Positions 1 to 64,000 of a DNA stretch of 64,000 nt are shown in pieces. The notes beneath the pieces were generated by a model. That model had not been told where the DNA came from, did no database searches, and worked only from the letters and a program-made list of their open reading frames with translations. Location of the stretch: contig CAWDKY010000015.1 in NCBI GenBank assembly GCA_963802945.1, positions 352,001-416,000 on the forward strand, written 5' to 3'. Origin of the DNA: an uncultured delta proteobacterium (lineage in GTDB: Bacteria; Desulfobacterota; RBG-13-43-22). The position numbers and the translations under genes are program-made. How positions within the stretch are numbered: the stretch's first letter is position 1; every line of letters begins with the position of its first letter.

Positions 1-1024
1 CGGCATGCTTAAGTGCTTTTTTGGTTGATACGACCGGCCCCATGCCCATGATCTGCTGCTTGACCCCACCGTTTCCCCAACCGATGATCCGGGCCAGAGG
101 TTCTAATCGCATTTTAATGGCCATCTCTTCACTCATGATCAGACTGGCCGTGGCACCATAATTGGTCGGGCAGGAATTTCCGGCCGTGATCCTGAGCTCC
201 TGACCGCCGTAACTGACAATATCCTTGACCGGTGGCAACTTAGCCAAAGAGGCCACGTTCGTCTCCGGTCGCAGGCATTCATCGCGGTCAAAGAGGATCA
301 TCTTTCCATGGGCATCTTCCACCCATTGTTTTTTGTCATCAAATACCGGTTCTTCGATTTCCAAAGGTATGACCTCGTCCTTATAGACGCCCTTGCCATA
401 AGCGGCAGCCAGCTTTTTATGGCTCCTTTCGGAAAAGGCATCTATCTCCTGCCTGGTCATGTTATACATCTCAACCACATTCTGGGCAGTCTGGACCATC
501 GAAGCGTTTGGAGGGGAATCAAGGAGAAAATCAGGTATGGGCGTAGAAAAATATTCAAAATGGTCATGGGCCATATCCCGCTGGACCTTATTTTTCTCCA
601 AGGTTCTTGGGTTGAAGTTGCCCACCCGTGTCGTATTCTCCGAGAAACCACGCGGACCGAACTGGCGTTCAACACCAAAAGAGATACCGCATTCATATTG
701 ACCTAAGGCGATGGCCATGGCAATCCGCAACAGGGCCTCCATGCTGGAGGCGCAGTGCCGGTCGGTATAGAAGTTGGTCACTTCATAGGGGAGGCCGGCC
801 AGACGGGAGATATTGTTCAGCATTGAAAGATCCTGGGCCCTGCGCCCGTTGCCGATCCCGAATTCAGCGATCATGGTCGGTTTAACTTTAGGATTCCGGG
901 CCAATAAGGCCTGGACAATCTTGGCCCCCAATTCATCCATACGCGTTGCTTCCAACTTTCCTTTGCCGCCGCGGGAAAAGGCCGACCGGCATCCATCAAC
1001 AATGACTACATTCCTTGCGTTCAT
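1..1024 (-). CDS. Thiolase family protein, paralog 1 (runs off the left edge)
   Basis: Manual translation from ATG 1024 gives MNARNVVIVDGCRSAFSRGGKG...RHCASSMEAL...ITAGNSCPTN...GGVKQQIMGMGP, open to the edge and colinear with the adjacent thiolase. Absent from the ORF track because no stop falls in the window. Confidence 0.92.
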   Translation of the reverse strand, partial: MNARNVVIVDGCRSAFSRGGKGKLEATRMDELGAKIVQALLARNPKVKPTMIAEFGIGNGRRAQDLSMLNNISRLAGLPYEVTNFYTDRHCASSMEALLRIAMAIALGQYECGISFGVERQFGPRGFSENTTRVGNFNPRTLEKNKVQRDMAHDHFEYFSTPIPDFLLDSPPNASMVQTAQNVVEMYNMTRQEIDAFSERSHKKLAAAYGKGVYKDEVIPLEIEEPVFDDKKQWVEDAHGKMILFDRDECLRPETNVASLAKLPPVKDIVSYGGQELRITAGNSCPTNYGATASLIMSEEMAIKMRLEPLARIIGWGNGGVKQQIMGMGPVVSTKKALKHA

Positions 1025-1095
1025 TTGTTCACCTTTCTTTTATTTAAAAGAAGAGCCTTTATCAAAGTCCTTCTCAATTAACATTCACTGATTGT

Positions 1096-2400
1096 TTAGT
1101 TAAGGGCCTCCAAAATGGTTGTGGCTCCTTGCCCTCCGCCGATACATTGGGTGGCTACGCCGTAACGCTTACCGCTGCGCCGGAGTTCTTTGGCTACGGT
1201 GAGCACAAGACGGCAACCTGTGGCTCCAATCGGGTGCCCGATACCCAGAGAGCCGCCGTTGACATTCACCTTTTCCTCCGGGATACCAAGCTCTCTCAAG
1301 GTGATGATAACCTGGCAGGCAAAGGCTTCATTAAATTCAATCCGGTCGATCTGATCAAGCGTAATACCGGCGTGTTTGATGGCCTTCTTGGTTGAGACGA
1401 TGGGACCTATTCCCATGATCTGCTGTTTGACCCCGCCGTTCCCCCAGCCGATGATCCGGGCCAGCGGTTCCAGTTTCATCTTAAGGGCCATTTCTTCACT
1501 CATCAATAAAGCGGCTGAAGCCCCGGAATTGGTCGGGCAGGAATTGCCGGCTGTGATCCTAAGCTCCTGATTGCCATAACTGACGATACCCTTGACCGGA
1601 CCCAATTTAGCCAGACCTTCCATGGAGCAATCCGGACGCACGCATTCATCGCGGTCGAAGAGGACCTTTGGACCATATTCGTTCTCTACCCATTGACGTT
1701 TATCATCAAACACAGGTTGTTCTATCTCCACCGGAATGATTTCATCCTTATAAATACCTTTTTCATAAGCCGCAGTCAGCTTTTTATGGCTTCGAACAGC
1801 AAAGGCATCCAATTCTTCCCTGGTCATGTCATACATTTCAACCACGTTCTGGGCAGTCTGGACCATGGAGGCATTGGGTGGAGAATCCAGGATAAAATCT
1901 GGTATAGGTCTTGAAAAATATTCAAAATGGTCGTGGGCCAGATTCCGTTGGATTTCGTTCTTCTCCAATGTCCTGGGGTTAAAATCGCTGACCCGCGTCG
2001 TTACCGGAGCAGCACGGCCGCCAAGGAGTTCTCGAGTCATACGCTCTACGCCGAAGGCGATGCCGCAGTCATACTGGCCGAGGATGATGGCCATGGCAAT
2101 GCGCAGCAGGGCTTCCATGCTCGAAGCACAATGCCTGTCCGAGTAAAAATTAGTTACTTCGTAGGGCAGGCCGGCCAAACGGGAAATATTATTCAGGGCT
2201 GAAAGATCCGCGGCCCTGGCGCCGTTACCGATCCCGAATTCGGCAATCATGGTCGGTTTGACCTTGGGATTCCGTTCCAGCAGTGCCCGGACCACCGTTG
2301 CCCCGATTTCATCCATGCGAGTCGCCTCGAACTTCCCCACGCCGCCGCGGGAAAAAGCCGATCGACATCCATCTACAATTACTACATTTCTTGCTTTCAT
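1096..2400 (-). CDS. Thiolase family protein, paralog 2
   Basis: Catalytic motifs RHCASS, NEAF, GHPIG, QCIGGGQG; start placed at MKARNVVIVDG. Confidence 0.95.
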   Translation of the reverse strand: MKARNVVIVDGCRSAFSRGGVGKFEATRMDEIGATVVRALLERNPKVKPTMIAEFGIGNGARAADLSALNNISRLAGLPYEVTNFYSDRHCASSMEALLRIAMAIILGQYDCGIAFGVERMTRELLGGRAAPVTTRVSDFNPRTLEKNEIQRNLAHDHFEYFSRPIPDFILDSPPNASMVQTAQNVVEMYDMTREELDAFAVRSHKKLTAAYEKGIYKDEIIPVEIEQPVFDDKRQWVENEYGPKVLFDRDECVRPDCSMEGLAKLGPVKGIVSYGNQELRITAGNSCPTNSGASAALLMSEEMALKMKLEPLARIIGWGNGGVKQQIMGIGPIVSTKKAIKHAGITLDQIDRIEFNEAFACQVIITLRELGIPEEKVNVNGGSLGIGHPIGATGCRLVLTVAKELRRSGKRYGVATQCIGGGQGATTILEALN

Positions 2401-2592
2401 TAAGTCACCTCTCATTTTTTTTAAATTATCCCTTTGACAGAGAATTGAAAAAATTATTGGAAATAGCACAGACAACCGTATTATAATTTTTGTCAACTGT
2501 TATATTAAAGTTGGATTTCCGATGTCAAGGGGAAAAAAAGAGGCTGCCTTAAACCAACAGGAAAAATTGACTCGACGTTCAATAGAATGGCT

Positions 2593-2973
2593 TCAGGAGG
2601 GAGCGTTAGTTTTTTTACCGAATAACTGATTCAGACGAAGGAGCAGGGAAAAGTCGCCTATGACTTTGTACTTCTGTTCCATAAACATCTGCTGACCGTC
2701 GGCCTTGCGGGTTAAGATATCCATCCAGATCTCAAAAGGGGATTCAATGGTCACCTCCGGGTTTTCGGCCTCACCCATTCCCGTGGTGATGCCGCCGTTT
2801 TCAATTTTAAAATAACAAGGCCCCTCAACTTCCCCGGAAAAATTAAATTGCATAACGGCCTTCAAGTCCTGGGCGGCTTCCGGATTGAAGCCCATAGACA
2901 TGATTATCAGGAAGGTCTCGATGGAGTCTGGTCGCGGCATGATTTCTTTTTCGTCAAATTCCCTGGGGGACAT
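2593..2973 (-). CDS. SCP2 sterol/lipid-binding domain protein (start uncertain, possibly a fragment)
   Basis: FNPEAAQDLKAVMQFNFSG...ADGQQMFMEQKYKVIGDFSLLL fits the SCP2 pattern. Confidence 0.8.
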   Translation of the reverse strand: MSPREFDEKEIMPRPDSIETFLIIMSMGFNPEAAQDLKAVMQFNFSGEVEGPCYFKIENGGITTGMGEAENPEVTIESPFEIWMDILTRKADGQQMFMEQKYKVIGDFSLLLRLNQLFGKKTNAPS

Positions 2974-3197
2974 TTTAACTTTGGTAGCACAACCTTGCTT
3001 TTTCTCCTTGACCCTTCATCAGGCTTATTTTATGCTTTAACTATTCCCAAAAGTCCTCACTGCATTGACTGCAGGGGAAGAGAGGATAAACCCCCTGGAT
3101 ATTTAGAAGGGACAACAATTCATTCTATTTCAGGGCTTCCTTTTAGTGAATGGTTTTCAATGAAGCCCTGATAATAAACTTAAGAAGGAGAAAGCAG

Positions 3198-4875
3198 ATG
3201 GCTGAAGTAAGAGCAGGTAAAATCTTGGTTAAAATACTTAAAGAGGCGGGCGTCAAGTTTTTATCGGGGATTCATGGCGGTCATCTGTGGCCCCTATTGA
3301 GTGCCCTTGATGAAGACATGAGAATGATTCATCTTCGCCATGAACAGTCAGGACCTTATATTTCGGATGGGTGGGGCAGGACCACGGGCCGTCCCGGGGT
3401 ATGCTTCGGGACCGCTGGACCGGGGATGTACAATATGGTACCCGGTATCGCCCACGCCTTTTTATGCAAAAGTCCGGTGGTGGCCATCGCCGGTCAGCAT
3501 GAGGCCTTTCATGATGGCTGGGCCCCATTCCAGGAAGGATACGGGGAAGAGGTCTGCCGGAGCTTCACCAAGTGGTCTAAAAGGATCGTTGATCCCCGGA
3601 CTATGACCTTCCATCTCCAGAAGGCCTTGAGGGATGCGGTGGCCTATCCTCCAGGGCCGGTAGTCCTGGAGATCCCGGTGAATGTCCTGGGTAGAAGGGA
3701 AGAGGAGGCCAGGCAAATAGGCTATATCCCGACGGATCAATGTGCTGATATGAGTAAATCTGTGGCCGATCCGATCCTGGTTGATAAGATCGTACAAATG
3801 TTTCTTGAGGCTAAAAGACCGGCTATCATCGGGGGAGATGGGATCTACTGGTCGGGGGCCTCGGAAGAATTGAGGGAATTTGTTGAACTGCTGAATATTC
3901 CGGTCATCACCAGGCGAATGGGAAGAGGGGCGGTTCCCGAGACCCATCCCCTGGCTTTTACCGGTGCTTTCCGGAGACCCATCTTAATGGTGCGGACGTG
4001 ATCGCCGTCTTTGGGCTGCGGATGAGCAATCTGGAGCACTATGGCCAACCCCCGACTTACAGTCACCAGGCCAAATATATCCTGGTATCGGAGGCCTATG
4101 AAGATCTGGATGCCAGGGTCCCCACAGAAATCAGGCTCATGGCCAATCCCAGGCTGGTCCTCAGGCAGATGATCGATTGTGCCAAGGATCTGATCAAAGA
4201 AACCCCCGAGCGGACCGAATGGCTTAAACAGGTAGCCACGGCCAAAGAGGCTGCCCGGAAAAAGCGGGTCGAGATGGTCGAAGGGGTACGTGAGCGCCAG
4301 GCCCATCAATCCGCATTTTCTGGCCCAGGAGGTCGTGGATTTTCTGGATGACAGCGCCACCATTATCCTTGGATTCCTATTCCATGGCCGGTTTTACCAC
4401 CGACAAGATCGATGCCAAATTCGCCGGGCAGGTCCTGGATGCGGGCACGGACGGAGGGGTCGGCCACTCGGTGGGGATAGCCATAGGCGCCCAGATGGGC
4501 AGACCCGGGAAGCAGGTGCTGGCCTTGCTGGGAGACGGCGGTTTAGGGGTCGCCGGATTCGATATTGAAACCGCCGCCAGGTACAAAATTCCGGCCGTGT
4601 ACCTCCTTTTCAACAACAGCTCCTGGATAAGCACGGAGTTTCAGAAGACGACTTTACCCAAGGTGGATTCCTGGGGGATGCTGCCCGATATTCGATACGA
4701 TAAGATGTTTGCCGAGGTGGGCTGCCACACCGAGTTTGTTACCGAACCGGAGCAGATCCGCCCGGCCCTGGAGCGGTCTTTTAATTCCGGGAAGACTTCC
4801 CTGATCAATGTTATTCCCGACAATACGATTTTACCTCCACAGATAGGCGTAAGCCAGGCCAGGGCACGCGAGTAG
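3198..4875 (+). CDS. Thiamine-pyrophosphate enzyme (acetolactate synthase / oxalyl-CoA decarboxylase / 2-hydroxyacyl-CoA lyase-like), split by about 3 frameshifts
   Basis: RHEQ and GTAGPG in the N-terminal part, TPP motif LGDGGLG...NN in the C-terminal part; pieces 3198-4001, 3998-4351, 4290-4568 and 4348-4875 join into one protein; AAGGAG RBS. Confidence 0.88.
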
Positions 4876-4895
4876 TCCGGAAAGGAGAGGGTTTT

Positions 4896-5622
4896 ATGAG
4901 GATCGACGACAAAGAATGCGTAGGGTGCGGACTGTGTCTGGTCTATTGCCCCATGGGGGCTATCAGCATGGATGAGGAAACTGAGGCCGCTATGATCGAT
5001 GAGGATGAGTGTGTGGAATGCGGCGTCTGTTTCAGATCCAAGGTGTGTCCGGTAGATGCCTTTGAGGAAGAGGTCCATTCCTGGCCCCGTTCCATAAGGG
5101 CGGCTTTTTCCAATCCTCTTCTGGTCCACAAAGAAACCCGGGTTCCGGGTCGGGGAACAGAGGAGGCCAAAACCAACGATGTAACCGGGCAGTTCAGAAA
5201 GGGCTTTGTCGGTGTAACCACAGAGATGGGCAGACCGGGTCTTGGAGCAAGATTCTATGATGTCGAAAAGGTGGCTCAGGCACTGGCCAGGGCCGGGGTT
5301 GACTTCGCTCCCAATAATCCGGTCACCTATTTGATGGTTGATCAGAGAACCGGGAAATTAAATAAGGAGATTATCAACGAGAAGGTTTGTTCGGCCATGA
5401 TCGAAAGCACCACCCCCATTGAAAATCTCCCTAAAGTGATAAAGGAGCTGAAAGGGGTCGCTCCTCAGATAGAGACCGTTTTTAGTCTGACGATTTCAAG
5501 CCGGCTGGAGGATGACGGCACAGCGCCCTGCGAGAAAATATTGAAAGACCTTGAGGTGCCGTTTTACATCAATGGGAAAGACCAATGTGGGCCTGGGCCG
5601 TCCCTTGTTTGAGGAGGTATAG
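4896..5622 (+). CDS. 4Fe-4S dicluster ferredoxin-domain protein
   Basis: CVGCGLCLVYCP and CVECGVC...CP; a probable 1-nt indel near 5578 would restore the end NGKTNVGLGRPLFEEV* (stop 5622; ORF-track stop 5612). Confidence 0.85.
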
Positions 5623-5624
5623 TT

Positions 5625-6248
5625 ATGACCCATACATTACACCGGCGAGGATCGGAAAAAAGTTTAGAGAGGGATTATGTCCTGTTGTGCATGGCCGCCA
5701 AGGGGATCAATGAAAAAGGCTCTGAGGAGAAGATGCGGGAGTTTCTGAGGATCAATCTGCGTCATAATCCGGTCAATATTGGGGATATGAGAACAGGCAA
5801 TATGTACAATGTACCCATCGATGAGATCATGAAAAAAGTCACCAGCACGAGCATTGTTCATGGTGTTTTCACCGATCAGGAAACGGTGATGAATGTCCTG
5901 AAGGATCTTAAGAAAGCCGATCTGGGACTGTCGGTCGTGGTCAGCGGTCCTTTCGGCTGTGTGGGAGAGCTTTGCCGGGCCGCCGGACTCCGTCCCCATT
6001 CTGTGGATTACTCAGGGGATATCTGGGGGAAAAGGGATAAATTGCCGTCGGATGAGATACTGGAAGTGACCACCATGTGCGGTCACGCCATGGTGGCAAC
6101 TAACTTGGTGAAGTCCCTGATCGATGAAATAAAAGCCGGGGAGAGAAGCGCCGAGGATGCCGGTAAAGAACTGGCCAGGATCTGTGAATGCGGGATATTC
6201 AACCCGGTCCGTGCAGCTGAACTTTTGAAGGGAATGGCCTCAAAATAA
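5625..6248 (+). CDS. Uncharacterised Cys/His-containing protein
   Basis: Clean 207-aa ORF with GAGGAGG RBS, tightly coupled to the upstream gene; motifs MTHTLHRRG, TTMCGH, ICECGIFNP. Confidence 0.8.
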   Translation: MTHTLHRRGSEKSLERDYVLLCMAAKGINEKGSEEKMREFLRINLRHNPVNIGDMRTGNMYNVPIDEIMKKVTSTSIVHGVFTDQETVMNVLKDLKKADLGLSVVVSGPFGCVGELCRAAGLRPHSVDYSGDIWGKRDKLPSDEILEVTTMCGHAMVATNLVKSLIDEIKAGERSAEDAGKELARICECGIFNPVRAAELLKGMASK

Positions 6249-6353
6249 GGTTAAGGTTCAAGTTCAAGGTGTAAGGTTCAAAGATAAAGACCGAGACCCT
6301 ATACCCTACCCTTAGACCTTGTACCGGGGTTTTTTAGTTTAGGAGGTCTGAAA

Positions 6354-7531
6354 ATGGGTCTGCCATTGGAAGGAATAAGGGTCGTAGATTTTACCCAGTA
6401 TCAACAGGGAACGGTCTGCACGGAGATGCTGGCCGACTGGGGAGCGGATGTAATCAAGATAGAGCCCCGCAATATCGGTGAACCGGGCAGGGGAGGAAAC
6501 GCCTGGGGGCCTAAAGGTGTGCCCGTTTATTTTGAGGCTTATAACCGCAACAAGAGGAGCATGACCATAGACCTTAAGAAAGAGAAGGGCAAGGAGATCG
6601 TCTATAAACTGGTAAAAACAGCAGATCTATTTGCCCAGAACTTCCGCCCTGGTGTGGCCGAACGCCTGGGTTTTGGGTATAAAGCCTTGTCCGAGATCAA
6701 CCCCAGGATTATCTATCTGAGCGGGTCGGGTTTTGGCCTGAAAGGTCCCATGTGGGACCGTCCCGGATTCGATTCCGTGGGCCAGGCCATGGGGGGACTC
6801 ATGAGCATCAACGCCCAGCCCGGTATGACCGAGCATATGGTAGGGACTGGAATCGGCGACCAGACAGGGGGTTTCCTGCTCAGCTGGGGGGCCTTGCTGG
6901 CCTTGATCGATCGTGAACGGACCGGGAAAGGTCAGGAAGTTGATGTTTCTCTGATAGGCAGTGTGATCGCTTTACAAAGTTCGACCTTCCTGGCCCACCT
7001 TTTGACCGGCCATGTCCCAGAAAAACGAAGGGGTCGAATCACCACCACGGTCTTTGCCAGCAGCTTCACAGCCAAGGACGGCAAGTCTTTCATCATCCAG
7101 ACCGTCGGCGCGGAAAAAAGGGACAAGGTCTTTGAACTGGCAGGTCTGGACAAAGACCCCAGGTTTGATACCAAGGAAAAAGGCGCCAAAATGAAGATGA
7201 AATGTTTAAGGCCTTTGATGCCGTCTTTGCCACCAAGACCCGTGATGAATGGCTGAAGATTCTGGTGGAGGCTGATATCGTCTGCGCCCCGGTTTACAGC
7301 TACCCTGAGGTGGCCAGTGATCCTCAGGTGTTGGCCAATGAATATGTTGTTGAGATAAACCACCCGACAGAGGGTTCAGCCAGAATTATCGGTAATCCTA
7401 TCCACCTCAGCCGATGTGAGGCCAGGACCGGCGTAGCCCCTCTATTGGGACAGCATACAGAAGAGATATTTAAAGAGGCAGGATATTCCTCGGAAGAGAT
7501 CGCCGCCTTCAGAAAGGAAGAAGTGATTTGA
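6354..7531 (+). CDS. CoA-transferase family III (CaiB/BaiF/Frc-like), one frameshift near 7190
   Basis: PLEGIRVVDF, GADVIKIEP, NRNKRS, QNFRPG, and C-terminal APLLGQHTEE in the second frame. Confidence 0.92.
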
Positions 7532-7675
7532 CTGTTCCCTCTTTAGGGAAACATGAAAGAAGAAAATTTCGAATATCAAATAATAAATGATGAATGTCGA
7601 AGAGGGAAGGGCATTACTTCATGATCAGAAATTTGATGTTCGATATTCAATATTTCTATTTTTGAATTAAGCCCT

Positions 7676-7705
7676 CATGCCCCTTGGTACCCCAAGGGGC
7701 ATGAA
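7676..7705. terminator. Perfect 13-bp hairpin between convergent genes
   Basis: tcatgccccttgg-tacc-ccaaggggcatga lies between the CoA-transferase (+) and ilvC (-). Confidence 0.55.
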
Positions 7706-7756
7706 ATTTGGCTTTTCACCGAACACCGAACTCTTAACTCGAAACTTATCTTCGTA

Positions 7757-8856
7757 TTAAGCCTTCCGTCCTCCGACACCCTTAGTGCTCTTGGTAACGG
7801 TTTTGGCCTTCTCTTTGGGCCGCAAGGCTCGAACGGCAGCACCGGTCCGCCACATCTCGGAGTTACGCATTTGGCCTAATTCTTTGGCCAAGAGCGCCTG
7901 ATAGTTCTTCCCACCGCAGCTCTTAATAACCCGTTCGGCTTCTTGGCCCGATGCAACGCGTTGGTATAGTACCTTGAATATCGGGGCAACGGCCTTTTTA
8001 AATTTCGGTTTCCAATCCAAGGCCCCGCGCTGTGCGGTGGCCGAGCAGTTGGAGTACATCCAATCCATGCCGTTTTCATCCACCAGTCGGATGAGACTCT
8101 GGGTGAGTTCTTCAACGGTTTCATTGAAGGCCTCGCTGGGGGAGTGACCATGCTTACGAAGTTCGTCGTACTGCGCCTCCATGACACCGGCCAAGCAGCC
8201 CATGAGTACACCCCTCGTTCGCCGACCAGATCGCTGTTGGTTTCGTGTGGGAAGGTCGTTGGGAACAGGTAGCCCGATCCAATGGCAATGCCGATGGCCA
8301 GGCAGCGTTTTTCGGCATTGCCGGTGGCGTCCTGCCAAACGGCATAGCTGGAGTTGATACCGGCCCCGGAAAGAAAATTTCGGCGGACATTGAGGCCGGA
8401 GCCTTTTGGAGCCACCATGATGACATCCACATTCTTCGGAGGCACCACCCCGGATTTCTTTTTATAAGTAATAGAAAACCCATGCGAGAAATAGAGGGCT
8501 TTGCCCGCCTTGAGATTGGCCTTGATAATCGGCCAGATCGCTCTTTGGGCGGCATCGGAGACCAGCATCTGGATGATCGTACCCCGTTTCGCCGCTTCTT
8601 CAATGGAAAAAAGGGTCTTACCGGGAACCCAGCCGTCGGCGACAGCACGGTCCCAGTCTCTTTTGAACTCACGGGCTTGACCGACGATGACATTGAAGCC
8701 GTTGTCTTTCATGTTTAGGGCCTGTGCGGGTCCCTGGACGCCGTAACCGATAACGGCGATAACTTCCTTCTTCAACACCTGGCGGGCCTTGGCCAAGGAA
8801 AATTCCTTTCGTGTCACCACGGTCTCCCGGACTCCGCCAAAATTAATCTTTGCCAT
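7757..8856 (-). CDS. ilvC: Ketol-acid reductoisomerase, one frameshift near 8210
   Basis: IGYGVQGPAQALN, FSHGFS, VAPKGSG, SDLVGERG; second frame continues LMG...HSPSEAFNETVEE...CSATAQRGALDW. Confidence 0.96.
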
Positions 8857-9258
8857 AGTTTGCTATTCCTCCTTTTTAAATATGTCGAGTTATTACTTCG
8901 TCACCTATTCTTTCTGTTTTGAGATTATAGAATCAAACGGCCTATCTGTCAAATCCTTATCGGCACAACAAAGAATACATAAGGATTCAGGGGGCCAAGA
9001 AAAGGTTCAAGGTAAACCCTAAACCGTATACCGTCTTCCTTATACCAGCGGTTTATTTGAATCCTGGAATCCTCGAGCCCTATTTTAGTTATAAATACTT
9101 ATTGACTTCAGGGAAAGAGTTTAGTAACGATTTTCTATAAATCCAAAAAGACAAGCCATGAGAAACCGGAAGGTCATTGTCTTGGCCACTGCCAGAAACT
9201 CTTTTTACCGGAAAATAACTAACAAGAATCCACAAACAAATATTGAAAGGATCGGCCT

Positions 9259-10515
9259 ATGAACTTTTCCAATGAATACAATAAGGAACAGAAAGAATTC
9301 GCTAAAGAAGTTCGCACCTGGCTGAAGAATAACGTCCCTAAGGGACTCATCAAGCCCAGGAGTATTATGAAGATAAGCCGCGAACAATGGGAGATGCGAC
9401 GCGATCTGTGCCGCAAACTCGGAGAGAAAGGATGGTTGTATCCATCTTATTCACAGGAATACGGGGGGGGCGGCCTTGACGGAGACAAAGCCGCTGTTCT
9501 GTATATTGAGATGGCCAAACAGGAGTTGAGCCTTCCCCCTGTATACGACTCAGGCAAACTGGCGGCACCGACCTTAATGGCCTGTGCAACGGATGAGCAA
9601 AAAAAACGTCTGCTTCCGCCCATACTCAAAGGCGAAGCGATCACCTGGCAGCTTTTCACCGAACCGGAGGCCGGTACGGACGAAGCTAACCAGCAGACCA
9701 ATGCCCTGCGCTCAGTCCAAGAAAAAGATTATTTCATCGTCAACGGCAGTAAAATATTTGTCGGTGGGCTTTACGCCCCACCCGATCAATTTTTGCTTCT
9801 AACCCGAAGCAGTCTTGAAGCACCCAGGCATCAGAACCTGGCCATGTTTCTGGCCCCGGCCAATTTGACCGGTATTCAAATTTATCCGCTTGATCTTTTC
9901 CCAGAGGGCACGCTTGCCCAGGTCTGTTATCAATCCGCGGACAGCGCGCCGGGGGTCAAACATTCCGTATTTTTTGAAGATGTCAAGGTCCATGAATCCT
10001 ACCTGATCGGCGGGGATCAGGACGGCTGGAAAGTCACCAACGCTACCTTGACGGTTGAACATGGAGACAGGGATAGCGACCATGCCGGTACCGGCGCCGC
10101 CTTTATTCCCCAAAATCACCTGGTGGAAAAATTTCTTGACCAGTGCAAAAACAATCCGGAAATAAAGAGCCGGTTACTGGAAAATCCTCATTTGCAAGGG
10201 GACATGGTGGAGGCCTATATTGGCGGTCAGATAGAGAGACTTTTTTATATGCGAAACGCCGGTTTGCCCAGGGCCGGGAGGCGCGCCGCTTATGCGGGAC
10301 CACAAACCAGCTTGTTTACAAAAAATTTCGGCTTAAACATGACGAGTTACCTGTCCCAGGTTCTCGGTCCCTATACTCTGACCAGCGATGAGGAGTGGGG
10401 TCTGGAGGACGGCCTTTTTGAAGTCTGCGCACGAAGCGGCCTTTGTCTGGCACCGGGCGGCACCCCTGAGGCCTTGAAAATCATCATATCCCGGGCCTTG
10501 CGTATCGGAAGGTAG
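9259..10515 (+). CDS. Acyl-CoA dehydrogenase family protein
   Basis: WQLFTEPEAGTD, VNGSKIF, GGTPEALKIIISR. Confidence 0.92.
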   Translation: MNFSNEYNKEQKEFAKEVRTWLKNNVPKGLIKPRSIMKISREQWEMRRDLCRKLGEKGWLYPSYSQEYGGGGLDGDKAAVLYIEMAKQELSLPPVYDSGKLAAPTLMACATDEQKKRLLPPILKGEAITWQLFTEPEAGTDEANQQTNALRSVQEKDYFIVNGSKIFVGGLYAPPDQFLLLTRSSLEAPRHQNLAMFLAPANLTGIQIYPLDLFPEGTLAQVCYQSADSAPGVKHSVFFEDVKVHESYLIGGDQDGWKVTNATLTVEHGDRDSDHAGTGAAFIPQNHLVEKFLDQCKNNPEIKSRLLENPHLQGDMVEAYIGGQIERLFYMRNAGLPRAGRRAAYAGPQTSLFTKNFGLNMTSYLSQVLGPYTLTSDEEWGLEDGLFEVCARSGLCLAPGGTPEALKIIISRALRIGR

Positions 10516-10564
10516 ACGGTAGCTGGTATCCAAATATTAACAGGATGTGGAAAAACTCTTTTTT

Positions 10565-10721
10565 ACAGGTTGCTCAAAAAGGTTCAAATACAAGGCGTCC
10601 CGAAACCGGGAACCCGCCCCGAAGGGGTGGGACTGAGCGTTGCCCTTTAGGCGAAGAAATCCCGAGGAATGAGGACAATCCCGCCATTGGCGGGATTGAT
10701 GGGCCTTTTTCAGCAACCTGT
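10565..10721. mobile_element. MITE-like element, copy 1, with nested GC hairpins
   Basis: Terminal inverted repeats acaggttgctcaaaaagg / cctttttcagcaacctgt; shares ends and internal ccgaggaatgagg with 48801-48925. Confidence 0.75.
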
Positions 10722-10758
10722 TGACGGAGCAAACCTTTTCAATAAGAGGAGATGACCT

Positions 10759-11889
10759 ATGAACTTGGATTTTAGGCTTAACGAAATGGAAGAAATACTT
10801 AAAACAACAACCGTTAATTTTCTAAAACGGGATATCAATAAACAAACCCTGGAAGCTTTGCATGACTCCGACACCGGATACAACGAGGGTATCTGGCAAA
10901 AAGTCTGCGATATGGGCTGGCTGGGGATCATCACCCCTAAGAAGTATGGGGGGACAGGGTATCCCTTGACCACTGCCGGGGTCTTATTCGAAACCCTGGG
11001 GACCGCCCCCTTGCCCGGACCTTATTTTTCCTCCGGCATACTGGGGAGTCTGATCATCCAGGAAGCCGGAACAGCAGAACAAAAAAAGGCCATTTTACCC
11101 AAGATTGTCACTGGAACCCTGGTCCCAGCCTTGGTCATGACCGAATCCGTAAACGGTTGGGGTGCTGGGCCGGGGAAAATCAGCGCCGAGAAAAAAGGGA
11201 AGGATTATTTAATAAAGGGGAATAAATTGTTTACTCCCGAAGCCATGTCGGCCACCCATCTGATTGTGCCGATCCGGACCGGGAAAAAAATCGATTCCGT
11301 TTCCCTTTTTCTGGTGGACAAAAAGGCGGCTGGTGTTTCCATACGGCCACTGCCGGGTTATTTGATCGGCAGGGCCTTTGAAGTCAAGTTGGACTCGGTG
11401 AAAGTTCCGCCATCGGCTTTGTTGGGGGAAAAGGATAAAGGAGGAGCCGCCTTGATGAAGGCCATCCAGAAATCCATACCCGTGCTTTGCGCCTATCAGG
11501 TCGGGGGTTGTCGGGCGGTTTTCGAGATAGCCGTGGAACACAGCCGCGTCAGGGTTCAATTTGGCCAGGCCATTGGTCGTTTTCAACGGGTCCAAGATAT
11601 GATCATTGAGATCATCAATCAGGTCGAAGCCGCCCGCTGGACCACCTATGAGGCCCTGTGGAAACTGGATACCAAGGGGCTTGTTCCGGAAAGCATTCAT
11701 CTGGCCAAAGCCGTGGCTAGTGAGGCCTATTGGCAAGCCTGCAATTTTGCCCATCGGGCCATCAGCGGCATCAGTTATTCCATGGAGCATCCCTTGAGCC
11801 TGCATACCAGGGCCTCCCGATATCTTTACAATTATCTGGGTGAGCCGGCTTATCACAAACAGCAGTTGGCCAAATTTTTATTACAATGA
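10759..11889 (+). CDS. Acyl-CoA dehydrogenase family protein (likely partner subunit)
   Basis: MGWLGI, KGNKLF, RVQFGQAIGRFQRVQ. Confidence 0.9.
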   Translation: MNLDFRLNEMEEILKTTTVNFLKRDINKQTLEALHDSDTGYNEGIWQKVCDMGWLGIITPKKYGGTGYPLTTAGVLFETLGTAPLPGPYFSSGILGSLIIQEAGTAEQKKAILPKIVTGTLVPALVMTESVNGWGAGPGKISAEKKGKDYLIKGNKLFTPEAMSATHLIVPIRTGKKIDSVSLFLVDKKAAGVSIRPLPGYLIGRAFEVKLDSVKVPPSALLGEKDKGGAALMKAIQKSIPVLCAYQVGGCRAVFEIAVEHSRVRVQFGQAIGRFQRVQDMIIEIINQVEAARWTTYEALWKLDTKGLVPESIHLAKAVASEAYWQACNFAHRAISGISYSMEHPLSLHTRASRYLYNYLGEPAYHKQQLAKFLLQ

Positions 11890-12037
11890 TGAGATCTCCT
11901 GGCCGCCAGCCATTGTAAGACATCGAAGCCCTTTTCTTTCCGGTTGTCGGTGAACCGGCAGATTGAAATCGATCCAGGCGACGAGGGGTTGAATCTATTT
12001 GTTGAGCATTGCAGAAATTTTGAAGAGGAATTAGTTA

Positions 12038-12859
12038 TTGCCTGGTTCGACGATTTATCCGGTTCACCTCTGCCAACCGGATTCACAAAAGTCCTGTGGG
12101 GCCTGCTGCGGTCTTTATAATTTTCAAGATCACTCCCGGGCAGCAGTGACGTCCTTATTGGAAAAAAGGACGCATCTTTTGCATTCATTCCAAGGAGGGA
12201 TTCCTTTCGAGGAATATGTCCAAAAAGCCGCCTCTCTTGCCCGAAGCCCAAAGCTATTTGAGGTGATCCATAATTGTGATTATCTCGGTTTTTTGGATCT
12301 GGACCAGAAAAAAGTAGGTTGCCTTCTCCACCCTTCGGGCCATCAAGGTCAGGACCTCCGCCGGCACTCCTTTTATGGAGCCGAATTATGCGCCGGTCAT
12401 TATTGCCCGAGCTATTCTTACTTGGATTCTATCGAGCAGAGAGCGGTCATTGCCGTTCTTCAGAATTGGTATTTGTACGGTCTGGTGATCACCGACATCG
12501 ACCTGGTTAAGGAATTCTTTCACCATACCCAGACTCGTCTTGGGGAAAGTATTCGCCTGGAACGATTTGAGAATGAGGCCGTACGGAATGCTCTTGTGGA
12601 CTTTTTTAGACTGAAAGAAGATTGGCCCTATGCCTCGGCTGAAAATCGGTTGGGTAAATATTATTTCTCTTATTCGGAATACCAGATTGCCCGAATCGAG
12701 TATGAAAAAAAATGGGGGATAAAACCGTCCCGGTTCGACAAGATTCTGGTAAGCCTGTCTTCAGAATTTTCCTCTCTTGAGGATGTCAAGAGAGCCGAGG
12801 AAATCCTAGAAGAAAAAATACAAAATTTCGTGAAGGCCTATCAGGAGATGAACCTCTGA
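12038..12859 (+). CDS. Cys-rich hypothetical protein
   Basis: 273-aa ORF with SCGACCGLYN, VGCLLHP, CAGHYCPS; GAGG RBS before the TTG start. Confidence 0.75.
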   Translation: MPGSTIYPVHLCQPDSQKSCGACCGLYNFQDHSRAAVTSLLEKRTHLLHSFQGGIPFEEYVQKAASLARSPKLFEVIHNCDYLGFLDLDQKKVGCLLHPSGHQGQDLRRHSFYGAELCAGHYCPSYSYLDSIEQRAVIAVLQNWYLYGLVITDIDLVKEFFHHTQTRLGESIRLERFENEAVRNALVDFFRLKEDWPYASAENRLGKYYFSYSEYQIARIEYEKKWGIKPSRFDKILVSLSSEFSSLEDVKRAEEILEEKIQNFVKAYQEMNL

Positions 12860-12872
12860 TTTAAAGGACTCG

Positions 12873-13862
12873 CTAGATCTTGAGAACGATTTTTCCGAAT
12901 TGGACATTAGAAGCCATATAAGCGTGCGCATCCGCCGCCTGATCCAAAGAAAATATTCGGTCGATGACTGGTTTCAACCGGCCATCAGCCAGGGACGGGA
13001 GCAGATCATCGATGACTTGACGGGCGATTTCGATCCGTTCGGAAAGGGTTCTGGTACGGAAGGTGACACCGATAAGCTCCAGTTGTTTCAGGGCCAGGAG
13101 ATCCATATTCAGTTGACCGATTTCCCCTCCCAGCCTGCCGACACTGACCAGACGGCCTTTCAAGGCCAGGCATTTCAGATTATCTTTCAAGTGGGGACCG
13201 CCCACATGATCGATAATCAAGTTAACGCCTTTTCCTCCCATGGTCGAGAGAACAGCCTCCTTAAAATTATCTAACCGGTAATTGATGCCCACATCCATCC
13301 CCAGATTGCTAAGGGCAGCCAGTTTTTCTTGGGAGCCCGCCAGGCCGATAACCGGTTTTGCGCCCCATAATTTGGCAATCTGAACAGCGGCTACCCCAAC
13401 ACCCGATGAGGCTCCATTGATCAACACAGATTCGCCAGCCTGAAGACGGCCGTTGGTGATCAGGGCATTGTATTCGGTCATGTAGGAAACGGGTATCGTT
13501 GCGGCTTCTTCCCAGTTTAGCCTCTCCGGCTTAGGCATGGCCAGGTGTTGATGGATAGTGGTGAATTCGGCATATCCTCCATTACACATACCCATAACGC
13601 GGTCACCGATGGCGAAACCGGCTACATCCTTTCCAATCTCAGTAACGATCCCGGCGGCTTCTCCTCCGACAATTTCCGGTTGACCTTCTGCCGGTGCCGC
13701 TGCCGTTTGGTATGTTCCTTGTACACGAAAAAGGTCAGCACGGTTCAAGGCCGCGGCTTTCACCTCGATTAACAAATCTTGCGGACGCGGCTTTGGCCTT
13801 GGGACATCTTGCAAGGCTATGGTCCCACCTTGTTCTCCCCTGATAATGACAATGGCTTTCAT
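12873..13862 (-). CDS. NAD(P)H-quinone oxidoreductase (MDR superfamily)
   Basis: AAALNRAD, GGYAE, GASSGVG, GKIVL. Confidence 0.92.
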   Translation of the reverse strand: MKAIVIIRGEQGGTIALQDVPRPKPRPQDLLIEVKAAALNRADLFRVQGTYQTAAAPAEGQPEIVGGEAAGIVTEIGKDVAGFAIGDRVMGMCNGGYAEFTTIHQHLAMPKPERLNWEEAATIPVSYMTEYNALITNGRLQAGESVLINGASSGVGVAAVQIAKLWGAKPVIGLAGSQEKLAALSNLGMDVGINYRLDNFKEAVLSTMGGKGVNLIIDHVGGPHLKDNLKCLALKGRLVSVGRLGGEIGQLNMDLLALKQLELIGVTFRTRTLSERIEIARQVIDDLLPSLADGRLKPVIDRIFSLDQAADAHAYMASNVQFGKIVLKI

Positions 13863-14191
13863 GTCTGTCTCCTTTTGGCTGAATACTCGCTTATTTTTAT
13901 ATGAGACTGGAAGTGGCGGATCGAACTGGAAAGAGTATAAAATAACCCTTGAGAGGGAGCAAGGAGAAATAAGCTTCCTGCAAACAATTCAGTGATCGCT
14001 AAAAGTCCCTAAATCCTATTTAGAGAATGCTTTATAAAAAGAAAGCCAGGGACCTGATTCTTTTTGACGAAACCCAAAAGAAACGTTATATAGAAGTTAC
14101 GATAGTGAACCACCTTTTCTATCTATGCGGATAAAACCAACTGTAAATTAAACGGCTCGATGAATACCCATCATCCTTTTCAAGGACAAGT

Positions 14192-14962
14192 ATGAAAGAA
14201 CACCTACCCCCCGCCATGGATGATTACCAGGATTTAAGGAAGCTCTGCCTGGAGTATTCCCTTTCCATCGGCCCTCCCATATTCTACAAGGAGAAAAGAG
14301 ATAGTATCGAATTATCCCGTAATACTTTCGAGGATAATGAGATGGTCCAAAAATGTTTAGAGATAGTGGCAAAAGAGGGGTTTTTCGCCGGCCATGCGGA
14401 GGAACACATCCGCAACGTCGCCATTGAGGCCGGGGCGATTGTTCTGATTGAAGCGGATGGCCTGCCTCCCAATTGTAGAACCGGCCAGAGGCTTTCTTTC
14501 CTGGCCCACATCGCCGGGGTCCTTCATGACATCAAAAGGTCGGAACCCGAACATGCCCGTATCGGTGCCATAGAAGCCGGGAAGATTCTTGAGAATCTCA
14601 ATTTTAAAGAGACCGAACGCCGTATGATCGTGACGGCCATTGCCAACCACGAGGCCTTTCAGGCACCTGAAGCCCTTGCTTCTCCAGAGGCTCAACTTCT
14701 GTCCGATGCCCTTTATGATGCCGATAAATTTAGATGGGGTCCGGAAAACTTCACTGATACCCTCTGGTCCATGCTGGCTTTGCGAAAGAGTGAAAACATC
14801 CCCCAGCTTTTCGCCCGATTTCCCAAAAGCATGGAAGGCATTGAACGGATAAAGGAAACCTTTCGTACCCACACCGGTAAGGTCTACGGTCCGGACTTTA
14901 TTGAACGGGGCATGGAAATAGGCAGGAGGCTTTATGCCCAATATATGGCCAAGGAGGACTAA
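14192..14962 (+). CDS. HD-domain metal-dependent phosphohydrolase
   Basis: GHAEEH, VLHDI, EHA, ANHE, YDADK. Confidence 0.85.
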   Translation: MKEHLPPAMDDYQDLRKLCLEYSLSIGPPIFYKEKRDSIELSRNTFEDNEMVQKCLEIVAKEGFFAGHAEEHIRNVAIEAGAIVLIEADGLPPNCRTGQRLSFLAHIAGVLHDIKRSEPEHARIGAIEAGKILENLNFKETERRMIVTAIANHEAFQAPEALASPEAQLLSDALYDADKFRWGPENFTDTLWSMLALRKSENIPQLFARFPKSMEGIERIKETFRTHTGKVYGPDFIERGMEIGRRLYAQYMAKED

Positions 14963-14996
14963 GGGCTGGGACAATTAGGCTAGATCTTATTTTATT

Positions 14997-15102
14997 CTGA
15001 CCAGTAGTTGGGTTGACAGACAGTGTCCAGATAACTCTTCTAAAGCAATCGTTCCGAAAATTAACGATTACGGATTGAAATGTGCATAAAAAAGCAGATC
15101 CA
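14997..15102 (-). repeat. Degenerate dispersed repeat family B, copy 1
   Basis: Reverse complement matches 28297-28370 and 45092-45211, including the exact 21-mer gtcaacccaactactggtcag shared with the latter. Confidence 0.7.
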
Positions 15103-15389
15103 TTTCTAACTCTGTTTTTCATTTTCTATGAGGCAATGTGAAGTTGTTTTTTTAACTACCTTCCAGAACTTGCAAGGCCATTTAATTAAAATTCAAGCGG
15201 AGGGATGGTGACCTCTTGTCCTTGGAACGGTAGATGATATGGGAATCTTCCGGGAGATAGGTCATTCGTTCCTGAGAAAAAGAGGCCCGGATGATAGCTT
15301 TTGTGGTCATAATTCACTTGACACACAAACTCTTTTTTCATATAGTCCAGCCGCAAAAAAGGAAGTTTTTAACCATAAGGAGGATTATT

Positions 15390-16517
15390 TTGGTCATTCT
15401 GGATATGCTTCAGGCCATGGCAAAAGGAACGGGACTCGCTAATTTTACTCTCGCTCATATAATCATGATTTGCGTCGGGGCATTGTTTATCTGGCTTGGA
15501 ATCAAGAATAAATTCGAACCTTTTTTACTGGCGCCACTGGGTATTGGCTGCATTTTAGTCAATGTGCCGGGTACGGGTTTAATGGATCCGGGCGGTTTAC
15601 TGTATTACAACTACCGAGGCATAACCGAGGTGATTTACCCTCCTCTGATATTTCTTGGAGTAGGTGCAATGACCGATTTTGGACCGTTGATCGCCAATCC
15701 CAGTACTATCATTTTGGGAGCGGCGGCTCATTTGGGCATTTTTATTGCCTTGGTTGGAGCAAAACTCATTGGCTTCAATATAGCAGAAGCCTGCGCCATT
15801 GGTATTATCGGAGGCGCCGACGGTCCTATGGCCATATATGTGACAACCAAATTGGCGCCCCATCTCTTGGGACCTGTTGCTGTTGCCGCCTATTCCTATA
15901 TGGCTTTATTACCGGTCATTCAACCGCCGATCATGAAATTACTTGTGCCGGAAAAGGAACGAAAAATAATCATGGCGACCATGAGGCCAGTTTCCAAAAG
16001 AGAAAAGGTGATTTTTCCTGTTATGATGATTTTACTTGTGTTGATTGTCTTGCCGCCCATTGCCCCCCTGATCTCCTGCTTTATGCTGGGAAATATGATC
16101 AGAGAATCTGGAGTTATGAAGAGAGTGGCCGACACGATGGCCGGAGTTTTTCTGGATATTATCACCGTTTTCATTGCCGTGGCCATCGGCACAACCATGA
16201 GCGCAGAAAATTTTGCCAATGTCAAAACATTACAAATTATTATGCTGGGTTTTATTGCCTTCGCCTTCGGCACGGCCAGTGGTCTTTTATGGGGAAGGCT
16301 CTTGTGTTGGGTAACCAAAGGAAAGATTAATCCTCTGATTGGTTCGGCAGGCATCGCCGCCGTGCCCATGGCGGCACGCGTTTCACACAGCGTTGGCATG
16401 CAGGCTAACAAACACAGTTATCTGATTATGCATGCTATGGGACCGAATTTGGCCGGGGTGCTGGGGACTGCTGTTGCCGGGGGAATTATGTTGACTTTGC
16501 TGGGGGTGATTAAATGA
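15390..16517 (+). CDS. oadB: Sodium-translocating decarboxylase beta subunit (OadB/GcdB/MmdB family)
   Basis: FLGVGAMTDFGPL, GIIGGADGP, AAYSYMAL, IGSAGIAAVPMAARV, HAMGPN; AAGGAGG RBS before TTG 15390. Confidence 0.93.
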   Translation: MVILDMLQAMAKGTGLANFTLAHIIMICVGALFIWLGIKNKFEPFLLAPLGIGCILVNVPGTGLMDPGGLLYYNYRGITEVIYPPLIFLGVGAMTDFGPLIANPSTIILGAAAHLGIFIALVGAKLIGFNIAEACAIGIIGGADGPMAIYVTTKLAPHLLGPVAVAAYSYMALLPVIQPPIMKLLVPEKERKIIMATMRPVSKREKVIFPVMMILLVLIVLPPIAPLISCFMLGNMIRESGVMKRVADTMAGVFLDIITVFIAVAIGTTMSAENFANVKTLQIIMLGFIAFAFGTASGLLWGRLLCWVTKGKINPLIGSAGIAAVPMAARVSHSVGMQANKHSYLIMHAMGPNLAGVLGTAVAGGIMLTLLGVIK

Positions 16518-16663
16518 GTATCATTCAAGACACCATTACTGGAGCATTAATGCTGAGTATTTTTGATTTTATTGCTTGCTTTTTTGTTCTATATTTTATC
16601 GGTATTTTTATTAAGATTCTCCCATTTCTTAAGAGAAAAAAGAAGGATGATGTGCGAGTGTAA
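16514..16663 (+). CDS. 49-aa single-TM protein, possible gamma/delta-like decarboxylase subunit
   Basis: ATGA overlap with the beta-subunit stop; MSIIQDTITGALMLSIFDFIACFFVLYFIGIFIKILPFLKRKKKDDVRV; below the ORF-track cutoff. Confidence 0.65.
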   Translation: MSIIQDTITGALMLSIFDFIACFFVLYFIGIFIKILPFLKRKKKDDVRV

Positions 16664-16821
16664 ATATTTCAGACCATCCTCCTGATCCTGTTTCCAAAGG
16701 TCGTCCTTTATCTCCCCAATCTATTGAAATAGAATACAGCAGTATAAGCTTAAAAATTATACCGTCTCGCCGGATCGATCCAATTCCTCTGGCCATTGGA
16801 GTACCCGGATAAAGGCTTATC

Positions 16822-17019
16822 CTATTCTTTTTTATCAGTCGTGTCTTTTTCAATTTCTTTGGGTTTAGGCGGTGGCTCTTCTTCTTGTCCTGAGATACCC
16901 TTTTTAAACTCCTGGATTCCTTTCCCCAAGCCTTTCCCAATTTCTGGTAATTTTTTAGCCCCAAAGATAAAAGCGGCTATTATCAAAATAACTATTAAAT
17001 CTTGATTTATACCGATCAT
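16822..17019 (-). CDS. tatA: Twin-arginine translocase TatA/E subunit
   Basis: TM helix followed by [23 protein letters not shown]. Confidence 0.93.
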
Positions 17020-17342
17020 AACTACCTGCCTTCCTTGTTACCCATTTTATTATAAAAAGATTAAGTTAACCCCTTGTTTGTCTTCCAATAAATATACTTA
17101 TCCTGCTTAGCCCTTAATATGGATTACAAATGGTAGTATACACCATTTTCAAACTTTTTAGAAATGAGAACTTTAGGAAGAAGTCGTTATCAAACTTGAC
17201 ATTGCCTGTATATTCAAATCCTGACTTTCACAGCTAAATAAAACCGAAATAAGATTCAAGACCCGCGATCTCACGACCCTTTACGATTCCCTTTGAAGCT
17301 CTACACCCCCTGTTTTCAAGGAGCTTTTGACATAAAACCTTG

Positions 17343-18713
17343 CTAAGTTTGTTTTCCTAATATCGCCTTTTTCTTCCACCGTCCGCCTTTGTAGTAGAGC
17401 CAGTTCAATCCGACGGACAGGGCAGTGCTCGTCAACATGGCCATCCAGATACCGTTCTGTTTGAAACCGACCGGGCCGGCAAGCACATAGGCTAAGGGAA
17501 CGCGGATGACGATCATGCCGATAAACGAGAGGGCCAGCAAGGCCATCGTGTCGCCGGCGCTGCGGAGAACGCCCTGGATGGCGAAGATGACGGCAAAGCA
17601 AGGGTAAATAAAGGCCATCCAATGGTAATAATCGTGGACAATAGCCAGCACTCTGACCTTTTCCGCTGATTCCTTGAGGAAAATACCGCCGATCTGATGA
17701 GAGAAAAATATCAGCACGGAGGTGCATACCAGGGCAACGCCCATACCGAAAAGCATGGACATACGCAGGGTCTGGAAAACGCGGTCGATCTTCTGCGCCC
17801 CTAAGTTCTGGCCGGAAATGCTGGTCGCCGCCATCCCGATGGACATGAACGGGATCATGGCCAGCATATCGATCTGCATGCCGATGCCGAAGGCCGCCGT
17901 AACATCTGTGCCGTATCGATTGACCAGGGAGATGATGATGACTCCGGCCAGGGAGATCACAAGCATCTGCAGCGATGCGGGCAGGCCGATGGCAAAAACC
18001 TCCCGGATGATGTGCCAATTCAAACGGTAGTTCCAACTGCGCATGTTGATATAAGGATTGTGCCTCAGCAGGTAAATATAGCCGACGATGCCGGTCGTCG
18101 CGGCCGCCAGCGCCGTGCCGCAGGCCGCACCGGCCACGCCAAGAGGCGGCAGAGGGCCGATGCCGCGAATGAAGAACGGGACGAAAATAATATTAAACAC
18201 CGTAAGCAGAACAAGGATTTTCACCACCGTAACAGCATCACCCAGACCATTCAGCATGCCGTTCATCCAGCTGATAAAAAATTGAAATACCAGCGCGGCC
18301 ATAACGATGGTCAGATAAGAAAGGGCCATGTCCCGAATTTCCTTGGGAACATGCACCCAGTCAAGCAACCGTTGACGGAGTGCCAGAGCGGTGATAGAGA
18401 TGATGAGGCAGAACAGTATCGAGGTAAAAAATGAATTCGCCAGGATTTTTCTGAGCAGCTCGGTGTCTTTGCGACCGAAGGCCTGGGCGATAAGGATATT
18501 GGTGGCCATGCCCAGGCCGATGAGAATGGCGGGCATCAGCATGATAATCGGCAGGCTGGCGGAGATGGCGGCCACGGCCGTGTGGCCCAAGAGGCGTCCG
18601 ACCCAGATCATGTTGATGATGCCATAGATGGACATCAACACATTACCGAGCATGATCGGCGTACTAAAATTTATGACCTGTTTTCCAATATGGCCTTCAG
18701 TGAAATCCTGCAT
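17343..18713 (-). CDS. MATE family efflux transporter
   Basis: MQDFTEGHIGKQVINFSTP, GQNLGA, QGVLRSAGDT; many hydrophobic segments. Confidence 0.92.
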   Translation of the reverse strand: MQDFTEGHIGKQVINFSTPIMLGNVLMSIYGIINMIWVGRLLGHTAVAAISASLPIIMLMPAILIGLGMATNILIAQAFGRKDTELLRKILANSFFTSILFCLIISITALALRQRLLDWVHVPKEIRDMALSYLTIVMAALVFQFFISWMNGMLNGLGDAVTVVKILVLLTVFNIIFVPFFIRGIGPLPPLGVAGAACGTALAAATTGIVGYIYLLRHNPYINMRSWNYRLNWHIIREVFAIGLPASLQMLVISLAGVIIISLVNRYGTDVTAAFGIGMQIDMLAMIPFMSIGMAATSISGQNLGAQKIDRVFQTLRMSMLFGMGVALVCTSVLIFFSHQIGGIFLKESAEKVRVLAIVHDYYHWMAFIYPCFAVIFAIQGVLRSAGDTMALLALSFIGMIVIRVPLAYVLAGPVGFKQNGIWMAMLTSTALSVGLNWLYYKGGRWKKKAILGKQT

Positions 18714-18786
18714 AAGGTAAGCCCTTGGGTGTCTTAACGATCCCTTTTCCCTTTCCCGGATGCGTCCGAGAAAAAAATGAGGGCCG

Positions 18787-20256
18787 TCATTTGCCTCTTT
18801 GCTTGCGGGTATGGCTCTCCAGATACCGGCGGTATTGGTCCAGCTCGGCCAGTACCCGGGCCGCCTGGGGGAAGGTAGAAAAGGTGGCGAACCCGGCGTC
18901 CGTGTACCGGTCCTCCAACTCCTGCCTGAGGATCTCCCCCTCAATGCCCCCGCGGCCCCTGTCCAAAACCACATAGATCGGCTTGCCCATCCGTTTCATA
19001 GAATCCTTAACCAACTGAGGGAGGAGGGAAATCATGGAACGCCCAATCACACGAGTGATGAGGTCCACCGGCTGATTGAAGATAAGGGCATCGATGTTCG
19101 GATCGTCTCGAAGCAAATCCATGAGCACCTGGAGATTTTCATAGCCTTGACCGAAGAAGGCGCCCATGATGTCCAGCGGATTCTTGGCGCTGCTGCCCTG
19201 GATGGGAACGAACTCTTCGATGGCCTTGATGGTTTTATCGGTCAGGTGCGGCACGTAAAGGCCGGCCTCTTCGGCCATATCGGTCATGGTGACCGAGCCG
19301 CCGCCGGCACCGCCCAGCACGGCCACATTCCTTCCGGGCGGTAGAGGCAGCCCCATCAAGGCGGTCAGGGTGACGGCCATGTCCTCAAGGGAATGGACGG
19401 AGATAAGCCCGGCTTGGCGGCACACGGACTTCCAGAGTTGCATAGATCCGGCCAGAGAGGCGGTATGGGACTGGGTGGCTCGAGATCCGCCCTCGGTCAC
19501 ACCACCTTTAAAGACGACGATCGGTTTTATCAGTGAAATCTTTTTGGCCTGTTCGAAGAAGGCCCGTCCGTCTTTCAGCCCCTCCACATAGGTGGCGATG
19601 TATTTGGTTTTGTCGTCCTGGGCCAGGTATTCGAGGAACTCGTGGTTTTGCATGTCGGCGGCGTTGCCGTAACTGACGACCTTGCTGAAACGCACACCTT
19701 TTCCCTCGGCCATGGAGATGAACATCCCGGCCAATTGACCGCTCTGGGAGACAAGGCCGACCGGTCCGGACCTGTCCGGGAACTCATTGGTCCAGGCCAG
19801 GCCACCCTCCGGACAGTACAGTCCCATGCAGTTCGGGCCGATAACCCGGATACCGGCCTGGCGGGCCATCTGAATCATGTCTTTTTCAAGCCGGGCCAAA
19901 TCCTCACGGCCGGTTTCGCTAAAGCCGGCTGTAAAGAGATGGACGTATTTTACATTCTTGGCCGCACAATCAGACATGACTTCGAGCACAACTTTGTAGT
20001 TCACGCTGAAGATGACCAGGTCAACCTCGTCCGGGATGTCACGAACGCTTTTATAGACCGTAAATCCGAGGATGCTTTTAGCCGTGGGATGAATTGGGAA
20101 TATTTTTCCTTTGAAATGTTGTTTAATAGAACCTTCGATATAGGTGTTGCCGCCCCACCGGCCGCCGGGCAGCCCGCCTCTGGGTGAGGCGCCGACTACG
20201 GCGATGTTTTTGGGGTAAAATAGGGTTTCTAAGGGATGTTCAGACAATTTACTCAT
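18787..20256 (-). CDS. CoA-binding protein / ADP-forming acyl-CoA synthetase alpha-like
   Basis: IAVVGAS, GPNCMG, SQSG, QSHTASLAG, NPLD. Confidence 0.9.
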   Translation of the reverse strand: MSKLSEHPLETLFYPKNIAVVGASPRGGLPGGRWGGNTYIEGSIKQHFKGKIFPIHPTAKSILGFTVYKSVRDIPDEVDLVIFSVNYKVVLEVMSDCAAKNVKYVHLFTAGFSETGREDLARLEKDMIQMARQAGIRVIGPNCMGLYCPEGGLAWTNEFPDRSGPVGLVSQSGQLAGMFISMAEGKGVRFSKVVSYGNAADMQNHEFLEYLAQDDKTKYIATYVEGLKDGRAFFEQAKKISLIKPIVVFKGGVTEGGSRATQSHTASLAGSMQLWKSVCRQAGLISVHSLEDMAVTLTALMGLPLPPGRNVAVLGGAGGGSVTMTDMAEEAGLYVPHLTDKTIKAIEEFVPIQGSSAKNPLDIMGAFFGQGYENLQVLMDLLRDDPNIDALIFNQPVDLITRVIGRSMISLLPQLVKDSMKRMGKPIYVVLDRGRGGIEGEILRQELEDRYTDAGFATFSTFPQAARVLAELDQYRRYLESHTRKQRGK

Positions 20257-20682
20257 TACTCAAACCTCCTCCATACTTCCTTCCCGCTCGACGTTCATCA
20301 ATATGGGCATGCTGGCTGAAGTCATTCAACACGATCGCGTTCCCGGTATTTCCAGAGAAAATGAGGATGTTACGTGACGACATCGATGTTTTTATTGTCG
20401 CGGTGCAACTACAGGCGATAATAAAAATTCTCGCCGCGGCCGAAATCGATGTCCAGCGGGGTCCTTTGATAGGAAATTGTTTTTTGTTAATATAAGAGTA
20501 TAGGATAAAAAAAACAAGGTCAAGGAGAAAAAGGGACCTTCTTTTTACGAAATTGTTGGAAGGGATACTTGCTTAATATTATGAAAATTTTACCTGTTAC
20601 CGAATAGGATAAGGTGTTATAATATCGGGCAAGAAATCGGAAAAAGAGAACTTCGTATATTAATTGTTAAATATAGAATAAT

Positions 20683-21360
20683 ATGAAATACGAATTAAAT
20701 ACATATCATAGGAACACTCCCGATCAAGAATTATTGGATGACCTTAAAAAAGTCGCTGATCAAATTGGAATGGAGAAAATTACAAGGGAACAGTACGATC
20801 AGAAAGGAGAATTTAATTCTGGAACATTAATCAAGCGATTTGGGACTTGGAATAAAACTTTAGAAAAGGCGGGTTTAGCAGTAACAGTAAAACAAAATAT
20901 TCCAGAAAAAGAACTATTTGATAATATTGAGGCAGTATGGATTGCGCTTGGGCGACAACCTTTATACGTGGAAATGAAGCCTCCTCTTTCAAGATGTTGG
21001 CCAAAACCTTATGAGAAAAGATTCGGGTCATGGCGAAAAGCACTTGAAGCCTTTGTTGAGTATGTTAATTCCGATAAGGACGAAAATCAAGAAACGGCAG
21101 AAAATAGGCAAGATGAAAAATATTTCGATGCAGTTGAAACAGAATTTAAACATAAAACAAAGAGGAATATTAGTGAAAGATTAAAAGTCAAAGTATTAAT
21201 GAGGGATGGTAACAAATGCAAGCTTTGTGGCATCTCCGTAACTGGTGAAAACATTCACTTTGATCATATAAAACCTTGGTCTAAAGGAGGCGAAACAGTT
21301 TTAGAAAATATTCAAGTATTATGTGCACGACATAATTTAGCCAAAGGTAATATGGAATAA
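20683..21360 (+). CDS. HNH endonuclease with N-terminal repeats, cassette-like
   Basis: Two KRFGxW repeats, then CKLC...HFDHIKPWSKGG...NIQVLCARHN; AT-rich relative to its neighbours. Confidence 0.9.
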   Translation: MKYELNTYHRNTPDQELLDDLKKVADQIGMEKITREQYDQKGEFNSGTLIKRFGTWNKTLEKAGLAVTVKQNIPEKELFDNIEAVWIALGRQPLYVEMKPPLSRCWPKPYEKRFGSWRKALEAFVEYVNSDKDENQETAENRQDEKYFDAVETEFKHKTKRNISERLKVKVLMRDGNKCKLCGISVTGENIHFDHIKPWSKGGETVLENIQVLCARHNLAKGNME

Positions 21361-21367
21361 TAAAAAT

Positions 21368-21478
21368 ATTTAACCAGGCAATCCACCGGGCCCGCCCCGC
21401 GTGGCCGAACGAAAAGATCACCGGTCCGCGGAATGCGTGCCCGAATGGCGCGTTGCGCCTGCGCAGGCGCTGTTGGGC
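21368..21478 (+). other. attC-like site (degenerate or composite)
   Basis: ATTTAAC-caggc-aatccaccgg just after the stop, ending in GTTGGGC; ATTTAAC is the reverse complement of GTTAAAT at 20666 ahead of the gene. Confidence 0.6.
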
Positions 21479-21707
21479 AGAGGAGAGAACCTTGAACTGC
21501 GAACCGATGGAAGAACGGGTGTGAAAAAGTAGACGGTTGTGATAGTCTTCATTTCCCTGCTTCAATTTGGGTTCGGGACAGCAACACAAGCCGCCGGTAT
21601 CTCTGGTTAGAAAAGCGCCGAAACAGCCGGCATTGACCTTACCCGAACAGTCAAAGCCCTCAGGCAGATCAGGACTGACAGCTCCGATACAACGATACCG
21701 CTTGACC

Positions 21708-22175
21708 TTATTCTCTTCCCACAGGTTTCGGCCTTTCTTTTTTAAAGGCCACCCAGCCTTCGTTGGCCTCTGGAAAACAATCAAAACGCGGGATATAGGG
21801 TTTGATGTCGATAAGAGGCGTTCCATCCAGGACATCGATCCCTCTGACTTCAAGGATATTTTTATGACGGTTTATAAGTTTGACAATGGTTAAACCCAGC
21901 CCATTCGGACGGCAGGGATGTCTGGAAGCAAAGACCCCATGGGGTTTATCGTCCAAGAATGTGGGACGTACCAGTTTGACTTCACCGGCTTGGTGAAACT
22001 GATAGAAAAGCATGATATGGGAAAAGGTCTCAATATCTTTCAACCCTTTCATATATTCTAAAAACACAACCACCTGCCCGATGCCTTCCGGGGAAAAGAT
22101 GCCCTGTATCGGGGCCTCTTCTTTGCTGGCATAGGGAGAATGAATAAGGCCAATGGGCGTTAGCGTCATGCTCAT
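21708..22175 (-). CDS. tsaA: tRNA m6t6A37 methyltransferase TrmO/TsaA
   Basis: PIGLIHSPY, GVFASRHPCRPNGLG, GIDVLDGTPLIDIKPY. Confidence 0.92.
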   Translation of the reverse strand: MSMTLTPIGLIHSPYASKEEAPIQGIFSPEGIGQVVVFLEYMKGLKDIETFSHIMLFYQFHQAGEVKLVRPTFLDDKPHGVFASRHPCRPNGLGLTIVKLINRHKNILEVRGIDVLDGTPLIDIKPYIPRFDCFPEANEGWVAFKKERPKPVGRE

Positions 22176-22479
22176 AATCAACACCTTTCTGACAGGAGAG
22201 CCGAAAATGAGGTTCGCCTGCCTCTGTCCATAATCCAAATATTTATCACAGGAATTTTAAGAAGGTAAGCTTTTTCTCCCCCATCAATGACGGTTGGCGG
22301 GATTTTTTTACCAGCCCATCAAAATGAAAGGGAGAGCCAGAGGCCGCGGGATATTGACAGGAGCGGCTTAAATAGGTAAAGTGTCCATGATCAAGTTGTG
22401 CCGATTACTGAGGATATATCATGATCAAACACAGAACTCGATGAAGAGATGAGTTCACTGATCATAGAGGAGAGCGGGA

Positions 22480-23499
22480 ATGATTATCATTTTAAAACCC
22501 ACGGCCCATAAAAAGGATGCCGATGAAATCATCGCCCAGATCGCCAGGCTGGGCCTGAAGCCGCTTTATTTGCCGGGAACGGAACGGACGGTTTTGGGTG
22601 CAATCGGTGACGAGAGGGTCCTGGCCGGCCTGCATCTTGAAAGTCATCCGCTGGTCGAGCGCATCACCCCGATCCTGACACCCTACAAAATGGTGAGCCG
22701 CGATATCCACCCGGAGAATTCGGTGGTTGAAATCGGTCAGGTTCAGGTGGGTGGAAAACCGTTTGTGGTGATTGCCGGCCCCTGTGCCGTGGAAACAAGA
22801 GAACAGATGATGGCCACCGCCCAGGCGGTCAAGAAAGCCGGAGCTCACTGCCTGCGGGGCGGGGCTTTCAAACCGAGGTCCAGTCCATACAGCTTTCAGG
22901 GATTGGGGGTCAAAGGCCTACGTATCCTCAAAGAAGCCGGGGAAAAGACCGGGCTGGCCATCACGACCGAGGTTGTTGAGGCAGGGGATGTCCCTATGGT
23001 GGAACGCTATGCCGATGCCTTTCAGGTCGGTGCCCGCAACATGCAGAATTTTCGCCTGCTGACCAAGTTGGGCCAATGCCGAAAACCGGTGATCTTAAAA
23101 CGCGGGATGGCGGCCACCGTGGAAGACCTGCTTCTGGCGGCGGAGTACATCGTTTCTGAAGGAAATCCCAAGGTCATCCTTTGCGAACGAGGCATTCGCA
23201 CTTTTGAAACCGCCACGCGCAATACGTTGGATTTGAACGCCGTCCCTTTTCTTAAACAGAAAACGCATCTTCCGGTCATCGTGGATCCCTCCCACGGTAC
23301 AGGTGTTCGAGACTTCGTGGCCCCAATGGCCAAGGCTGCGGCGGCCTGTGGTGCGGACGGACTTTTGATCGAGGTTCATTGCAATCCCAAAGAGGCCCTT
23401 TCCGACGGACAGCAATCCCTTTATCCCGAACAGTTTTCACGCTTGATGAAAGAGTTGCGCCCATTTGTTAAAGCAGCGGGGCGTGAACTCAATGTCTAA
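22480..23499 (+). CDS. aroF: 3-deoxy-7-phosphoheptulonate synthase (class I beta)
   Basis: AGPCAVE, GGAFKPRSSPYSFQG, GARNMQN, CERGIRTFE, VDPSHG, SDGQQS. Confidence 0.96.
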   Translation: MIIILKPTAHKKDADEIIAQIARLGLKPLYLPGTERTVLGAIGDERVLAGLHLESHPLVERITPILTPYKMVSRDIHPENSVVEIGQVQVGGKPFVVIAGPCAVETREQMMATAQAVKKAGAHCLRGGAFKPRSSPYSFQGLGVKGLRILKEAGEKTGLAITTEVVEAGDVPMVERYADAFQVGARNMQNFRLLTKLGQCRKPVILKRGMAATVEDLLLAAEYIVSEGNPKVILCERGIRTFETATRNTLDLNAVPFLKQKTHLPVIVDPSHGTGVRDFVAPMAKAAAACGADGLLIEVHCNPKEALSDGQQSLYPEQFSRLMKELRPFVKAAGRELNV

Positions 23500-24295
23500 C
23501 GGCATGTCGGTTATTACGCTAAGCACGGATTTTGGCTGGGATGATCCTTATGTGGGGGTCATGAAAGGGGTAATCTTGGGGATCAATCCTCGGGTCCATT
23601 TGGTGGATCTGACCCATGCCCTGTCCCATCACCACCTCCTGGAAGCGGCCTTTATTCTTAATACGGCTTATCCCTATTTCCCCAGGGGAACCATCCATCT
23701 GGCGGTAGTCGATCCGGGGGTCGGAGGAGAGCGGCGGCTTATTGCCATCCAGGCGAAAGATGCTGTTTGGGTCGGGCCGGACAACGGGCTTTTTACCCTG
23801 GTGATGAAAAACAGGCCGGAAGCAATCATAGTCCACCTGAATAACACCACTTTTTTTTTGAAAACGATTTCCTCCACCTTTCATGGCCGTGACATTTTAG
23901 CTCCGGCAGCGGCTCATCTCAGTTTGGGTGTTCCGATTACCAAATTAGGGAAAACGATATCGGATCCATTTTTACTTACTATTTCGGACCCGGAGATTAA
24001 AGACAACCGACTGATCGGCCGGGTCATCTGGAGCGATCACTTCGGCAACCTGATTACCAACATCAGTCGAGAAACCATTCTTCCCTTTTTGTCCGGTCCG
24101 GGTTTAAAAATTATTTTAGGATCCCACACTATTAACGAAATACACCAAACCTACTCCCAGGGCCGACCAGGCCAATTGATGGCCTTGATCGGCAGCAGCG
24201 GCTATCTGGAAATCGTCTGTAATCTGGGCAGTGCTGCAGAAAAAATGGGGCTACAGTCCGTGGTAGGTTTGAAGGTCGAAGTTCTCGCTTCCTGA
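23492..24295 (+). CDS. SAM hydrolase / SAM-dependent halogenase family (DUF62)
   Basis: TDFG..DPYV, VVDPGVG, GPDNG, TFHGRD, DHFGNLITN. Confidence 0.9.
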   Translation: MSNGMSVITLSTDFGWDDPYVGVMKGVILGINPRVHLVDLTHALSHHHLLEAAFILNTAYPYFPRGTIHLAVVDPGVGGERRLIAIQAKDAVWVGPDNGLFTLVMKNRPEAIIVHLNNTTFFLKTISSTFHGRDILAPAAAHLSLGVPITKLGKTISDPFLLTISDPEIKDNRLIGRVIWSDHFGNLITNISRETILPFLSGPGLKIILGSHTINEIHQTYSQGRPGQLMALIGSSGYLEIVCNLGSAAEKMGLQSVVGLKVEVLAS

Positions 24296-24351
24296 AATTT
24301 ATTGTGGGTGCAGCAAGGAAACGACATTCTGCCTTATGTGAATAGTTTTTA

Positions 24352-24479
24352 TTCCTGGACTCCGGCTGGAGTCTATCCCGCATGGGATGCGGGACCGGAG
24401 TGACGAATATTAGGAAGTTTTCTGTCGTCATTCCGGGCTTGACTAAGCCTGCCCCGTACTTGATACGGGGGAATCCAGT
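24352..24479. repeat. Pair of REP-like palindromes between convergent genes
   Basis: ctggactccggc...ccggagtgacg and cgtcattccggg...ggaatccag are roughly mutually inverted, each with an inner hairpin. Confidence 0.55.
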
Positions 24480-24525
24480 GACTTTATGTTAATTCTATTT
24501 TGAAAATCTTTTAATAGTATGGTTT

Positions 24526-25953
24526 TCAGCTTTTCCTTCTTCGATAATAACCGGCGAGTTTTTTGGCTGCCTTGGCCGCGCGGCCGATCGAAGGAAAATA
24601 AGGAATGCCCTTGGCCAGAAGCTTGGTCCTGATCTCGTAGATGATTTTCCAGTTCCAATCCGCATAGTGGTCGATGCCTGGGCATCGATCCGGAACGATG
24701 GTCATCACCGGCTTTGGTTTGCAGTTCTCGATATGATATTCTCCCAGGTAATCATCGGCCGTCTTTCCCTTATATCTCTCATGATGAGGTTCACCGAACA
24801 TGACGATCAGCAGATCGAATTGCTCATTTTTGGCCATCAAGGCCAGCAACTCGCTGTGGTCGAATTTGGCATCCTCCCCTCTGATCGAATGGTCTACCGG
24901 ATTGCCGATCCAGTCCCAGATACTGATCCCCTGGCTTTTAAGCTCCTCCCGAATCTCCGGCGGGATAGGGATCACATCCAGACCTGCTGCCTCACATTGA
25001 TCCGCCGCCAACACGCTGGCGCCGCCGGCCCCCCCCATCACTCCGACTTGAAGACCTCTGATCGGCGGCAAGTAGTGGAAAGCGACGGCCAGGTCAATGA
25101 ATTCCTCCATGCTGTCCGCGGAAACTGCCCCGGCTTGCGCCAAAGCAACTTCCAATAAATCGGCGGACCCGGCCAAAGAGGCGGTGTGGGAAGCGACGGC
25201 CCTGGCCCCTGATTGTCCCCGACCGCCCTTCAATATCACCACCGGCTTTTGGGCTGCTGCCTGACGAAGGGAATCGAAAAACCGGCGGCCTTCTCTCAGC
25301 CCTTCAACATACATCAAGATCAGCTTGGTCTCCGGGTCCTGGGCCAGGTAGTCCAAGAAATCACACTCATTGAAATCCAGGGCGTTTCCATAGCTGATCG
25401 CTTTGCTGAAAAAAAGGCCTCTCAGGGCGGCCGAACGAACGATCTCTTCTACCGCTTGACCGCTCTGGGAGATCAGTCCCACGGGACCATAATTTTCATG
25501 AGGCATGGCATCACTAAAAGAAATGCCCAATCTCGGGAAAAAGAGACCCATACAATTCGGGCCGATAAGACGTATACCGTATCCCCTGGCCAATTTCAGT
25601 ACTTCCTGCTCCAGTTGGGCAGCATCCGACCGGCCGGTTTCGCTGAAGCGGGCGGTAAAAAGGTGAATAATTTTTACTCCATTGTGAGAGCAATCCTTGA
25701 TCATGGCCGGCACCAGCGGTGCCGACACGGCGGAGATCACATAGTCCACCGGATCGGGAATGTCTTTTACGGTAGCATAGGCCTTCAGTCCCAGAATTTC
25801 AGAGTACTTGGGGTTCACCGGATAAATATTCCCTCGATAGCCATATTTCAGAAGCGCATCCGTAAAATTATATCCTGCAGTTTGGGGATTGTTGGAGGCG
25901 CCGACTACGGCAATGGATCGAGGGTTGAAAAGCTCTTCGATAGGATGTGACAA
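24526..25953 (-). CDS. CoA-binding protein / ADP-forming acyl-CoA synthetase alpha-like, second paralog
   Basis: PRSIAVVGAS, GPNCMG, SQSG, ASHTASLAG, NPVD. Confidence 0.9.
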   Translation of the reverse strand: MSHPIEELFNPRSIAVVGASNNPQTAGYNFTDALLKYGYRGNIYPVNPKYSEILGLKAYATVKDIPDPVDYVISAVSAPLVPAMIKDCSHNGVKIIHLFTARFSETGRSDAAQLEQEVLKLARGYGIRLIGPNCMGLFFPRLGISFSDAMPHENYGPVGLISQSGQAVEEIVRSAALRGLFFSKAISYGNALDFNECDFLDYLAQDPETKLILMYVEGLREGRRFFDSLRQAAAQKPVVILKGGRGQSGARAVASHTASLAGSADLLEVALAQAGAVSADSMEEFIDLAVAFHYLPPIRGLQVGVMGGAGGASVLAADQCEAAGLDVIPIPPEIREELKSQGISIWDWIGNPVDHSIRGEDAKFDHSELLALMAKNEQFDLLIVMFGEPHHERYKGKTADDYLGEYHIENCKPKPVMTIVPDRCPGIDHYADWNWKIIYEIRTKLLAKGIPYFPSIGRAAKAAKKLAGYYRRRKS

Positions 25954-26211
25954 GAATGGACCTCCTCAATTAATTCCACTTTATCGTTGGGTTGGATATG
26001 GAATGTTTTGATGGGATATTTCTTCTGATAAATAAAATATAGGTGAAGGGGATTTTGTAAGTCAAGACAATTTTACCGGACGGAAAGCGGTTTCCCATAG
26101 ACTCCAGTGGACATCCCAAACGGAATCTCATTTATTTACAGGTAACTTTATGTTATAATTTTAGTATACCGCAAGTGCGGCTTAATCTAACCAATACAGA
26201 TTGAAATCACT

Positions 26212-27204
26212 TTGAAAGCAAAAGGGAAATATGTTGGAATAACCTCCACCGTTCCGGTGGAAATCCTCTTTGCGGCCGGCTTAATCCCGGTGGATTTGAA
26301 TAATATTTTTATCACCTCCCCACAGGCGTCGGTCTGGGTGGATGAAGCCGAAGAAAAGGGCTTCCCCCGAACTCTGTGCAGTTGGATCAAAGGTATTTAT
26401 TCCGCCCTTCAATATTGGCCTGAAATTAAAACCGTTATCGCCGTTACCCAGGGGGATTGCAGTAATACTCAGGCCCTGACTGAAATCCTGGATCATCAGG
26501 GGACCCAGGTTATCCACTTTAATTATCCCTATGATCGGAGCCCCCAGGTCATTAGAAAAAACATTGAGGAACTGATGGCCACCTTCGGGGTATCCTGGCC
26601 GAAAGTGATCGGGGCACAAAAACGAATAAAGGGCATTCGGGAAAAACTCCTATGGCTGGATAAGGCAACCTGGGAAGGCAACCGAGTCCACGGCTGGGAA
26701 AACCATCTTTTTTTAGTCAACAGTTCAGACTTCAAAGGGAATTTAAATTTTTATGAAGAAGAGTTGACCGACTTTTTAGAAACCCTGGCTCTTCGATCTA
26801 AAATAAGGGAATCGGTTCGTCTGGGGTACATCGGTATCCCGCCCATACAATCCGGGCTTTATGAATTTGTTGAACAATGCGGCGGCCGGGTGGTATTCAA
26901 TGAAATTCAGCGTCAGTTCAGTATGCCCCATTATAAGCAAAACCTGATCAGTCAATATCTGGCCTACACTTATCCCTATGACATCTTCGGGCGGATAAAA
27001 GATATTGAAGCAGCGATTCGGGTGCGACAATTGGACGGTTTGATCCACTACACCCAGACCTTTTGCTTTCGGCAGGTTCAAGACCTTTTGATCCGGAAGC
27101 ATCTTTCCATTCCCATCCTGACTCTGGAGGGAGATAAACCAAGACCTATCGATAACCGCACCAAATTTCGTATCGAGGCCTTTATTGATGTGCTGAGGAA
27201 ATAA
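26212..27204 (+). CDS. 2-hydroxyacyl-CoA dehydratase subunit (HgdB/FldB family)
   Basis: LCSWIKG, GDCSN, QTFCFR, LTLEGD, RIEAF. Confidence 0.87.
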   Translation: MKAKGKYVGITSTVPVEILFAAGLIPVDLNNIFITSPQASVWVDEAEEKGFPRTLCSWIKGIYSALQYWPEIKTVIAVTQGDCSNTQALTEILDHQGTQVIHFNYPYDRSPQVIRKNIEELMATFGVSWPKVIGAQKRIKGIREKLLWLDKATWEGNRVHGWENHLFLVNSSDFKGNLNFYEEELTDFLETLALRSKIRESVRLGYIGIPPIQSGLYEFVEQCGGRVVFNEIQRQFSMPHYKQNLISQYLAYTYPYDIFGRIKDIEAAIRVRQLDGLIHYTQTFCFRQVQDLLIRKHLSIPILTLEGDKPRPIDNRTKFRIEAFIDVLRK

Positions 27205-27205
27205 T

Positions 27206-28021
27206 ATGCCGATTGGAATAGACCTGGGAAGCCGATTTGTCAAGATCATCCAGACCCATGATTTTAGGGCCTTCCATAAAATCCGTCTCGACACGGTTGG
27301 GTTTCTAACTCAAAGAATAAAAACAGGGCCGAAAAAAACCGATCCATTCCTGGCCCTGAAGGATTTGGGATTCCGACCTGAAAAATCCCTGGTGGTAACC
27401 GGCTATGGCAAACACCTTGCGGGTAAAAAGATAAAAGCCATCACCGAGATCCGGGCTCATTTTCGCGGCGCCTGTTTCCAAACCGGCTTGACAGATTTTA
27501 TTTTAGTCGAAATGGGCGGTCAGGACAGCAAGGTCCTTTGGGTTCAGGACAAAAAGGTTATGGATTTTCAGACCAATGATAAATGTGCGGCTGGAACCGG
27601 CCGCTATCTGGAGAATATGGGCCGGTTGTTGAACCTGAGCTTAAAAAAGCTTTCTCAGGAAACCGAAGACCCGGTGGCGATCAACAATACCTGTGCGATT
27701 TTTGGAGAGAGCGAGATCATCGGATTTCTTATGGAACAGGTGCCGGTAAAAAAGATTTGTGCCGGCATCAATGATTCCATTGCCCGACGGATCATCCAGA
27801 TGATCCGCCGCTACCCCACCATGCCTCTGGTTCTTTGCGGCGGCGTGGCTTTAAATAAGGGAGTGGTGACCCTGCTTTCCCGCCGCTATGGTCGATCGAT
27901 CATTACCCCTAAAGAGCCCCAGTTTAATGGGGCCATCGGCTGTTGTCTGGAAGGAATTTCCATAGAAGAAATTTATAAATTGGCTGGGAAAGGTAGGAAC
28001 TGTGGTCACAATAATGGTTAG
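27206..28021 (+). CDS. Acyl-CoA dehydratase activase (HgdC/BadF family)
   Basis: GIDLGS, VTGYG, GGQDSK, NDKCAAGTGR, TCAIFGESE. Confidence 0.92.
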   Translation: MPIGIDLGSRFVKIIQTHDFRAFHKIRLDTVGFLTQRIKTGPKKTDPFLALKDLGFRPEKSLVVTGYGKHLAGKKIKAITEIRAHFRGACFQTGLTDFILVEMGGQDSKVLWVQDKKVMDFQTNDKCAAGTGRYLENMGRLLNLSLKKLSQETEDPVAINNTCAIFGESEIIGFLMEQVPVKKICAGINDSIARRIIQMIRRYPTMPLVLCGGVALNKGVVTLLSRRYGRSIITPKEPQFNGAIGCCLEGISIEEIYKLAGKGRNCGHNNG

Positions 28022-28220
28022 TTACTTCGGCCCGATCCAGGGTTCATCGGTTGTATCGTTCAACGGCGTATCTGCTACGGTCTCCTCGTGGTCGGGAGCC
28101 ACGATTAAGTGCAAAGTTCCAACTGGTGCCTCTACCGGACCTGTGGTGGTGACGACTTCTGTTGGCCCATCCAATAGAAAAAAAATTACCGTGACAAGGT
28201 CAATAAAGAATAAGCTATAA
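28002..28220 (+). pseudogene. IPT/TIG domain fragment
   Basis: FGPIQGSSVVSFNG...SSWSGATIKCKVPTGASTGPVVVTT; no signal peptide or clear start. Confidence 0.65.
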
Positions 28221-28296
28221 CAAATCGAGAAGGAATGGCTGTAATGGCTATCCTTTCCCGTGTTTTATTACACAGAAAACTCTTTCACCCAGGTAG

Positions 28297-28370
28297 TGGT
28301 TCTGCTTTTTTTTGCACATTTCAATCCGTAATCGTTAACTTTTGGAATGACCTCTTTAGAATAGTTGTAG
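28297..28370 (+). repeat. Degenerate dispersed repeat family B, copy 2
   Basis: tctgctttt...tgcacatttcaatccgtaatcgttaa...ctttagaa matches the reverse complement of about 15030-15102. Confidence 0.7.
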
Positions 28371-28526
28371 ATACCTTTAAATCCGGTTCTGCATAGTCCC
28401 GTTTTCTTAAAAAGACGCCTTCCACCCCCTTGCCTTTTGCCCTGTTTTTCTCCTTGATCCTTCCTTTTTTTTTATACTCTTTCCTATCAAAAGCAAAGTT
28501 TTACAAATTTTTAAAGGAGGCCCAAC

Positions 28527-28781
28527 ATGTTTTCACCAAAAAGCATTCTGGTACCCACAGATTTTTCCGTATATTCGGACAAGGCACTACAAAACGCAAT
28601 AGACATCGCCAAACAATTCACAGGCAAGATCTATCTATTACATGTGGTCGGAACAGTCATTCAGTACATGGCCTATTATGAGATTGATTCACAAACCGTT
28701 AATTTGGTGGAAAAGGAAAATATCGCTGCGGCCAAAATTCGATTGACAAACAAGAACGTCCTTCATATACTCCCCCACTAA
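28527..28781 (+). pseudogene. Universal stress protein, C-terminally truncated
   Basis: KSILVPTDFS..SDKAL...YLLHVV; 84 aa and lacks the GxxG...GSV half. Confidence 0.75.
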
Positions 28782-28833
28782 AAAGCAATGTCTTATCACT
28801 ACCCTGCCAATTTTTTCGACGGAGAATCAACAC

Positions 28834-29889
28834 TTGAATATTGCAACCCGCATCCATGGAGTCGGTGCCTATATTCCCGAGCGTAAAATTACGAACGAAG
28901 ATGTAATTGAAATGCTTCGCTTGGCAAGCGCCGCTTATCTGTCCCCCGAGGATCTGGTTAAATTGATCCAAAAAGCAAAATCAAACCTGGACAAAACCGG
29001 GAACAGCACACGTTATTGGTGCCGGGAAAACGAGTATTGCACGGATATCGCCCGGATCGCGGCCGAGCGGGCCCTCGATGACGCAGAAATTGATCCAAAA
29101 GATGTGGATCTGCTGATTTTTACGGGCATGTCCAAGGCTTTTGTCGAACCGGCCACCGGCCATGTGCTGCGCCACGAAATGGGCCTGGTCAATGCCAATG
29201 TGATCGATACCCAGGACGCTTGCACGAGCTTCATCAAATCGATGGAAATCGCCAATAGCCACATCAAATCCGGCGCCTATAAGACAGTATTGATTGCGGC
29301 CGGTGAACGCTCTTACGACTGGGCGGATTTCACCTGTAAGACGATCGAAGACCTGGCCTGGAAGTTCGGGTCGCTGACGATTGGCGATGCCGCCGGTGCC
29401 ATGGTGCTGCAATCCACCGACGATCCGGAGTATACGCAGGAAAACCGCCATATGCGGTTCTATTTTAAAATCGCCGATGGTACTTTCCAGACCTGTCACA
29501 TCGGCCTCAATTACCGCTTTGGAACGCGCTACCGTCTCAATTCGCATTCATCGCGCTTGATCAATACCGGTTTGCAAATGGTGATGGAACTGTTGTTCGA
29601 AATATTGGAACAGGATTTATGGAAGGACATTGAATACGACAACTTGTTCATCCACGACATCGGCAAGATCATTGACGACATGGTGTTGCCGATGATACGT
29701 CAGGCCAATATCTGCGTGCCCGACACCTATAAATCCTTCTTCCCCAAATATGGTAACATCGCTTCGGCCACCCTGCCGGTCAGCTTGTATCTGGCCAAGC
29801 AGGATGGTCGTCTGAAGCGGGGGAATTTGGTGGTCTACGTCTGTCCGTCGGCGGGCGTACAGGCGGGCGTTTCGGTGTTTCGTTATTGA
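28834..29889 (+). CDS. 3-oxoacyl-ACP synthase III family (FabH/OleA-like)
   Basis: VEPATG, DACTSF (Cys), FIHD (His), YGNIASATLP (Asn). Confidence 0.88.
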   Translation: MNIATRIHGVGAYIPERKITNEDVIEMLRLASAAYLSPEDLVKLIQKAKSNLDKTGNSTRYWCRENEYCTDIARIAAERALDDAEIDPKDVDLLIFTGMSKAFVEPATGHVLRHEMGLVNANVIDTQDACTSFIKSMEIANSHIKSGAYKTVLIAAGERSYDWADFTCKTIEDLAWKFGSLTIGDAAGAMVLQSTDDPEYTQENRHMRFYFKIADGTFQTCHIGLNYRFGTRYRLNSHSSRLINTGLQMVMELLFEILEQDLWKDIEYDNLFIHDIGKIIDDMVLPMIRQANICVPDTYKSFFPKYGNIASATLPVSLYLAKQDGRLKRGNLVVYVCPSAGVQAGVSVFRY

Positions 29890-30191
29890 TTTTCGTTCGC
29901 CATGGATCTTTGGTATTCCAGGGACATCCATGATAAGTAATGTCAAGGGAAAAATGAAGGTTTCCCCTGACCATCAGGAACAATAGTCTCCCGGTGGTTT
30001 ATTTACAACAATCTGCCGTCACTTGATCTTTTTTTTCATAGTTTTGGGTCGACCTTGATCGATCAGGCGACCAGACATCTATTTGCTGTATCTGGGTCGG
30101 AGAGGGTTTGCTTTACACCCTATCCGCAATGACCTTTACAGAAGATTGTGTTTGGGTCTACCCGCCGGCCTCGAAACATAATAATGGTTAC

Positions 30192-30562
30192 ATGACCCTG
30201 GGGGCCTATCTTTTGATGATCTTGTTTATTTTACTCTGGACCATCCTGCTTGTTATTTCCGGCATTGTCGCCGCCTTTCCTATTCCCAGATCTTTTTCAT
30301 ATTGGCAGATAACCCTCAGATGACCGGTTCGGACAGCTTACGAAAAAGCAAGGCCATGATGAAAGGAAACCGTTGGAAGTTGTTTTGTCTTTTCTGGAGA
30401 TTCTTTGGCTGGTTCCTGTTGGGAATCCTGAGCCTGGGAATAGGCTTCCTGTGGATCATGCCTTATCTGCAAACTACTTTAATCCGATTTTATGATGTTC
30501 TGAAGGCGGGAGAAGGGCTTCCGGCTACGGAAGGTGTTGTCTCTCAACCGGTCCAACCATAA
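30192..30562 (+). pseudogene. DUF975 family membrane protein fragment
   Basis: SKAMMKGNRWKLFCL...LSLGIGFLWIMPY...FY; upstream portion is in another frame and the N-terminus is missing. Confidence 0.7.
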
Positions 30563-30573
30563 ACGATAAAAAA

Positions 30574-31755
30574 ATGATGTCCGAATATATTTCCCGGGTC
30601 AGTGTCTGCCGCTGTCCGGATTATCAACCAACCAACCTGACTATGGCGGTAGAGAAATGTTTATCCGCCCTGGAACCCCTCCCTTTGTCCTATGGTGCCC
30701 GGGTCCTGCTCAAACCCAATTGCCTTTCGGCCGACCGGGGTCCTGACCAGCCGGTCAACACCCGGGTTGAGGTGATTGAGGCGGTCGGAGATTACCTGCG
30801 TAACCGTCATCAAGTCAACCTGGTTATCGCCGATTCCTGTGGAATGGGATCTTACGGCAAGACCAAACGGGCCTATACACTCATGGGGCTGGATCAGGCG
30901 GCGGTGCACCTCAAGGCCGAATTAGTCAATCTGGAAGAACTTGGGCTGATTGAAATCCAAAGTCCTTCGGGCAGGATATTGCCTAAGTTCAAGGCCACGG
31001 CCTTGCTGGATCAAATCGACATCATAGTCAACTTGCCCAAGTTAAAAACGCACTTACTGACCGGGATCAACGGAGCAATAAAAAATTATTTAGGTTTACT
31101 ACCCGGTTCGCTCAAACGGGCCGTCCACTTAGCCGCACCCAGCGGCCCGGCCATGTCCCAAGCCCTGGTCGATATTTTCAGCGGGATAAGGGCTAAAGTC
31201 CCTTTGACCTTGAATCTCATGGATGGGATCATCGCCATGGAAGGGATTGGCCCTGGCCACGGCCAGGCCAGGCAAACCGGCTGGCTTCTGGCTTCGACTG
31301 ACCCAGTGGCCCTGGATGTCACTGCGGCAACTATCATGGGTTTTAATCCCACAAAGGTTAATATGATTATCCGGGCCGCCGAGGCCGGATTAGGAACAGC
31401 CGATTCCTCTCGAACCAGGCTTCTGGGCGCTTCCTGGCCTGAGCTGCCGGTCCCCGGTTTTCGACATCCCTTCACCAGGTCCCGTGAATGGGCTGAGAGG
31501 ATGGTTCCCCCCTGGTTGTTCGGAAAGGTCCTTGAATGGCTGTCCGAAGCCAGACCCAAAATAAGGTCAGAACACTGCCGGCAATGCGGCCTGTGCGTCC
31601 AGGCCTGTCCGGCCCAGGCCTTAACGCTCTCCGAACAAGGATTAGCCCTCAATCAGGAACTGTGCATTGAGTGTTATTGTTGTCTAGAACATTGCCCTCA
31701 TGAAGGGTTATGGGTCCCCCGGGGGTTTTTAGACAAGATACGAGTCAGAAATTGA
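30574..31755 (+). CDS. DUF362 domain protein with C-terminal 4Fe-4S dicluster
   Basis: VLLKPN, NLPKLKTH, GAIKN, DPVALD, CRQCGLCVQACP, CIECYCCLEHCP. Confidence 0.9.
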   Translation: MMSEYISRVSVCRCPDYQPTNLTMAVEKCLSALEPLPLSYGARVLLKPNCLSADRGPDQPVNTRVEVIEAVGDYLRNRHQVNLVIADSCGMGSYGKTKRAYTLMGLDQAAVHLKAELVNLEELGLIEIQSPSGRILPKFKATALLDQIDIIVNLPKLKTHLLTGINGAIKNYLGLLPGSLKRAVHLAAPSGPAMSQALVDIFSGIRAKVPLTLNLMDGIIAMEGIGPGHGQARQTGWLLASTDPVALDVTAATIMGFNPTKVNMIIRAAEAGLGTADSSRTRLLGASWPELPVPGFRHPFTRSREWAERMVPPWLFGKVLEWLSEARPKIRSEHCRQCGLCVQACPAQALTLSEQGLALNQELCIECYCCLEHCPHEGLWVPRGFLDKIRVRN

Positions 31756-31947
31756 TTTTTTTAACTTTTTTTTATTTGGATAGTGAGGCCGCTAAAAACC
31801 GATTTGGGCATTTGATGCGCACCGGAACCCTAAAGAAGGAGAATGCGAGGCTTATCTCTGACACCCATGGGATCCCATTATATTAATTGATTTAGCCTTC
31901 CTGCCATAATTTAAGAACTGCTTTTTTTAATCCGGATTTGTGGCAAT

Positions 31948-33534
31948 CTACTTGGCCCTTTCCCCTCCGCAGGCATAAAGTGCCCATAATTCCGGCAATA
32001 CAGGCCCCCCCATCTTCTCCACCAGAGTGTTGCTGTGGAGCAGGATACTGGAAGATATCAGGAGGGTTTTGCAATCCATCTCCTGGAGTAGATGATCCTT
32101 TACCAAACGGTCGCGGGTGGATACGAAATAGGTGTTGGGTTCATGATCCTTCACTATGCCGAGGAACTCGGACCGTTCCTGGATCGTCTTCATGGCAATG
32201 TTTGGCTTCTTACCATGCAGGTAGTAGGTGGCCACATTTCGGGCAAAGGGGGTTTCATAAGGTGTTCTTTGGTAGAAGATCACGGTTACGGGTGTATGCT
32301 CATTGAAATACTGATTCAACCTCTTGGAAAACTCAATATGCTGAGCCACTGGCACAAAAAGCAGGAGAACCAGAAGGAGGGTATTGATCAAGACGGAAAT
32401 CAGCACCACCACCTTGACCGCCGAGGAAAGATCGGCTTTCCGAATGCGTACCGGCAGCTTATTAAGATAGTCCCTGAGTCCGTAGCCGAGGATTACCGGT
32501 AAAATTCCAAAGATGGGGAAGAGAAAGCGATCCTCTTTATGTGGAATGAGGCAGTGGCCCAAGAGGAAGAAGCCCACGCTCAAGCTGTAAGGATCGCGGA
32601 AGGTTTTGATTAAACCTCTCCCCAGGAAAAATAGGAAGATGACGCTCAGGGGAGGGGCGGTGAGGGCTATGGAAAGAACCCCCACATAAATCCAGACCGA
32701 GTTTGTACTCATGGCCCTGCCCTGTATCACATTGATCTTCCAGTAGGTATAGGGTGTGAAGGCGAACTGTCCATAGTAGTGGCTGTCAAGTAGAACATTG
32801 AAGGCGGTTCCAATGAGGAAACCCAGGGCGATTCCGGAAATCGTCGGTAACGAAGCTTTTTCAAAGAACAGCAGCCAAATGCCCAGTCCGATCATGGCGA
32901 ATCCCATTTGAAACCGGAAAAAGAAGGCCAGGCTCAGTACAAACCCGACCAGCAGGCCTTTCCACACCGTCATCGAACGGGCACTCAAGTACCTGTAAAG
33001 CAGGATCGCTGAAAAGTAAGTAAGACCTCCGAAGATTTCAGAAGAAAAGAGGGTCTTGATGAAAGGGAAAGCCCAGGAGAAGTTGGCGATCAGAAGCAGG
33101 AGGTAAAGGGTCAGTCTGCTGTCGTTCCTGAAGGTTCGCAGAATGATGTAGTTAAATAGCGTAAAATTCAGGAGGCTGGTGATTATTCGCAGGATCGTGT
33201 GCGCTGTATAAGGATCTCCCAAATGCAAGAATTGCATGGCCTGGTAGAAGCCGAGAAAAAGATAGACCTGAAGGGTCTGACGTACTTGCTCTGGGAGCTC
33301 CCGGGCCATCAGATTGAAGGGCGTGATGCCCAATTTGTAGGTGGCAAACTCGATGATCGAATGATGCTGATCCGGGTGATAATATCCAATAGCGTTCAGG
33401 GCTGAAATCATTTGAATGATGAATCCCGAGAAGATTATTAGGGAAATATTTCTATCCCAGGTTCCGGATAACCCGTTGTTGCCAAACACGGGAGGGGGTA
33501 CGTCGTTCAAAAGATTTTGCGAGTCAGTCCTCAT
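31948..33534 (-). CDS. GT-C mannosyltransferase (GT22, PIG-B/Alg9-like)
   Basis: HPDQH, KTLFSSE, FFFRFQ, PHKEDRFLFP; multi-TM; start uncertain. Confidence 0.8.
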   Translation of the reverse strand: MRTDSQNLLNDVPPPVFGNNGLSGTWDRNISLIIFSGFIIQMISALNAIGYYHPDQHHSIIEFATYKLGITPFNLMARELPEQVRQTLQVYLFLGFYQAMQFLHLGDPYTAHTILRIITSLLNFTLFNYIILRTFRNDSRLTLYLLLLIANFSWAFPFIKTLFSSEIFGGLTYFSAILLYRYLSARSMTVWKGLLVGFVLSLAFFFRFQMGFAMIGLGIWLLFFEKASLPTISGIALGFLIGTAFNVLLDSHYYGQFAFTPYTYWKINVIQGRAMSTNSVWIYVGVLSIALTAPPLSVIFLFFLGRGLIKTFRDPYSLSVGFFLLGHCLIPHKEDRFLFPIFGILPVILGYGLRDYLNKLPVRIRKADLSSAVKVVVLISVLINTLLLVLLLFVPVAQHIEFSKRLNQYFNEHTPVTVIFYQRTPYETPFARNVATYYLHGKKPNIAMKTIQERSEFLGIVKDHEPNTYFVSTRDRLVKDHLLQEMDCKTLLISSSILLHSNTLVEKMGGPVLPELWALYACGGERAK

Positions 33535-33871
33535 ATCTTGTCCGATCGCCTTAGGTGAAGTTCCTGGAGCGCTATAGGAGGCTGGTCTTGCTCTCAGGAG
33601 ATTTTCCTTTTTCATGGTGCGAAACCTACAGCCACCTTCAGGGTATTGCCTGGAAAATCTCCGGGAGGATCATTCCTTCAATTATTTTTAAACACTTGCC
33701 CTTAAAATGAAAAGTATAAAAAAAGAAAAAAACACAGTCAAGGAGAAAATAGGGCGGAAAGCGGAGGAGAACCTTTTCGGGAGAAAACGAGAACAATGAG
33801 GGAGAGACAACTCCATGTTTTAAGGTTTGAAGACCCTTCAGGACTGTCGATATCTTTTATTTTAAAAGAAT

Positions 33872-34104
33872 ATGCAATCTCCAGGTATAGGCCTGTGCCT
33901 GCACCCGTATATCGGCCCCGAAATCCCAAACAGACCCCTTACTATCGCTCCGTTGAAGACCAGCTTGAAACCCTGGAGCAAGTCTATGAAGATCGTTTTG
34001 AAAGGATATCCGGATTCTTTTGCCCCCATGTCAAACAAGTTATGGAGCGGTATCTGGATTGCGGCAATCTCCTCAAAGGAAAGATCAGGACATCTAAATA
34101 TTAG
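33872..34104 (+). pseudogene. IS91-like (Y2) transposase N-terminal fragment
   Basis: YRPRNPKQTPYY..VEDQLE...YEDRF...RYLDCGNL resembles the IS91-like zinc-binding N-terminus; truncated. Confidence 0.7.
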
Positions 34105-34278
34105 AAGCCTGCTCCTATGTTTTCACTTTTTGGCTTCTGTTGGCTCAAGAAGGTCCTTCTATCCTTCAGCTAATCGGCCTAAACCTCCTTAAATCCCTTG
34201 GCTACCCCTATTTTTTCTCCTTGACCGCTCTTTCGTTTTATTTTATACTCTTACCATTCAAAAGCAAAGAATTATCAA

Positions 34279-34446
34279 ATGGGCGGTAACGAATTTCATC
34301 TGGCTTTTAAGGTGGATGATCTTGCAGCATCGTATGCTCCTCCTGAAACGATGGACTGCATCTGTTTTGAAGACAAGGCAATGGGCATTTACTTCATCCA
34401 CGATCCGGATGATTATTGGATTGAAATTATCCTTCAAAAGAAATAG
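34279..34446 (+). pseudogene. VOC/glyoxalase family C-terminal fragment
   Basis: Manual translation: GGNEFHLAFKVDDL...CICFEDKAMGIYFIHDPDDYWIEI. Confidence 0.7.
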
Positions 34447-34519
34447 AAATATAACCATTGGTGCCGATCACTATGGTCCGTATGCGATCGGATGAATAAT
34501 AAATAAAGGAGGCAATCCG

Positions 34520-35143
34520 ATGAAGAAGTCAATTTTTAAAATGTTATTTTTGACATTGGTGATTATCACACCTGTTTCAGTAATGGCCCAGGTAAGCGTG
34601 AATGTCAATATTCCTCTGCCTCCGCCGATTATCTTTCCGGCGCCACCCGAGATGGTAGTAATACCTGAAACGTATGTCTATGCTGTGCCTGATGTGCAAG
34701 AGGAAATATTTTTTTACAACGGCTGGTGGTGGCGTCCATGGGAAGGGCGCTGGTACCGCTCACGGTACTACGACAGAGATTGGGTGTATTTTAATCATGT
34801 CCCTCATTTCTATTTGAACATACCCCCGAGCTGGAGGGATGATTATCGACATCATCGCTGGAGAGGGCAACGTTGGGAGCACCAGCGGATACATTATTCC
34901 GAACTGCAAAGCAACTGGCGTGATTGGCAAAAAGACAGGCGTTGGGAAAAGCAAAACACCTGGGGTGTCCAGGGCCTGCAGCCAAGACCGCAAGGGCCGC
35001 AGTCAAAACCACAGGGCCTGCAGCCAAGGCCACAAGGGCCGCAGTCAAAACCACAGGTCATACAGCCAAAACCACTGGTCAGGCAGCAGCCAAGACCACT
35101 GGTCAGGCAGCCAAAACCACTGGGACATAAACCAGAAAAGTAA
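34520..35143 (+). CDS. Secreted hypothetical protein with a Trp/Tyr-rich domain and Pro/Gln repeat tail
   Basis: AAGGAGG RBS, signal peptide, FFYNGWWWRPWEGRWY, tandem QGLQPRPQGPQSKP repeats. Confidence 0.85.
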   Translation: MKKSIFKMLFLTLVIITPVSVMAQVSVNVNIPLPPPIIFPAPPEMVVIPETYVYAVPDVQEEIFFYNGWWWRPWEGRWYRSRYYDRDWVYFNHVPHFYLNIPPSWRDDYRHHRWRGQRWEHQRIHYSELQSNWRDWQKDRRWEKQNTWGVQGLQPRPQGPQSKPQGLQPRPQGPQSKPQVIQPKPLVRQQPRPLVRQPKPLGHKPEK

Positions 35144-35208
35144 AAGTTAAGGCACTTACTTGATGGTTTTGGTAGTCCTTCGAGAGATAGCTTTTGTTTT
35201 TTAAATAG

Positions 35209-35233
35209 AAAGGGGAGGCATAGCCTCCCCTTT
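35209..35233 (+). terminator. Intrinsic terminator-like hairpin
   Basis: aaaggggaggc-ata-gcctccccttt. Confidence 0.65.
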
Positions 35234-35317
35234 AAAGGCTGGACCAATTAGTTTTTAGAAAGTTTTAAGCGCAGATTTCAATTGATAACCATTATCAAGT
35301 CGGTAAAAGATTTAATC

Positions 35318-35397
35318 TTTAGCAAACCAACCAGAGACCCCCACCCAAACACAAAGTCCGCGAACTTAAGAGAGACTCCTTGGATTCCCTGCTTCCT
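35318..35397 (+). repeat. About 80-bp direct repeat, left copy
   Basis: tttagcaaaccaaccag...cacccaaacacaaagtccgcgaacttaagagaga...ggattccctg also occurs at 38574-38655. Confidence 0.85.
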
Positions 35398-35608
35398 TCT
35401 ACTTGTTGTTCGCTCTATTTTTCTCCTTGACGGTGTTCTTTTTCTTGTTTTATATTCTTCCTATTAAAATTAAAAAGAAAATTCTTATCAAAAAAGACAA
35501 GACCTATGGATAAAGTAATGATTGACTCCGGTTGAATATACCGATATTGTTTTTTATTAAAAAAACAAGAAAACCCATCTTCTTTGCCATCCGGCAACCC
35601 AAAACAAA

Positions 35609-37078
35609 ATGGTTTTCAGTTCACTTCTTTTCCTTTTTCTATTCTTGCCCATCGTCTTAACCGGCTATTTTCTGTTCAGGAAGAACACCCGCAATTTTTT
35701 TCTCCTGGTGGCAAGTCTTTTCTTTTATACCTGGGGAGAGATGCAATTTGTCCCGATAATAATGATTTCCATGATTTTTAATTATTTTTTTGCCATCCTC
35801 ATCAAAACCTTCCAAAAATCAGAAATTTTGAAATCAAAAGAGGCCAGGATCGTTTTATGGCTGGCTGTTATTTTCAATCTGGGTCTCTTAGGTTTTTACA
35901 AGTACGCCCTTTTTTTAGCGGCAAATTTCAATTCGGCCATGCATGTCTTGGGTTTGTCCTATTCGTTGACCTTCCAGGCGATCCACCTGCCTCTTGGCAT
36001 CTCTTTCTTGACTTTTCGAGCCCTATCATATGTGATCGATGTTTACAACCGTAAAGTGACCAGTTCAAAAAGCTTGGTGACCATATCCCTATACCTGTCC
36101 TTTTTCCCTTTGACCATAGCTGGACCCATTGTTCGCTACAGTGAAATGGCCTCCCGGCTGCTGAAAAGGGTTGTGACCCTGGAAATGTTTTCGATGGGAA
36201 TGAGACGATTTATTTTCGGGCTGGGAAAGAAGTGCCTGATAGCCAATACACTGGCTTCCGTTTCCGACCGGGTGTTTGCCATATCACCCGACCGGATTAC
36301 TTGCGAACTCGCCTGGCTTGGAATCCTTTGTTACACCCTTCAGATCTATTTCGATTTCTCAGGTTACTCCGATATGGCCATCGGTCTGGGAAAAATGTTC
36401 GGATTCGAATTTCTGGAAAACTTCAATTACCCTTATATCTCCCAATCCATCAGAGAATTCTGGAGGAGATGGCACATTTCCTTATCGACCTGGTTTCGGG
36501 ATTACCTCTATATTCCCTTAGGCGGAAATCGTGTCCAACCCTACCGGACATATGGGAATCTGATCACCGTCTTCTTCCTTTGCGGATTATGGCATGGTGC
36601 CGAGTGGACTTTCGTCATCTGGGGACTGTGGCATGGATTTTTTATCATTTTGGAACGGCTTGGATTAGGTAGGCTGCTCGATTCATTCTGGAAACCTTTG
36701 AAACATCTATATGTCCTGCTGGTCGTCATCTTTGGTTGGGTATTCTTCCGGTCGGAGTCCTTGTCTTATGCAGCGGCCTATTTCCAGGCTTTGTTGGGGT
36801 TGACGAAAGGAAACGGATTGGAATTTCCCCTGTCACTATTTCTGAATAGGGAAATTGCAACAGCCCTCTGTGCCGGTGTGGTCTTTTCAGGACCTGTTCT
36901 GGCGTGGGCCGACGGACTGAGGAGAAAAGCCTTCACAAGATCCGGCGCAGTTTCCATCAGGCTTGTGGACCACGGGATTTCGATCGGAAAGGTGATGGTC
37001 CTGGGGATTCTTCTTGTTGCCTCGGTCATTTCTTTAGCCGGAGGGACCTATAATCCTTTCATCTATTTCAGGTTTTGA
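35609..37078 (+). CDS. algI: MBOAT O-acetyltransferase, AlgI-like
   Basis: MVFSSLLFLFLFLP, LPLGISF, QIYFDFSGYSDMAIG, EFWRRWHISLS, GLWHGA, YNPFIYFRF. Confidence 0.95.
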   Translation: MVFSSLLFLFLFLPIVLTGYFLFRKNTRNFFLLVASLFFYTWGEMQFVPIIMISMIFNYFFAILIKTFQKSEILKSKEARIVLWLAVIFNLGLLGFYKYALFLAANFNSAMHVLGLSYSLTFQAIHLPLGISFLTFRALSYVIDVYNRKVTSSKSLVTISLYLSFFPLTIAGPIVRYSEMASRLLKRVVTLEMFSMGMRRFIFGLGKKCLIANTLASVSDRVFAISPDRITCELAWLGILCYTLQIYFDFSGYSDMAIGLGKMFGFEFLENFNYPYISQSIREFWRRWHISLSTWFRDYLYIPLGGNRVQPYRTYGNLITVFFLCGLWHGAEWTFVIWGLWHGFFIILERLGLGRLLDSFWKPLKHLYVLLVVIFGWVFFRSESLSYAAAYFQALLGLTKGNGLEFPLSLFLNREIATALCAGVVFSGPVLAWADGLRRKAFTRSGAVSIRLVDHGISIGKVMVLGILLVASVISLAGGTYNPFIYFRF

Positions 37079-37085
37079 TAGCTCT

Positions 37086-38195
37086 ATGATGAAAATCCTC
37101 AAATCATTCACCTCAATAAAGTCCTCTTCCCATCAAATCATTAGAAGGCCGTGGGAGGCCTTCCTGAGGATGTTCTGGATCGGCTTGTTTTTCATTTTCC
37201 TTTGGGTGCCTCTGATAAACATGTTTTTCCCCCTGCTTCCGAGACCGGAAAATGCCGAAAAAAGAATACTCGCTCAAAGGCCAGAACTCCAGCGGAGGAC
37301 CATTACCGATTACCCTAAAAATTACGAGCGCTATTTCAATGACCATTTTGGAGGTCGAAATCTCCTTGTTCATTTGAATAGTTACATTCAAGTCCGGTGG
37401 TTTAAGGTGTCGCCTCTCAGGAGTGTTCTGATCGGTAAGGAAGGCTGGCTCTTTTATACTCTGGATAATGGCATTAACGACTATAGGGGATTAGCCCCTT
37501 TTTCTCAGGAACACCTGGAGGCAATCCGTCGGAATATCCTCAAGCAGACTTCCTGGTTAAGGGAAAAGGGAATCCACTACCTTATTCTGATATGCCCTAA
37601 TAAACATACGATCTACCCAGAGTATTTACCGGACGGGATTACACGGGTGAACCCAATGACGAGATTGGATCAAATCGTCGAATATTTGAGGGGGAATGAA
37701 AAGGCCGTTCTTATCGATGTCCGGAAGGAAATTAAAGAAGCAAAAAATAATCTTTTGGTTTATTCGATGACCGATACCCACTGGAACAGTTATGGGGCCT
37801 TTATTGCTTATCAGAAAACCATGGAGGCCCTTTCAAAAAGCTTTCCCTCGGCGGCTCCCCTGGCGGTTTCCGATTTTGCTGTTTCGGTTAAACCCAACCA
37901 AGGTCTTGGGGACCTGGCCGTTATGTTATCTCTAAAAGGGAAACTTAAGGATCAGGACGTGAACTTAGAACTGAAAGATGATTCGTCGGCTCAAAAAAAG
38001 AAAATCCCCAAGGCCGTCATCCTCCATGACTCTTTTATTTTCTCCATAAACCCTTTCCTGGAACACCATTTCGACCAGATGGTTCTGCAACACTGGGGTG
38101 AACATGGATTCGATTACCATTTGATCGAACAGGAAAAACCGTCGGTGGTCATTTTTCAAATAGTCGAACGCCGTCTTGATGCTTTGCTCAAGTAG
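37086..38195 (+). CDS. algJ: AlgJ/AlgX-like SGNH O-acetyltransferase
   Basis: YFNDHFG, GKEGWLF, PNKHTIYPE, DTHWN, GDL, DSF, VER. Confidence 0.88.
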   Translation: MMKILKSFTSIKSSSHQIIRRPWEAFLRMFWIGLFFIFLWVPLINMFFPLLPRPENAEKRILAQRPELQRRTITDYPKNYERYFNDHFGGRNLLVHLNSYIQVRWFKVSPLRSVLIGKEGWLFYTLDNGINDYRGLAPFSQEHLEAIRRNILKQTSWLREKGIHYLILICPNKHTIYPEYLPDGITRVNPMTRLDQIVEYLRGNEKAVLIDVRKEIKEAKNNLLVYSMTDTHWNSYGAFIAYQKTMEALSKSFPSAAPLAVSDFAVSVKPNQGLGDLAVMLSLKGKLKDQDVNLELKDDSSAQKKKIPKAVILHDSFIFSINPFLEHHFDQMVLQHWGEHGFDYHLIEQEKPSVVIFQIVERRLDALLK

Positions 38196-38259
38196 AAAGG
38201 GCGGAAGATGATGTCTCTGAATAACCTTCCAAGGTAACTTCCGGATCACCCCCCCCTTA

Positions 38260-38575
38260 TAGAAAGGAAAGTAACCATAATAGCGAACCATTTGTTCATC
38301 CTGGTCGGGGAGATGATTGCATAAGGCAGTCAAAGGTGGGATCAATCATTCTAGGACATCGAAGCTCTTTTCGTGTAGATTATCCTTGGATCGATAGATG
38401 ATCTAGAACTACTCCGGGAGATCAAATACGGTTCTTCAATTAAGACGCCGGTCGCTTAAGTAAAAATCATGAGGTCGATCCCCTAACCGGCCACAACTGC
38501 CGGGGTATGAAGCGGATTAACAGCATTATCGTAGACCAGGAAGTGATCAACAAGATTTTAGGGCACGTGGCCTTT
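38260..38575. pseudogene. Scrambled IS91-like transposase C-terminal fragments
   Basis: Minus strand about 38345-38265 reads LCNHLPDQDEQMVRYYG; plus strand about 38450-38575 reads HEVDPLT..C..MKRINSIIVDQEVINKILGH. Confidence 0.65.
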
Positions 38576-38655
38576 TAGCAAACCAACCAGGGACTTCCCA
38601 CCCAAACACAAAGTCCGCGAACTTAAGAGAGAGTCATCGGATTCCCTGATTCCTT
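38574..38655 (+). repeat. About 80-bp direct repeat, right copy
   Basis: Near-identical to 35318-35397 and directly continues the IS91-like C-terminal fragment. Confidence 0.85.
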
Positions 38656-38880
38656 TCTATGAGGATCCCTGATTAGGATTTCGGGGCTCATGAAGATTAC
38701 TCGACCGCGAATTACACGAGTCTGCCATCCATCCACCCAACCTTCGAAACCTGAATTCGCGTAAGGTCACTTACACCGAAATGATATTTTTTGTCTGCCT
38801 CAGCGATATGGATAGGCGCCACATCGGGAAGGAGTGTGGCCTTAGCGCCAGGTGAAAACAGAAGGAAATTCGGCCAGGCA

Positions 38881-39807
38881 TCACCTGAGGGGTAGCCGCT
38901 CCAAGAGTTGACCGACGATGCCATCCCCTTCATTCGGTTCCTTGAGGCCCACGACCCCCACCACAAATGAACCAGACTGGTGCAAGGCCGTACCCTGGTA
39001 AAGGGGGTCGATCACCTGGAGAGAGGCGCCCTTTTTATCGCCGGAAATTTGGGGTACAACCTTGGCCTCCTTGAGGTACTTCACGTATTCGTGGAAGGTC
39101 CGGCCGGCCGCCTCCTCTGACCCGGCCAGTATGACAATAGCCTTGGCCGGCTTCCCCTTGGTCGTCACCTCTACGGTGAGACCCCTTCCAAAGAAGCTGT
39201 AGCCAAGCAACCCCCGGGGATAGTATTTTTCTGTGAGGGCAACGGCGCCGGCCACTTTGAGGAGCTCGAGCTCCCGGGGTTTTTCCCGGCCTTGGGGAAG
39301 GTTGTGTGAGACGGCTTCAGCGCACGACAGAAACAGGCTTGGTTCCTGGGTGAGCGTCCCGGAGGTCTCGATCTGAACGAAGTAACGATCCTGGTAAAAC
39401 ATCAATTCCGTTTCATCAAGGAAACCTTCTGCACCCACTTTCATTTGCGGTAGCGTTGCACTACGATAGTTCGAATAGATGCCAAAGGCATCGAGCGGCG
39501 ATCCCATCTCGAAGATGTTGACTACCAGGCCGTTCTCCTGGGGTCCGCCTGAGGGTGTAGTGACCTTCATGTATCTAACTGTCGTGGCCCTCTTGAAGCC
39601 GTACGGCAAATAGAGCTCAGCCTCCCCGTTGATATACCTGTAAAGGTTCTCCGGGGTATAAGTCGCCACCTTGCCCTCCATAGCCCATTCAGGGGCACAA
39701 CTCGTTGGAAGGAGACCCTCAGGTAGCTTCTCAGCCGCTGATCCCGGAGAGACAAAAGACAGCACGGCCGCCGTGCAAAGAATAAAAACCAGAGCGAAAC
39801 GGGTCAT
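38881..39807 (-). CDS. Secreted protein, DUF6599-like
   Basis: Signal peptide; NLYRYINGEAELY..YGF, DAFGIYS, FYQDRYFV. Confidence 0.75.
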   Translation of the reverse strand: MTRFALVFILCTAAVLSFVSPGSAAEKLPEGLLPTSCAPEWAMEGKVATYTPENLYRYINGEAELYLPYGFKRATTVRYMKVTTPSGGPQENGLVVNIFEMGSPLDAFGIYSNYRSATLPQMKVGAEGFLDETELMFYQDRYFVQIETSGTLTQEPSLFLSCAEAVSHNLPQGREKPRELELLKVAGAVALTEKYYPRGLLGYSFFGRGLTVEVTTKGKPAKAIVILAGSEEAAGRTFHEYVKYLKEAKVVPQISGDKKGASLQVIDPLYQGTALHQSGSFVVGVVGLKEPNEGDGIVGQLLERLPLR

Positions 39808-40958
39808 GCAAATAGGCTCCTGGCTTGACGCATCTTTTCGGCAATATTCAGCCCGTGTACGCATTGGGCAACACATCCGGGGCAGGTCGAGCAAAGGGAG
39901 GCCTTAGGCGCCTCATCGAAGGTGGCCTTGGCCAGCGCATATTCTTTATAGCCCTGGGCATACATGAGAGCGCGGTTGACAATGCTGATGCCTACCCCGT
40001 TGGGACAGGTGTCTTCGCATTGCCCGCAGAGCCTGCAGTAGTAAGGATCGATGGCCTGTGCAGTAGTTTCGAAGAATGCGCTCATCGGTCTTCGTCAGTT
40101 TCATTCCCATGACAGGCACCATTTGGGTGACCTGCTCGATCGTCCTCATCCCCGGAATTGCGGTACTCACGTTCGTATCCTGGAGCACCCACTTCAGATT
40201 GGCAGCGGCCTGCTCGGGAGTTATGGCTTTGGCATCTTCCCTCGTCCTGTAACCGCCCATCTGGATCTTCATGGCGATCACGCCGATCCCTGCCGCCTTT
40301 GCCCTGGCGATGGCCTCTTTCACGGAGGGTTCCGTCTTGAAGTTATAGGCCACTAGGACAGTATCGAAAAACTTTTCCGGGTCATTTACCACCGCATTGA
40401 TGACCTCCGCCTGGTTGGTATGGGTGGTGACGCCGAAGAAACGGACCTTCCCCTGTTCTTTAAGTTTGGCATAAGCCTCCCTCACCTCTGGTATAAAGGC
40501 CCGCTCACGACTGTCAAGATTGTGGAGTTGGATCACGTCGATACGGTCGGTATGGAGATTCATAAGACTCGTCTCCACATCCTTCATGATGGCTTCCTTG
40601 GTGTTCGAGGCTCGGCAGGGTTTTCGTCGCCACATAAACCTTGTCGCGTATTCCCTTGAGGGCCCTCGACACGATCTCTTCGCTCCTTCCGTTCAGATAT
40701 CGCCGGGCCGTATCCACGTAGTTGATGCCCATATCGAGACCGGCTCTTATCACCTCAGACTCCGGGGTGAGCATGGCACCGAAGCTGAGGGTTGTGACCT
40801 TGAGCCCGGTTCGGCCCAGCGTGCGAAAGGCGAGCTGTTGCGGCCAGCTCGGCCCCGAAAAGGTTGCCCACGCCCGTAAGACCAAGGGCGACTGCCCCGG
40901 CACCGGCCACCCCGATCTTCAGTAAATCTCTCCTGTTTATTGAACGTTCCTCATCCAT
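39804..40958 (-). CDS. Tat-signal aldo/keto reductase with C-terminal Fe-S domain, about 3 frameshifts
   Basis: NRRDLLK, RTLGRTGLKV, YVDTARRY, DVIQLH, GVIAMK, CRLCGQCEDTCP, spread over four ORF pieces. Confidence 0.88.
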
Positions 40959-41072
40959 CTTCGTATCCTCCAAAGGTTTAAGTGTTGTTACCTAAAATTG
41001 CACTCAGTAAAATATTATACCTCTTTCTGAACAGTAGTCAAATGGGGTGACCAGCAAATGAAGCCCCTCGCG

Positions 41073-42572
41073 CTACCGTCTTTTCTTGGTCTTCTTGAAG
41101 ACCTCTATCCCGGCCTTCTCTTCAAGAGGGCAGACGTATTCACAAACGCCGCAGCCGGTGCACAATTGGTCGACCACGTACGGTTTCTTAAGGGTGATCC
41201 GTTTTCCCATATAGTTGACCTCTTCAACCGACTCGAACCTTATCGCCTTGTCGGGAATGGGGCAGTGTTCCTCGCAGACCATGCAGTTCATCTTCTTAGC
41301 ATAAGGCAGGCATTGATTTTTATCGAAAACGGCCAGTCCGATGACCGCTTTTTTCTTGACCTCCAGGGGCAGTCTCGGTATCGCGCCCGTGGGACAGACC
41401 TGTCCACAGAGGCTACAGTTGTATTCGCAGTAACCGAGGCGGGGATGGAGGACAGGCGAATAGAGACCATACAGACCCGCCTGGAGGGAGGCGGGATAGA
41501 GGGCATTCTTCAGGCAGACCTTCATGCACTCGCCGCACCTCACACACCTTTGTAAAAATTCTCCTTCATCCTTGACGCCAGGAGGCCGCAGCAATCGTGT
41601 CTCCCTCTCGGCTGACACTACGGTGAAGATCTGCGAGGCAAAAAACCCCGACACAACCCCGGTCAAAAAAACCCGTCGGCCGGGCGAGAAAAGGGGCTCT
41701 TTCCCGGTCTTCAGGGAGGGCAGGAAGCTCACGCGCTGAAAGGTGCATTTTCTCTGACAGTCGAGGCAGAGGATGCAATCGGGCTTTTGCAAAATTTCCT
41801 CATCGAAAGTAGTGGGACAAAGGGTCCGGCAGTCGCCGCAGTCTGCGCAGAGCCTGGCAGGAAGCCTTCTGAAGATGGAAAAGCGACCGAGAAGCCCCAG
41901 GAGCGTGCCGAGGGGACAGAGATTCCGGCACCAGTTTCTCCGCTCGAACCTCTCCAGTACCAAGACCGCTGCAAAGATGATAAGCGACAAGAAAGCGAGT
42001 GGGTAGAAGGTCGCTCGAAAAGGGAGCAAGTAGGTCTTGAGAAAACTGTAGCCCGGGTCCAAGTAATCCCTCGAATCTCCGAGGATCCGGTAAATGCCTA
42101 CCCATCCTTGTCTGGCCAGGAAGCCGATGAGAGGGTAAAGGGAGAAGGTGAGGAAGCGGACGAGGATCGCCATGGGATCGAAGAGACCGGAGAGGTTCAT
42201 GTTGAAGAGGGCTGCAAAAAGAAGGGTGAAGAGCAGATAATATTTGAGCTTGCCTTTGAGAAAGGAGAGGGGGCGTCCTTTCTTTATCCGTTTGGTCACC
42301 AGGTCTATGACCGTACCCAGGGGGCAGATCCAGCCGCAAAAAAACCTGCCCAGGATGAGAGAGAACAGGAGAACTAAAAGGCCGGGCAGGAGAAGGAGGG
42401 TGAAGGTCTTGGCCGACAAGAGGTAGCTCAGGGCCACGAGGGCATTGGCCCGGAAGAAGGCGTTGAGGGCTATGGAAATCTCATCCTTGCCCCGGTAGTC
42501 GGTGGTAATAAAGAGAAAGAGAAAAAGGGCCAGGAAGAAAAGCTGAAAAATGCGGGACAGACTGATCTTCAT
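41073..42572 (-). CDS. Membrane polyferredoxin (NapH/MauN-like + MauM/NapG-like fusion)
   Basis: GRFFCGWICPLG, WCRNLCPLG, LLRPPG, multiple CxxCxxC...CP motifs. Confidence 0.9.
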   Translation of the reverse strand: MKISLSRIFQLFFLALFLFLFITTDYRGKDEISIALNAFFRANALVALSYLLSAKTFTLLLLPGLLVLLFSLILGRFFCGWICPLGTVIDLVTKRIKKGRPLSFLKGKLKYYLLFTLLFAALFNMNLSGLFDPMAILVRFLTFSLYPLIGFLARQGWVGIYRILGDSRDYLDPGYSFLKTYLLPFRATFYPLAFLSLIIFAAVLVLERFERRNWCRNLCPLGTLLGLLGRFSIFRRLPARLCADCGDCRTLCPTTFDEEILQKPDCILCLDCQRKCTFQRVSFLPSLKTGKEPLFSPGRRVFLTGVVSGFFASQIFTVVSAERETRLLRPPGVKDEGEFLQRCVRCGECMKVCLKNALYPASLQAGLYGLYSPVLHPRLGYCEYNCSLCGQVCPTGAIPRLPLEVKKKAVIGLAVFDKNQCLPYAKKMNCMVCEEHCPIPDKAIRFESVEEVNYMGKRITLKKPYVVDQLCTGCGVCEYVCPLEEKAGIEVFKKTKKRR

Positions 42573-42752
42573 CAACGAGTTCCTATCAAGCGAATCTGTA
42601 AACTGGGAATTTACACCTAACTTTTTATCAACTCGGGGGCAACAGCTCCTTTGGAGCGATGCCGGATACTGGATTAAATTGCCGATACTGGATGTTGGTT
42701 TTTATTTTTATCCAGTATCAAGGATAAAGTATCAAGTATCAGCTAATTTTTG

Positions 42753-43634
42753 TTAGGCCTTTATTATCCTCACCTTATCCAGATTCATCTCGCCCAGCCC
42801 CCTTTTATAGGCGGTGACCGTGATCGGCACGTCCTGAGGCTTGAGCCCAAAAAGGCCCGTCGCATAGGCATCAGCCGCCACGATATCGGTCGAGGCGATC
42901 ACCTTGTTGACGATTTTCACATCCCGTAGGCTGCCCCCCGTAGGGCCATGGGCCGTGAGGATGCGCGTGGCATCGATCACCACGAGATGGCTTTTGACCG
43001 CACTGTTCACATCGGCCAGGGCATCTTCGATCTGTCTGTGGATAAACCCCCGATCGCCCCCCATGATGCCCATCATGTTCTTCAGTCCAAGGGTCAGGCT
43101 GGTGAGCGAATGGTGCTTGGCAATAGGGACGTTAATGAAAACATCAGCCGTGAGGGCGTCGCTGTAAAGCTCCCATTCTTTCAGGAATGTCCCCTTGAGG
43201 TTTACCTTTTTATAACGTTCCTCCTCCACGTACCTGACGTCCACATTCTTGAGGTCTTTCAAGGCGGCCGGGATGCCGCTGTTTTCGTAGCTCCTTCTCA
43301 TGTCGTTGCAGGGATTGTCAAAGACCTTCACCCTTTTTACGCCTGCCTTGAGGCACTCCTCCGCAATGGCCCTGACAACGGACGGGTGGGTTGTGGCGGC
43401 CTGTTCCGGTTTTCTATCCCAGCCGATATTCGGCTTGACGGCCACTGTATCGCCAACCTTCACGAACCGGCCCATGCCCCCCAGGGCATTGATCGCCTTT
43501 CTCGTTATGGCCCCATAGTCCTGGCCCTCGGCCACCGCAACGACGGGCATCTCCTTGGCCCAAAGACTCTTTAGCAACAATGAATGCAAGGAGATGAAGA
43601 GCCCTGAAAGTTTGAGAAAATCCCTCCTATTCAT
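42753..43634 (-). CDS. Tat-signal DUF362 protein
   Basis: MNRRDFLK, VKPNIGW, NVPIAKHH, GLKN, DIVAAD. Confidence 0.9.
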   Translation of the reverse strand: MNRRDFLKLSGLFISLHSLLLKSLWAKEMPVVAVAEGQDYGAITRKAINALGGMGRFVKVGDTVAVKPNIGWDRKPEQAATTHPSVVRAIAEECLKAGVKRVKVFDNPCNDMRRSYENSGIPAALKDLKNVDVRYVEEERYKKVNLKGTFLKEWELYSDALTADVFINVPIAKHHSLTSLTLGLKNMMGIMGGDRGFIHRQIEDALADVNSAVKSHLVVIDATRILTAHGPTGGSLRDVKIVNKVIASTDIVAADAYATGLFGLKPQDVPITVTAYKRGLGEMNLDKVRIIKA

Positions 43635-44240
43635 GGTGCAACCTCATATCTTTGTTTTTAAGACAGAATAACCGACCATCCTGCGCAAAGCGTACAGCGC
43701 GCCGGAACATAGAAGCAAGTATAAGCCCTCATCGCTATGGAGTCAAGACTCCTTCAATAGTCAAGGTCCTTTCCTTGCTTCTCTATCAAGATAAAATCAT
43801 TCCCGATCATATTAATCTGCTGAAACCCTGGAGGGTCCCAATTTACTAATCTTTTGCTTCATTTAATATGGAGTGACTTGTTGACTTCTTCCTTGTTATC
43901 CTCGGCTTGCCATTTTTGGAAAAAGATAAGATTTCAAACAGTAATCGTCAATAAGAGGGCCTTGATATTTATTGGACTTAGAAACGGCAGCGGCATGATT
44001 TAGACCAACTTTGGGATATTGAACAAAGGATGTTAAACAGAAACTGGATAACATGACGAAAGGTATATTATCCAGTCTTATAAACACAACAAAATTAAAC
44101 AGTTGCCTTTTGGAGCATTTTTTACTTTATTGAATATGCTTAAACTTTCTGATATTATCCAGAGAACTGTTCAATAACTTGTTATTTTGAAGATTATACA
44201 GAAACTACTCAATCACTGGTTGCCGCACCAAAGGGAAATC

Positions 44241-44984
44241 ATGAACACGTTGCTGAAGAAAGTACTTCTAAGTTTTAAAAAACCGCCCAAATTAATAGAA
44301 TCAAGGTCCGATACAGAATTCATAGCGCCCGATGTCCCTCTCTCAAAAATTGTTAGCCATCAAAAATGGCAGAAGCACCTATATGAAATCGGCAACAAAC
44401 CTGGCATGAGAGTGTTAGAAATAGGTAGCCGTGAAGTTACTGGCGCATCAAATGCTCGAAATGAGTTTTCCAAAGCAGAGTATGTGGGGTTTGACTATTA
44501 CCCCGGTGATAATGTTGATGTTGTAGGAGATGCTCATAAACTATCTTCCTATTTTGAAGGAAATGAGCGGTTTGATATCGTTTATTCAAGCGCTTGCTTT
44601 GAACACTTTGCAATGCCTTGGGTTGTCGCCACTGAGATTGCAAAAATACTTAAAGTGGGTGGTTTGGTTTTTGTGGAAACTCATTTTTCGTTTTCATCGC
44701 ATGAAAGACCATGGCATTTCTTTCAATTTAGCGATATGGCATTAAAAGTCCTGTTTTCCGAGGCGCTTGGGTTCGAATGTGTCGAGGCAGGAATGTCTAA
44801 CCCAATTGTTGGAAGATTTTCCTCGCTGGCGGATCCCTACTTGAAAAACAAACCCATTGTTGGTCTGTATTGCCACAGTGAGTACCTTGGCAAGAAAGTG
44901 AGAGATGTAGAGAGATTTGATTGGGAACAAATTGATTTAGCAAGTGTTGTAGGAGAAATAAAATATCCAAAACCAAAACCGTAA
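44241..44984 (+). CDS. Class I SAM-dependent methyltransferase, cassette-like
   Basis: VLEIGS, VDVVGDAH, FEH, LKVGG; AT-rich; followed by an attC-like hairpin. Confidence 0.85.
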   Translation: MNTLLKKVLLSFKKPPKLIESRSDTEFIAPDVPLSKIVSHQKWQKHLYEIGNKPGMRVLEIGSREVTGASNARNEFSKAEYVGFDYYPGDNVDVVGDAHKLSSYFEGNERFDIVYSSACFEHFAMPWVVATEIAKILKVGGLVFVETHFSFSSHERPWHFFQFSDMALKVLFSEALGFECVEAGMSNPIVGRFSSLADPYLKNKPIVGLYCHSEYLGKKVRDVERFDWEQIDLASVVGEIKYPKPKP

Positions 44985-45020
44985 TTCATCGCATTTGCCA
45001 CATCATCCAACGAAGGTAGC

Positions 45021-45085
45021 GGCTAAACCATCATTGCAGCGGACTCTGCGCCTACAGCCTCCGCCGCTGAACTAAAGTGTTCTCA
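45021..45085 (+). other. Degenerate attC-like site
   Basis: ggctaaac-catca-ttgcagcgg...ccgctgaa-ctaaagt-gttctca shows the paired L boxes with an extra base and degenerate R boxes. Confidence 0.55.
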
Positions 45086-45091
45086 CCGCCG

Positions 45092-45211
45092 TTTTGCTCG
45101 ATTTCAATCAGTAATCGTCAATTTTCAGGATTCCCTCTTTAGAAGAGTTGTAGGTGTAAGCTGCAAAAAAGGGTCATCTTGGCACTTTCCGTCAACCCAA
45201 CTACTGGTCAG
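45092..45211 (+). repeat. Degenerate dispersed repeat family B, copy 4 (a core-only copy 3 lies at 43930-43952)
   Basis: atttcaatcagtaatcgtcaa...ctctttagaagagttg...gtcaacccaactactggtcag. Confidence 0.7.
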
Positions 45212-45426
45212 GACAGTTACCAGACATACCGAATGAGTTTCTTCATTATTGATTCCTGAGAAGTAACTCACGTTTAAGTGGATCGTCGCAATATGCTGTA
45301 TCCAATTTCCGGTAAATACTGCAAAATATTTTTATGTAAGCCGTCAGTATTTCAAAAAACCGAGTTACTTCTCACGAATCATTATTTACCAGCGTCCCTA
45401 TTTTCACGATAGGGTTCCAGGAGGCG

Positions 45427-46206
45427 TTATTTCCCGCTCACGGCCGGCTCGTAGAAACCTTTAATTCTTTTTCTAAGCTTGGCCCAAGAGTTAGTGATCA
45501 AGAAGCTCTCCTCCATATTATCAACCATGCCTCTGAACTTGTTCATTGGAATAGAAAAGCTAAGGATTTCTTTAGGAACATAAGGCCTGGCTGAAACGTC
45601 AAACAGGCCCAAAACAGCCCTGGGTCGGTCCAGATCTTTTTCTAAATAGGGGTACAAAACAATGGATCCGCACCCGGCCCCAAAAGGAGCGATGACACTC
45701 TCACGCCCTGTTTCTTCAAAACCGGACAAGGTAAAAAGCCCGGACAATACATCCGGGGGTGCATAAAAAATGACCACCTCGACATCGTCCTCCTGAACAA
45801 GGTTATCCCATCTTTTAAAGACAATATACTTGCCCGGGGCCTCATACCAGGGAGATTCTTCCATCAGTTGTTTTACTATTTCCGGAGATTTTTTGTACCG
45901 TTCTCCTTCCATTTTTCCTTTTATTCCGCAGGAAAGGAAATATTCGAAGCCGGGTCTCAGGTCACGAGCATATCCTAGATACCTTTTCCCACCAGCACAA
46001 CCGAACGAATCCCCTCCAAAGCATAAAGACTTCCCTTTTCTCGCTTTATTTAAGACCCCGATGAAGCACTGGTGACCTGTTGCCGGACCCTTGACCAACT
46101 CCCCCCGTCCTTCCTGATCCGTATAATAGAAGGCTATCGGGAGTTCAGCCCCATTAAAATATTTTTTCCACAAACTGAGAAACTTGTCCTTAAATTCTAA
46201 ATCCAT
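45427..46206 (-). CDS. DUF169 family protein
   Basis: ELPIAFYY, GCAGGKRYLG, FLSCG..GERYKK, PFGAGC, GLFDVSAR. Confidence 0.85.
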   Translation of the reverse strand: MDLEFKDKFLSLWKKYFNGAELPIAFYYTDQEGRGELVKGPATGHQCFIGVLNKARKGKSLCFGGDSFGCAGGKRYLGYARDLRPGFEYFLSCGIKGKMEGERYKKSPEIVKQLMEESPWYEAPGKYIVFKRWDNLVQEDDVEVVIFYAPPDVLSGLFTLSGFEETGRESVIAPFGAGCGSIVLYPYLEKDLDRPRAVLGLFDVSARPYVPKEILSFSIPMNKFRGMVDNMEESFLITNSWAKLRKRIKGFYEPAVSGK

Positions 46207-46332
46207 GGCACCCTCCTATTGTTTTTGTCTTTTCTCATGTTTCTTGCCCCGCTCACATAACCCCTTTTTCTTCAAGAAACGATATGAATTGTAAAAATTA
46301 AAGATTTTACCCCGTACCCCCTGGTTCGATAG

Positions 46333-46683
46333 TCATTCTGTTTTTAATAATTTCTTTTCCTTCAATAGCTTTTCCACCTGGTCGGCATGCTCTACAGTAA
46401 ATCCGATATCGATCCACTGACCTTTCAGCTTGGCAAAAAAGATTCTATCTCGTTTGGGGCGTTTGAGGTCCAGGGGAAACCAAGTCTTGAAGTTCCCCGT
46501 ACCGTGGATCCTCCACTTCCCATTCCAAATGGTCGGTGTCTTTACGGTTACCCATTCAATATCGACCAGTTGCACAACCTTTTTCTTACCAGTCGGGAAA
46601 TAATAGTGATCAAAGACAATTTCATTCTCAGTCATAGAAATCAGATTGTCACGGTATATCATCTCGGGCTCTATTCTCCTCAT
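46333..46683 (-). CDS. Hypothetical protein, cassette-like
   Basis: 116-aa ORF (YYFPTG, WFPLDLKRP..R) beginning directly after an attC-like site; true start may be a few codons downstream. Confidence 0.7.
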   Translation of the reverse strand: MRRIEPEMIYRDNLISMTENEIVFDHYYFPTGKKKVVQLVDIEWVTVKTPTIWNGKWRIHGTGNFKTWFPLDLKRPKRDRIFFAKLKGQWIDIGFTVEHADQVEKLLKEKKLLKTE

Positions 46684-46746
46684 CGAATATTCGCTTAACT
46701 TGCGAACGGGCTTGGTCCCTGAGTCAAGTTGAAGCGGTTATTAGAC
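46682..46746 (-). other. attC-like site with both core triplets altered (AAT/ATT)
   Basis: Minus strand: GTCTAAT-aaccg-cttcaacttg...caagttaag-cgaat-ATTCGAT. Confidence 0.6.
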
Positions 46747-46779
46747 AACTGGAATATTTTTATCCTGTCGAGAATTACA

Positions 46780-46826
46780 GGGAACGGTTCTGATTATTTA
46801 TTATTTCACCTTAAAGAAACCGTCCC
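46780..46826 (+). repeat. 49-bp hairpin repeat family A, copy R1
   Basis: gggaacggttctgattatttattatttcaccttaaagaaaccgtccc. Confidence 0.92.
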
Positions 46827-46828
46827 AT

Positions 46829-48751
46829 TTATCCTATCTTTCTTCCTGCGGCAAAGCCTTCCTCAACCGCCTCTAAAACTCTTCTGACCTGAACGGCATC
46901 GCCTATGGCCATGACTTTATAGGGCTTGCCCTCCAGTTGATGGGTCAGTTTGTTTTCCGGATTAGATCCTACGGCCAGGATAACAGTATCGGCGGGAATT
47001 ATTTCTTCTCGGCCGTCCCTGGAAACGAGGATGCTTTTATCTAATATTTCTTTAACCGTGGTATTCACATAGATCTTTACTCTCTCCTTTTCCAGCCCTT
47101 TCAGGAGCAGCTCTCTTGGAATGGCCTCCACATCCTGAGCAATCTCAGCCAGTTGTTCGACGATGGTTACGGTCCTGCCAAGGCTTGCCAAATGATAAGC
47201 CGTTTCTGCACCTACCATACCGCCGCCGATGATTACCGATGTTCGTCCGCATTCTTTTTCGCCGTTAAGTACGGCGTTCGCGAATACCACCTGGCTTTTT
47301 TCAACGCCCTTTATTTGAGGCACTATTGGCACACTTCCCGTGGAAAGGATAACTGCATCCGGCTGCTCCGCATCAATCAGTTCTGCGGTCACTTCCGCAT
47401 TCAGATGAACTTCAACACCCAGTTTATTTATCTGGTTGATCTGCCAGGTCACAAAGGAGCTGAATTCTCCCTTGGCCGGCGGTATGGCCGCCAAATAAAA
47501 TTGGCCGCCCAGTCTGCCTCCCTTTTCGAACAACTTTACCCGGTGACCTGTCTTGGCAGCAATGATCGCCGCCTCCATTCCGGCCGGTCCCCCGCCAACG
47601 ACGACCACTTTTTTCTTAACCCATTTTGGTTCAGCGGACAGCTCATATTCCCTTCCCAGTTGGGGGTTAAGAGAACATTTAATCGGCTGGTATCGGCCGA
47701 GCATGCCTATACACCCCTGCATACAGCCGATGCAGCGGACAATATCCTCAAAATCACCGGCCGCCGCCTTGATGGGCAGCTCAGGGTCGGCCAGGGAGGC
47801 CCGACCCATGGCAATAAAATCCGCTTTCCCGGAGGTCAGGATTGTTTCTGCTACCAGGGGTTCAATAATTCTTCCCACCGTCATTACCGGAATAGTAACC
47901 ACTTTTTTTACTTCCTCGGCAAAATCCACGATCCAGCCTTGGGAAGTGGCGGCACTGGGCGTAATGGCGGCACTGCTTCCATAAACGCCGGCAGATACCA
48001 GGATGACATCAATTCCCGCCTCCTGCAATAAAACAGCGATGGCTTTGGTTTCCTCAATAGTCCTGCCGCCGGGGACATATTCATCCGCGGAGATTTTGAA
48101 GCCCAGGGGGAAATCCCTGCCCACCTTTGCCCTGATATTGGAGATAACCTCTAAGGTAAAGCGTACCCGATTGGGCAGGTTACCGCCGTATTGATCGGTT
48201 CGTTTATTGGAATAGGGCGATAGAAATTGGGCGATAAGATATCCATGGGCACCGTGTATTTCTATACCGTCAAACCCGGCCTTTTGGGTCCTTAAGGCGC
48301 AATCGCCAAATTTTTCTATTGTTTCCTGGATTTCATTTATGGTCATTTCGTGGGGCATGGTTTGATTGATCGGACAGGGTATGGGAGAGGGTGCCCAGGG
48401 TTGTCCGCCGATTACCAGGGGATTGGTCTGCCGGCCGGCATGATAAATTTGGGCGAAAATTTTACTGTGGTATTGATGAACTCTCCGGGTAAGCTCGGCA
48501 TGGCTTTTGATTTGAGCGTCCGCCCATAATCCGGCCAGCCTGGGGAAGCCCCTGCCTTGCGGGTCAATGGCATAATCCTCGGTAATGATCAGCCCCCAAC
48601 CGCCTTTGGCCTTGGCCTCATGGTAGGCAATATATTTTTCAGTAGCCGTACCGTCATCATGGCAATAGAGGGTTACCATGGCCGATACAACCAGTCGGTT
48701 GGTAATTTCCAAATTTCCAATTTTCATTGGGCTAAATAAATTTTTTAACAT
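46829..48751 (-). CDS. NADH:flavin oxidoreductase (OYE-like; BaiCD/BaiH/FadH family)
   Basis: KAKGGWGLII, EIHGAHGY, CIGCMQGC, GGGPAGMEAA, IGGGMVGAE; start moved to MLKNLF because the ORF-track extension is MITE sequence. Confidence 0.93.
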   Translation of the reverse strand: MLKNLFSPMKIGNLEITNRLVVSAMVTLYCHDDGTATEKYIAYHEAKAKGGWGLIITEDYAIDPQGRGFPRLAGLWADAQIKSHAELTRRVHQYHSKIFAQIYHAGRQTNPLVIGGQPWAPSPIPCPINQTMPHEMTINEIQETIEKFGDCALRTQKAGFDGIEIHGAHGYLIAQFLSPYSNKRTDQYGGNLPNRVRFTLEVISNIRAKVGRDFPLGFKISADEYVPGGRTIEETKAIAVLLQEAGIDVILVSAGVYGSSAAITPSAATSQGWIVDFAEEVKKVVTIPVMTVGRIIEPLVAETILTSGKADFIAMGRASLADPELPIKAAAGDFEDIVRCIGCMQGCIGMLGRYQPIKCSLNPQLGREYELSAEPKWVKKKVVVVGGGPAGMEAAIIAAKTGHRVKLFEKGGRLGGQFYLAAIPPAKGEFSSFVTWQINQINKLGVEVHLNAEVTAELIDAEQPDAVILSTGSVPIVPQIKGVEKSQVVFANAVLNGEKECGRTSVIIGGGMVGAETAYHLASLGRTVTIVEQLAEIAQDVEAIPRELLLKGLEKERVKIYVNTTVKEILDKSILVSRDGREEIIPADTVILAVGSNPENKLTHQLEGKPYKVMAIGDAVQVRRVLEAVEEGFAAGRKIG

Positions 48752-48800
48752 GCCTAGCCTTCCTAAATTATTTAACAGTTTTCTGAAAAACTTTTTTTTA

Positions 48801-48925
48801 ACAGGTTGCTCAAAAAGGTCCAGATGCGAGGCGCCCGAAAACCCGAGGAATGAGGCGTACATAGCAGTACGCCGCAGTGACGAGGGGTAAGGGCAACAAA
48901 GCAGATGGGCCTTTTTCAGCAACCT
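48801..48925. mobile_element. MITE-like element, copy 2
   Basis: acaggttgctcaaaaaggtcc...gggcctttttcagcaacct terminal inverted repeats, as at 10565-10721. Confidence 0.75.
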
Positions 48926-48959
48926 TTTAAAAGATCATGAATGATTATCTTAGCCGTTG

Positions 48960-49562
48960 TCATTTCTGAAACTTCGATGGTTTGAGCGCCTCCTGAAGTG
49001 TGGAGGCCATGTCCTGCTCCAAGGTTGCGACCCCTTTGATAACCCAAGGGCCGCCATTCTGCCAGTGAGCAGTAAAGTTGGTAATGGTTTGCCCGGTGGA
49101 AGGAGAGACGGCGAGAATCTCAAGGACCACGTCGGTTCCCCCCTCAACCAGGGCGAGGGAGGAGAAGAGCTTCACTATCGGTCCGAGTTCGCGGACAGTG
49201 ACGAAGAGAACCTGACTGAAGGTGCTCCCATAGACAGCGGCGATGGCAGGAACCTCTGTGGGCAGAAGGTCGATGGATTCTCGGTCGCCTATCTTGCGGA
49301 TGACCCTGACCTGGGCAAAGCACTCAGACGTGGAAAAGAATCGCTCAATCCCGCGCTGGGCAGCGGCCTCGCGGAAGGGAACATTCTTCTGATCGGGGCG
49401 CCACTTCGGACCCCAAAAAACAAGGGCCGAAGCCTGTTGGTTGGGCCCTTGACACAGGGGCTGCTGGGGAGCTTGCCCCGTGATTTGAAAATGCGTGCTG
49501 GCGCAGCCGGACAGCACAAGACCTAAGAGTAAAATCAATTTAACGGAACAGACGATGCGCAT
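48960..49562 (-). CDS. Putative lipoprotein
   Basis: Lipobox VLSGC after a hydrophobic leader; 200 aa. Confidence 0.75.
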   Translation of the reverse strand: MRIVCSVKLILLLGLVLSGCASTHFQITGQAPQQPLCQGPNQQASALVFWGPKWRPDQKNVPFREAAAQRGIERFFSTSECFAQVRVIRKIGDRESIDLLPTEVPAIAAVYGSTFSQVLFVTVRELGPIVKLFSSLALVEGGTDVVLEILAVSPSTGQTITNFTAHWQNGGPWVIKGVATLEQDMASTLQEALKPSKFQK

Positions 49563-49601
49563 GGAGAGAACCTCAATAACGCACTGGTAAAATTTAAAAA
49601 G

Positions 49602-49625
49602 AATTAAAGGGGACCTCCCCTTTAT
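49602..49625 (+). repeat. Collapsed family A repeat (outer arms only)
   Basis: aattaaaggggac-ctcccctttat keeps both family A flanks with the core missing. Confidence 0.6.
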
Positions 49626-49635
49626 GCTACACGTT

Positions 49636-50094
49636 TTAAAAAAATATCATGGCCAGCGCCTGGGCAACACAAGCTGGTTTTTCCTGTCCCTCAATTTCGA
49701 TGGTGTGGGTCTGTATCATGAGAAGCCGGTTGCCGGGCTTTTCTTCCAGCCCTGTAAGCACAATCCGGTCACGTATTTTTGCACCGGAAACCACAGGGTT
49801 GAGAAATCGCACCCTGTCCAGGCCATAGTTGATACTCATCACGACGCCTTCCATTTTCAACGGCACCTGATAGCTGAAAAACGGTAAATGGGAGAGGGTT
49901 AGATACCCGTGGGCGATGGTTTGACCGAACGGTCCTTTGGCGGCTTTTTCCAAATCCACATGAATCCATTGATGATCTTTCGTGCTGTCGGCGAATTGAT
50001 TGATCTGTTCCTGTGTCACCTGTGTCCAATCGGATAGGAAAATTTCTTTCCCGATGGACTTCTCCAGACTTTTTAATACCGATGCTAGTGACAT
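49636..50094 (-). CDS. MaoC-family dehydratase
   Basis: INQFADSTKDHQWIHVD, TIAHGYL, NYGLDRVRF. Confidence 0.92.
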   Translation of the reverse strand: MSLASVLKSLEKSIGKEIFLSDWTQVTQEQINQFADSTKDHQWIHVDLEKAAKGPFGQTIAHGYLTLSHLPFFSYQVPLKMEGVVMSINYGLDRVRFLNPVVSGAKIRDRIVLTGLEEKPGNRLLMIQTHTIEIEGQEKPACVAQALAMIFF

Positions 50095-50367
50095 GATTCA
50101 TTTCCCCTTTCAGTCTTTAACCTAAAGTCATCATAGCTGATTTAAGACATTTGCACAATACCGTATAATTCGAAAGCGGCATTCATTTTGGACTGTGCCA
50201 CCTGCGCTTATTCACGATTCGATCAAAAAGTTCAGCGATGGTCGAACAGGTCAAAACTCCATTGACACACCATATTGATCTTCATATACTCTCATCATGA
50301 AAAAGTAATGCCTTACCAATATATTCTCAGCGCTTTTTAAGAAAACAATTACACCAGGAGGGTTATC

Positions 50368-50751
50368 ATGTCCGCAATCGAAGAGGCCAAAAAGACTATG
50401 GAAGATTACTTTGCCGCTTTTAACTCAAGGGATGTGGAGGCTATCCGCAGACACCTGCATTTCCCGTTTAGCTGGATTATTAACACGCGTGTGCGGCCTG
50501 TCGCCAAGGCGTCTGAATTCGAATCTCCCACCCAAACACTTATCGAGACCGAGGGTTGGCATCACAGCGCCTTTGATTATATCGAGCCGGTGCAGGTGTG
50601 GGAAAATAAGGTTCACTTCAAGCTGGCTTACAGCCGTTTCAAGGCCGACGGCACCAGATACATGACCCATGAAGCACTCTGGATCGTGACCAAAGTTGAC
50701 GGTCGGTGGGGGATCTGTCTGATGTCCTTGAATATTCCCAAAACCGTCTAA
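50368..50751 (+). CDS. NTF2/SnoaL-like small protein
   Basis: AGGAGG RBS; YFAAFNSRD...LHFP...WIVTKVDGRWGI. Confidence 0.8.
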   Translation: MSAIEEAKKTMEDYFAAFNSRDVEAIRRHLHFPFSWIINTRVRPVAKASEFESPTQTLIETEGWHHSAFDYIEPVQVWENKVHFKLAYSRFKADGTRYMTHEALWIVTKVDGRWGICLMSLNIPKTV

Positions 50752-50764
50752 TAAATAATTAATT

Positions 50765-50812
50765 GGGCCGGTTCTGATTACTTAATTATTTCGCCTTAAA
50801 GAGAACCGTCCC
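50765..50812 (+). repeat. Family A repeat R2
   Basis: gggccggttctgattacttaattatttcgccttaaagagaaccgtccc. Confidence 0.92.
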
Positions 50813-50833
50813 TTTTATTCTCACAGTTAGGAA

Positions 50834-51355
50834 TCACCTATTCTTTAAAAACTGCTCGATCTCCTGCTTGTGTTGGGCTACGTAACTACAGCTTGGCTCT
50901 TGGCCGCACTTTCGACATTTCAGGTCGTAGGTGGAATTGATGGTCTGGCACCGTGGACAGGTATAGTCTTTCCTAATTTCCTTGAGCCATTGTTTGTAAC
51001 CCTTAGACTTGATTCGCTCAAGATTTTCCCAAAGGTCGATCCGATGAGGCATGGCAGATTGAAACTGCTTCAGTTCATCGCAGGGATACTCTTCACATTG
51101 GCTGCAAAAGGCGATGCCTCGTTCCGCTGCGCAAGCAAACATCTTGCATTTCTCGCAATAGGGCAACCTCTTGTCCGACCGGCATCCATAGCACTTGCTC
51201 TCTTCCGCTGATAAATGCAATTGTACCGCAAGCTTTTTGAGCCTTTCCTGATCTTCCGTGGTGGCGATAAACCATGAGCAGGCTTCACAGTAAAGGCCGC
51301 ATACAGCGGCTAATTTTTTGTCCAATTCTTCAAATTGCTTTTCTTCATTTTGCAT
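50834..51355 (-). CDS. DUF3795 Cys-rich protein
   Basis: AVCGLYCEAC, CYGCRS, CSQCEEYPC, CPRC...CRKC. Confidence 0.87.
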   Translation of the reverse strand: MQNEEKQFEELDKKLAAVCGLYCEACSWFIATTEDQERLKKLAVQLHLSAEESKCYGCRSDKRLPYCEKCKMFACAAERGIAFCSQCEEYPCDELKQFQSAMPHRIDLWENLERIKSKGYKQWLKEIRKDYTCPRCQTINSTYDLKCRKCGQEPSCSYVAQHKQEIEQFLKNR

Positions 51356-51400
51356 GACGACCTCCATCCTCATTTTCAAATACCTGCGGAATAAAATAAA

Positions 51401-51448
51401 GGAGCCGGTCCTGATTATTTATTGTTTCGCCTTAAAGAGAACCTTCCC
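51401..51448 (+). repeat. Family A repeat R3
   Basis: ggagccggtcctgattatttattgtttcgccttaaagagaaccttccc. Confidence 0.9.
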
Positions 51449-51529
51449 ATCTATCATGCTTCTCCCTATTGCCTTGAATTAAGTAACCTGTCCTCGGGAT
51501 AGCACGGCACTTTGTTTATTTCTATAAGG

Positions 51530-53020
51530 TCATCCGTTCGGTCCCTTGGTCACCGGTTTGCCTATGTCCCTGACAATGGCCTTCAATAAGGCCAGGTAAA
51601 GCAAACGGTGAAAAGGATACAGGACATACCAATAGAGGATCCCACCCAACCCTCGGGGTAAAAAGCGGGAGATCTGCTCAAGCTCGGTATTGCCATCCGG
51701 AAGAGGCCGGATTTTGAATTCCAGGAGGGCTTCGCCGGGCAGCTTCATTTCAGAGACTAATATTAAATGAACCAAAGGTGTTATTTCCAATACTCGCCAA
51801 AAATCCAGGGCTTCGCCGGGCAGTAAATCAGTCGGATGGCGTCTTCCTCTCCTGAAACCGACACCCCCGACCAGGCGGTCAACCCAACCCCTGATTTTCC
51901 AGAGAATGTTTTCAGAATACCAGGCTTTCCCGCCCCTGCCTTGAATTACAGATTTCCAGACCTCTTCCGGATGGGCTTTAAAGCGAACACGAAAGCTCAT
52001 TTCCAGAATAGTCCCACCGGCATACTGAGTATCCCCGCAATAGTACCATTCCTGGGGAACAATAGCGCCGGCATCCATCCAGCAGGTATCAATTCGTTGC
52101 TGATCAATGCGGTCCAAGGCCAAGCGAATGGTTTGTCGGCAGTCCAGTAATTCTTGGGGGATGATGTCCCGGATCCGCTGGTCCTGGCAAGTAACTGGAT
52201 TACGCAATCCTTCAGTCAGAGGTCTGGCGATGGAAGAAGGGATCGGGGTGAGGAGATGGATCCAATAAGAACTAAACCTTGGGGAAAGGATTGGGATCGG
52301 AATAATCCACCGCTTGTGAAGATGGGCCTCTTGGGCATAGAGCTGAAAAAGTTTCCGATAGGTTACCACATCAGGCCCGCAAATATCAAAGTTCTCACCT
52401 AAAACCTCATCATGCTCCAGACACCCCTGCAGATAATTCAAGACGTTTCGGATGGCGATGGGTTGAACCGGAGTATTCACCCAGCGGGGGGCGAGCATAA
52501 TGGGTAACCGATCCCCAAGATAACGGACCAACTCAAAAGAAGCACTCCCGGATCCCAAAATCATGGCGGCCCGCAGGAAGGTAGCCGGCACCTGGCCGGA
52601 CTGTAAAATCCGGGCCACCTCCTGCCGGGAGCGCAGGTGTTCACTGAGCCGGCGATCATCGCGACCGCCCAATCCCCCCAGATAGATGATCCGATTTAAA
52701 CCGGCCTTGGCAGCCGCTTCAACCATATTTTGGGCTGCCCGCCGGTCGGTCTTGGTATACCCTTTAGGGTCGGCATTCATGGAGTGGACCAGATAGAAGG
52801 CAGCCCAGCATCCAGCCACAGCCTGATTTAAGGATTCTTGGTTCAAGACATCCCCGGTTGCCAACTCGACTAAGGGATGATTCCCCCAGGGACGCCCTTT
52901 TAATTTAGCCGCCGATCGCCCTAGAGCACGAACCTTATAACCGGCTCTTAAAAGTTGGGGAACCAGCCTTCCCCCCACATATCCTGTCGCTCCGGTAACT
53001 AATACAGGTTGGGTGTGCAC
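51530..53020 (-). CDS. NAD(P)-dependent oxidoreductase with DUF2867 (YbjT-like)
   Basis: VTGATGYVGGRL, YLVHSM, GSGSASFE, LDFWRV, EMKLPGEA, PRGLGG.LYWY. Confidence 0.9.
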   Translation of the reverse strand: MHTQPVLVTGATGYVGGRLVPQLLRAGYKVRALGRSAAKLKGRPWGNHPLVELATGDVLNQESLNQAVAGCWAAFYLVHSMNADPKGYTKTDRRAAQNMVEAAAKAGLNRIIYLGGLGGRDDRRLSEHLRSRQEVARILQSGQVPATFLRAAMILGSGSASFELVRYLGDRLPIMLAPRWVNTPVQPIAIRNVLNYLQGCLEHDEVLGENFDICGPDVVTYRKLFQLYAQEAHLHKRWIIPIPILSPRFSSYWIHLLTPIPSSIARPLTEGLRNPVTCQDQRIRDIIPQELLDCRQTIRLALDRIDQQRIDTCWMDAGAIVPQEWYYCGDTQYAGGTILEMSFRVRFKAHPEEVWKSVIQGRGGKAWYSENILWKIRGWVDRLVGGVGFRRGRRHPTDLLPGEALDFWRVLEITPLVHLILVSEMKLPGEALLEFKIRPLPDGNTELEQISRFLPRGLGGILYWYVLYPFHRLLYLALLKAIVRDIGKPVTKGPNG

Positions 53021-53053
53021 GAAGATCTCCAATAATTTTTGTGGAACATGGGG

Positions 53054-53790
53054 TCAAGTTTGGTACAGACCGCCATTGACCTGGATGGTTTGTCCGGTCA
53101 TATATCCATTGCCAACCAGCATAAGGGCCACATCGGCCACCTCTTCCACGGTCCCGAAACGACCGACCGGAATCCGGTCCGGTCTGGCCTTGATGCCATC
53201 ACTCATCATATCGGTGATGATCAGGGCCGGGCATATGGCATTGACCGTGATCCCCTCCTTGAATAACCGGGAAGCGTAGGAATGGGTGAGGCCCAGGATA
53301 CCGGCCTTGGAGGCCGCATAATGAGGGCCCACAACCCCGCCGACCTGGGCGGCGGTCGAGGACAGGTTGATGATCCTTCCCCATCGCTGGGACCGAAGGC
53401 CCGGCAAAACCGCTTGGGTCACCAGGTAACAGGATTTCAGATTGATCCTGAGCGTTTCGTCCCAGACTTCTTCGGTCATTTCCTCAAGGCCCCGGGGTTT
53501 GGCAATCCCGGCATTGTTTATAAGGATGGATATGGGTCCCAGTTCCATCTCGATGGTTTCTGACCAATCGGCTCACCTCTTCCGCCTGGCTGACATCGGC
53601 CTGTACGGCCAGACTGCGACGGCCAAGACTTTTGATCTCCGAACTCACCTCCTGGGCCTCGTTTTCATGGGTTTTAAAATTGACCGCCACATCAGCACCG
53701 GCTTTGGCCAAGGACACCGCAATGGCCCGGCCGATTCCCCGACTGGCCCCGGTCACTAAAGCGATCCGGCCGCTTATTTCCGAATGTCAT
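53054..53790 (-). CDS. SDR (FabG-like) oxidoreductase, frameshifted
   Basis: TGASRGIG, NNAG and YAASK lie in separate frames; indels near 53780 and 53555. Confidence 0.87.
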
Positions 53791-53813
53791 CTTTTCATCC
53801 CTTCTTTATTGAA

Positions 53814-54203
53814 TTAGGCTTTCGTGAACAGCTCGGGGTTGGCGTATTTGGTAATGTCAATAGCGAAATGGACAAACAAATCCTTTTGGCCCCCGATGGG
53901 GAGCCAATAGGAATCCACGAACCGTTTACTGGGGGCATAATAGCCGACGGATCTTTTGCCCACCCCTTCTTCCAAAGCCGAATTTCCCAGACACTGTTTA
54001 TGAATACAATCATCTCCGGATAATTGATAGCATTTCATTCCCAAGCGAACCCCTCTGTCTCTGGCTGTTTGGTTGAAATCTACAATAGTCCGATCTTTTC
54101 TTAAGAGGAAAACAGGAGTAGGAAACATATCCCACATCAAATGAAAGGCTTTTAAAATCTCCGGATTGACCTCAATATTGTCAGGCTCTTGACTCTTTTC
54201 CAT
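53814..54203 (-). CDS. Stand-alone PAS-like small protein, copy 1
   Basis: VFLLRKDRTIVDFN...KCY...CIHKQC; near-identical to 56846-57235. Confidence 0.78.
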   Translation of the reverse strand: MEKSQEPDNIEVNPEILKAFHLMWDMFPTPVFLLRKDRTIVDFNQTARDRGVRLGMKCYQLSGDDCIHKQCLGNSALEEGVGKRSVGYYAPSKRFVDSYWLPIGGQKDLFVHFAIDITKYANPELFTKA

Positions 54204-54244
54204 TTTTGTTCCTTCCAATGCTTACCGACCATATAAAAATTAAA

Positions 54245-54292
54245 GGGGATGGTTCTGATTATTTATTATTTCGCCTTAAAGAGAACCGTCCC
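54245..54292 (+). repeat. Family A repeat R4
   Basis: ggggatggttctgattatttattatttcgccttaaagagaaccgtccc. Confidence 0.93.
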
Positions 54293-54436
54293 ATTTATCC
54301 ACAAGATCTCAAATAAAAAAATGATAACACTCCAATTTGTTGAAGTCAAATTACCTTGACAGGCCATATTTTCTCCCTCTATACTTCACTCACCCAAAAG
54401 AAAATCCAAATCAAAGATAAAGAAAGAGAAAATAAC

Positions 54437-55522
54437 GTGAACCAGATTGATCCAATTTACCAGGAATTAGCGGAAAAAATGGGGAGTCCCGATTCAAAAA
54501 TATTACCCAGAGTACTCCAGAGGCTGGCTACTCTGGAACAGGCCCAAATCCTGCGCGAAATGCCGGCTTCCTTTGAGGAAATCGCCAAAAAGTTAGGCTT
54601 GAGCTTGGAAACAGTGGAAAAGCTAATGCAAGGGCCGTTTGAAAATGGGGTTATTTTCCATGGCAAGCATGGTTGGCGTATGCCGGCAAACTGGTTTTTC
54701 TTACACGACATGGCTGGGTCATCCGAGTCCAAGTATGACGATGACGTATTTTTTGATTTGATGATGGATGTGCATAATGAGAACATAGAACGGCTGGTAA
54801 AACGATTAAAAGAAGCCAAGGAACCGACTCTGAAGCAAGTGCAGAGAGTAGTTCCCGACTGGAAAGCCATCCAGGGTATACCCGGCGTTCTACCACATGA
54901 AAACACATTCGTAGGCTTTAAAGATGTATCACCGGTCGTTTCGATTAATTGCGCCTGCAAGAGGCTCTACCGTGACAGGAAGTGCAAAGATGATATCCCT
55001 CTCCGAGTATGCTTTACTGCCGGCAGATCCGGAAAGGTGGCTCTCGAACGCGGACTCGGGAGGGAGATCAACCACGATGAATATTTGGAGATTCAGGAGC
55101 GAGCTACCGAATATGGACTCGTTCATCTTTATCCGAATAATTCCAAAATACCCGACGGGATATGTAACTGCCATCATTGCTGTTGCGGTCAATTCTTGAT
55201 CAGTGCCCATACGAAGCCGAATTTTAATCTGCTCTCGATTGCCAAGAGTCGTTTCATTGCGGAAGTGGACCAGGAGAAGTGCAGGGGTTGCAGGAAGTGC
55301 GTGGATAAGAGATGCCCGGTCGGTGCGGCTCAGATGAAATTTTCCCCTGAATATGGTGAGGACCGTGCCTTTATTGATACGGAAGAATGCATTGGCTGCG
55401 GACTCTGTGTGCTGACCTGCCCAACTGGGGCCCGTAGGATGGAGTTAGTCAGACCGCCGGACCATATTCCGGAACCCCGTAACTTTTCTTTATCTGAAAT
55501 AGTTGCTGATTTAGTGTCCTAA
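54437..55522 (+). CDS. 4Fe-4S binding protein with N-terminal HTH-like region
   Basis: NCACK, ICNCHHCCC, CRGCRKCVDKRCP, CIGCGLCVLTCP. Confidence 0.87.
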   Translation: MNQIDPIYQELAEKMGSPDSKILPRVLQRLATLEQAQILREMPASFEEIAKKLGLSLETVEKLMQGPFENGVIFHGKHGWRMPANWFFLHDMAGSSESKYDDDVFFDLMMDVHNENIERLVKRLKEAKEPTLKQVQRVVPDWKAIQGIPGVLPHENTFVGFKDVSPVVSINCACKRLYRDRKCKDDIPLRVCFTAGRSGKVALERGLGREINHDEYLEIQERATEYGLVHLYPNNSKIPDGICNCHHCCCGQFLISAHTKPNFNLLSIAKSRFIAEVDQEKCRGCRKCVDKRCPVGAAQMKFSPEYGEDRAFIDTEECIGCGLCVLTCPTGARRMELVRPPDHIPEPRNFSLSEIVADLVS

Positions 55523-55635
55523 ATTTGGTGCGAACACGACTTATTTCTTCAAAAATTCGAGGGACCATATTTATTTCCAATTTAAAAATTAAATTAGTAT
55601 GGATGTCCCCCGATTTAGTCCCGCTTTAAATTAAA

Positions 55636-55684
55636 GGGGACGGTTCTGATTATTTATTCTTTCGCCTTAAAGACAACCGTCCCC
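55636..55684 (+). repeat. Family A repeat R5
   Basis: ggggacggttctgattatttattctttcgccttaaagacaaccgtcccc. Confidence 0.93.
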
Positions 55685-55718
55685 TTTATCTTTTTCCCGA
55701 TGTCGTGGAATTCAACAA

Positions 55719-56468
55719 TCAATCTTTAAATCCGAATATTGCACTTTGAATGATTCTGGTTGCCATGATCATTTGTTCTGCCTTCATATAGGCACCACTC
55801 ATTCTATGTGTCTCTTTTCTATATTCTCTTGCATGTTCTTCTGACCAGAAGAAAACACACTCAGTTCAGAATGAATCGATAATACTATCGTCTTTGAGTT
55901 TGAATAAATCTATATCCGGTACAAAGATTACCGGTTCGCATCCTCCGTCCTTGACCTTATAGCGAAGATCACTGTCAATCTCGATTTCCATCGGACAAGA
56001 GCAGTGGGCACATTCGGTTTCAATTTGTACCATCAGGTGTTCGTTTCGTAATTTCCCTTGCACGAAGGGCGTTGCAAATGCATCTGCCGCTCAGGCGGCA
56101 TACAATTTTTCACCTGTGCTAAAAGAAATTTTGTGTGGGGTTTTATCAACCGTGACCGGATAGGCCCACACCACATCTCCCTTTCTGTTTCTATAGAGGA
56201 AGGTCATGCGCTTTTCCAGATAATCCAATGCGGTTTTAACACCATCAACCGAAAAACCAATCTCGTTCGATATGAATTCCGGGGATAAAGGCTTACTTTG
56301 ACGCGGGAGTTCTCTTACCACGAAATGATGAATCAGACGATATTCCTCGGATAGAGCGCCTTGTTCTTTTTCAAATTTTCTTCTTCCTTTAGCTATTTGT
56401 TTCTGCCATAAAAATGGCGGGACTTTAATTATATACCGCCACATTCCAAGCATGAGTTTATTACTCAC
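55719..56468 (-). CDS. MerB-like organometallic lyase, probable selenoprotein with two in-frame UGA (249 aa)
   Basis: A single frame read through TGA 56091-56093 (LYAA-U-AAD) and TGA 55866-55868 (DSF-U-TECVFFWSEEHA) mirrors MerB LYAWCALD and SFCCHVHFFAS; WAYP...TPH and CAHC are also present. Confidence 0.85.
55829..55860 (-). promoter_or_regulatory. Bacterial SECIS-like hairpin after the second UGA
   Basis: UGA-ACUGAGUGUGUU-UUCUUCU-GGUC-AGAAGAA: 7-bp stem with a GGUC loop starting 12 nt after the UGA, extendable by UGUGUU/AACAUG pairing. Confidence 0.7.
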
Positions 56469-56620
56469 AGAAATTTTCCTTTCAATCTATTTGAGGTTTC
56501 AAATGTTTAGTCGCATAAAATTTCAGCTAACCTGCCGCGCCAATGACCCACCCTTGGCCCTTTTCCAATTTTAAATGATATCGGAACCTAAAGTAGAACA
56601 ACGGTCTTGTTTAATTAATT

Positions 56621-56667
56621 GGGAGGATTCTGATTATTTATTATTTCGCCTTAAAGAGAACCACCCC
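56621..56667 (+). repeat. Family A repeat R6
   Basis: gggaggattctgattatttattatttcgccttaaagagaaccacccc. Confidence 0.9.
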
Positions 56668-56845
56668 ATTTATTCTATGCCAAATATAATTGGGAATAAA
56701 ATATCGATTAGCTCCTGGCATCGCTGTTCTGCTTAAACCGTCATACCCTGAATGGAATTTCAATCTGTTGTCCCGGTCCGACCCTTATTTGATTATTGAA
56801 ATCTCAGTTATGTCAACAGAATTTTCAAGGTAACCTTAAATTGGA

Positions 56846-57235
56846 TTAGGCCTTCGTGAACAGCTCGGGGTTGGCGTATTTGGTAATGTCAATAGCGAAA
56901 TGGACAAACAAATCCTTTTGGCCCCCGATGGGGAGCCAATAGGAATCCACGAACCGTTTACTGGGGGCATAATAGCCGACGGATCTTTTGCCCACCCCTT
57001 CTTCCAAAGCCGAATTTCCCAGACACTGCTTATGAATACAATCATCCCCGGATAATTGATAGCATTTCGTACCCAAACGAACCCCTCTGTCTTTGGCTGT
57101 TTGGTTGAAATCTACAATAGTCCGATCTTTTCTTAAGAGGAAAACAGAAGTGGGAAACATATCCCACATCAAATGAAAGGCTTTTAAAATCTCCGGACTG
57201 ACCTCAATATTGTCCGGCTCTTGACTCTTTTCCAT
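56846..57235 (-). CDS. Stand-alone PAS-like small protein, copy 2
   Basis: Differs from copy 1 at 4 of 129 residues. Confidence 0.78.
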   Translation of the reverse strand: MEKSQEPDNIEVSPEILKAFHLMWDMFPTSVFLLRKDRTIVDFNQTAKDRGVRLGTKCYQLSGDDCIHKQCLGNSALEEGVGKRSVGYYAPSKRFVDSYWLPIGGQKDLFVHFAIDITKYANPELFTKA

Positions 57236-57342
57236 TTTTTTCCTCCCGATGCTACCATATAAGATTTACTATATATGCCGAATGAGTTTCATACTTATTC
57301 ACCAGCATCCCAAGTTTTCTTAAATTAAGGAAACTGTCCCCC

Positions 57343-57385
57343 GGATTACAGATTATTTATTTTTTCACCTTAAAGAGAACACCAC
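57343..57385 (+). repeat. Family A repeat R7 (degenerate)
   Basis: gattatttattttttcaccttaaagagaacacc, flanked on both sides by the aattaag(t/g)aaactgtcccccg motif. Confidence 0.8.
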
Positions 57386-57468
57386 TTTATTCTTGAATTA
57401 AGTAAACTGTCCCCCGAATAGTCTGGCCTGGTACCTCTGCTTATTGGAAGGAGGAGAGAAAGAAAAAA

Positions 57469-58506
57469 TTATTGCTTTGTTCTAAATTCCTTTAACATCG
57501 TACACTCAACGAGCTTATCCAGATTCTGTAGTGTAAACACCTTCCCCCGTGTTGCCAAGATTATCCTTTTCATATCTTCCCGCCGGACCCCGAAACCGCG
57601 GCCTGCGATGCATGCGATGACTTCGTACTTCGGCTTTCCCTCTGACTGTCCTTCCATACTCAGCGTACCCAGGCGTTGAATGCGGGCGACTTTGTCACGC
57701 GCCGTACCATCGTCCTCGGTTATTTTCGCTTCAATGATCGCCTGTGGATTGAATTCACTGGGAATAATGAAATCAGGTGTCTGATCAAAACCTTGAATTT
57801 TCTGTGCCCTTTTTGTTTTCCGGTAGGTGATACCTGCCTTGCTTAACACATCCTCAATTGCCGATTCCAGACTGTCTCCGATAAGATCGCTCACGGAGTC
57901 CCGGTGACCCGCGAAGGGTCTGCCAAGGAACCGCTCATAGAGCAGCATGGCATAAGGAACCCCGATATCTGCAAGTGATCTTATACCATCCAGACCTGTT
58001 CTCGTATCGGCCTTGTCAAGCCGATGTATTTTGTTCCGTGCCACATTCGGTACGTTCTTTTTAAGAAACTCACACGCGGTTACGATCAAGGCATTCAGCC
58101 GTTCCGCGCTCAGGCTGCTGATCTTAAGAGGTGTTATCGGTGCCAGCCGGATATCCCGATCAAGCGTACGAACGAAACCTTGGGTGACCACGATTTTTGT
58201 ATGCTGAGTGGCGATATAAGCCCACTCCGGCGGTGTGAAACCCAAAATGGTACGAATAACAATGACCGATACAGGCACGGCCTTAACGCAATCCATGACC
58301 ACCTCGGGTGTCAGGGTACGAAAACCGCCTGTTGCCTGTTTCAACGCTTCGTATCCTTTTTCAAACACTGGATATTCGACGAATCCATCACCTTTTGGCA
58401 TGATAAGAAATTCTGACTCAAGACAAGAAAATATCGCTGTCACATACTGATCAGGATCAGCCTGCACGTCCTCAAAAGGAACTTCAAAAGAAAATTTCAT
58501 CATCAT
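57469..58506 (-). CDS. PD-(D/E)XK nuclease, putative restriction endonuclease
   Basis: GDSLE...TPDFIIP...IIEAK motif; overlaps the 3' end of the methyltransferase gene. Confidence 0.72.
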   Translation of the reverse strand: MMMKFSFEVPFEDVQADPDQYVTAIFSCLESEFLIMPKGDGFVEYPVFEKGYEALKQATGGFRTLTPEVVMDCVKAVPVSVIVIRTILGFTPPEWAYIATQHTKIVVTQGFVRTLDRDIRLAPITPLKISSLSAERLNALIVTACEFLKKNVPNVARNKIHRLDKADTRTGLDGIRSLADIGVPYAMLLYERFLGRPFAGHRDSVSDLIGDSLESAIEDVLSKAGITYRKTKRAQKIQGFDQTPDFIIPSEFNPQAIIEAKITEDDGTARDKVARIQRLGTLSMEGQSEGKPKYEVIACIAGRGFGVRREDMKRIILATRGKVFTLQNLDKLVECTMLKEFRTKQ

Positions 58507-60694
58507 CCGCTCCATATCGTTTTGACTTTTCCCGTACAACGGAGATCTTGACCTGCTCAAGGTGTTCCGTCTCTTCGCTAACATGCCGTCCGACAGCCTC
58601 TAGTCCACCGAATTCCTCGATCTTCGAAACAAGTGCTGCTGTTTTTTCTTGAACCGGTCTTGTATTGTCCCAAGTATGGCGAAGGTGCCACACCGCGAGC
58701 CGTGTAAAATGACCATAGATAATGCAGCGAACATCACCGCGTGTTTCCTTTACGCCCGCCTGGCGAAGGTTTCCCACATCATCCCTCACCAGGTCAGCAA
58801 AAGCCATGGGAGTATTAGCTAACCATCGGGCCGGTACGGAGCCGGTGCTTCGACAAACGAAGACCGTATCGACAATAGATGAACCAGTGCCGCTGATATG
58901 GATCGAAGCCCCCATCTCGGCAGGGCAAGGTAACGATGCGGAACAGACCAAGCTGGAATCGAGCATTGCAATAGCGATCGGATAATAGGCTTCGAGACTA
59001 TTGTGATGATAGGTAAACACCATCGGATGGCCGGGCTTTAAGGCTTGCGCCATTTTGCGGAACACGACCGAAAGTCCTTCCGTAAAATAATCGAGCCCCC
59101 GCTTCATATTAACGTTGCCGGTCAATTCCTGTTTGTCGCGCGTCGTACCTCGCGCAAATGCGGGATCGCCCGTACCCACGAGCTTGCGCAGCCATACATA
59201 GCAGAAATCCATCAACTCGGCATACTGCACATTGCTGTAATATGGCGGGTCAGTGAATACCGCATCCACTGACCTAGGTTGAAGGTCCGCTTCCATGGAG
59301 CTTTGGCTAAGAAGCCGCACCTGGCGTCTGATAGGTGGGGAGGTTCCGTTTTTCTGGTCCCCGATCCATTCACCACGAACAGGGACCTGAATCTTGCGGC
59401 CATGTTCGTGCCGTATCTCAAAAGGCGCATCGCAATAAGCTTTGGCTTTATAATATTTTTCGATAATATTGGCCCAGCCGCCGCTCCCCACGTTCATACC
59501 CCCGCCATTTATGATGCCGAGAAAGTTCGACTCGCACTGTACGAGCCCTATAGGGAAACCATGGACTGAAAAGATGTCAAGAGACTTTAGCGCCATTGAA
59601 TCATACCTGCAGAGCATATTCTGATAACGGAGCAGGTCCGAAAGGTTGGTTGCAAGTGCGTTCCGCACACGCTCATCAGAGACATCCGCGATGGCCCGGC
59701 AGCTCAATTCCAGCCCGAGGAGCTGGCGCAAATTGAACATCTCACGATACTTCTGGTACCCCCATCTATGGAGCCGTGCAGTCTCATCGCCACCCAATAT
59801 AATATCATCCGGCACAAACAAGGTCTTCATGCTATTCAACCTGTTTGTGGCCTCCGTATATTTGGCCAGATCGGTTCGCGAGGGCTTCTTAAAGAACCTG
59901 CCCTCGTGCTGTGGTTTGCATTTTTTACAGTGATACTCCATGGCGTACATCCGATGAGTTGGTGGATGCTCGGGCTTGAAGGAGTAAAAGTTTGGCTTGC
60001 CGCAGTGTTTGCACTCGTATTTGCTCCTCTTTGCTGGACCATCAACTAGAATTCGTTCGCCGCATGACTTGCACTTGCCCGGTCGATGTCGATCTTTTAC
60101 TCCGTTCAATTCCCCGCAGGACGCGCACACATATATGTTCTCAGGATGTCGTTTGTCCTCCGCAAGCAGGTACCCAGGAAAAAGATCATTCGCCTTGCCG
60201 CAGTTGGCGCAGGTATGCTGTTTTACCCAGAGGAAATATTTTACATGTGCCTTTCTTGATCCGCACTCAAGACAGGTTGTATGATATAAGCTCCCGATAT
60301 TTTGTTCCAACCCGCTGACAAGCTCATCCGCTGCTTTACGATAGGCCTTTAAGTCCAGGTGTTCAATCTCTTGCCGCACGATCCAGTAGGCCATTGGGTT
60401 GATGTCATAGCCGATCACATCGCATCCAATGCGGTTTGCTTCAACGATAGGGGTACCTCCGCCCATGAAGGGATCGACCACGACAAGGCCGGAGAGGTTA
60501 TTGGAAGAGTAGAAAGTGTCCTGCAGCGGTTTGTTTACAAACTCCGAGAGAAGAAGCCCACGGAAAAGCGTACCCGGTCGCCGCGCAAACCACTTATGCA
60601 CAGCGATAATAGGCCGGTAATTCTGCTGAATTTGCTTTTCATGCAAAGCCAGGGAAGAGATAAATGGTATGTCGAATTTTTTTTCAATGGACAT
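58484..60694 (-). CDS. Amino-DNA methyltransferase (DUF1156-like) with multiple CxxC motifs
   Basis: HKWFARR, motif I DPFMGGG, motif IV TDPPY, six CxxC pairs between the motifs. Confidence 0.88.
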   Translation of the reverse strand: MSIEKKFDIPFISSLALHEKQIQQNYRPIIAVHKWFARRPGTLFRGLLLSEFVNKPLQDTFYSSNNLSGLVVVDPFMGGGTPIVEANRIGCDVIGYDINPMAYWIVRQEIEHLDLKAYRKAADELVSGLEQNIGSLYHTTCLECGSRKAHVKYFLWVKQHTCANCGKANDLFPGYLLAEDKRHPENIYVCASCGELNGVKDRHRPGKCKSCGERILVDGPAKRSKYECKHCGKPNFYSFKPEHPPTHRMYAMEYHCKKCKPQHEGRFFKKPSRTDLAKYTEATNRLNSMKTLFVPDDIILGGDETARLHRWGYQKYREMFNLRQLLGLELSCRAIADVSDERVRNALATNLSDLLRYQNMLCRYDSMALKSLDIFSVHGFPIGLVQCESNFLGIINGGGMNVGSGGWANIIEKYYKAKAYCDAPFEIRHEHGRKIQVPVRGEWIGDQKNGTSPPIRRQVRLLSQSSMEADLQPRSVDAVFTDPPYYSNVQYAELMDFCYVWLRKLVGTGDPAFARGTTRDKQELTGNVNMKRGLDYFTEGLSVVFRKMAQALKPGHPMVFTYHHNSLEAYYPIAIAMLDSSLVCSASLPCPAEMGASIHISGTGSSIVDTVFVCRSTGSVPARWLANTPMAFADLVRDDVGNLRQAGVKETRGDVRCIIYGHFTRLAVWHLRHTWDNTRPVQEKTAALVSKIEEFGGLEAVGRHVSEETEHLEQVKISVVREKSKRYGADDDEIFF

Positions 60695-61067
60695 TGGAAG
60701 TAAGGAAATGTGAGGCTGTCGTTTATTGAAAGAGAGTACATTATTTGCGGGTTAAATGCAAGAGTGTTGAGGTTTATCGAGAAAACTGGCCAAAAAAGAT
60801 CGTTCGGGTTAAAATTAATGAGGAACTTCCATGATGAATTTCCGCAAAGCACCCTGAGAACGAATTTCCCTAACGTTGTTTATACTCTTCCCATCAAAAA
60901 GCTAGTCTTTATCAAAAATACAGTCTGTATAAAATAGGAAACACAGACTGTTCCCCTCTATATACAAAAGTTGGATCAGGTCTTGGAATATAAGCTTTTC
61001 CTTTCAGATTCCTAAACCGTCTTGAAGTTAGTAAGTCTTTATTGATAAATCAAGACCTCTTCCTCCG

Positions 61068-62400
61068 TCACTGTAATATGGGATGTGGCCATAGTTTTAA
61101 AGCATACGGGAAAAGATACTTTGCTCGTTCAACTATAGATTGTTCATCCCATTCAGCTATATTGTAGAAATAATGATTTAGCATAAGAGAAGAATGTAAT
61201 AATTCGGTTTTTTTCGGAATCAAAGGGGCCGTTACTAAGGGCCGTATTTAACGGCTAAGTAACAATGGTCAAGTTTCCTACAGTTTGAATTATTTTGTTT
61301 CTGTATTGAACTTTCTCTTTTATTCTATCCCATGTTTCTGCTTTTTTAACATCGGACGAATAATACCAATCGTCTGTCATGTCGGGCTCAATACTTTCTC
61401 CTTCCAATTTATAATTTGCAGCCCATTTTTGGGGCATAATATGTTCTACCGATGCTTGATCGATAGTTAATGTTTCAGACTTTACTGATCTCAATCTATC
61501 TTCAATCATTCTCATGATGGTCACTAATTGTTGACTGCTTAGATTTCTGTATATTGGTGCATTATGCCATCGTTCAGTAAATGCTTTGTCATCCGGCCAT
61601 TTCTGGTCTCCCCCTTTCCTTGAAGAAGCAATTCCCTTAATCGTTCTCGTGAAATCCCTTCCTTTCTCAATTTACTAACAATTTCTACAAAGAAAATATT
61701 GTACTCTTTTGTCATTTTACTGCAAATAAGTCTTCTAACAATAAACGATTCAAGATCATTTAAACTAAATATTAGATCATCCTTGTCAAAACCGGACTCT
61801 TCAAATAAATATATTACGAGAGGATATACCGTTGAGACATCCCATATTTTCAATCTCCTTGCAAAATCACTGAAATCATCATCACTGGTTGGACCTTCAA
61901 GTAAGTAACGGTATCGCCTTCCATATTGGTTAAAATCAGAGAGTTCATCTTTAACTGTTGCATATGGCTTCGCAAGAGTTATCCAGTCTTTATATTCCAA
62001 ATGAACCCTTTTTGAATCAATGATTTGTCCTTTCTTTGATGAAAGGAATACTCGTGTAACTACATCCAAATGGGACGACCACTGATTCCCTCTTCTGATT
62101 GTTTGATCCCAAAATGACTCTTCAAAATACTTCCAATAATCTTCATAAAGCTTATCTCGATCCTCTATTCCTTGTTCGGCTCTCATGAAAACAAAACTTC
62201 TTAATAGGTCGGATTGACTGAGCGGTTTACCTTGTGAATTAAGGGAATGAAATATTTCTTGAGAGTTATCATTATCGTCGAGCAATATCTCGACAACGGC
62301 AAAATCATCCTTGAGTACTCCAAAAACTTCCATTAATATATCTTCGACAGAATAATTTTCCTCTTCTACTGCCATCATGGAATTAAAAGGAATATACTGG
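61068..62400 (-). pseudogene. GmrSD-like DUF262/DUF1524 protein, truncated and decayed
   Basis: IFHSLNSQGKPLSQSDLLR, SVEHIMPQ, GNLT, LSN; in-frame stop at 61255, frameshifts, N-terminus replaced by IS30 sequence. Confidence 0.82.
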
Positions 62401-63238
62401 TACGATTTCACACAACCCCGGGCCATTGAGCGGCGTCATAAAGCCCGGCATTATCGCCGGCATGATCACCGTACGCTGGTTGAATATGTTGAAGCTAAAA
62501 TCCGTATCGAATGGCCTCCGGAAGTTATTGCTGCTCACCTAAAGCTTGATCACCCAAACGATAAAACCATGCGTATCTGCCAGGAAACTATTTATCGGTG
62601 GATATTTCAAGATGCTCAACAAGGTGGCGATCTCTACTGCTATCAGAGACGCCGTCACAAAAAACGCCGCAAACAAAGACGCTATGGCTCGGGAAGACGT
62701 TTTATCCCTGGGCGTGTTTCCATTGATCAACGTCCATCCCTGGTTGATTTACGCCAACGGTTTGGGGACTGGGAAGGGGACACGCTGGAAGGTGGAAAAG
62801 GAAAAGGGGGCCTGGCCACTCATGTCGAGCGTAAAGGCCGTTATCTATTGGCAGCCAAGCTCTCGGACAAGACCTCCAACACCATGACTCAGCAAAGCAT
62901 TAAATCCTTTCGGAAAGCTCCCCGGACCCTACGCCATACCCTCACCGTTGATAATGGTAAAGAATTTTCTAATTTCAAAGAGCTCGAAAATAAAACCGGG
63001 TTAAAAGTCTATTTCGCAGACCCCTATGCAGCTTGGCAGCGGGGAATCAATGAAAATACAAATGGTCTGTTAAGACAATATTTCCCAAAAGGAACTGATT
63101 TCCAAAAGATATCGGAAAAAGAGATTGCTTTTGTCGTTAAAAAACTAAATAATCGCCCCAGAAAATGTCTCCACTACCAGACCCCTCATGCGGTCTTCTG
63201 TCAGGCTCTTAGTGGTGCACTTTGAAGTAGAATCTGCC
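62395..63238 (+). mobile_element. IS30-family element, 5'-truncated (transposase stop at 63225)
   Basis: [58 protein letters not shown]; right end gtgcactttgaagtagaatctgcc; N-terminal HTH and left end not seen. Confidence 0.92.
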
Positions 63239-63427
63239 TAATATAATTACCATTGAGCCCAAACCTCCCCAATACAATATATCTGACTAAGGCTGTGCAG
63301 TAAGGAACAAGAGGTGTTTTATCGGGTGGATCTTTTGAGATATGGATCTGGGCCATGAATCTCCTCAAGATCTTCAGGAAAGTTTTTGGTAAGAATAAGA
63401 ATGAAAGGAATTATAGAATATAACTGG

Positions 63428-63796
63428 CTAATTTGCAAAGAAATATTTTAAATGCAGGTGGTCCGCTATTTGTGCCAGCTTCTTATCAAGGGTCCAGAGA
63501 GATACGCCCGTCAATACAGCGGAGGCCAGAAGATGAACATCCACGTATCCCAACCCTTTCCCCATTAACCGGTTGTCTTCTATAAATGCCAACACTTCTT
63601 CGTGCTCGGCTACGATACTTATGGGTAACAATTCCAGGTACGAAAGGATGACCGGCCTATTCTTAAGATTACCGCAGGCCAGCTCACCTAAAATAAACGG
63701 ATGGCACAGAACTCTTCCATCATTGAGCAGGGCTGCAAGCTCGGCACTTCCCTTCCGTAGATGGGTAACCCAGACCGAGGTATCGACCAGAACCAT
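63428..63796 (-). CDS. vapC: PIN-domain toxin
   Basis: MVLVDTSVW, GELACG, GYVDVHLL, LWTLDKKL. Confidence 0.92.
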   Translation of the reverse strand: MVLVDTSVWVTHLRKGSAELAALLNDGRVLCHPFILGELACGNLKNRPVILSYLELLPISIVAEHEEVLAFIEDNRLMGKGLGYVDVHLLASAVLTGVSLWTLDKKLAQIADHLHLKYFFAN

Positions 63797-63799
63797 CGC

Positions 63800-63994
63800 T
63801 TAGACGGCACCCCTTCTTCTCGGTATGGCCTTCAACTGCTTTTGAGTCCCACCCAGCTTGGCCAGCCTCCTGGCGCCTTCTCTGGCGATGAGCGCCTCAA
63901 GCCCGAGCTTAACGAGGGTGGTTTTTTCCTTTATTCCCGTCAGACTGGAGGCTTTGTCCATCAGGTTATCCTCGATATTCAAAGTTGTTCTCAC
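63800..63994 (-). CDS. vapB: VapB-family antitoxin
   Basis: MRTTLNIED.L..A..LTGIKEKT...LAKLGG, immediately upstream of vapC. Confidence 0.9.
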   Translation of the reverse strand: MRTTLNIEDNLMDKASSLTGIKEKTTLVKLGLEALIAREGARRLAKLGGTQKQLKAIPRRRGAV

Positions 63995-64000
63995 GGTTTC

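Follow-up and report, generated by a model that had tools for sequence, protein, structure and literature searches.

Probable orphan transposon ends at the seams of an accessory-gene array in an uncultured bacterium

The array and its repeats

The window analysed here is a stretch of 64,000 nucleotides. Repeat and pattern searches find in it a 49-bp hairpin repeat, complete in six places and partial in a seventh; every copy lies on the + strand and all are within 10.6 kb, in agreement with the initial annotation, which had counted seven co-oriented copies. The start-to-start spacings from R1 to R7 are 3985, 636, 2844, 1391, 984 and 719 bp. A 13-nt core of the repeat has 7 matches, 0.21 being expected by chance, and a 30-mer has 6 (0.00 expected). 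The pattern searches match no copy in the remaining ~53 kb of the window, as had also been noticed before. In the whole genome (4.37 Mb) an nhmmer profile scan adds one locus, C16:210368-210427, which is seen again on C20, a duplicate contig with 95.7% identity. The total is 8 repeat loci, 7 of them in one co-oriented 10.6-kb array; the idea that the copies are grouped in one orientation, not scattered, holds for the genome as well. Simple transposition does not predict co-oriented clustering in one array; typical REP/TIR families are dispersed.

The copy nearest to the consensus is R4 (54245..54293, 92.9 bits), which accompanies ORF134 in three further contexts. R5 (55636..55684, 92.1 bits) has the best hairpin, with a DNA fold of -14.3 kcal/mol and z -4.9. 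The arms are mismatched in R3 (51401..51449, 78.7 bits) and R6 (56620..56668, 86.3 bits). R2 (50764..50813, 85.8 bits) has a 1-nt insertion in its centre and a degenerate left arm, R1 (46780..46827, 78.5 bits) a 1-nt deletion in its right arm. The partial copy R7 (57351..57385, 28.1 bits) consists of the centre and a degenerate right arm, without the left arm. The orthologues of R2 and R3 are 'Re' and 'Rf' of G5. A collapsed copy at 49604..49630 (+ strand, 22.6 bits), in which only the outer arms are left (…AAAGGGGAC directly followed by CTCCCCTTT…), is orthologous to the right half of 'Rd' of G5. A diverged sequence resembling half a copy ('module B', repeat family D4, + strand) follows R3 at 51471..51500; module B is also found to the left (57317..57346) and to the right (57390..57419) of R7, again on the + strand.

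The consensus first proposed had perfect 12-bp arms around a 25-nt core. No copy matches it exactly and most of them have uncompensated arm mismatches; the repeat is better divided into two ~19-bp inverted ends and an ~11-nt centre. The remark that the centre is no less conserved than the arms is correct among paralogues, and this centre is AT-rich. Its conservation could point to a separate function of the centre. In the consensus the arms are fully complementary; the stem is continuous, with 12-16 bp, and the mismatches vary between copies. No covariation is found in the stem when 7 or 21 sequences are compared with shuffles: paired cells amount to 83.8% vs 83.6% in the smaller set and to 82.3% vs 81.4% in the larger one. 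Truncated or collapsed copies are present, with variable break points.

The genes between the repeats are mostly on the minus strand, as the initial annotation says and the ORF survey shows. ORF116 (46333..46683, minus) has no family match and forms one unit with R1. On the other side R1 abuts, as already observed, the stop codon of an OYE-type FMN oxidoreductase fused to a pyridine-nucleotide-disulphide reductase (46829..48922, minus); its true start is probably further downstream inside this ORF. A MITE of ~150 bp is found at 48775-48927, with dozens of dispersed copies in all 14 genomes of the genus. There follow on the minus strand ORF200 (48960..49562, no family match) and a MaoC-like dehydratase (49636..50094). 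A segment of ~595 bp (50158..50757, no strand assigned) contains ORF127 on the + strand; it is missing in G005 and lies directly against R2, on its left flank. Then come, all minus, a DUF3795 protein (50834..51379), an NmrA-like / DUF2867 protein (51530..53032), a short-chain dehydrogenase (53054..53756), which is split here in two frames and intact in G005 (244 aa), and ORF134 (53814..54218, no family match). A 4Fe-4S ferredoxin-domain protein (54356..55522) is the only confident gene of the array on the + strand. The last two genes, both minus, are ORF125 (56091..56468), with a weak MerB-like match (E 0.003), and ORF129 (56846..57235), a paralogue of ORF134 (300 nt at 97%).

Unit turnover between relatives

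The genome G005 has an array which is ~93% identical to the present one. Leaving the MITE aside, all four differences between the two arrays have a boundary at the edge of a repeat or of a remnant. Such boundaries are likewise found in L050, L051, L053 and G008, and in L052 when compared with C15:416060-418694. The unit formed by ORF116 and R1 is missing in G005 and adjoins a different gene in L050. Altogether ORF116 with its repeat is found in two contexts and ORF134 with its repeat in four; the repeat moves along with the downstream gene, not with the upstream one. In congeners which lack the repeat the intervening genes are not syntenic, as gene capture would imply: they are scattered or reordered. 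G217, which belongs to another family, has an independent co-oriented array of 10 copies, with the same arms and its own centre. Because units are gained, lost and reordered at repeat edges and an independent array is present in G217, a cassette-like turnover of the array units is plausible.

Such an architecture is integron-like, and the repeats could be taken for unusual attC sites of an integron remnant (CALIN), left by an integron integrase or served by it in trans. CALINs are described as common (PMC4889954) and true integron integrases are found in congeners: TIGR02249, with a cut-off of 265 bits, gives 296-386 bits in 6 of the 21 family genomes, G004 included. However in the present genome (G000) the best score of this IntI model is 79.6 bits, and G005 and G008 have no IntI match at E <= 1e-30. 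The repeats also differ from attC sites, as the initial annotation had judged from the AAC/GTT boxes. These are in the wrong order and place: there are no R''/R' boxes in the order AAC…GTT at the base of the stem, the arms have GTT…AAC near the loop, and the consensus has neither bulged (extrahelical) bases nor unpaired central spacers. A crude, noisy attC scan has no match on any repeat copy. Furthermore the repeat keeps to its downstream neighbour, not to the upstream gene, and its arms belong to a family which flanks Y1 genes, as described in the next section. An integron remnant is therefore extremely improbable.

Other known repeats were also considered. A CRISPR array, already dismissed in the initial annotation, would have a regular repeat-spacer period with spacers of ~30-40 bp; here the spacings are 636-3985 bp, with genes in between. 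Canonical REP/REPIN sequences of the GTAG type do not fit either: there is no GTAG or GTGG at the foot of the arms, the arms are not palindromes themselves and a high dispersed copy number is absent, with 8 loci, 7 in one array. The genome-wide scan does not find copies scattered in both orientations, as in a dispersed MITE. A pdif/Xer module was rejected by eye: the 25-nt arm spacing and the sequence are unlike the dif consensus.

Probable ends of a Y1/HUH transposon family

A 14-mer of the arm (GGGGACGGTTCT…) is found in 54 of the 301 genomes sampled in the phylum, which correspond to 43 of 200 genera. The reversed control has, by our count, 11 matches in 10 genomes. In three genomes of other families inverted arms ~750 bp apart bracket a single ORF of 233-236 aa: G253 (L102, arms at 1537 and 2289), G063 (L110, 2330 and 3082) and G093 (L100, 5311 and 6046). 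All three ORFs are Y1_Tnp, with E values from 1e-14 to 1e-16. One of them passes the NCBIfam model for the REP-associated tyrosine transposase (NF047646, cut-off 80 bits) with 81.9 bits; the other two have 77.5 and 77.9 bits. The Y1 protein P0002 has the HUH motif …NHVHLV… and a further motif …SYVELNPVRAG…, which we take to contain the catalytic tyrosine.

The outer end of the repeat, GGGGACGG, agrees with the published TIRYT motif GGGGWSAS in 7 of its 8 positions. The ends of the sister families, GGGGTCAG in G000 and GGGGACAC in G004, agree in all 8. The sister family of the present genome has Y1 genes and 42 arm matches on 20 contigs, among them dimers which are spaced 39-48 bp and have the same design as the 49-mer. 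The arms are common to several families of the phylum, with centres which are unrelated between them. Copies of the arm occur away from a Y1 gene as well, as singles, dimers or groups.

Since the same arms bracket Y1/HUH genes, one of which passes the NCBIfam model, the 49-mer appears to be a minimal dimer of TIRtron/TIRYT terminal inverted repeats. We conclude that the copies are quite likely orphan TIR dimers derived from a TIRtron, lying between accessory-gene units, where the units differ among relatives. The early guess of an HUH/Y1 enzyme (IS200/RAYT-like) was a good one, as the Y1_Tnp genes of G253, G063 and G093 lie between the same inverted arms; nothing supports the site-specific recombinase offered along with it, either of the tyrosine or the serine type.

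Each repeat would be a miniature non-autonomous derivative of TIRtron type, the TIR counterpart of a REPIN. In it two terminal inverted repeats of ~19 bp (outer end GGGGACGG…) would stand head to head across a centre of ~11 nt, so that either strand could fold into a hairpin. The autonomous form, with the same ends around one RAYT-like Y1/HUH gene, is found in the phylum outside this family. If its enzyme works as those of IS200/IS605 and TnpA-REP do, it would bind single-stranded DNA at the folded end, cut it there and join it again. The seams between units might come from past action of such an enzyme, or from ordinary recombination or deletion between or within the ~50-bp repeats.

A cognate Y1 gene with the arms of the 49-mer was not found in G000 or in the genus; these are MAGs, where a gene which is not found need not be absent. 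The best Y1 proteins have 37% identity with P0002 in G000 and 42% in the genus, each with different arms. Pairs of enzyme and repeat are seen in distant genomes only (G253, G063, G093). No Y1/HUH enzyme is encoded within the window, as had been stated. The copies of the present genome are most likely orphans, because no cognate enzyme is found in it, and they appear to be now decaying, because their stem has no covariation and several of them are truncated.

The initial annotation had gone further and proposed a gene-capture array. In a working platform of this kind a Y1/HUH enzyme, supplied in trans or present in the past, would treat any two co-oriented hairpin dimers as its left and right end. 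What lies between the two would be excised as a single-stranded circle with one dimer and re-inserted at another dimer, an integron-like building and shuffling of repeat and gene by HUH chemistry. Several features agree with it. Units are gained, lost and reordered at repeat edges in three independent loci, the same gene with its repeat lies beside different neighbours (ORF116 in 2 contexts, ORF134 in 4) and units are duplicated within arrays (ORF134/ORF129; PIN and GNAT twice). G217 has its independent co-oriented 10-copy array, the cargo consists of typical accessory or defence genes, and in L050, L099 and L106 fragments of the left arm which end after GGGGAC(G) lie immediately before a fresh copy. 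According to PMC6006769, TnpA-REP both cuts REPs and joins them again.

However the cognate enzyme is found neither in G000 and G005 nor in the genus, and the break points of the other truncated copies vary. Between orthologous copies the divergence is no slower than in their flanks, without compensatory change in the stem. The repeat accompanies the downstream gene, the assembled contigs show neither excision circles nor alternative joints beyond the architecture of G005 type, and recombination between ~50-bp repeats could yield the same pattern. We consider a working platform unlikely, if still worth keeping in mind. The wider claim is that co-oriented TIR-dimer arrays are a Y1/HUH-driven gene-cassette platform, with any two dimers as ends of a composite single-strand transposon and circles of dimer and gene moved between dimers, which has assembled accessory and defence arrays separately in two or more Thermodesulfobacteriota families (that of the present genus and that of G217). 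It is slightly more doubtful. If true, domesticated transposon ends would make up an analogue of the integron, and its arrays could survive without an enzyme of their own, being served in trans.

Position between genes

A repeat directly adjoins the stop codon in the OYE gene, in a Band-7 gene (L052), in a carboxyltransferase gene (L050) and in the ORF beside the G011 copy. In the sense of the genes it reads as an A-tract, a GC-rich stem and a T-tract directly after the stop codons, so that the repeats probably serve also as terminators or insulators, to judge from their position and layout. The collapsed copy at 49604..49630 scored as terminator-like on the minus strand. The full copies were not called by the terminator scan, because their 25-nt loop exceeds its limit.

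A purely regulatory role would mean a shared terminator-promoter or operator module, spread locally by duplication and gene conversion and unrelated to transposition. It is suggested by the orientation relative to the flanking genes, which is the same in 19 of the 21 genome copies, by the tight fit into the gap from one gene's stop codon to the start codon of the next, by the conserved AT-rich centre and by a weak sigma-70-like match inside R5 on the gene strand. However only one of the seven copies reaches the threshold of the promoter scan, and an Rfam search of the repeat gives no match. With flanking genes that are unrelated, the copies cannot owe their places to duplication alone, and the arms, which are common to families of the phylum with unrelated centres, bracket Y1 genes. 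A module of this kind is improbable.

Meaning of the array

RAYT/TIRYT proteins and their repeats are widespread, and their effect on the hosts is described as still open (PMC5581495, PMC6006769). The TIR-dimer family discussed here combines a low copy number, no enzyme found in the genome and a position at the seams of a fast-changing accessory array; the same arrangement recurs in a distant family (G217). If the seams were made by an enzyme, they would represent a second route to cassette arrays besides integrons, mechanistically distinct. This would bear on how cassettes arise, by a mechanism which Cury et al. 2016 (PMC4889954) call unknown. If they come from short-repeat recombination only, relic transposon ends would structure genome plasticity in uncultured peat anaerobes. 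There is also a practical warning: arrays which look integron-like in raw sequence can be REPIN/TIR arrays.

Comparison with known systems

Bacterial MITEs, such as the one at 48775-48927 of the window, are also short and non-coding, with inverted ends from a transposon; that MITE is dispersed, whereas the 49-mer is not. Integron arrays and CALINs (Cury et al. 2016, PMC4889954) have co-oriented sites of folded DNA between mostly co-directional, unrelated small accessory genes. According to the same source arrays without a nearby integrase are common, and the sites resemble each other within one array. In contrast the present repeats have no R/L boxes, unpaired spacers or extrahelical bases, and there is no IntI in the genome; the site travels with the downstream gene and its arms come from a Y1 transposon family.

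A pdif site is a XerC/XerD site of 28 bp, 6 bp of which are the spacer; such sites alternate in orientation and are located on plasmids. The sites of our array are chromosomal, have one orientation and arms of 12-19 bp about 11-25 bp apart. The likeness is that the pdif modules of Acinetobacter plasmids (PMC6449649, PMC13141974) are also a non-integron system, with discrete gene modules which lie between short recombination sites and move from one context to another.

A further comparison is with REPINs and RAYTs (Bertels & Rainey 2011, PMC3116915, PMC3337134). A REPIN also has two inverted units with a short spacer and forms a hairpin; being non-autonomous, it presumably depends for its mobility on a single-copy, repeat-flanked Y1 transposase. 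The REP unit is described as a short imperfect palindrome with a 5' GT[AG]G tag (PMC3733652, PMC6006769). These small palindromes with their GTAG tag are dispersed, in hundreds of copies, whereas here we have plain inverted ends, in 8 loci per genome, clustered, with no resident enzyme found.

The closest system is the TIRtron/TIRYT (Di Nocera et al. 2013, PMC3733652), which corresponds to subclass 2.1 of TnpA-Y1 in Quentin et al. 2018 (PMC6006769). It has a RAYT-like Y1/HUH gene between long inverted ends which start with GGGG[AT][CG]A[CG] (PMC3733652, PMC6006769). The present arms differ in having 7 of the 8 motif positions, and the cognate gene was not found in the present genome. The copies form one co-oriented array with kb spacing which separates genes, neither dispersed nor tightly clustered, and the accounts used here (PMC3733652, PMC6006769) describe other phyla. 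The likeness is in the ends themselves: those of TIRtrons, whose families are reported as moderate in size, are also found alone, as dimers and in groups.

Distribution of the repeat

The initial annotation had described an array of unrelated genes separated by a co-oriented hairpin repeat, and this observation is confirmed. Repeat finding and pattern searches give six complete copies, R1–R6, which start at window positions 46780, 50764, 51401, 54245, 55636 and 56620, and a partial one, R7, at about 57351; all of them are on the + strand. The distances from start to start are 3985, 636, 2844, 1391, 984 and 719 bp. In pattern searches of the window a 13-nt core has 7 matches (0.21 expected) and a 30-mer has 6 (0.00 expected), and the rest of the 64 kb has no further copy. 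Some pairs of copies have about 35 identical bases in common; an idealised consensus with perfect arms was found in none of the copies when the window was searched. Only R5, and to a lesser degree R4, folds clearly better than shuffled sequences. Rfam gives no match at E ≤ 1 across 45000–59000. Another short repeat, at 63313–63459, matches several sites in contig C32 of the related genome G004 and in the compared stretch L052.

The clustering holds for the whole source genome (G000; 4.37 Mb, 72 contigs): a regular-expression scan and an nhmmer profile add a single locus, C16:210368–210427, so that the repeat is not scattered as an ordinary dispersed element would be. This solo locus is repeated on C20, a duplicate contig 95.7% identical to C16:205227–211552. 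Contig C56 is likewise 97.8% identical to C15:86395–92000. Such short duplicate contigs point to strain heterogeneity in the assembly, which has a contamination estimate of 6.7%. The exact 13-mer core also lies near IS200-type tnpA genes (C15:88068 and C56:1671), within a NifS/IscS-like coding gene, and is therefore a chance match. A sequence which we called Module B was rejected as a genome-wide family: its 28 matches at two mismatches are about the chance level by our own estimate. No enrichment of the arm as an uptake-signal-like genomic word was found. Searches of viral contigs and of plasmid and phage collections found no copy of the repeat, and a public genome collection gave a single match, on a Thermodesulfobacteriota MAG contig.

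Genes of the array and its flank

The genes between the repeats have no relation to one another, and most of them lie on the minus strand. They code for an OYE-type flavoenzyme, MaoC, DUF3795 and NmrA/DUF2867 proteins, a short-chain dehydrogenase (53054–53756), a 4Fe-4S protein, which is the only one on the + strand, a MerB-like ORF with a weak match and several ORFs without a family match. The dehydrogenase is frameshifted into parts of 164 and 90 aa; it is unbroken (244 aa) in the congeners G005 and G008. Two of the units are paralogous, with 97% identity over 300 nt.

The flank at higher coordinates is a patch of defence and mobile genes. ORF371, the neighbour of the array in G000 and G005 alike, is at 57469–60694 together with an overlapping gene whose product, a type II methyltransferase of 736 aa, includes a DUF1156 part; next come GmrSD fragments, an rve transposase and a PIN gene. 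ORF371 had no match in sequence searches of Pfam, NCBIfam, PADLOC and PDB. It carries a PD-(D/E)XK-like motif, and in feature space the clusters closest to it are those of restriction endonucleases (0.98). Since it overlaps the methyltransferase gene, the two are probably a restriction-modification pair, and with these features we have set ORF371 aside as a nuclease or recombinase of the array. A tRNA-Arg(CCG) gene adjoins a 174-aa integrase fragment at C15:443412–443927 (7412–7927 of stretch L012); it was not retained as a candidate either, as 34 kb with ordinary metabolic genes separate it from the array.

Turnover of units at the repeats

Units of the array have been gained, lost and reordered at the edges of the repeats. 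Contig C102 of G005 is a counterpart of the array with about 93% identity. ORF116 together with R1 is present in G000 and missing in G005, with the right break at the outer edge of R1. G005 has three additional repeat-bounded units where G000 retains only a collapsed copy, and a 595-bp segment of G000 by which the two differ abuts the left flank of R2. Beyond ORF134 their content differs as well, and the G005 copy found there lacks the left arm and the centre. Leaving aside a MITE, all four differences between the two genomes have a boundary at the edge of a repeat or of its remnant.

Metagenome contigs show the same behaviour. ORF116 with its repeat adjoins a carboxyltransferase in L050, at the place held by the OYE gene in G000, and ORF134 with its repeat has four different neighbours (G000, G005, L051 and L053). 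A third locus differs too: in L052 a complete repeat separates the PIN region from the stop codon of a Band-7 gene, and G000 has a 2.6-kb segment instead and only a right-arm remnant. G008 has four array genes in a different order and only half a repeat copy. The initial annotation would have failed had the genes been syntenic in relatives that lack the repeat: in the repeat-less congeners they are scattered. Public runs give shares of at most 0.12; in four of them, compared as contigs of a G005-like strain, the arrangement is of the G005 type, and other joints were not seen.

Homology ends consistently at the right edge of the repeat. The breakpoints of truncated copies vary, yet L050, G217 and G150 all have a left fragment that stops after GGGGAC(G) and has a new copy directly behind it. 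Relative to the flanking genes, 19 of the 21 genome copies point the same way; the solo locus and its G005 orthologue do not. GC skew, considered for strand-specific insertion, was too noisy to define replichores. The turnover may come from the action of an enzyme on pairs of dimers, or from recombination and deletion between repeats of about 50 bp. A cassette system, as initially proposed, is a possible reading of it.

The arms of the repeat and Y1 transposases

A covariance model of the repeat finds strong copies in congeners: nine matches in G005, some counted on both strands, three in G004 and one each in G008 and G011. Other families give weak matches as well; these share the arms of the repeat, …ATAAAGGGGACGGTTCT… and …AGAACCGTCCCCTTTAT…, around quite different and longer centres. 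In a sample of 301 genomes of the phylum, from 200 genera, the arm 14-mer is present in 54 genomes and 43 genera, and a single genome has as many as 22 copies; by our own count, a reversed-word control gives 11 matches in 10 genomes.

In G253, G063 and G093 the inverted arms are about 750 bp apart and enclose one ORF of 233–236 aa. All three ORFs are Y1_Tnp transposases, which supports the earlier guess of an HUH/RAYT enzyme. One of them, P0002, carries the HUH motif and passes the NCBIfam model of REP-associated tyrosine transposases (81.9 bits, cut-off 80); the other two reach 77.5 and 77.9 bits. We did not find a Y1 gene with the arms of the array in G000 or in its genus: the proteins most similar to P0002 have 37% and 42% identity, respectively, and their genes all have arms of a different sequence. 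Since all these genomes are MAGs, "not found" is the strongest claim that can be made for the enzyme.

The source genome does have TIRYT-like Y1 genes, each with its own inverted ends, at C33:35403–36340, C16:245750–246685, C30:107810–108455, C16:58625–59715, C17:145316–146045 and C37:6790–7690. The near-identity between the C33 and C16 copies stops at their ends, as in an IS, and the C30 copy is frameshifted. A sister family, GGGGTCAGGTCTATTTT…, has Y1 genes in G000 and is dispersed, with 42 arm matches on 20 contigs. It also has dimers of the same design, with a spacing of 39–48 bp.

Truncated and collapsed copies of the repeat are frequent, and the G005 orthologues differ from those of G000 by substitutions and indels. 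The proportion of paired stem cells is 83.8% in seven sequences (83.6% in shuffles) and 82.3% in 21 sequences (81.4% in shuffles); compensation of arm mismatches was found in neither set. The array copies fit decaying orphans. They may also serve as terminators or insulators: directly after stop codons, they present an A-tract, a GC-rich stem and a T-tract in the sense of the genes, and a collapsed copy scored as terminator-like.

Arrays and modules in other families

G217, which belongs to another family, has a second, independent array: 10 copies in one orientation, spread over about 11 kb (L099, G217:C75, 4650–15415), with arms as in the 49-mer and a conserved centre of their own. They separate genes for PIN (two), GNAT (two), HEPN, Sel1, RNase T and glycosylase proteins. 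The cargo is of toxin-antitoxin, GNAT and repair genes, with duplicated PIN-GNAT units. A Y1 gene within this array has different arms and is an unrelated inserted element. G093 has a module of about 2.2 kb, with a DNA methylase and an HNH endonuclease, between two dimers in inverted orientation (L101, G093:C63, 3298–5641).

Comparison with known systems

The repeat is not part of an integron, nor a CRISPR, nor a dispersed MITE, and the first two had already been discounted in the initial annotation. The best integron integrase score in G000 is 79.6 bits (cut-off 265). Bona fide integrases (TIGR02249, 296–386 bits) are found in six of 21 family genomes, the congeners G001, G002, G004, G007, G009 and G010 (e.g. 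L094, 11075–12010), and were not found in G000, G005 or G008. They lie mostly at contig ends, so their arrays were not assembled. Our own crude attC-style scan has three canonical-looking, mutually dissimilar candidates beside the intI gene of G009; it is noisy, with 0.4–1.1 matches per kb everywhere, and is only a weak negative.

A real MITE, unlike the 49-mer, is present in all 14 genus genomes, in dozens of copies. It is about 150 bp long, with 80–89% identity, and lies in the window at about 48775–48927, with the OYE gene on one side and ORF200 on the other. The orthologous site of G005 lacks it; a copy in G005, with TTAA at either side, interrupts the repeat Rc/Rd. In G004 (L044, C32, 3971–5926) two copies of the repeat enclose a broken IS91-type (Y2) transposase and an adjoining tyrosine recombinase. 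The target of IS91/Y2 elements is GTTC. Their presence is not tied to the repeat: G005 and G011, which have it, give no match, and G013, which lacks it, gives 14. We rejected them as actors. A 37-nt GGGG…TAAAG stretch presumably resembles the 38-bp ends of the Tn3 family; that reading was set aside upon the link with Y1.

The difference from attC sites lies in the hairpin itself. As described by Cury et al. (2016, PMC4889954), attC sites have AAC…GTT boxes at the base of the stem, unpaired spacers and bulged bases; the repeat has GTT…AAC adjoining the loop and a continuous stem without either feature. It also moves with the gene downstream in the sense of the genes, which is the opposite of attC.

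The likeness is with TIRtrons, which Di Nocera et al. (2013, PMC3733652) describe as a RAYT-like "TIRYT" gene between long inverted ends, many starting with GGGGWSAS; the ends form repeat families "in dimers or clusters". Most TIRYTs fall in TnpA-Y1 subclass 2.1, according to Quentin et al. (2018, PMC6006769), who also report that IS200/IS605 and TnpA-REP use single-stranded circles and cleave and rejoin REPs. By analogy, a TIRYT would act on folded ends in single-stranded DNA. The sister family fits the GGGGWSAS motif in 8 of 8 positions, and the arms around a single Y1 ORF in G253, G063 and G093 are the TIRtron arrangement. Aligned to those ends, the 49-mer has a left end GGGGACGGTTCTG.TTATT, a centre of about 11 nt and a right end …TTAAAGAGAACCGTCCCC; from this alignment it reads as a minimal head-to-head TIR dimer. 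The arm might already be among the TIR sequences listed in PMC3733652. The repeat belongs with the TIRYT/TIR-repeat families; what is unusual is that it forms an array and that no enzyme for it was found in the genome.

Follow-up and report, generated by a model that had tools for sequence, protein, structure and literature searches.

A MerB-family gene with conserved in-frame UGA codons at both catalytic cysteine positions, a predicted double selenoprotein distinct from SaoL

Results

A single reading frame interrupted by two UGA codons

The 64-kb stretch of DNA analysed here (the window) carries, on its minus strand, a single copy of a MerB-like gene in which two in-frame UGA codons are predicted to encode selenocysteine (Sec). 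The features of the coding sequence are as follows.

55719..56468, minus strand: coding sequence of the predicted MerB-like double selenoprotein, with a GTG start and two internal UGA (Sec) codons, assigned from the frame and the Pfam MerB match
56091..56093, minus strand: UGA codon 126, predicted to be read as Sec, in the context LYAA*AADAF; aligns with MerB Cys96
56082..56084, minus strand: GAT codon of Asp129, which aligns with the proton-shuttle Asp99 of MerB (U-x-x-D)
55866..55868, minus strand: UGA codon 201, predicted to be read as Sec, in the context DSF*TECVFFWSEEHA; aligns with MerB Cys159
55719..55721, minus strand: terminal TGA, the real stop, after ...FGFKD; relatives stop at the same place

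The frame runs from the GTG start codon at 56468-56466 through 249 codons to the TGA stop. Open reading frame prediction had reported it as two pieces, 56091..56468 (125 residues) and 55866..56063 (65 residues, from an internal GTG), which the first-pass annotation joined with a 48-codon tail past the second TGA into one frame interrupted only by TGA. Re-reading of the frame bore this out, placing the two TGAs at codons 126 and 201, and showed that the true stretch between them is 74 codons. Among related loci (the best 80 of 331) an ATG or GTG codon aligns with the start in 77 of 80, and the stop, located at the same position, is TAA, TAG or TGA. A promoter scan was uninformative (2 sites vs 5.7 expected).

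The encoded protein belongs to the MerB family, as originally proposed. It matches Pfam MerB (PF03243) with 52.8 bits (cut-off 27; 5e-14), over residues 107-235 and profile positions 3-119 of 126, a match that runs across both UGAs. The best solved-structure match by sequence is MerB2 (5c17; E = 0.0028 with the single sequence, 1.4e-6 with the family profile), in an alignment that spans residues 58-235 and includes both catalytic positions, and the family profile also matches Escherichia coli MerB (3f2g, 1s6l) at about 1e-5. In the alignment to the solved MerB chains, including that of E. coli, U126, D129, C153 and U201 correspond to Cys96, Asp99, Cys117 and Cys159, respectively, with codon 126 falling on the Cys of LYAWCALD / LFAWCA. 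These data agree with the earlier placement of the UGAs at the Cys96 and Cys159 positions of MerB with Asp99 retained. The codon equivalent to Asp99 is GAY in all 81 sequences compared (the window plus the best 80 of 331 relatives), and the MerB core is conserved throughout the relatives. All three catalytic positions (Cys96, Asp99 and Cys159) thus align; with the Asp invariant and both Cys replaced by predicted Sec, the chemistry would be analogous. The NCBIfam MerB equivalog models NF009710 and NF033555 were not reached (scores of 47.7 vs 193 and 41 vs 200).

Conservation of the UGA pair

The gene was compared with the best 80 of 331 related genome loci, which are 51-83% identical to it, giving 81 sequences with the window included. 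TGA is present at both codons in all 80 of these loci as well as in the window, the outcome of the homologue check for UGA or Cys that the first-pass annotation had proposed. Relative to the window, the loci average 56.3% identity upstream of the first UGA, 62.7% in the stretch separating the UGAs and 61.5% beyond the second, showing that conservation does not end at the first UGA. The residue preceding U201 is Phe in 80 of the 81 sequences (window plus best 80 of 331) and Leu in the other, and is never Cys. No frameshifts were seen in the gene, and the loci with the same two TGA codons (again, the best 80 of 331) come from different species. The two UGAs are conserved as a matched pair in the family, at the same codons in 80/80 loci (best 80 of 331), which is more than chance. 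This sequence evidence indicates that the gene is a real double selenoprotein gene, with Sec predicted at both catalytic Cys positions of MerB.

The 64-kb window contains no selA, selB, selD or tRNA-Sec gene, and no other convincing selenoprotein gene was found in it. The TGA-joined frames at 4896-6248 and 34193-35143 matched no selenoprotein family, and those at 52935-53813 and 6354-7500, considered as recoding, proved to be frameshifts. Several other genes in the window also look frameshifted.

SECIS-like hairpins downstream of each UGA

Each internal UGA is followed by a SECIS-like hairpin located inside the coding sequence.

56054..56070, minus strand: SECIS-like hairpin 1, CCCUU (56069-56065), loop CGUGC, AAGGG (56059-56055)
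55832..55857, minus strand: SECIS-like hairpin 2, UUCUUCU (55853-55847), loop GGUC, AGAAGAA (55842-55836), with three outer pairs

Both hairpins were judged by the spacing and loop rules for bacterial SECIS elements. Hairpin 2 begins 12 nt past the second TGA and displays exactly the 7-bp stem and GGUC loop that the first-pass annotation described; hairpin 1 has a spacing of about 20 nt, and both loops contain G. Hairpin 1, which encodes P-F-V-Q-G, gains an additional outer pair in most relatives, while hairpin 2 encodes V-F-F-W-S-E-E-H and has a consensus fold of 10 pairs.

Support for these structures comes from the 81-sequence comparison (window plus best 80 of 331). At codons 134-138, within hairpin 1, CCC is used in 80/81 sequences and TTC, GTG and GGG in 81/81, whereas conserved Pro, Val and Gly residues elsewhere are encoded by freely varying codons; in hairpin 2, TTC TTC and GAA are each present in 81/81. 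Synonymous-codon entropy is close to zero only at codons 134-138 and 206-211. Covariation amounts to one pair per hairpin, the remaining positions being invariant, and invariance alone says nothing on structure: pair 24-40 of the hairpin 1 consensus fold is GC in 65 sequences, UA in 6 and other in 10, and the closing pair of hairpin 2 is UA in 65, CG in 12, UG in 3 and AA in 1 (window plus best 80 of 331 in each case). The U-A to C-G exchange in hairpin 2 changes Trp UGG to Arg CGG together with Ser UCA to UCG, and is compensatory, occurring in 12/81 sequences with the three U-G forms as intermediates. In hairpin 2, 99.3% of cells are paired, compared with 40-63% when the partners are slid, and the pairing of hairpin 1 is likewise lost on sliding. 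The comparison shows that selection on synonymous sites maintains these putative SECIS elements. When the 63 nt downstream of each UGA were folded as single sequences, the result did not improve on shuffled sequence (z = +0.53 and -0.17); as neither hairpin beats shuffles thermodynamically, the support is comparative. No Rfam family matched the window at gathering thresholds.

For the first UGA two hairpins had been suggested, and both can be drawn. CCCUU/AAGGG, described above, is backed by the comparison and is preferred, while UUGCA/UGCAA has no such backing, showing no two-sided change and being unpaired at one pair in 27 of 79 distinct rows. A further hairpin, GCCGC/GCGGC with the first UGA in its loop, emerged from a terminator scan of the opposite strand. 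It was rejected, as it follows from the Ala codons and the one pair with wobble positions on both sides forms in 46/81 sequences.

Gene neighbourhood and the proposed enzyme

None of the 52 window ORFs scanned against Pfam revealed a MerA, MerT, MerP and MerR operon, and across the best 80 of 331 loci no MerA, MerT or MerP recurred within 5 kb of the gene, a scan that covered recurrent neighbours, those present in a single locus being scanned in part. The earlier statement that the gene lacks a surrounding mer operon therefore holds. SAO genes were found neither near the gene in the window nor as recurrent neighbours in the same 80 loci (best 80 of 331). In 23/80 loci the gene is preceded on its own strand by a MarR gene, and in 20/80 it adjoins a MerR-family gene (19 upstream, 1 downstream; best 80 of 331, of which 74/80 include 500 nt or more of sequence upstream). 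These MerR-family neighbours score below every equivalog cut-off, and the types nearest to them are metal-responsive regulators.

The gene probably encodes a 249-residue cytoplasmic MerB-fold enzyme with two Sec residues, decoded through the SECIS-like hairpins, which would cleave organometallic compounds as the product of a stand-alone detoxification-type gene. In the mechanism envisaged, SelB with Sec-tRNA would bind each hairpin in turn, inserting Sec at U126 and U201, and translation would end at the third UGA, which has no such hairpin. By analogy with MerB, whose structural Cys (Cys117) and proton-shuttle Asp (Asp99) are retained, the two selenolates would bind the metal of the organometallic compound (by default, methyl- or aryl-mercury), and a proton from Asp129 would break the carbon-metal bond. 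Selenolates would be expected to bind soft metals more tightly than thiolates and to be ionised at lower pH. The gene would act alone, with no MerA, MerT or MerP partner, and is probably inducible, as a MarR or MerR-family regulator often lies ahead of it in relatives. A bis-selenolate site should hold Hg(II) very tightly and, with no MerA to remove the metal, turnover as a mercury lyase is questionable; another organometal(loid) may be the real substrate.

That no MerA, MerT or MerP partner is there to receive Hg(II) would also suit a double selenoprotein with the MerB fold that is not a lyase. Its Sec-x-x-Asp...Sec site would then trap or chaperone soft metals (Hg, Cd, Cu, Ag) with very high affinity, or act as a diselenide redox centre of low potential. 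MerB sites are described as binding other metals (bioRxiv 10.1101/2022.07.06.499078), and the upstream MerR-family genes, though all below cut-off, are nearest to metal-responsive types. The proton-shuttle Asp is, however, present in 81/81 sequences (window plus best 80 of 331) and the MerB core is conserved in full, which fits catalysis better than plain binding, and it is not obvious that a binding protein would need the full fold and Cys117. A role other than that of a lyase is considered rather unlikely, and cleavage by a bis-Sec enzyme is the preferred reading.

Repeats flanking the gene

The gene lies between two copies of an intergenic repeat.

55628..55690, plus strand: 63-nt palindromic intergenic repeat, copy downstream of the gene; genome-specific, outside the gene family
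56612..56674, plus strand: 63-nt palindromic repeat, copy upstream of the gene

From these flanking copies the first-pass annotation derived a mobile unit bounded by repeats (R5-R6). The repeat, a 14-bp stem (z = -3.5 to -4.0), occurs six times in the window, however, in a single orientation between 46.8 and 57.4 kb and beside unrelated genes, and in none of the 80 related loci (best 80 of 331), which argues against a boundary role. One-orientation repeats beside unrelated genes are typical of intergenic REP-like hairpins. Other features of the region would be in keeping with a mobile cassette: the gene has a GC content of 0.413 vs 0.483 for the window, a duplication of ~400 nt (97% identical) flanks a 3-kb segment containing the double-UGA gene and a 4Fe-4S protein gene, and at 1-7 kb from the gene there are a restriction-modification region and a fragment of an integrase. 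Against this, there is no transposase or recombinase inside the repeat-bounded unit, 72,556 plasmids contained no close relatives (two distant matches of about 27% identity were found) and 50,697 phage records no relatives. The gene tree mostly clusters by taxon, with the window gene in a starred clade together with Desulfobacterales-type sequences. Neither the repeat-bounded unit nor the mobility of the gene was borne out, and a cassette of this kind is very unlikely.

Database relatives and the genetic code

The family is systematically mis-annotated, as gene callers usually cut the gene short. In two sets of database relatives 59/112 and 88/150 proteins stop immediately ahead of codon 126, the pattern that gene callers halting at UGA would produce. 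Cys occupies position 126 in 12 database proteins (4/112 and 8/150), every one of which ends just before position 201, and position 201 in relatives P0116 and P0119 and in the solved MerB chains, with four more cases hinging on gap placement. Sec/Cys pairs therefore exist at both positions among database proteins and solved MerB chains.

Trp is found at both sites in 42/112 database relatives, and G/L in one, as would be expected if UGA were read as Trp (or glycine) through a reassigned code. The first-pass annotation had named Trp-bearing homologues as evidence against Sec; such homologues are apparent in the protein database, but the DNA has TGA, not TGG, in 80/80 loci (best 80 of 331). TGA is also the stop of 18 of the 41 Pfam-supported window ORFs, several of which have complete C-terminal domain matches, in line with the standard code; the gene itself and many of its relatives stop at TGA. 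The Trp/Trp proteins all derive from contigs under 3 kb, whereas early-ending forms come from contigs of up to 755 kb, and some of the former have W-bearing C-terminal extensions. The two sites are, moreover, the catalytic Cys pair of MerB, Cys homologues exist and the SECIS-like hairpins appear to be under selection, making a reassigned code highly improbable. The Trp/Trp proteins are most likely table-4 gene-calling artefacts, an explanation that we infer, since an exact match between such a protein and a TGA-bearing locus was sought and not found (the best case is 87% identical).

Although the apparently frameshifted genes elsewhere in the window indicate that broken genes are present in the assembly or genome, it is scarcely credible that this gene is a MerB pseudogene decaying through two nonsense mutations, or that it is really three small genes, given that the two TGAs lie at the same codons in 80/80 loci of different species (best 80 of 331), that identity is no lower downstream, that there are no frameshifts, that the Pfam domain spans both TGAs and that identities of 51-83% exclude one contaminant as the origin of the related loci.

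Discussion

The double-UGA gene is a concrete candidate for organometal cleavage in strict anaerobes without mer operons. Candidate hosts of the family are Thermodesulfobacteriota (Syntrophales, Desulfobacterales and Desulfomonilales) and Nitrospirota, guilds that also methylate mercury. A broader proposal, put forward tentatively and by analogy, is that a widespread, unannotated family of anaerobes uses a bis-selenolate site to demethylate methylmercury independently of mer operons, or to cleave other organometal(loid)s, in anoxic habitats. The candidate makes methylmercury breakdown in anoxic sediments testable and ties selenium supply to mercury cycling. HgcA, which makes methylmercury, is reported to be a selenoprotein in most cases; if the proposal is correct, both the making and the breaking of methylmercury would depend on selenium. 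The family would also have been missed in merB surveys: because gene calling ends at the first UGA, most of its database entries are 'hypothetical proteins' of 125 residues. Its apparent Trp/Trp homologues would lead routine Sec checks astray. At the protein level, the conserved FFWSEE and PFVQG motifs are in part RNA motifs, the SECIS structure constraining the protein sequence.

Compared with MerB of mer operons (EC 4.99.1.2; 1s6l, 3f0p, 3f2g), the double-UGA protein belongs to the same Pfam family, with Cys96/Asp99/Cys117/Cys159 becoming U/D/C/U. It differs in having predicted Sec for both catalytic Cys, identity of about 27% or less and no conserved Cys160, in falling below the equivalog cut-offs and in lacking a merA/merT/merP/merR operon. 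Its hosts are anaerobic Thermodesulfobacteriota and Nitrospirota, whereas MerB is hosted by aerobic resistance plasmids. MerB2 (5c17), which presumably derives from a Gram-positive mer locus, has Cys where the double-UGA protein has predicted Sec, and the sequence alignment spans both catalytic positions.

Other bacterial double selenoproteins, such as MbdU and FtrB (NCBIfam; 2026 review PMC13188914), were found by comparative genomics. They share with the double-UGA protein two UGA-encoded Sec in one polypeptide, although the folds are unrelated; the FtrB model gave a chance-level match only (E = 0.1, 12.4 bits vs a cut-off of 160). In the motifs listed for such proteins (CU, UxxU, UxxxxU) the Sec residues are close in sequence, while in the double-UGA protein the distance is 75 residues, which the fold would bridge.

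The only Sec-containing MerB relative that we found in print is SaoL (NF040728; Haft and Gwadz), which the preprint describes as a MerB-like organometallic lyase selenoprotein (bioRxiv 10.1101/2022.07.06.499078), and the first-pass statement that such proteins had been reported was right. According to the same source, SaoL is a protein of about 213 residues whose single Sec belongs to a Cys-Sec (CU) dipeptide; its Cys96 position is still Cys, and its gene is part of the SAO operon of nine genes. The two proteins are alike in the PF03243 fold, in Sec at the Cys159 position of MerB and in retention of the Asp99 equivalent; SaoL, as described there, likewise occurs in strict anaerobes, including some Deltaproteobacteria, and its database entries usually stop at the UGA. 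The double-UGA protein differs in having predicted Sec at both positions, with U at the first site in 81/81 sequences (window plus best 80 of 331) and F-U or L-U instead of CU at the second, in about 40 extra N-terminal residues and in having no SAO genes nearby, and it reaches 41.5 bits with the SaoL model against a cut-off of 140, over residues 64-166 only. On these sequence comparisons the double-UGA gene is distinct from SaoL, and as a MerB-type gene with two predicted Sec it would represent a second, separate lineage of Sec-containing MerB relatives after SaoL and would be the first with an all-selenium metal-binding pair.

A MerB-like reading frame with two UGA codons at catalytic positions

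The MerB-like gene, present as a single copy within the window, occupies the minus-strand frame 56468..55719, which opens with GTG, runs for 249 sense codons and closes with TGA. A stop-to-stop scan that disregarded TGA divided it into segments of 131, 74, 48 and 10 codons, and the ORF-track pieces named in the first-pass annotation are present in the ORF list, in one frame with TGAs between them. Of 80 related loci, 77 have ATG or GTG at the aligned start position. The two in-frame TGAs, with predicted selenocysteines U126 and U201, are:

56093-56091 (-), in-frame TGA 1, codon 126, context LYAA*AADAF
55868-55866 (-), in-frame TGA 2, codon 201, context DSF*TECVFFWSEEHA

The read-through protein matched the Pfam MerB family (PF03243; 5e-14, 52.8 bits, cut-off 27) over residues 107-235, spanning both TGAs. 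A single-sequence search of solved structures matched MerB2 (5c17, E = 0.0028), while a profile of 74 family members reached MerB2 at 1.4e-6 and E. coli MerB chains (3f2g, 1s6l, 3fn8 and 5c0t) at 1e-5 to 2.5e-4. In the structure alignments U126 aligns to the Cys of LYAWCALD (Cys96), D129 to Asp99 and U201 to the Cys of SFC (Cys159), while C153, invariant in the family, lies opposite a MerB Cys that is taken to be Cys117. The MerB numbering is that of the first-pass annotation and of the accessible text of the SaoL preprint (10.1101/2022.07.06.499078). At the level of sequence comparison these data show the MerB-fold assignment and the residue correspondence, and agree with the initial placing of the UGAs at both catalytic cysteines.

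Conservation of the two UGA codons

A genome scan, with one genome per species, returned 373 pattern matches; a relative is encoded by 331 of these, and the comparison used the best 80. These loci are on MAG contigs, mostly of Thermodesulfobacteriota, and include Syntrophales (19), Desulfobacterales (12), Desulfomonilales (3) and others. Nitrospirota contribute 3, and other phyla a few single bins. The window and all of these best 80 of 331 carry TGA at both codons and GAY at codon 129. With C at the two sites in the query, the ranking would have favoured Cys forms; close Cys/Cys relatives are thus apparently absent among the best 80 of 331. Mean identity to the window was 56.3% for residues 1-125, 62.7% for residues 127-200 and 61.5% for residues 202-249 (n=80); conservation therefore stops at neither UGA. 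An end at the first was an outcome that the first-pass annotation had named as contrary to recoding.

Trp-containing homologues, likewise named as contrary, do appear in protein databases. Among 112 relatives from a 5.8-billion protein set, classed by local BLAST, 42 carried W at both positions (W/W), while 59 stopped just before codon 126, 4 had Cys at 126 and stopped just before 201, 1 was G/L and 6 were unclassified. A 1.84-billion representative set gave 500 matches at E <= 0.001, of which the best 150 were taken, 149 with a BLAST alignment.

Forms at positions 126/201 among the best 150 of 500 matches in the 1.84-billion set
Stop before 126: 88
Cys at 126, stop before 201: 8
Middle pieces, stop before 201: 8
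S/C: 3
G/C: 3
C-terminal pieces, W at 201: 3
W/W: 1
E/L: 1
S/R: 1
G/G: 1
C-terminal piece, R at 201: 1
Other: 31

The W/W proteins (database relatives P0002-P0051 and others) are apparently products of TGA translated under table 4 on short metagenome contigs. This view rests on four points: all come from contigs < 3 kb, while forms ending early derive from contigs of up to 755 kb; some have C-terminal extensions with further W, in places W-rich; the DNA at both positions is TGA, not TGG, in 80 of 80 genome loci; and metagenome gene callers pick among preset models, table 4 included. The best W/W protein is 87% identical to a retrieved genome locus. Table-4 database entries can give selenoproteins the look of Trp proteins.

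A reassigned genetic code was rejected, as TGA terminates 18 of the window's 41 Pfam-supported ORFs, several of which have a complete C-terminal domain match, as well as the gene itself, whose relatives stop at the same place with TAA, TAG or TGA. A decayed pseudogene is excluded by two TGAs at identical positions, with frames intact, in 80 species.

Cys occupies position 126 in 12 database proteins, each ending before 201; the alignment of one of these, P0120, is gapless. Cys at 201 occurs in P0116, which has Ser at 126 (38% identity over a gapless 247-residue alignment), and in P0119, while four more such cases hinge on gap placement. These proteins point to a Cys/Sec subfamily and a more distant Ser/Cys subfamily, Sec/Sec being the predicted arrangement of the window's clade.

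SECIS-like hairpins

The strongest SECIS signal is codon usage. Among columns with one dominant residue, synonymous entropy is ~0 only at codons 134-138 (CCC in 80/81 sequences; TTC, GTG and GGG each in 81/81) and 206-211 (TTC 81/81 twice, GAA 81/81, the next codon GAA in 71 and GAG in 9); elsewhere, the full set of synonyms is used for conserved Pro, Val, Gly, Phe and Glu. The hairpin after UGA2 has a consensus fold of 10 pairs, in which the 7-bp stem with a GGUC loop reported earlier was recovered: its core, UUCUUCU/AGAAGAA, begins 12 nt past the UGA. Of the 81 sequences, 65 have U-A as the closing pair, 12 have C-G, 3 have U-G and 1 has A-A; the C-G cases combine Trp-to-Arg (UGG to CGG) with a silent change, UCA to UCG, in the codon that follows. 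Pairing holds in 99.3% of cells, compared with 40-63% when partners are slid by 1-3 columns, and the covariation score was matched by 0 of 500 shuffles. After UGA1 the consensus is (G)CCCUU/AAGGG(C) with a CGUGC loop, beginning ~20 nt past the codon; of the hairpins initially suggested there, CCCUU/AAGGG is the consensus stem. Its outer pair forms as G-C in 65 sequences and as U-A in 6, and does not form in 10; the window has G-A at this position, leaving a stem of 5 pairs. Covariation supports one pair per hairpin, single-sequence folds of either hairpin were unremarkable and Rfam gave no match. These data show that the hairpins are constrained and the UGAs conserved, and a double selenoprotein of the MerB fold is well supported.

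Genomic context and mobility

A Pfam scan of the 52 longest non-overlapping ORFs in the window (of 90 ORFs >= 120 aa) revealed no mer gene, SAO gene or Sec machinery, in line with the initial view that no mer operon surrounds the gene. The immediate neighbours are:

54356-55522, 388-aa protein with a 4Fe-4S dicluster domain, convergent with the MerB-like gene
56846-57235 (-), ORF of 129 aa without a known family, lying upstream

ORFs within 5 kb were clustered over the 80 loci, 74 of which extend 500 nt or more upstream of the gene. A MarR gene precedes the MerB-like gene on the same strand in 23 loci (within ~100 nt in 19), a MerR-family gene (~190 aa) adjoins on the same strand in 20 (19 upstream, 1 downstream) and a 4HBT thioesterase adjoins in 11 (7 downstream, 4 upstream); the remaining 31 upstream neighbours are heterogeneous. 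Overall the gene looks like a stand-alone unit that often has a dedicated regulator, in the manner of detoxification genes. The MerR-family proteins are closest to the metal-responsive ZntR, CueR, CadR/PbrR and MerR, below every cut-off. These regulators (loci L014, L025 and 18 others) lie mostly ~50-90 nt upstream and have a conserved C-terminal half (~residues 110-180) covered by no Pfam model. The mercury site of MerR comprises three Cys; these proteins have one conserved Cys and lack that site.

The first-pass annotation had also proposed a repeat-bounded mobile cassette. The 63-nt repeat is palindromic, its 14-bp stem closing a loop of ~30 nt (z = -3.5 to -4.0), and occurs in six copies:

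46792-46821 (+), palindromic repeat
51413-51442 (+), palindromic repeat
54237-54299 (+), palindromic repeat
55628-55690 (+), palindromic repeat
56612-56674 (+), palindromic repeat
57351-57380 (+), palindromic repeat

All six (46.8 to 57.4 kb) share one orientation and lie mostly just past gene ends, beside unrelated genes; no copy of the repeat occurs in any of the 80 related loci. No close relative turned up in the plasmid collection (2 matches, ~27% identity), and the phage collection yielded no match. The mobile cassette was accordingly set aside. The repeats resemble REP-type elements or terminators shared across this genome, and we conclude that they are genome-specific intergenic elements, not cassette ends.

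A ~400-nt duplication, 97% identical (53808-54218 and 56840-57235 (-)), flanks a 3-kb segment that contains the 4Fe-4S protein and MerB-like genes. Each copy contains a paralogous small ORF (134 and 129 aa) with a Cys- and His-rich middle, unmatched in Pfam, NCBIfam or PADLOC. The GC content of the MerB-like gene is 0.413 vs 0.483 for the window. In a quick maximum-likelihood tree, Desulfobacterales-type sequences share a starred clade of 13 rows with the window gene, and the Nitrospirota group in one clade.

Adjoining the locus, 57469-63796 is a defence- or mobile-looking stretch that also includes a PIN-domain gene:

58484-60694, DUF1156-type DNA methyltransferase, beside a 371-aa protein with weak PD-(D/E)XK nuclease similarity
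61539-62426, fragment resembling a type IV methyl-directed restriction enzyme (GmrSD)
62377-63225, rve integrase fragment, overlapping the GmrSD-like fragment

Elsewhere in the window, genes for a short-chain dehydrogenase, a family III CoA-transferase, a TPP enzyme and an acyl-CoA dehydrogenase (respectively 52935-53813 (-), 6354-7500 (+), 3150-4875 (+) and 9259-10515 (+)) appear frameshifted or broken off, with domain halves in different frames or reading that enters nonsense; these are either assembly indel errors or pseudogenes, not TGA recoding. At 4896-6248 (+), a 238-aa 4Fe-4S dicluster ORF is followed by one TGA and an in-frame 207-aa ORF of no known family, and no selenoprotein family was matched; the pair may be separate genes or a single recoded one. 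A free-standing HNH endonuclease with homing-endonuclease-associated repeats lies amid metabolic genes at 20683-21360 (+).

Proposed role and comparison with known systems

Sec would be inserted at U126 and U201 in a SelB-dependent manner. In a MerB-like protonolysis, the two selenolates would hold the metal while Asp129 supplied the proton. Such a bis-selenolate site should release Hg(II) poorly, and the 52 scanned window ORFs include no MerA; a small-molecule acceptor may take up the metal, a different organometal(loid) may be the substrate, or the protein may act as a trap and not as a catalyst. The biochemical role, as read from sequence, is putative.

The earlier statement that Sec-containing MerB-like proteins have been reported is borne out by SaoL, the sole such relative found in a literature search that covered neither subscription papers nor supplements; an earlier mention of the present family is possible. 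SaoL (CU, one Sec) is the only MerB-like entry in the family table of a 2026 review, as far as its accessible text extends (PMC13188914), and its source is the preprint cited above, likewise accessible in part. The search also took in the available portion of a 2022 review (PMC9312934), and the terms sought were absent from the BSepDB paper (PMC13326102). The read-through protein reached no NCBIfam family, scoring below every cut-off: 47.7 against 193 for MerB, 41 against 200 for lyase_MerB, 41.5 against 140 for SaoL and 12.4 against 160 for the FtrB double selenoprotein. Its family is distinct from SaoL and from MerB proper.
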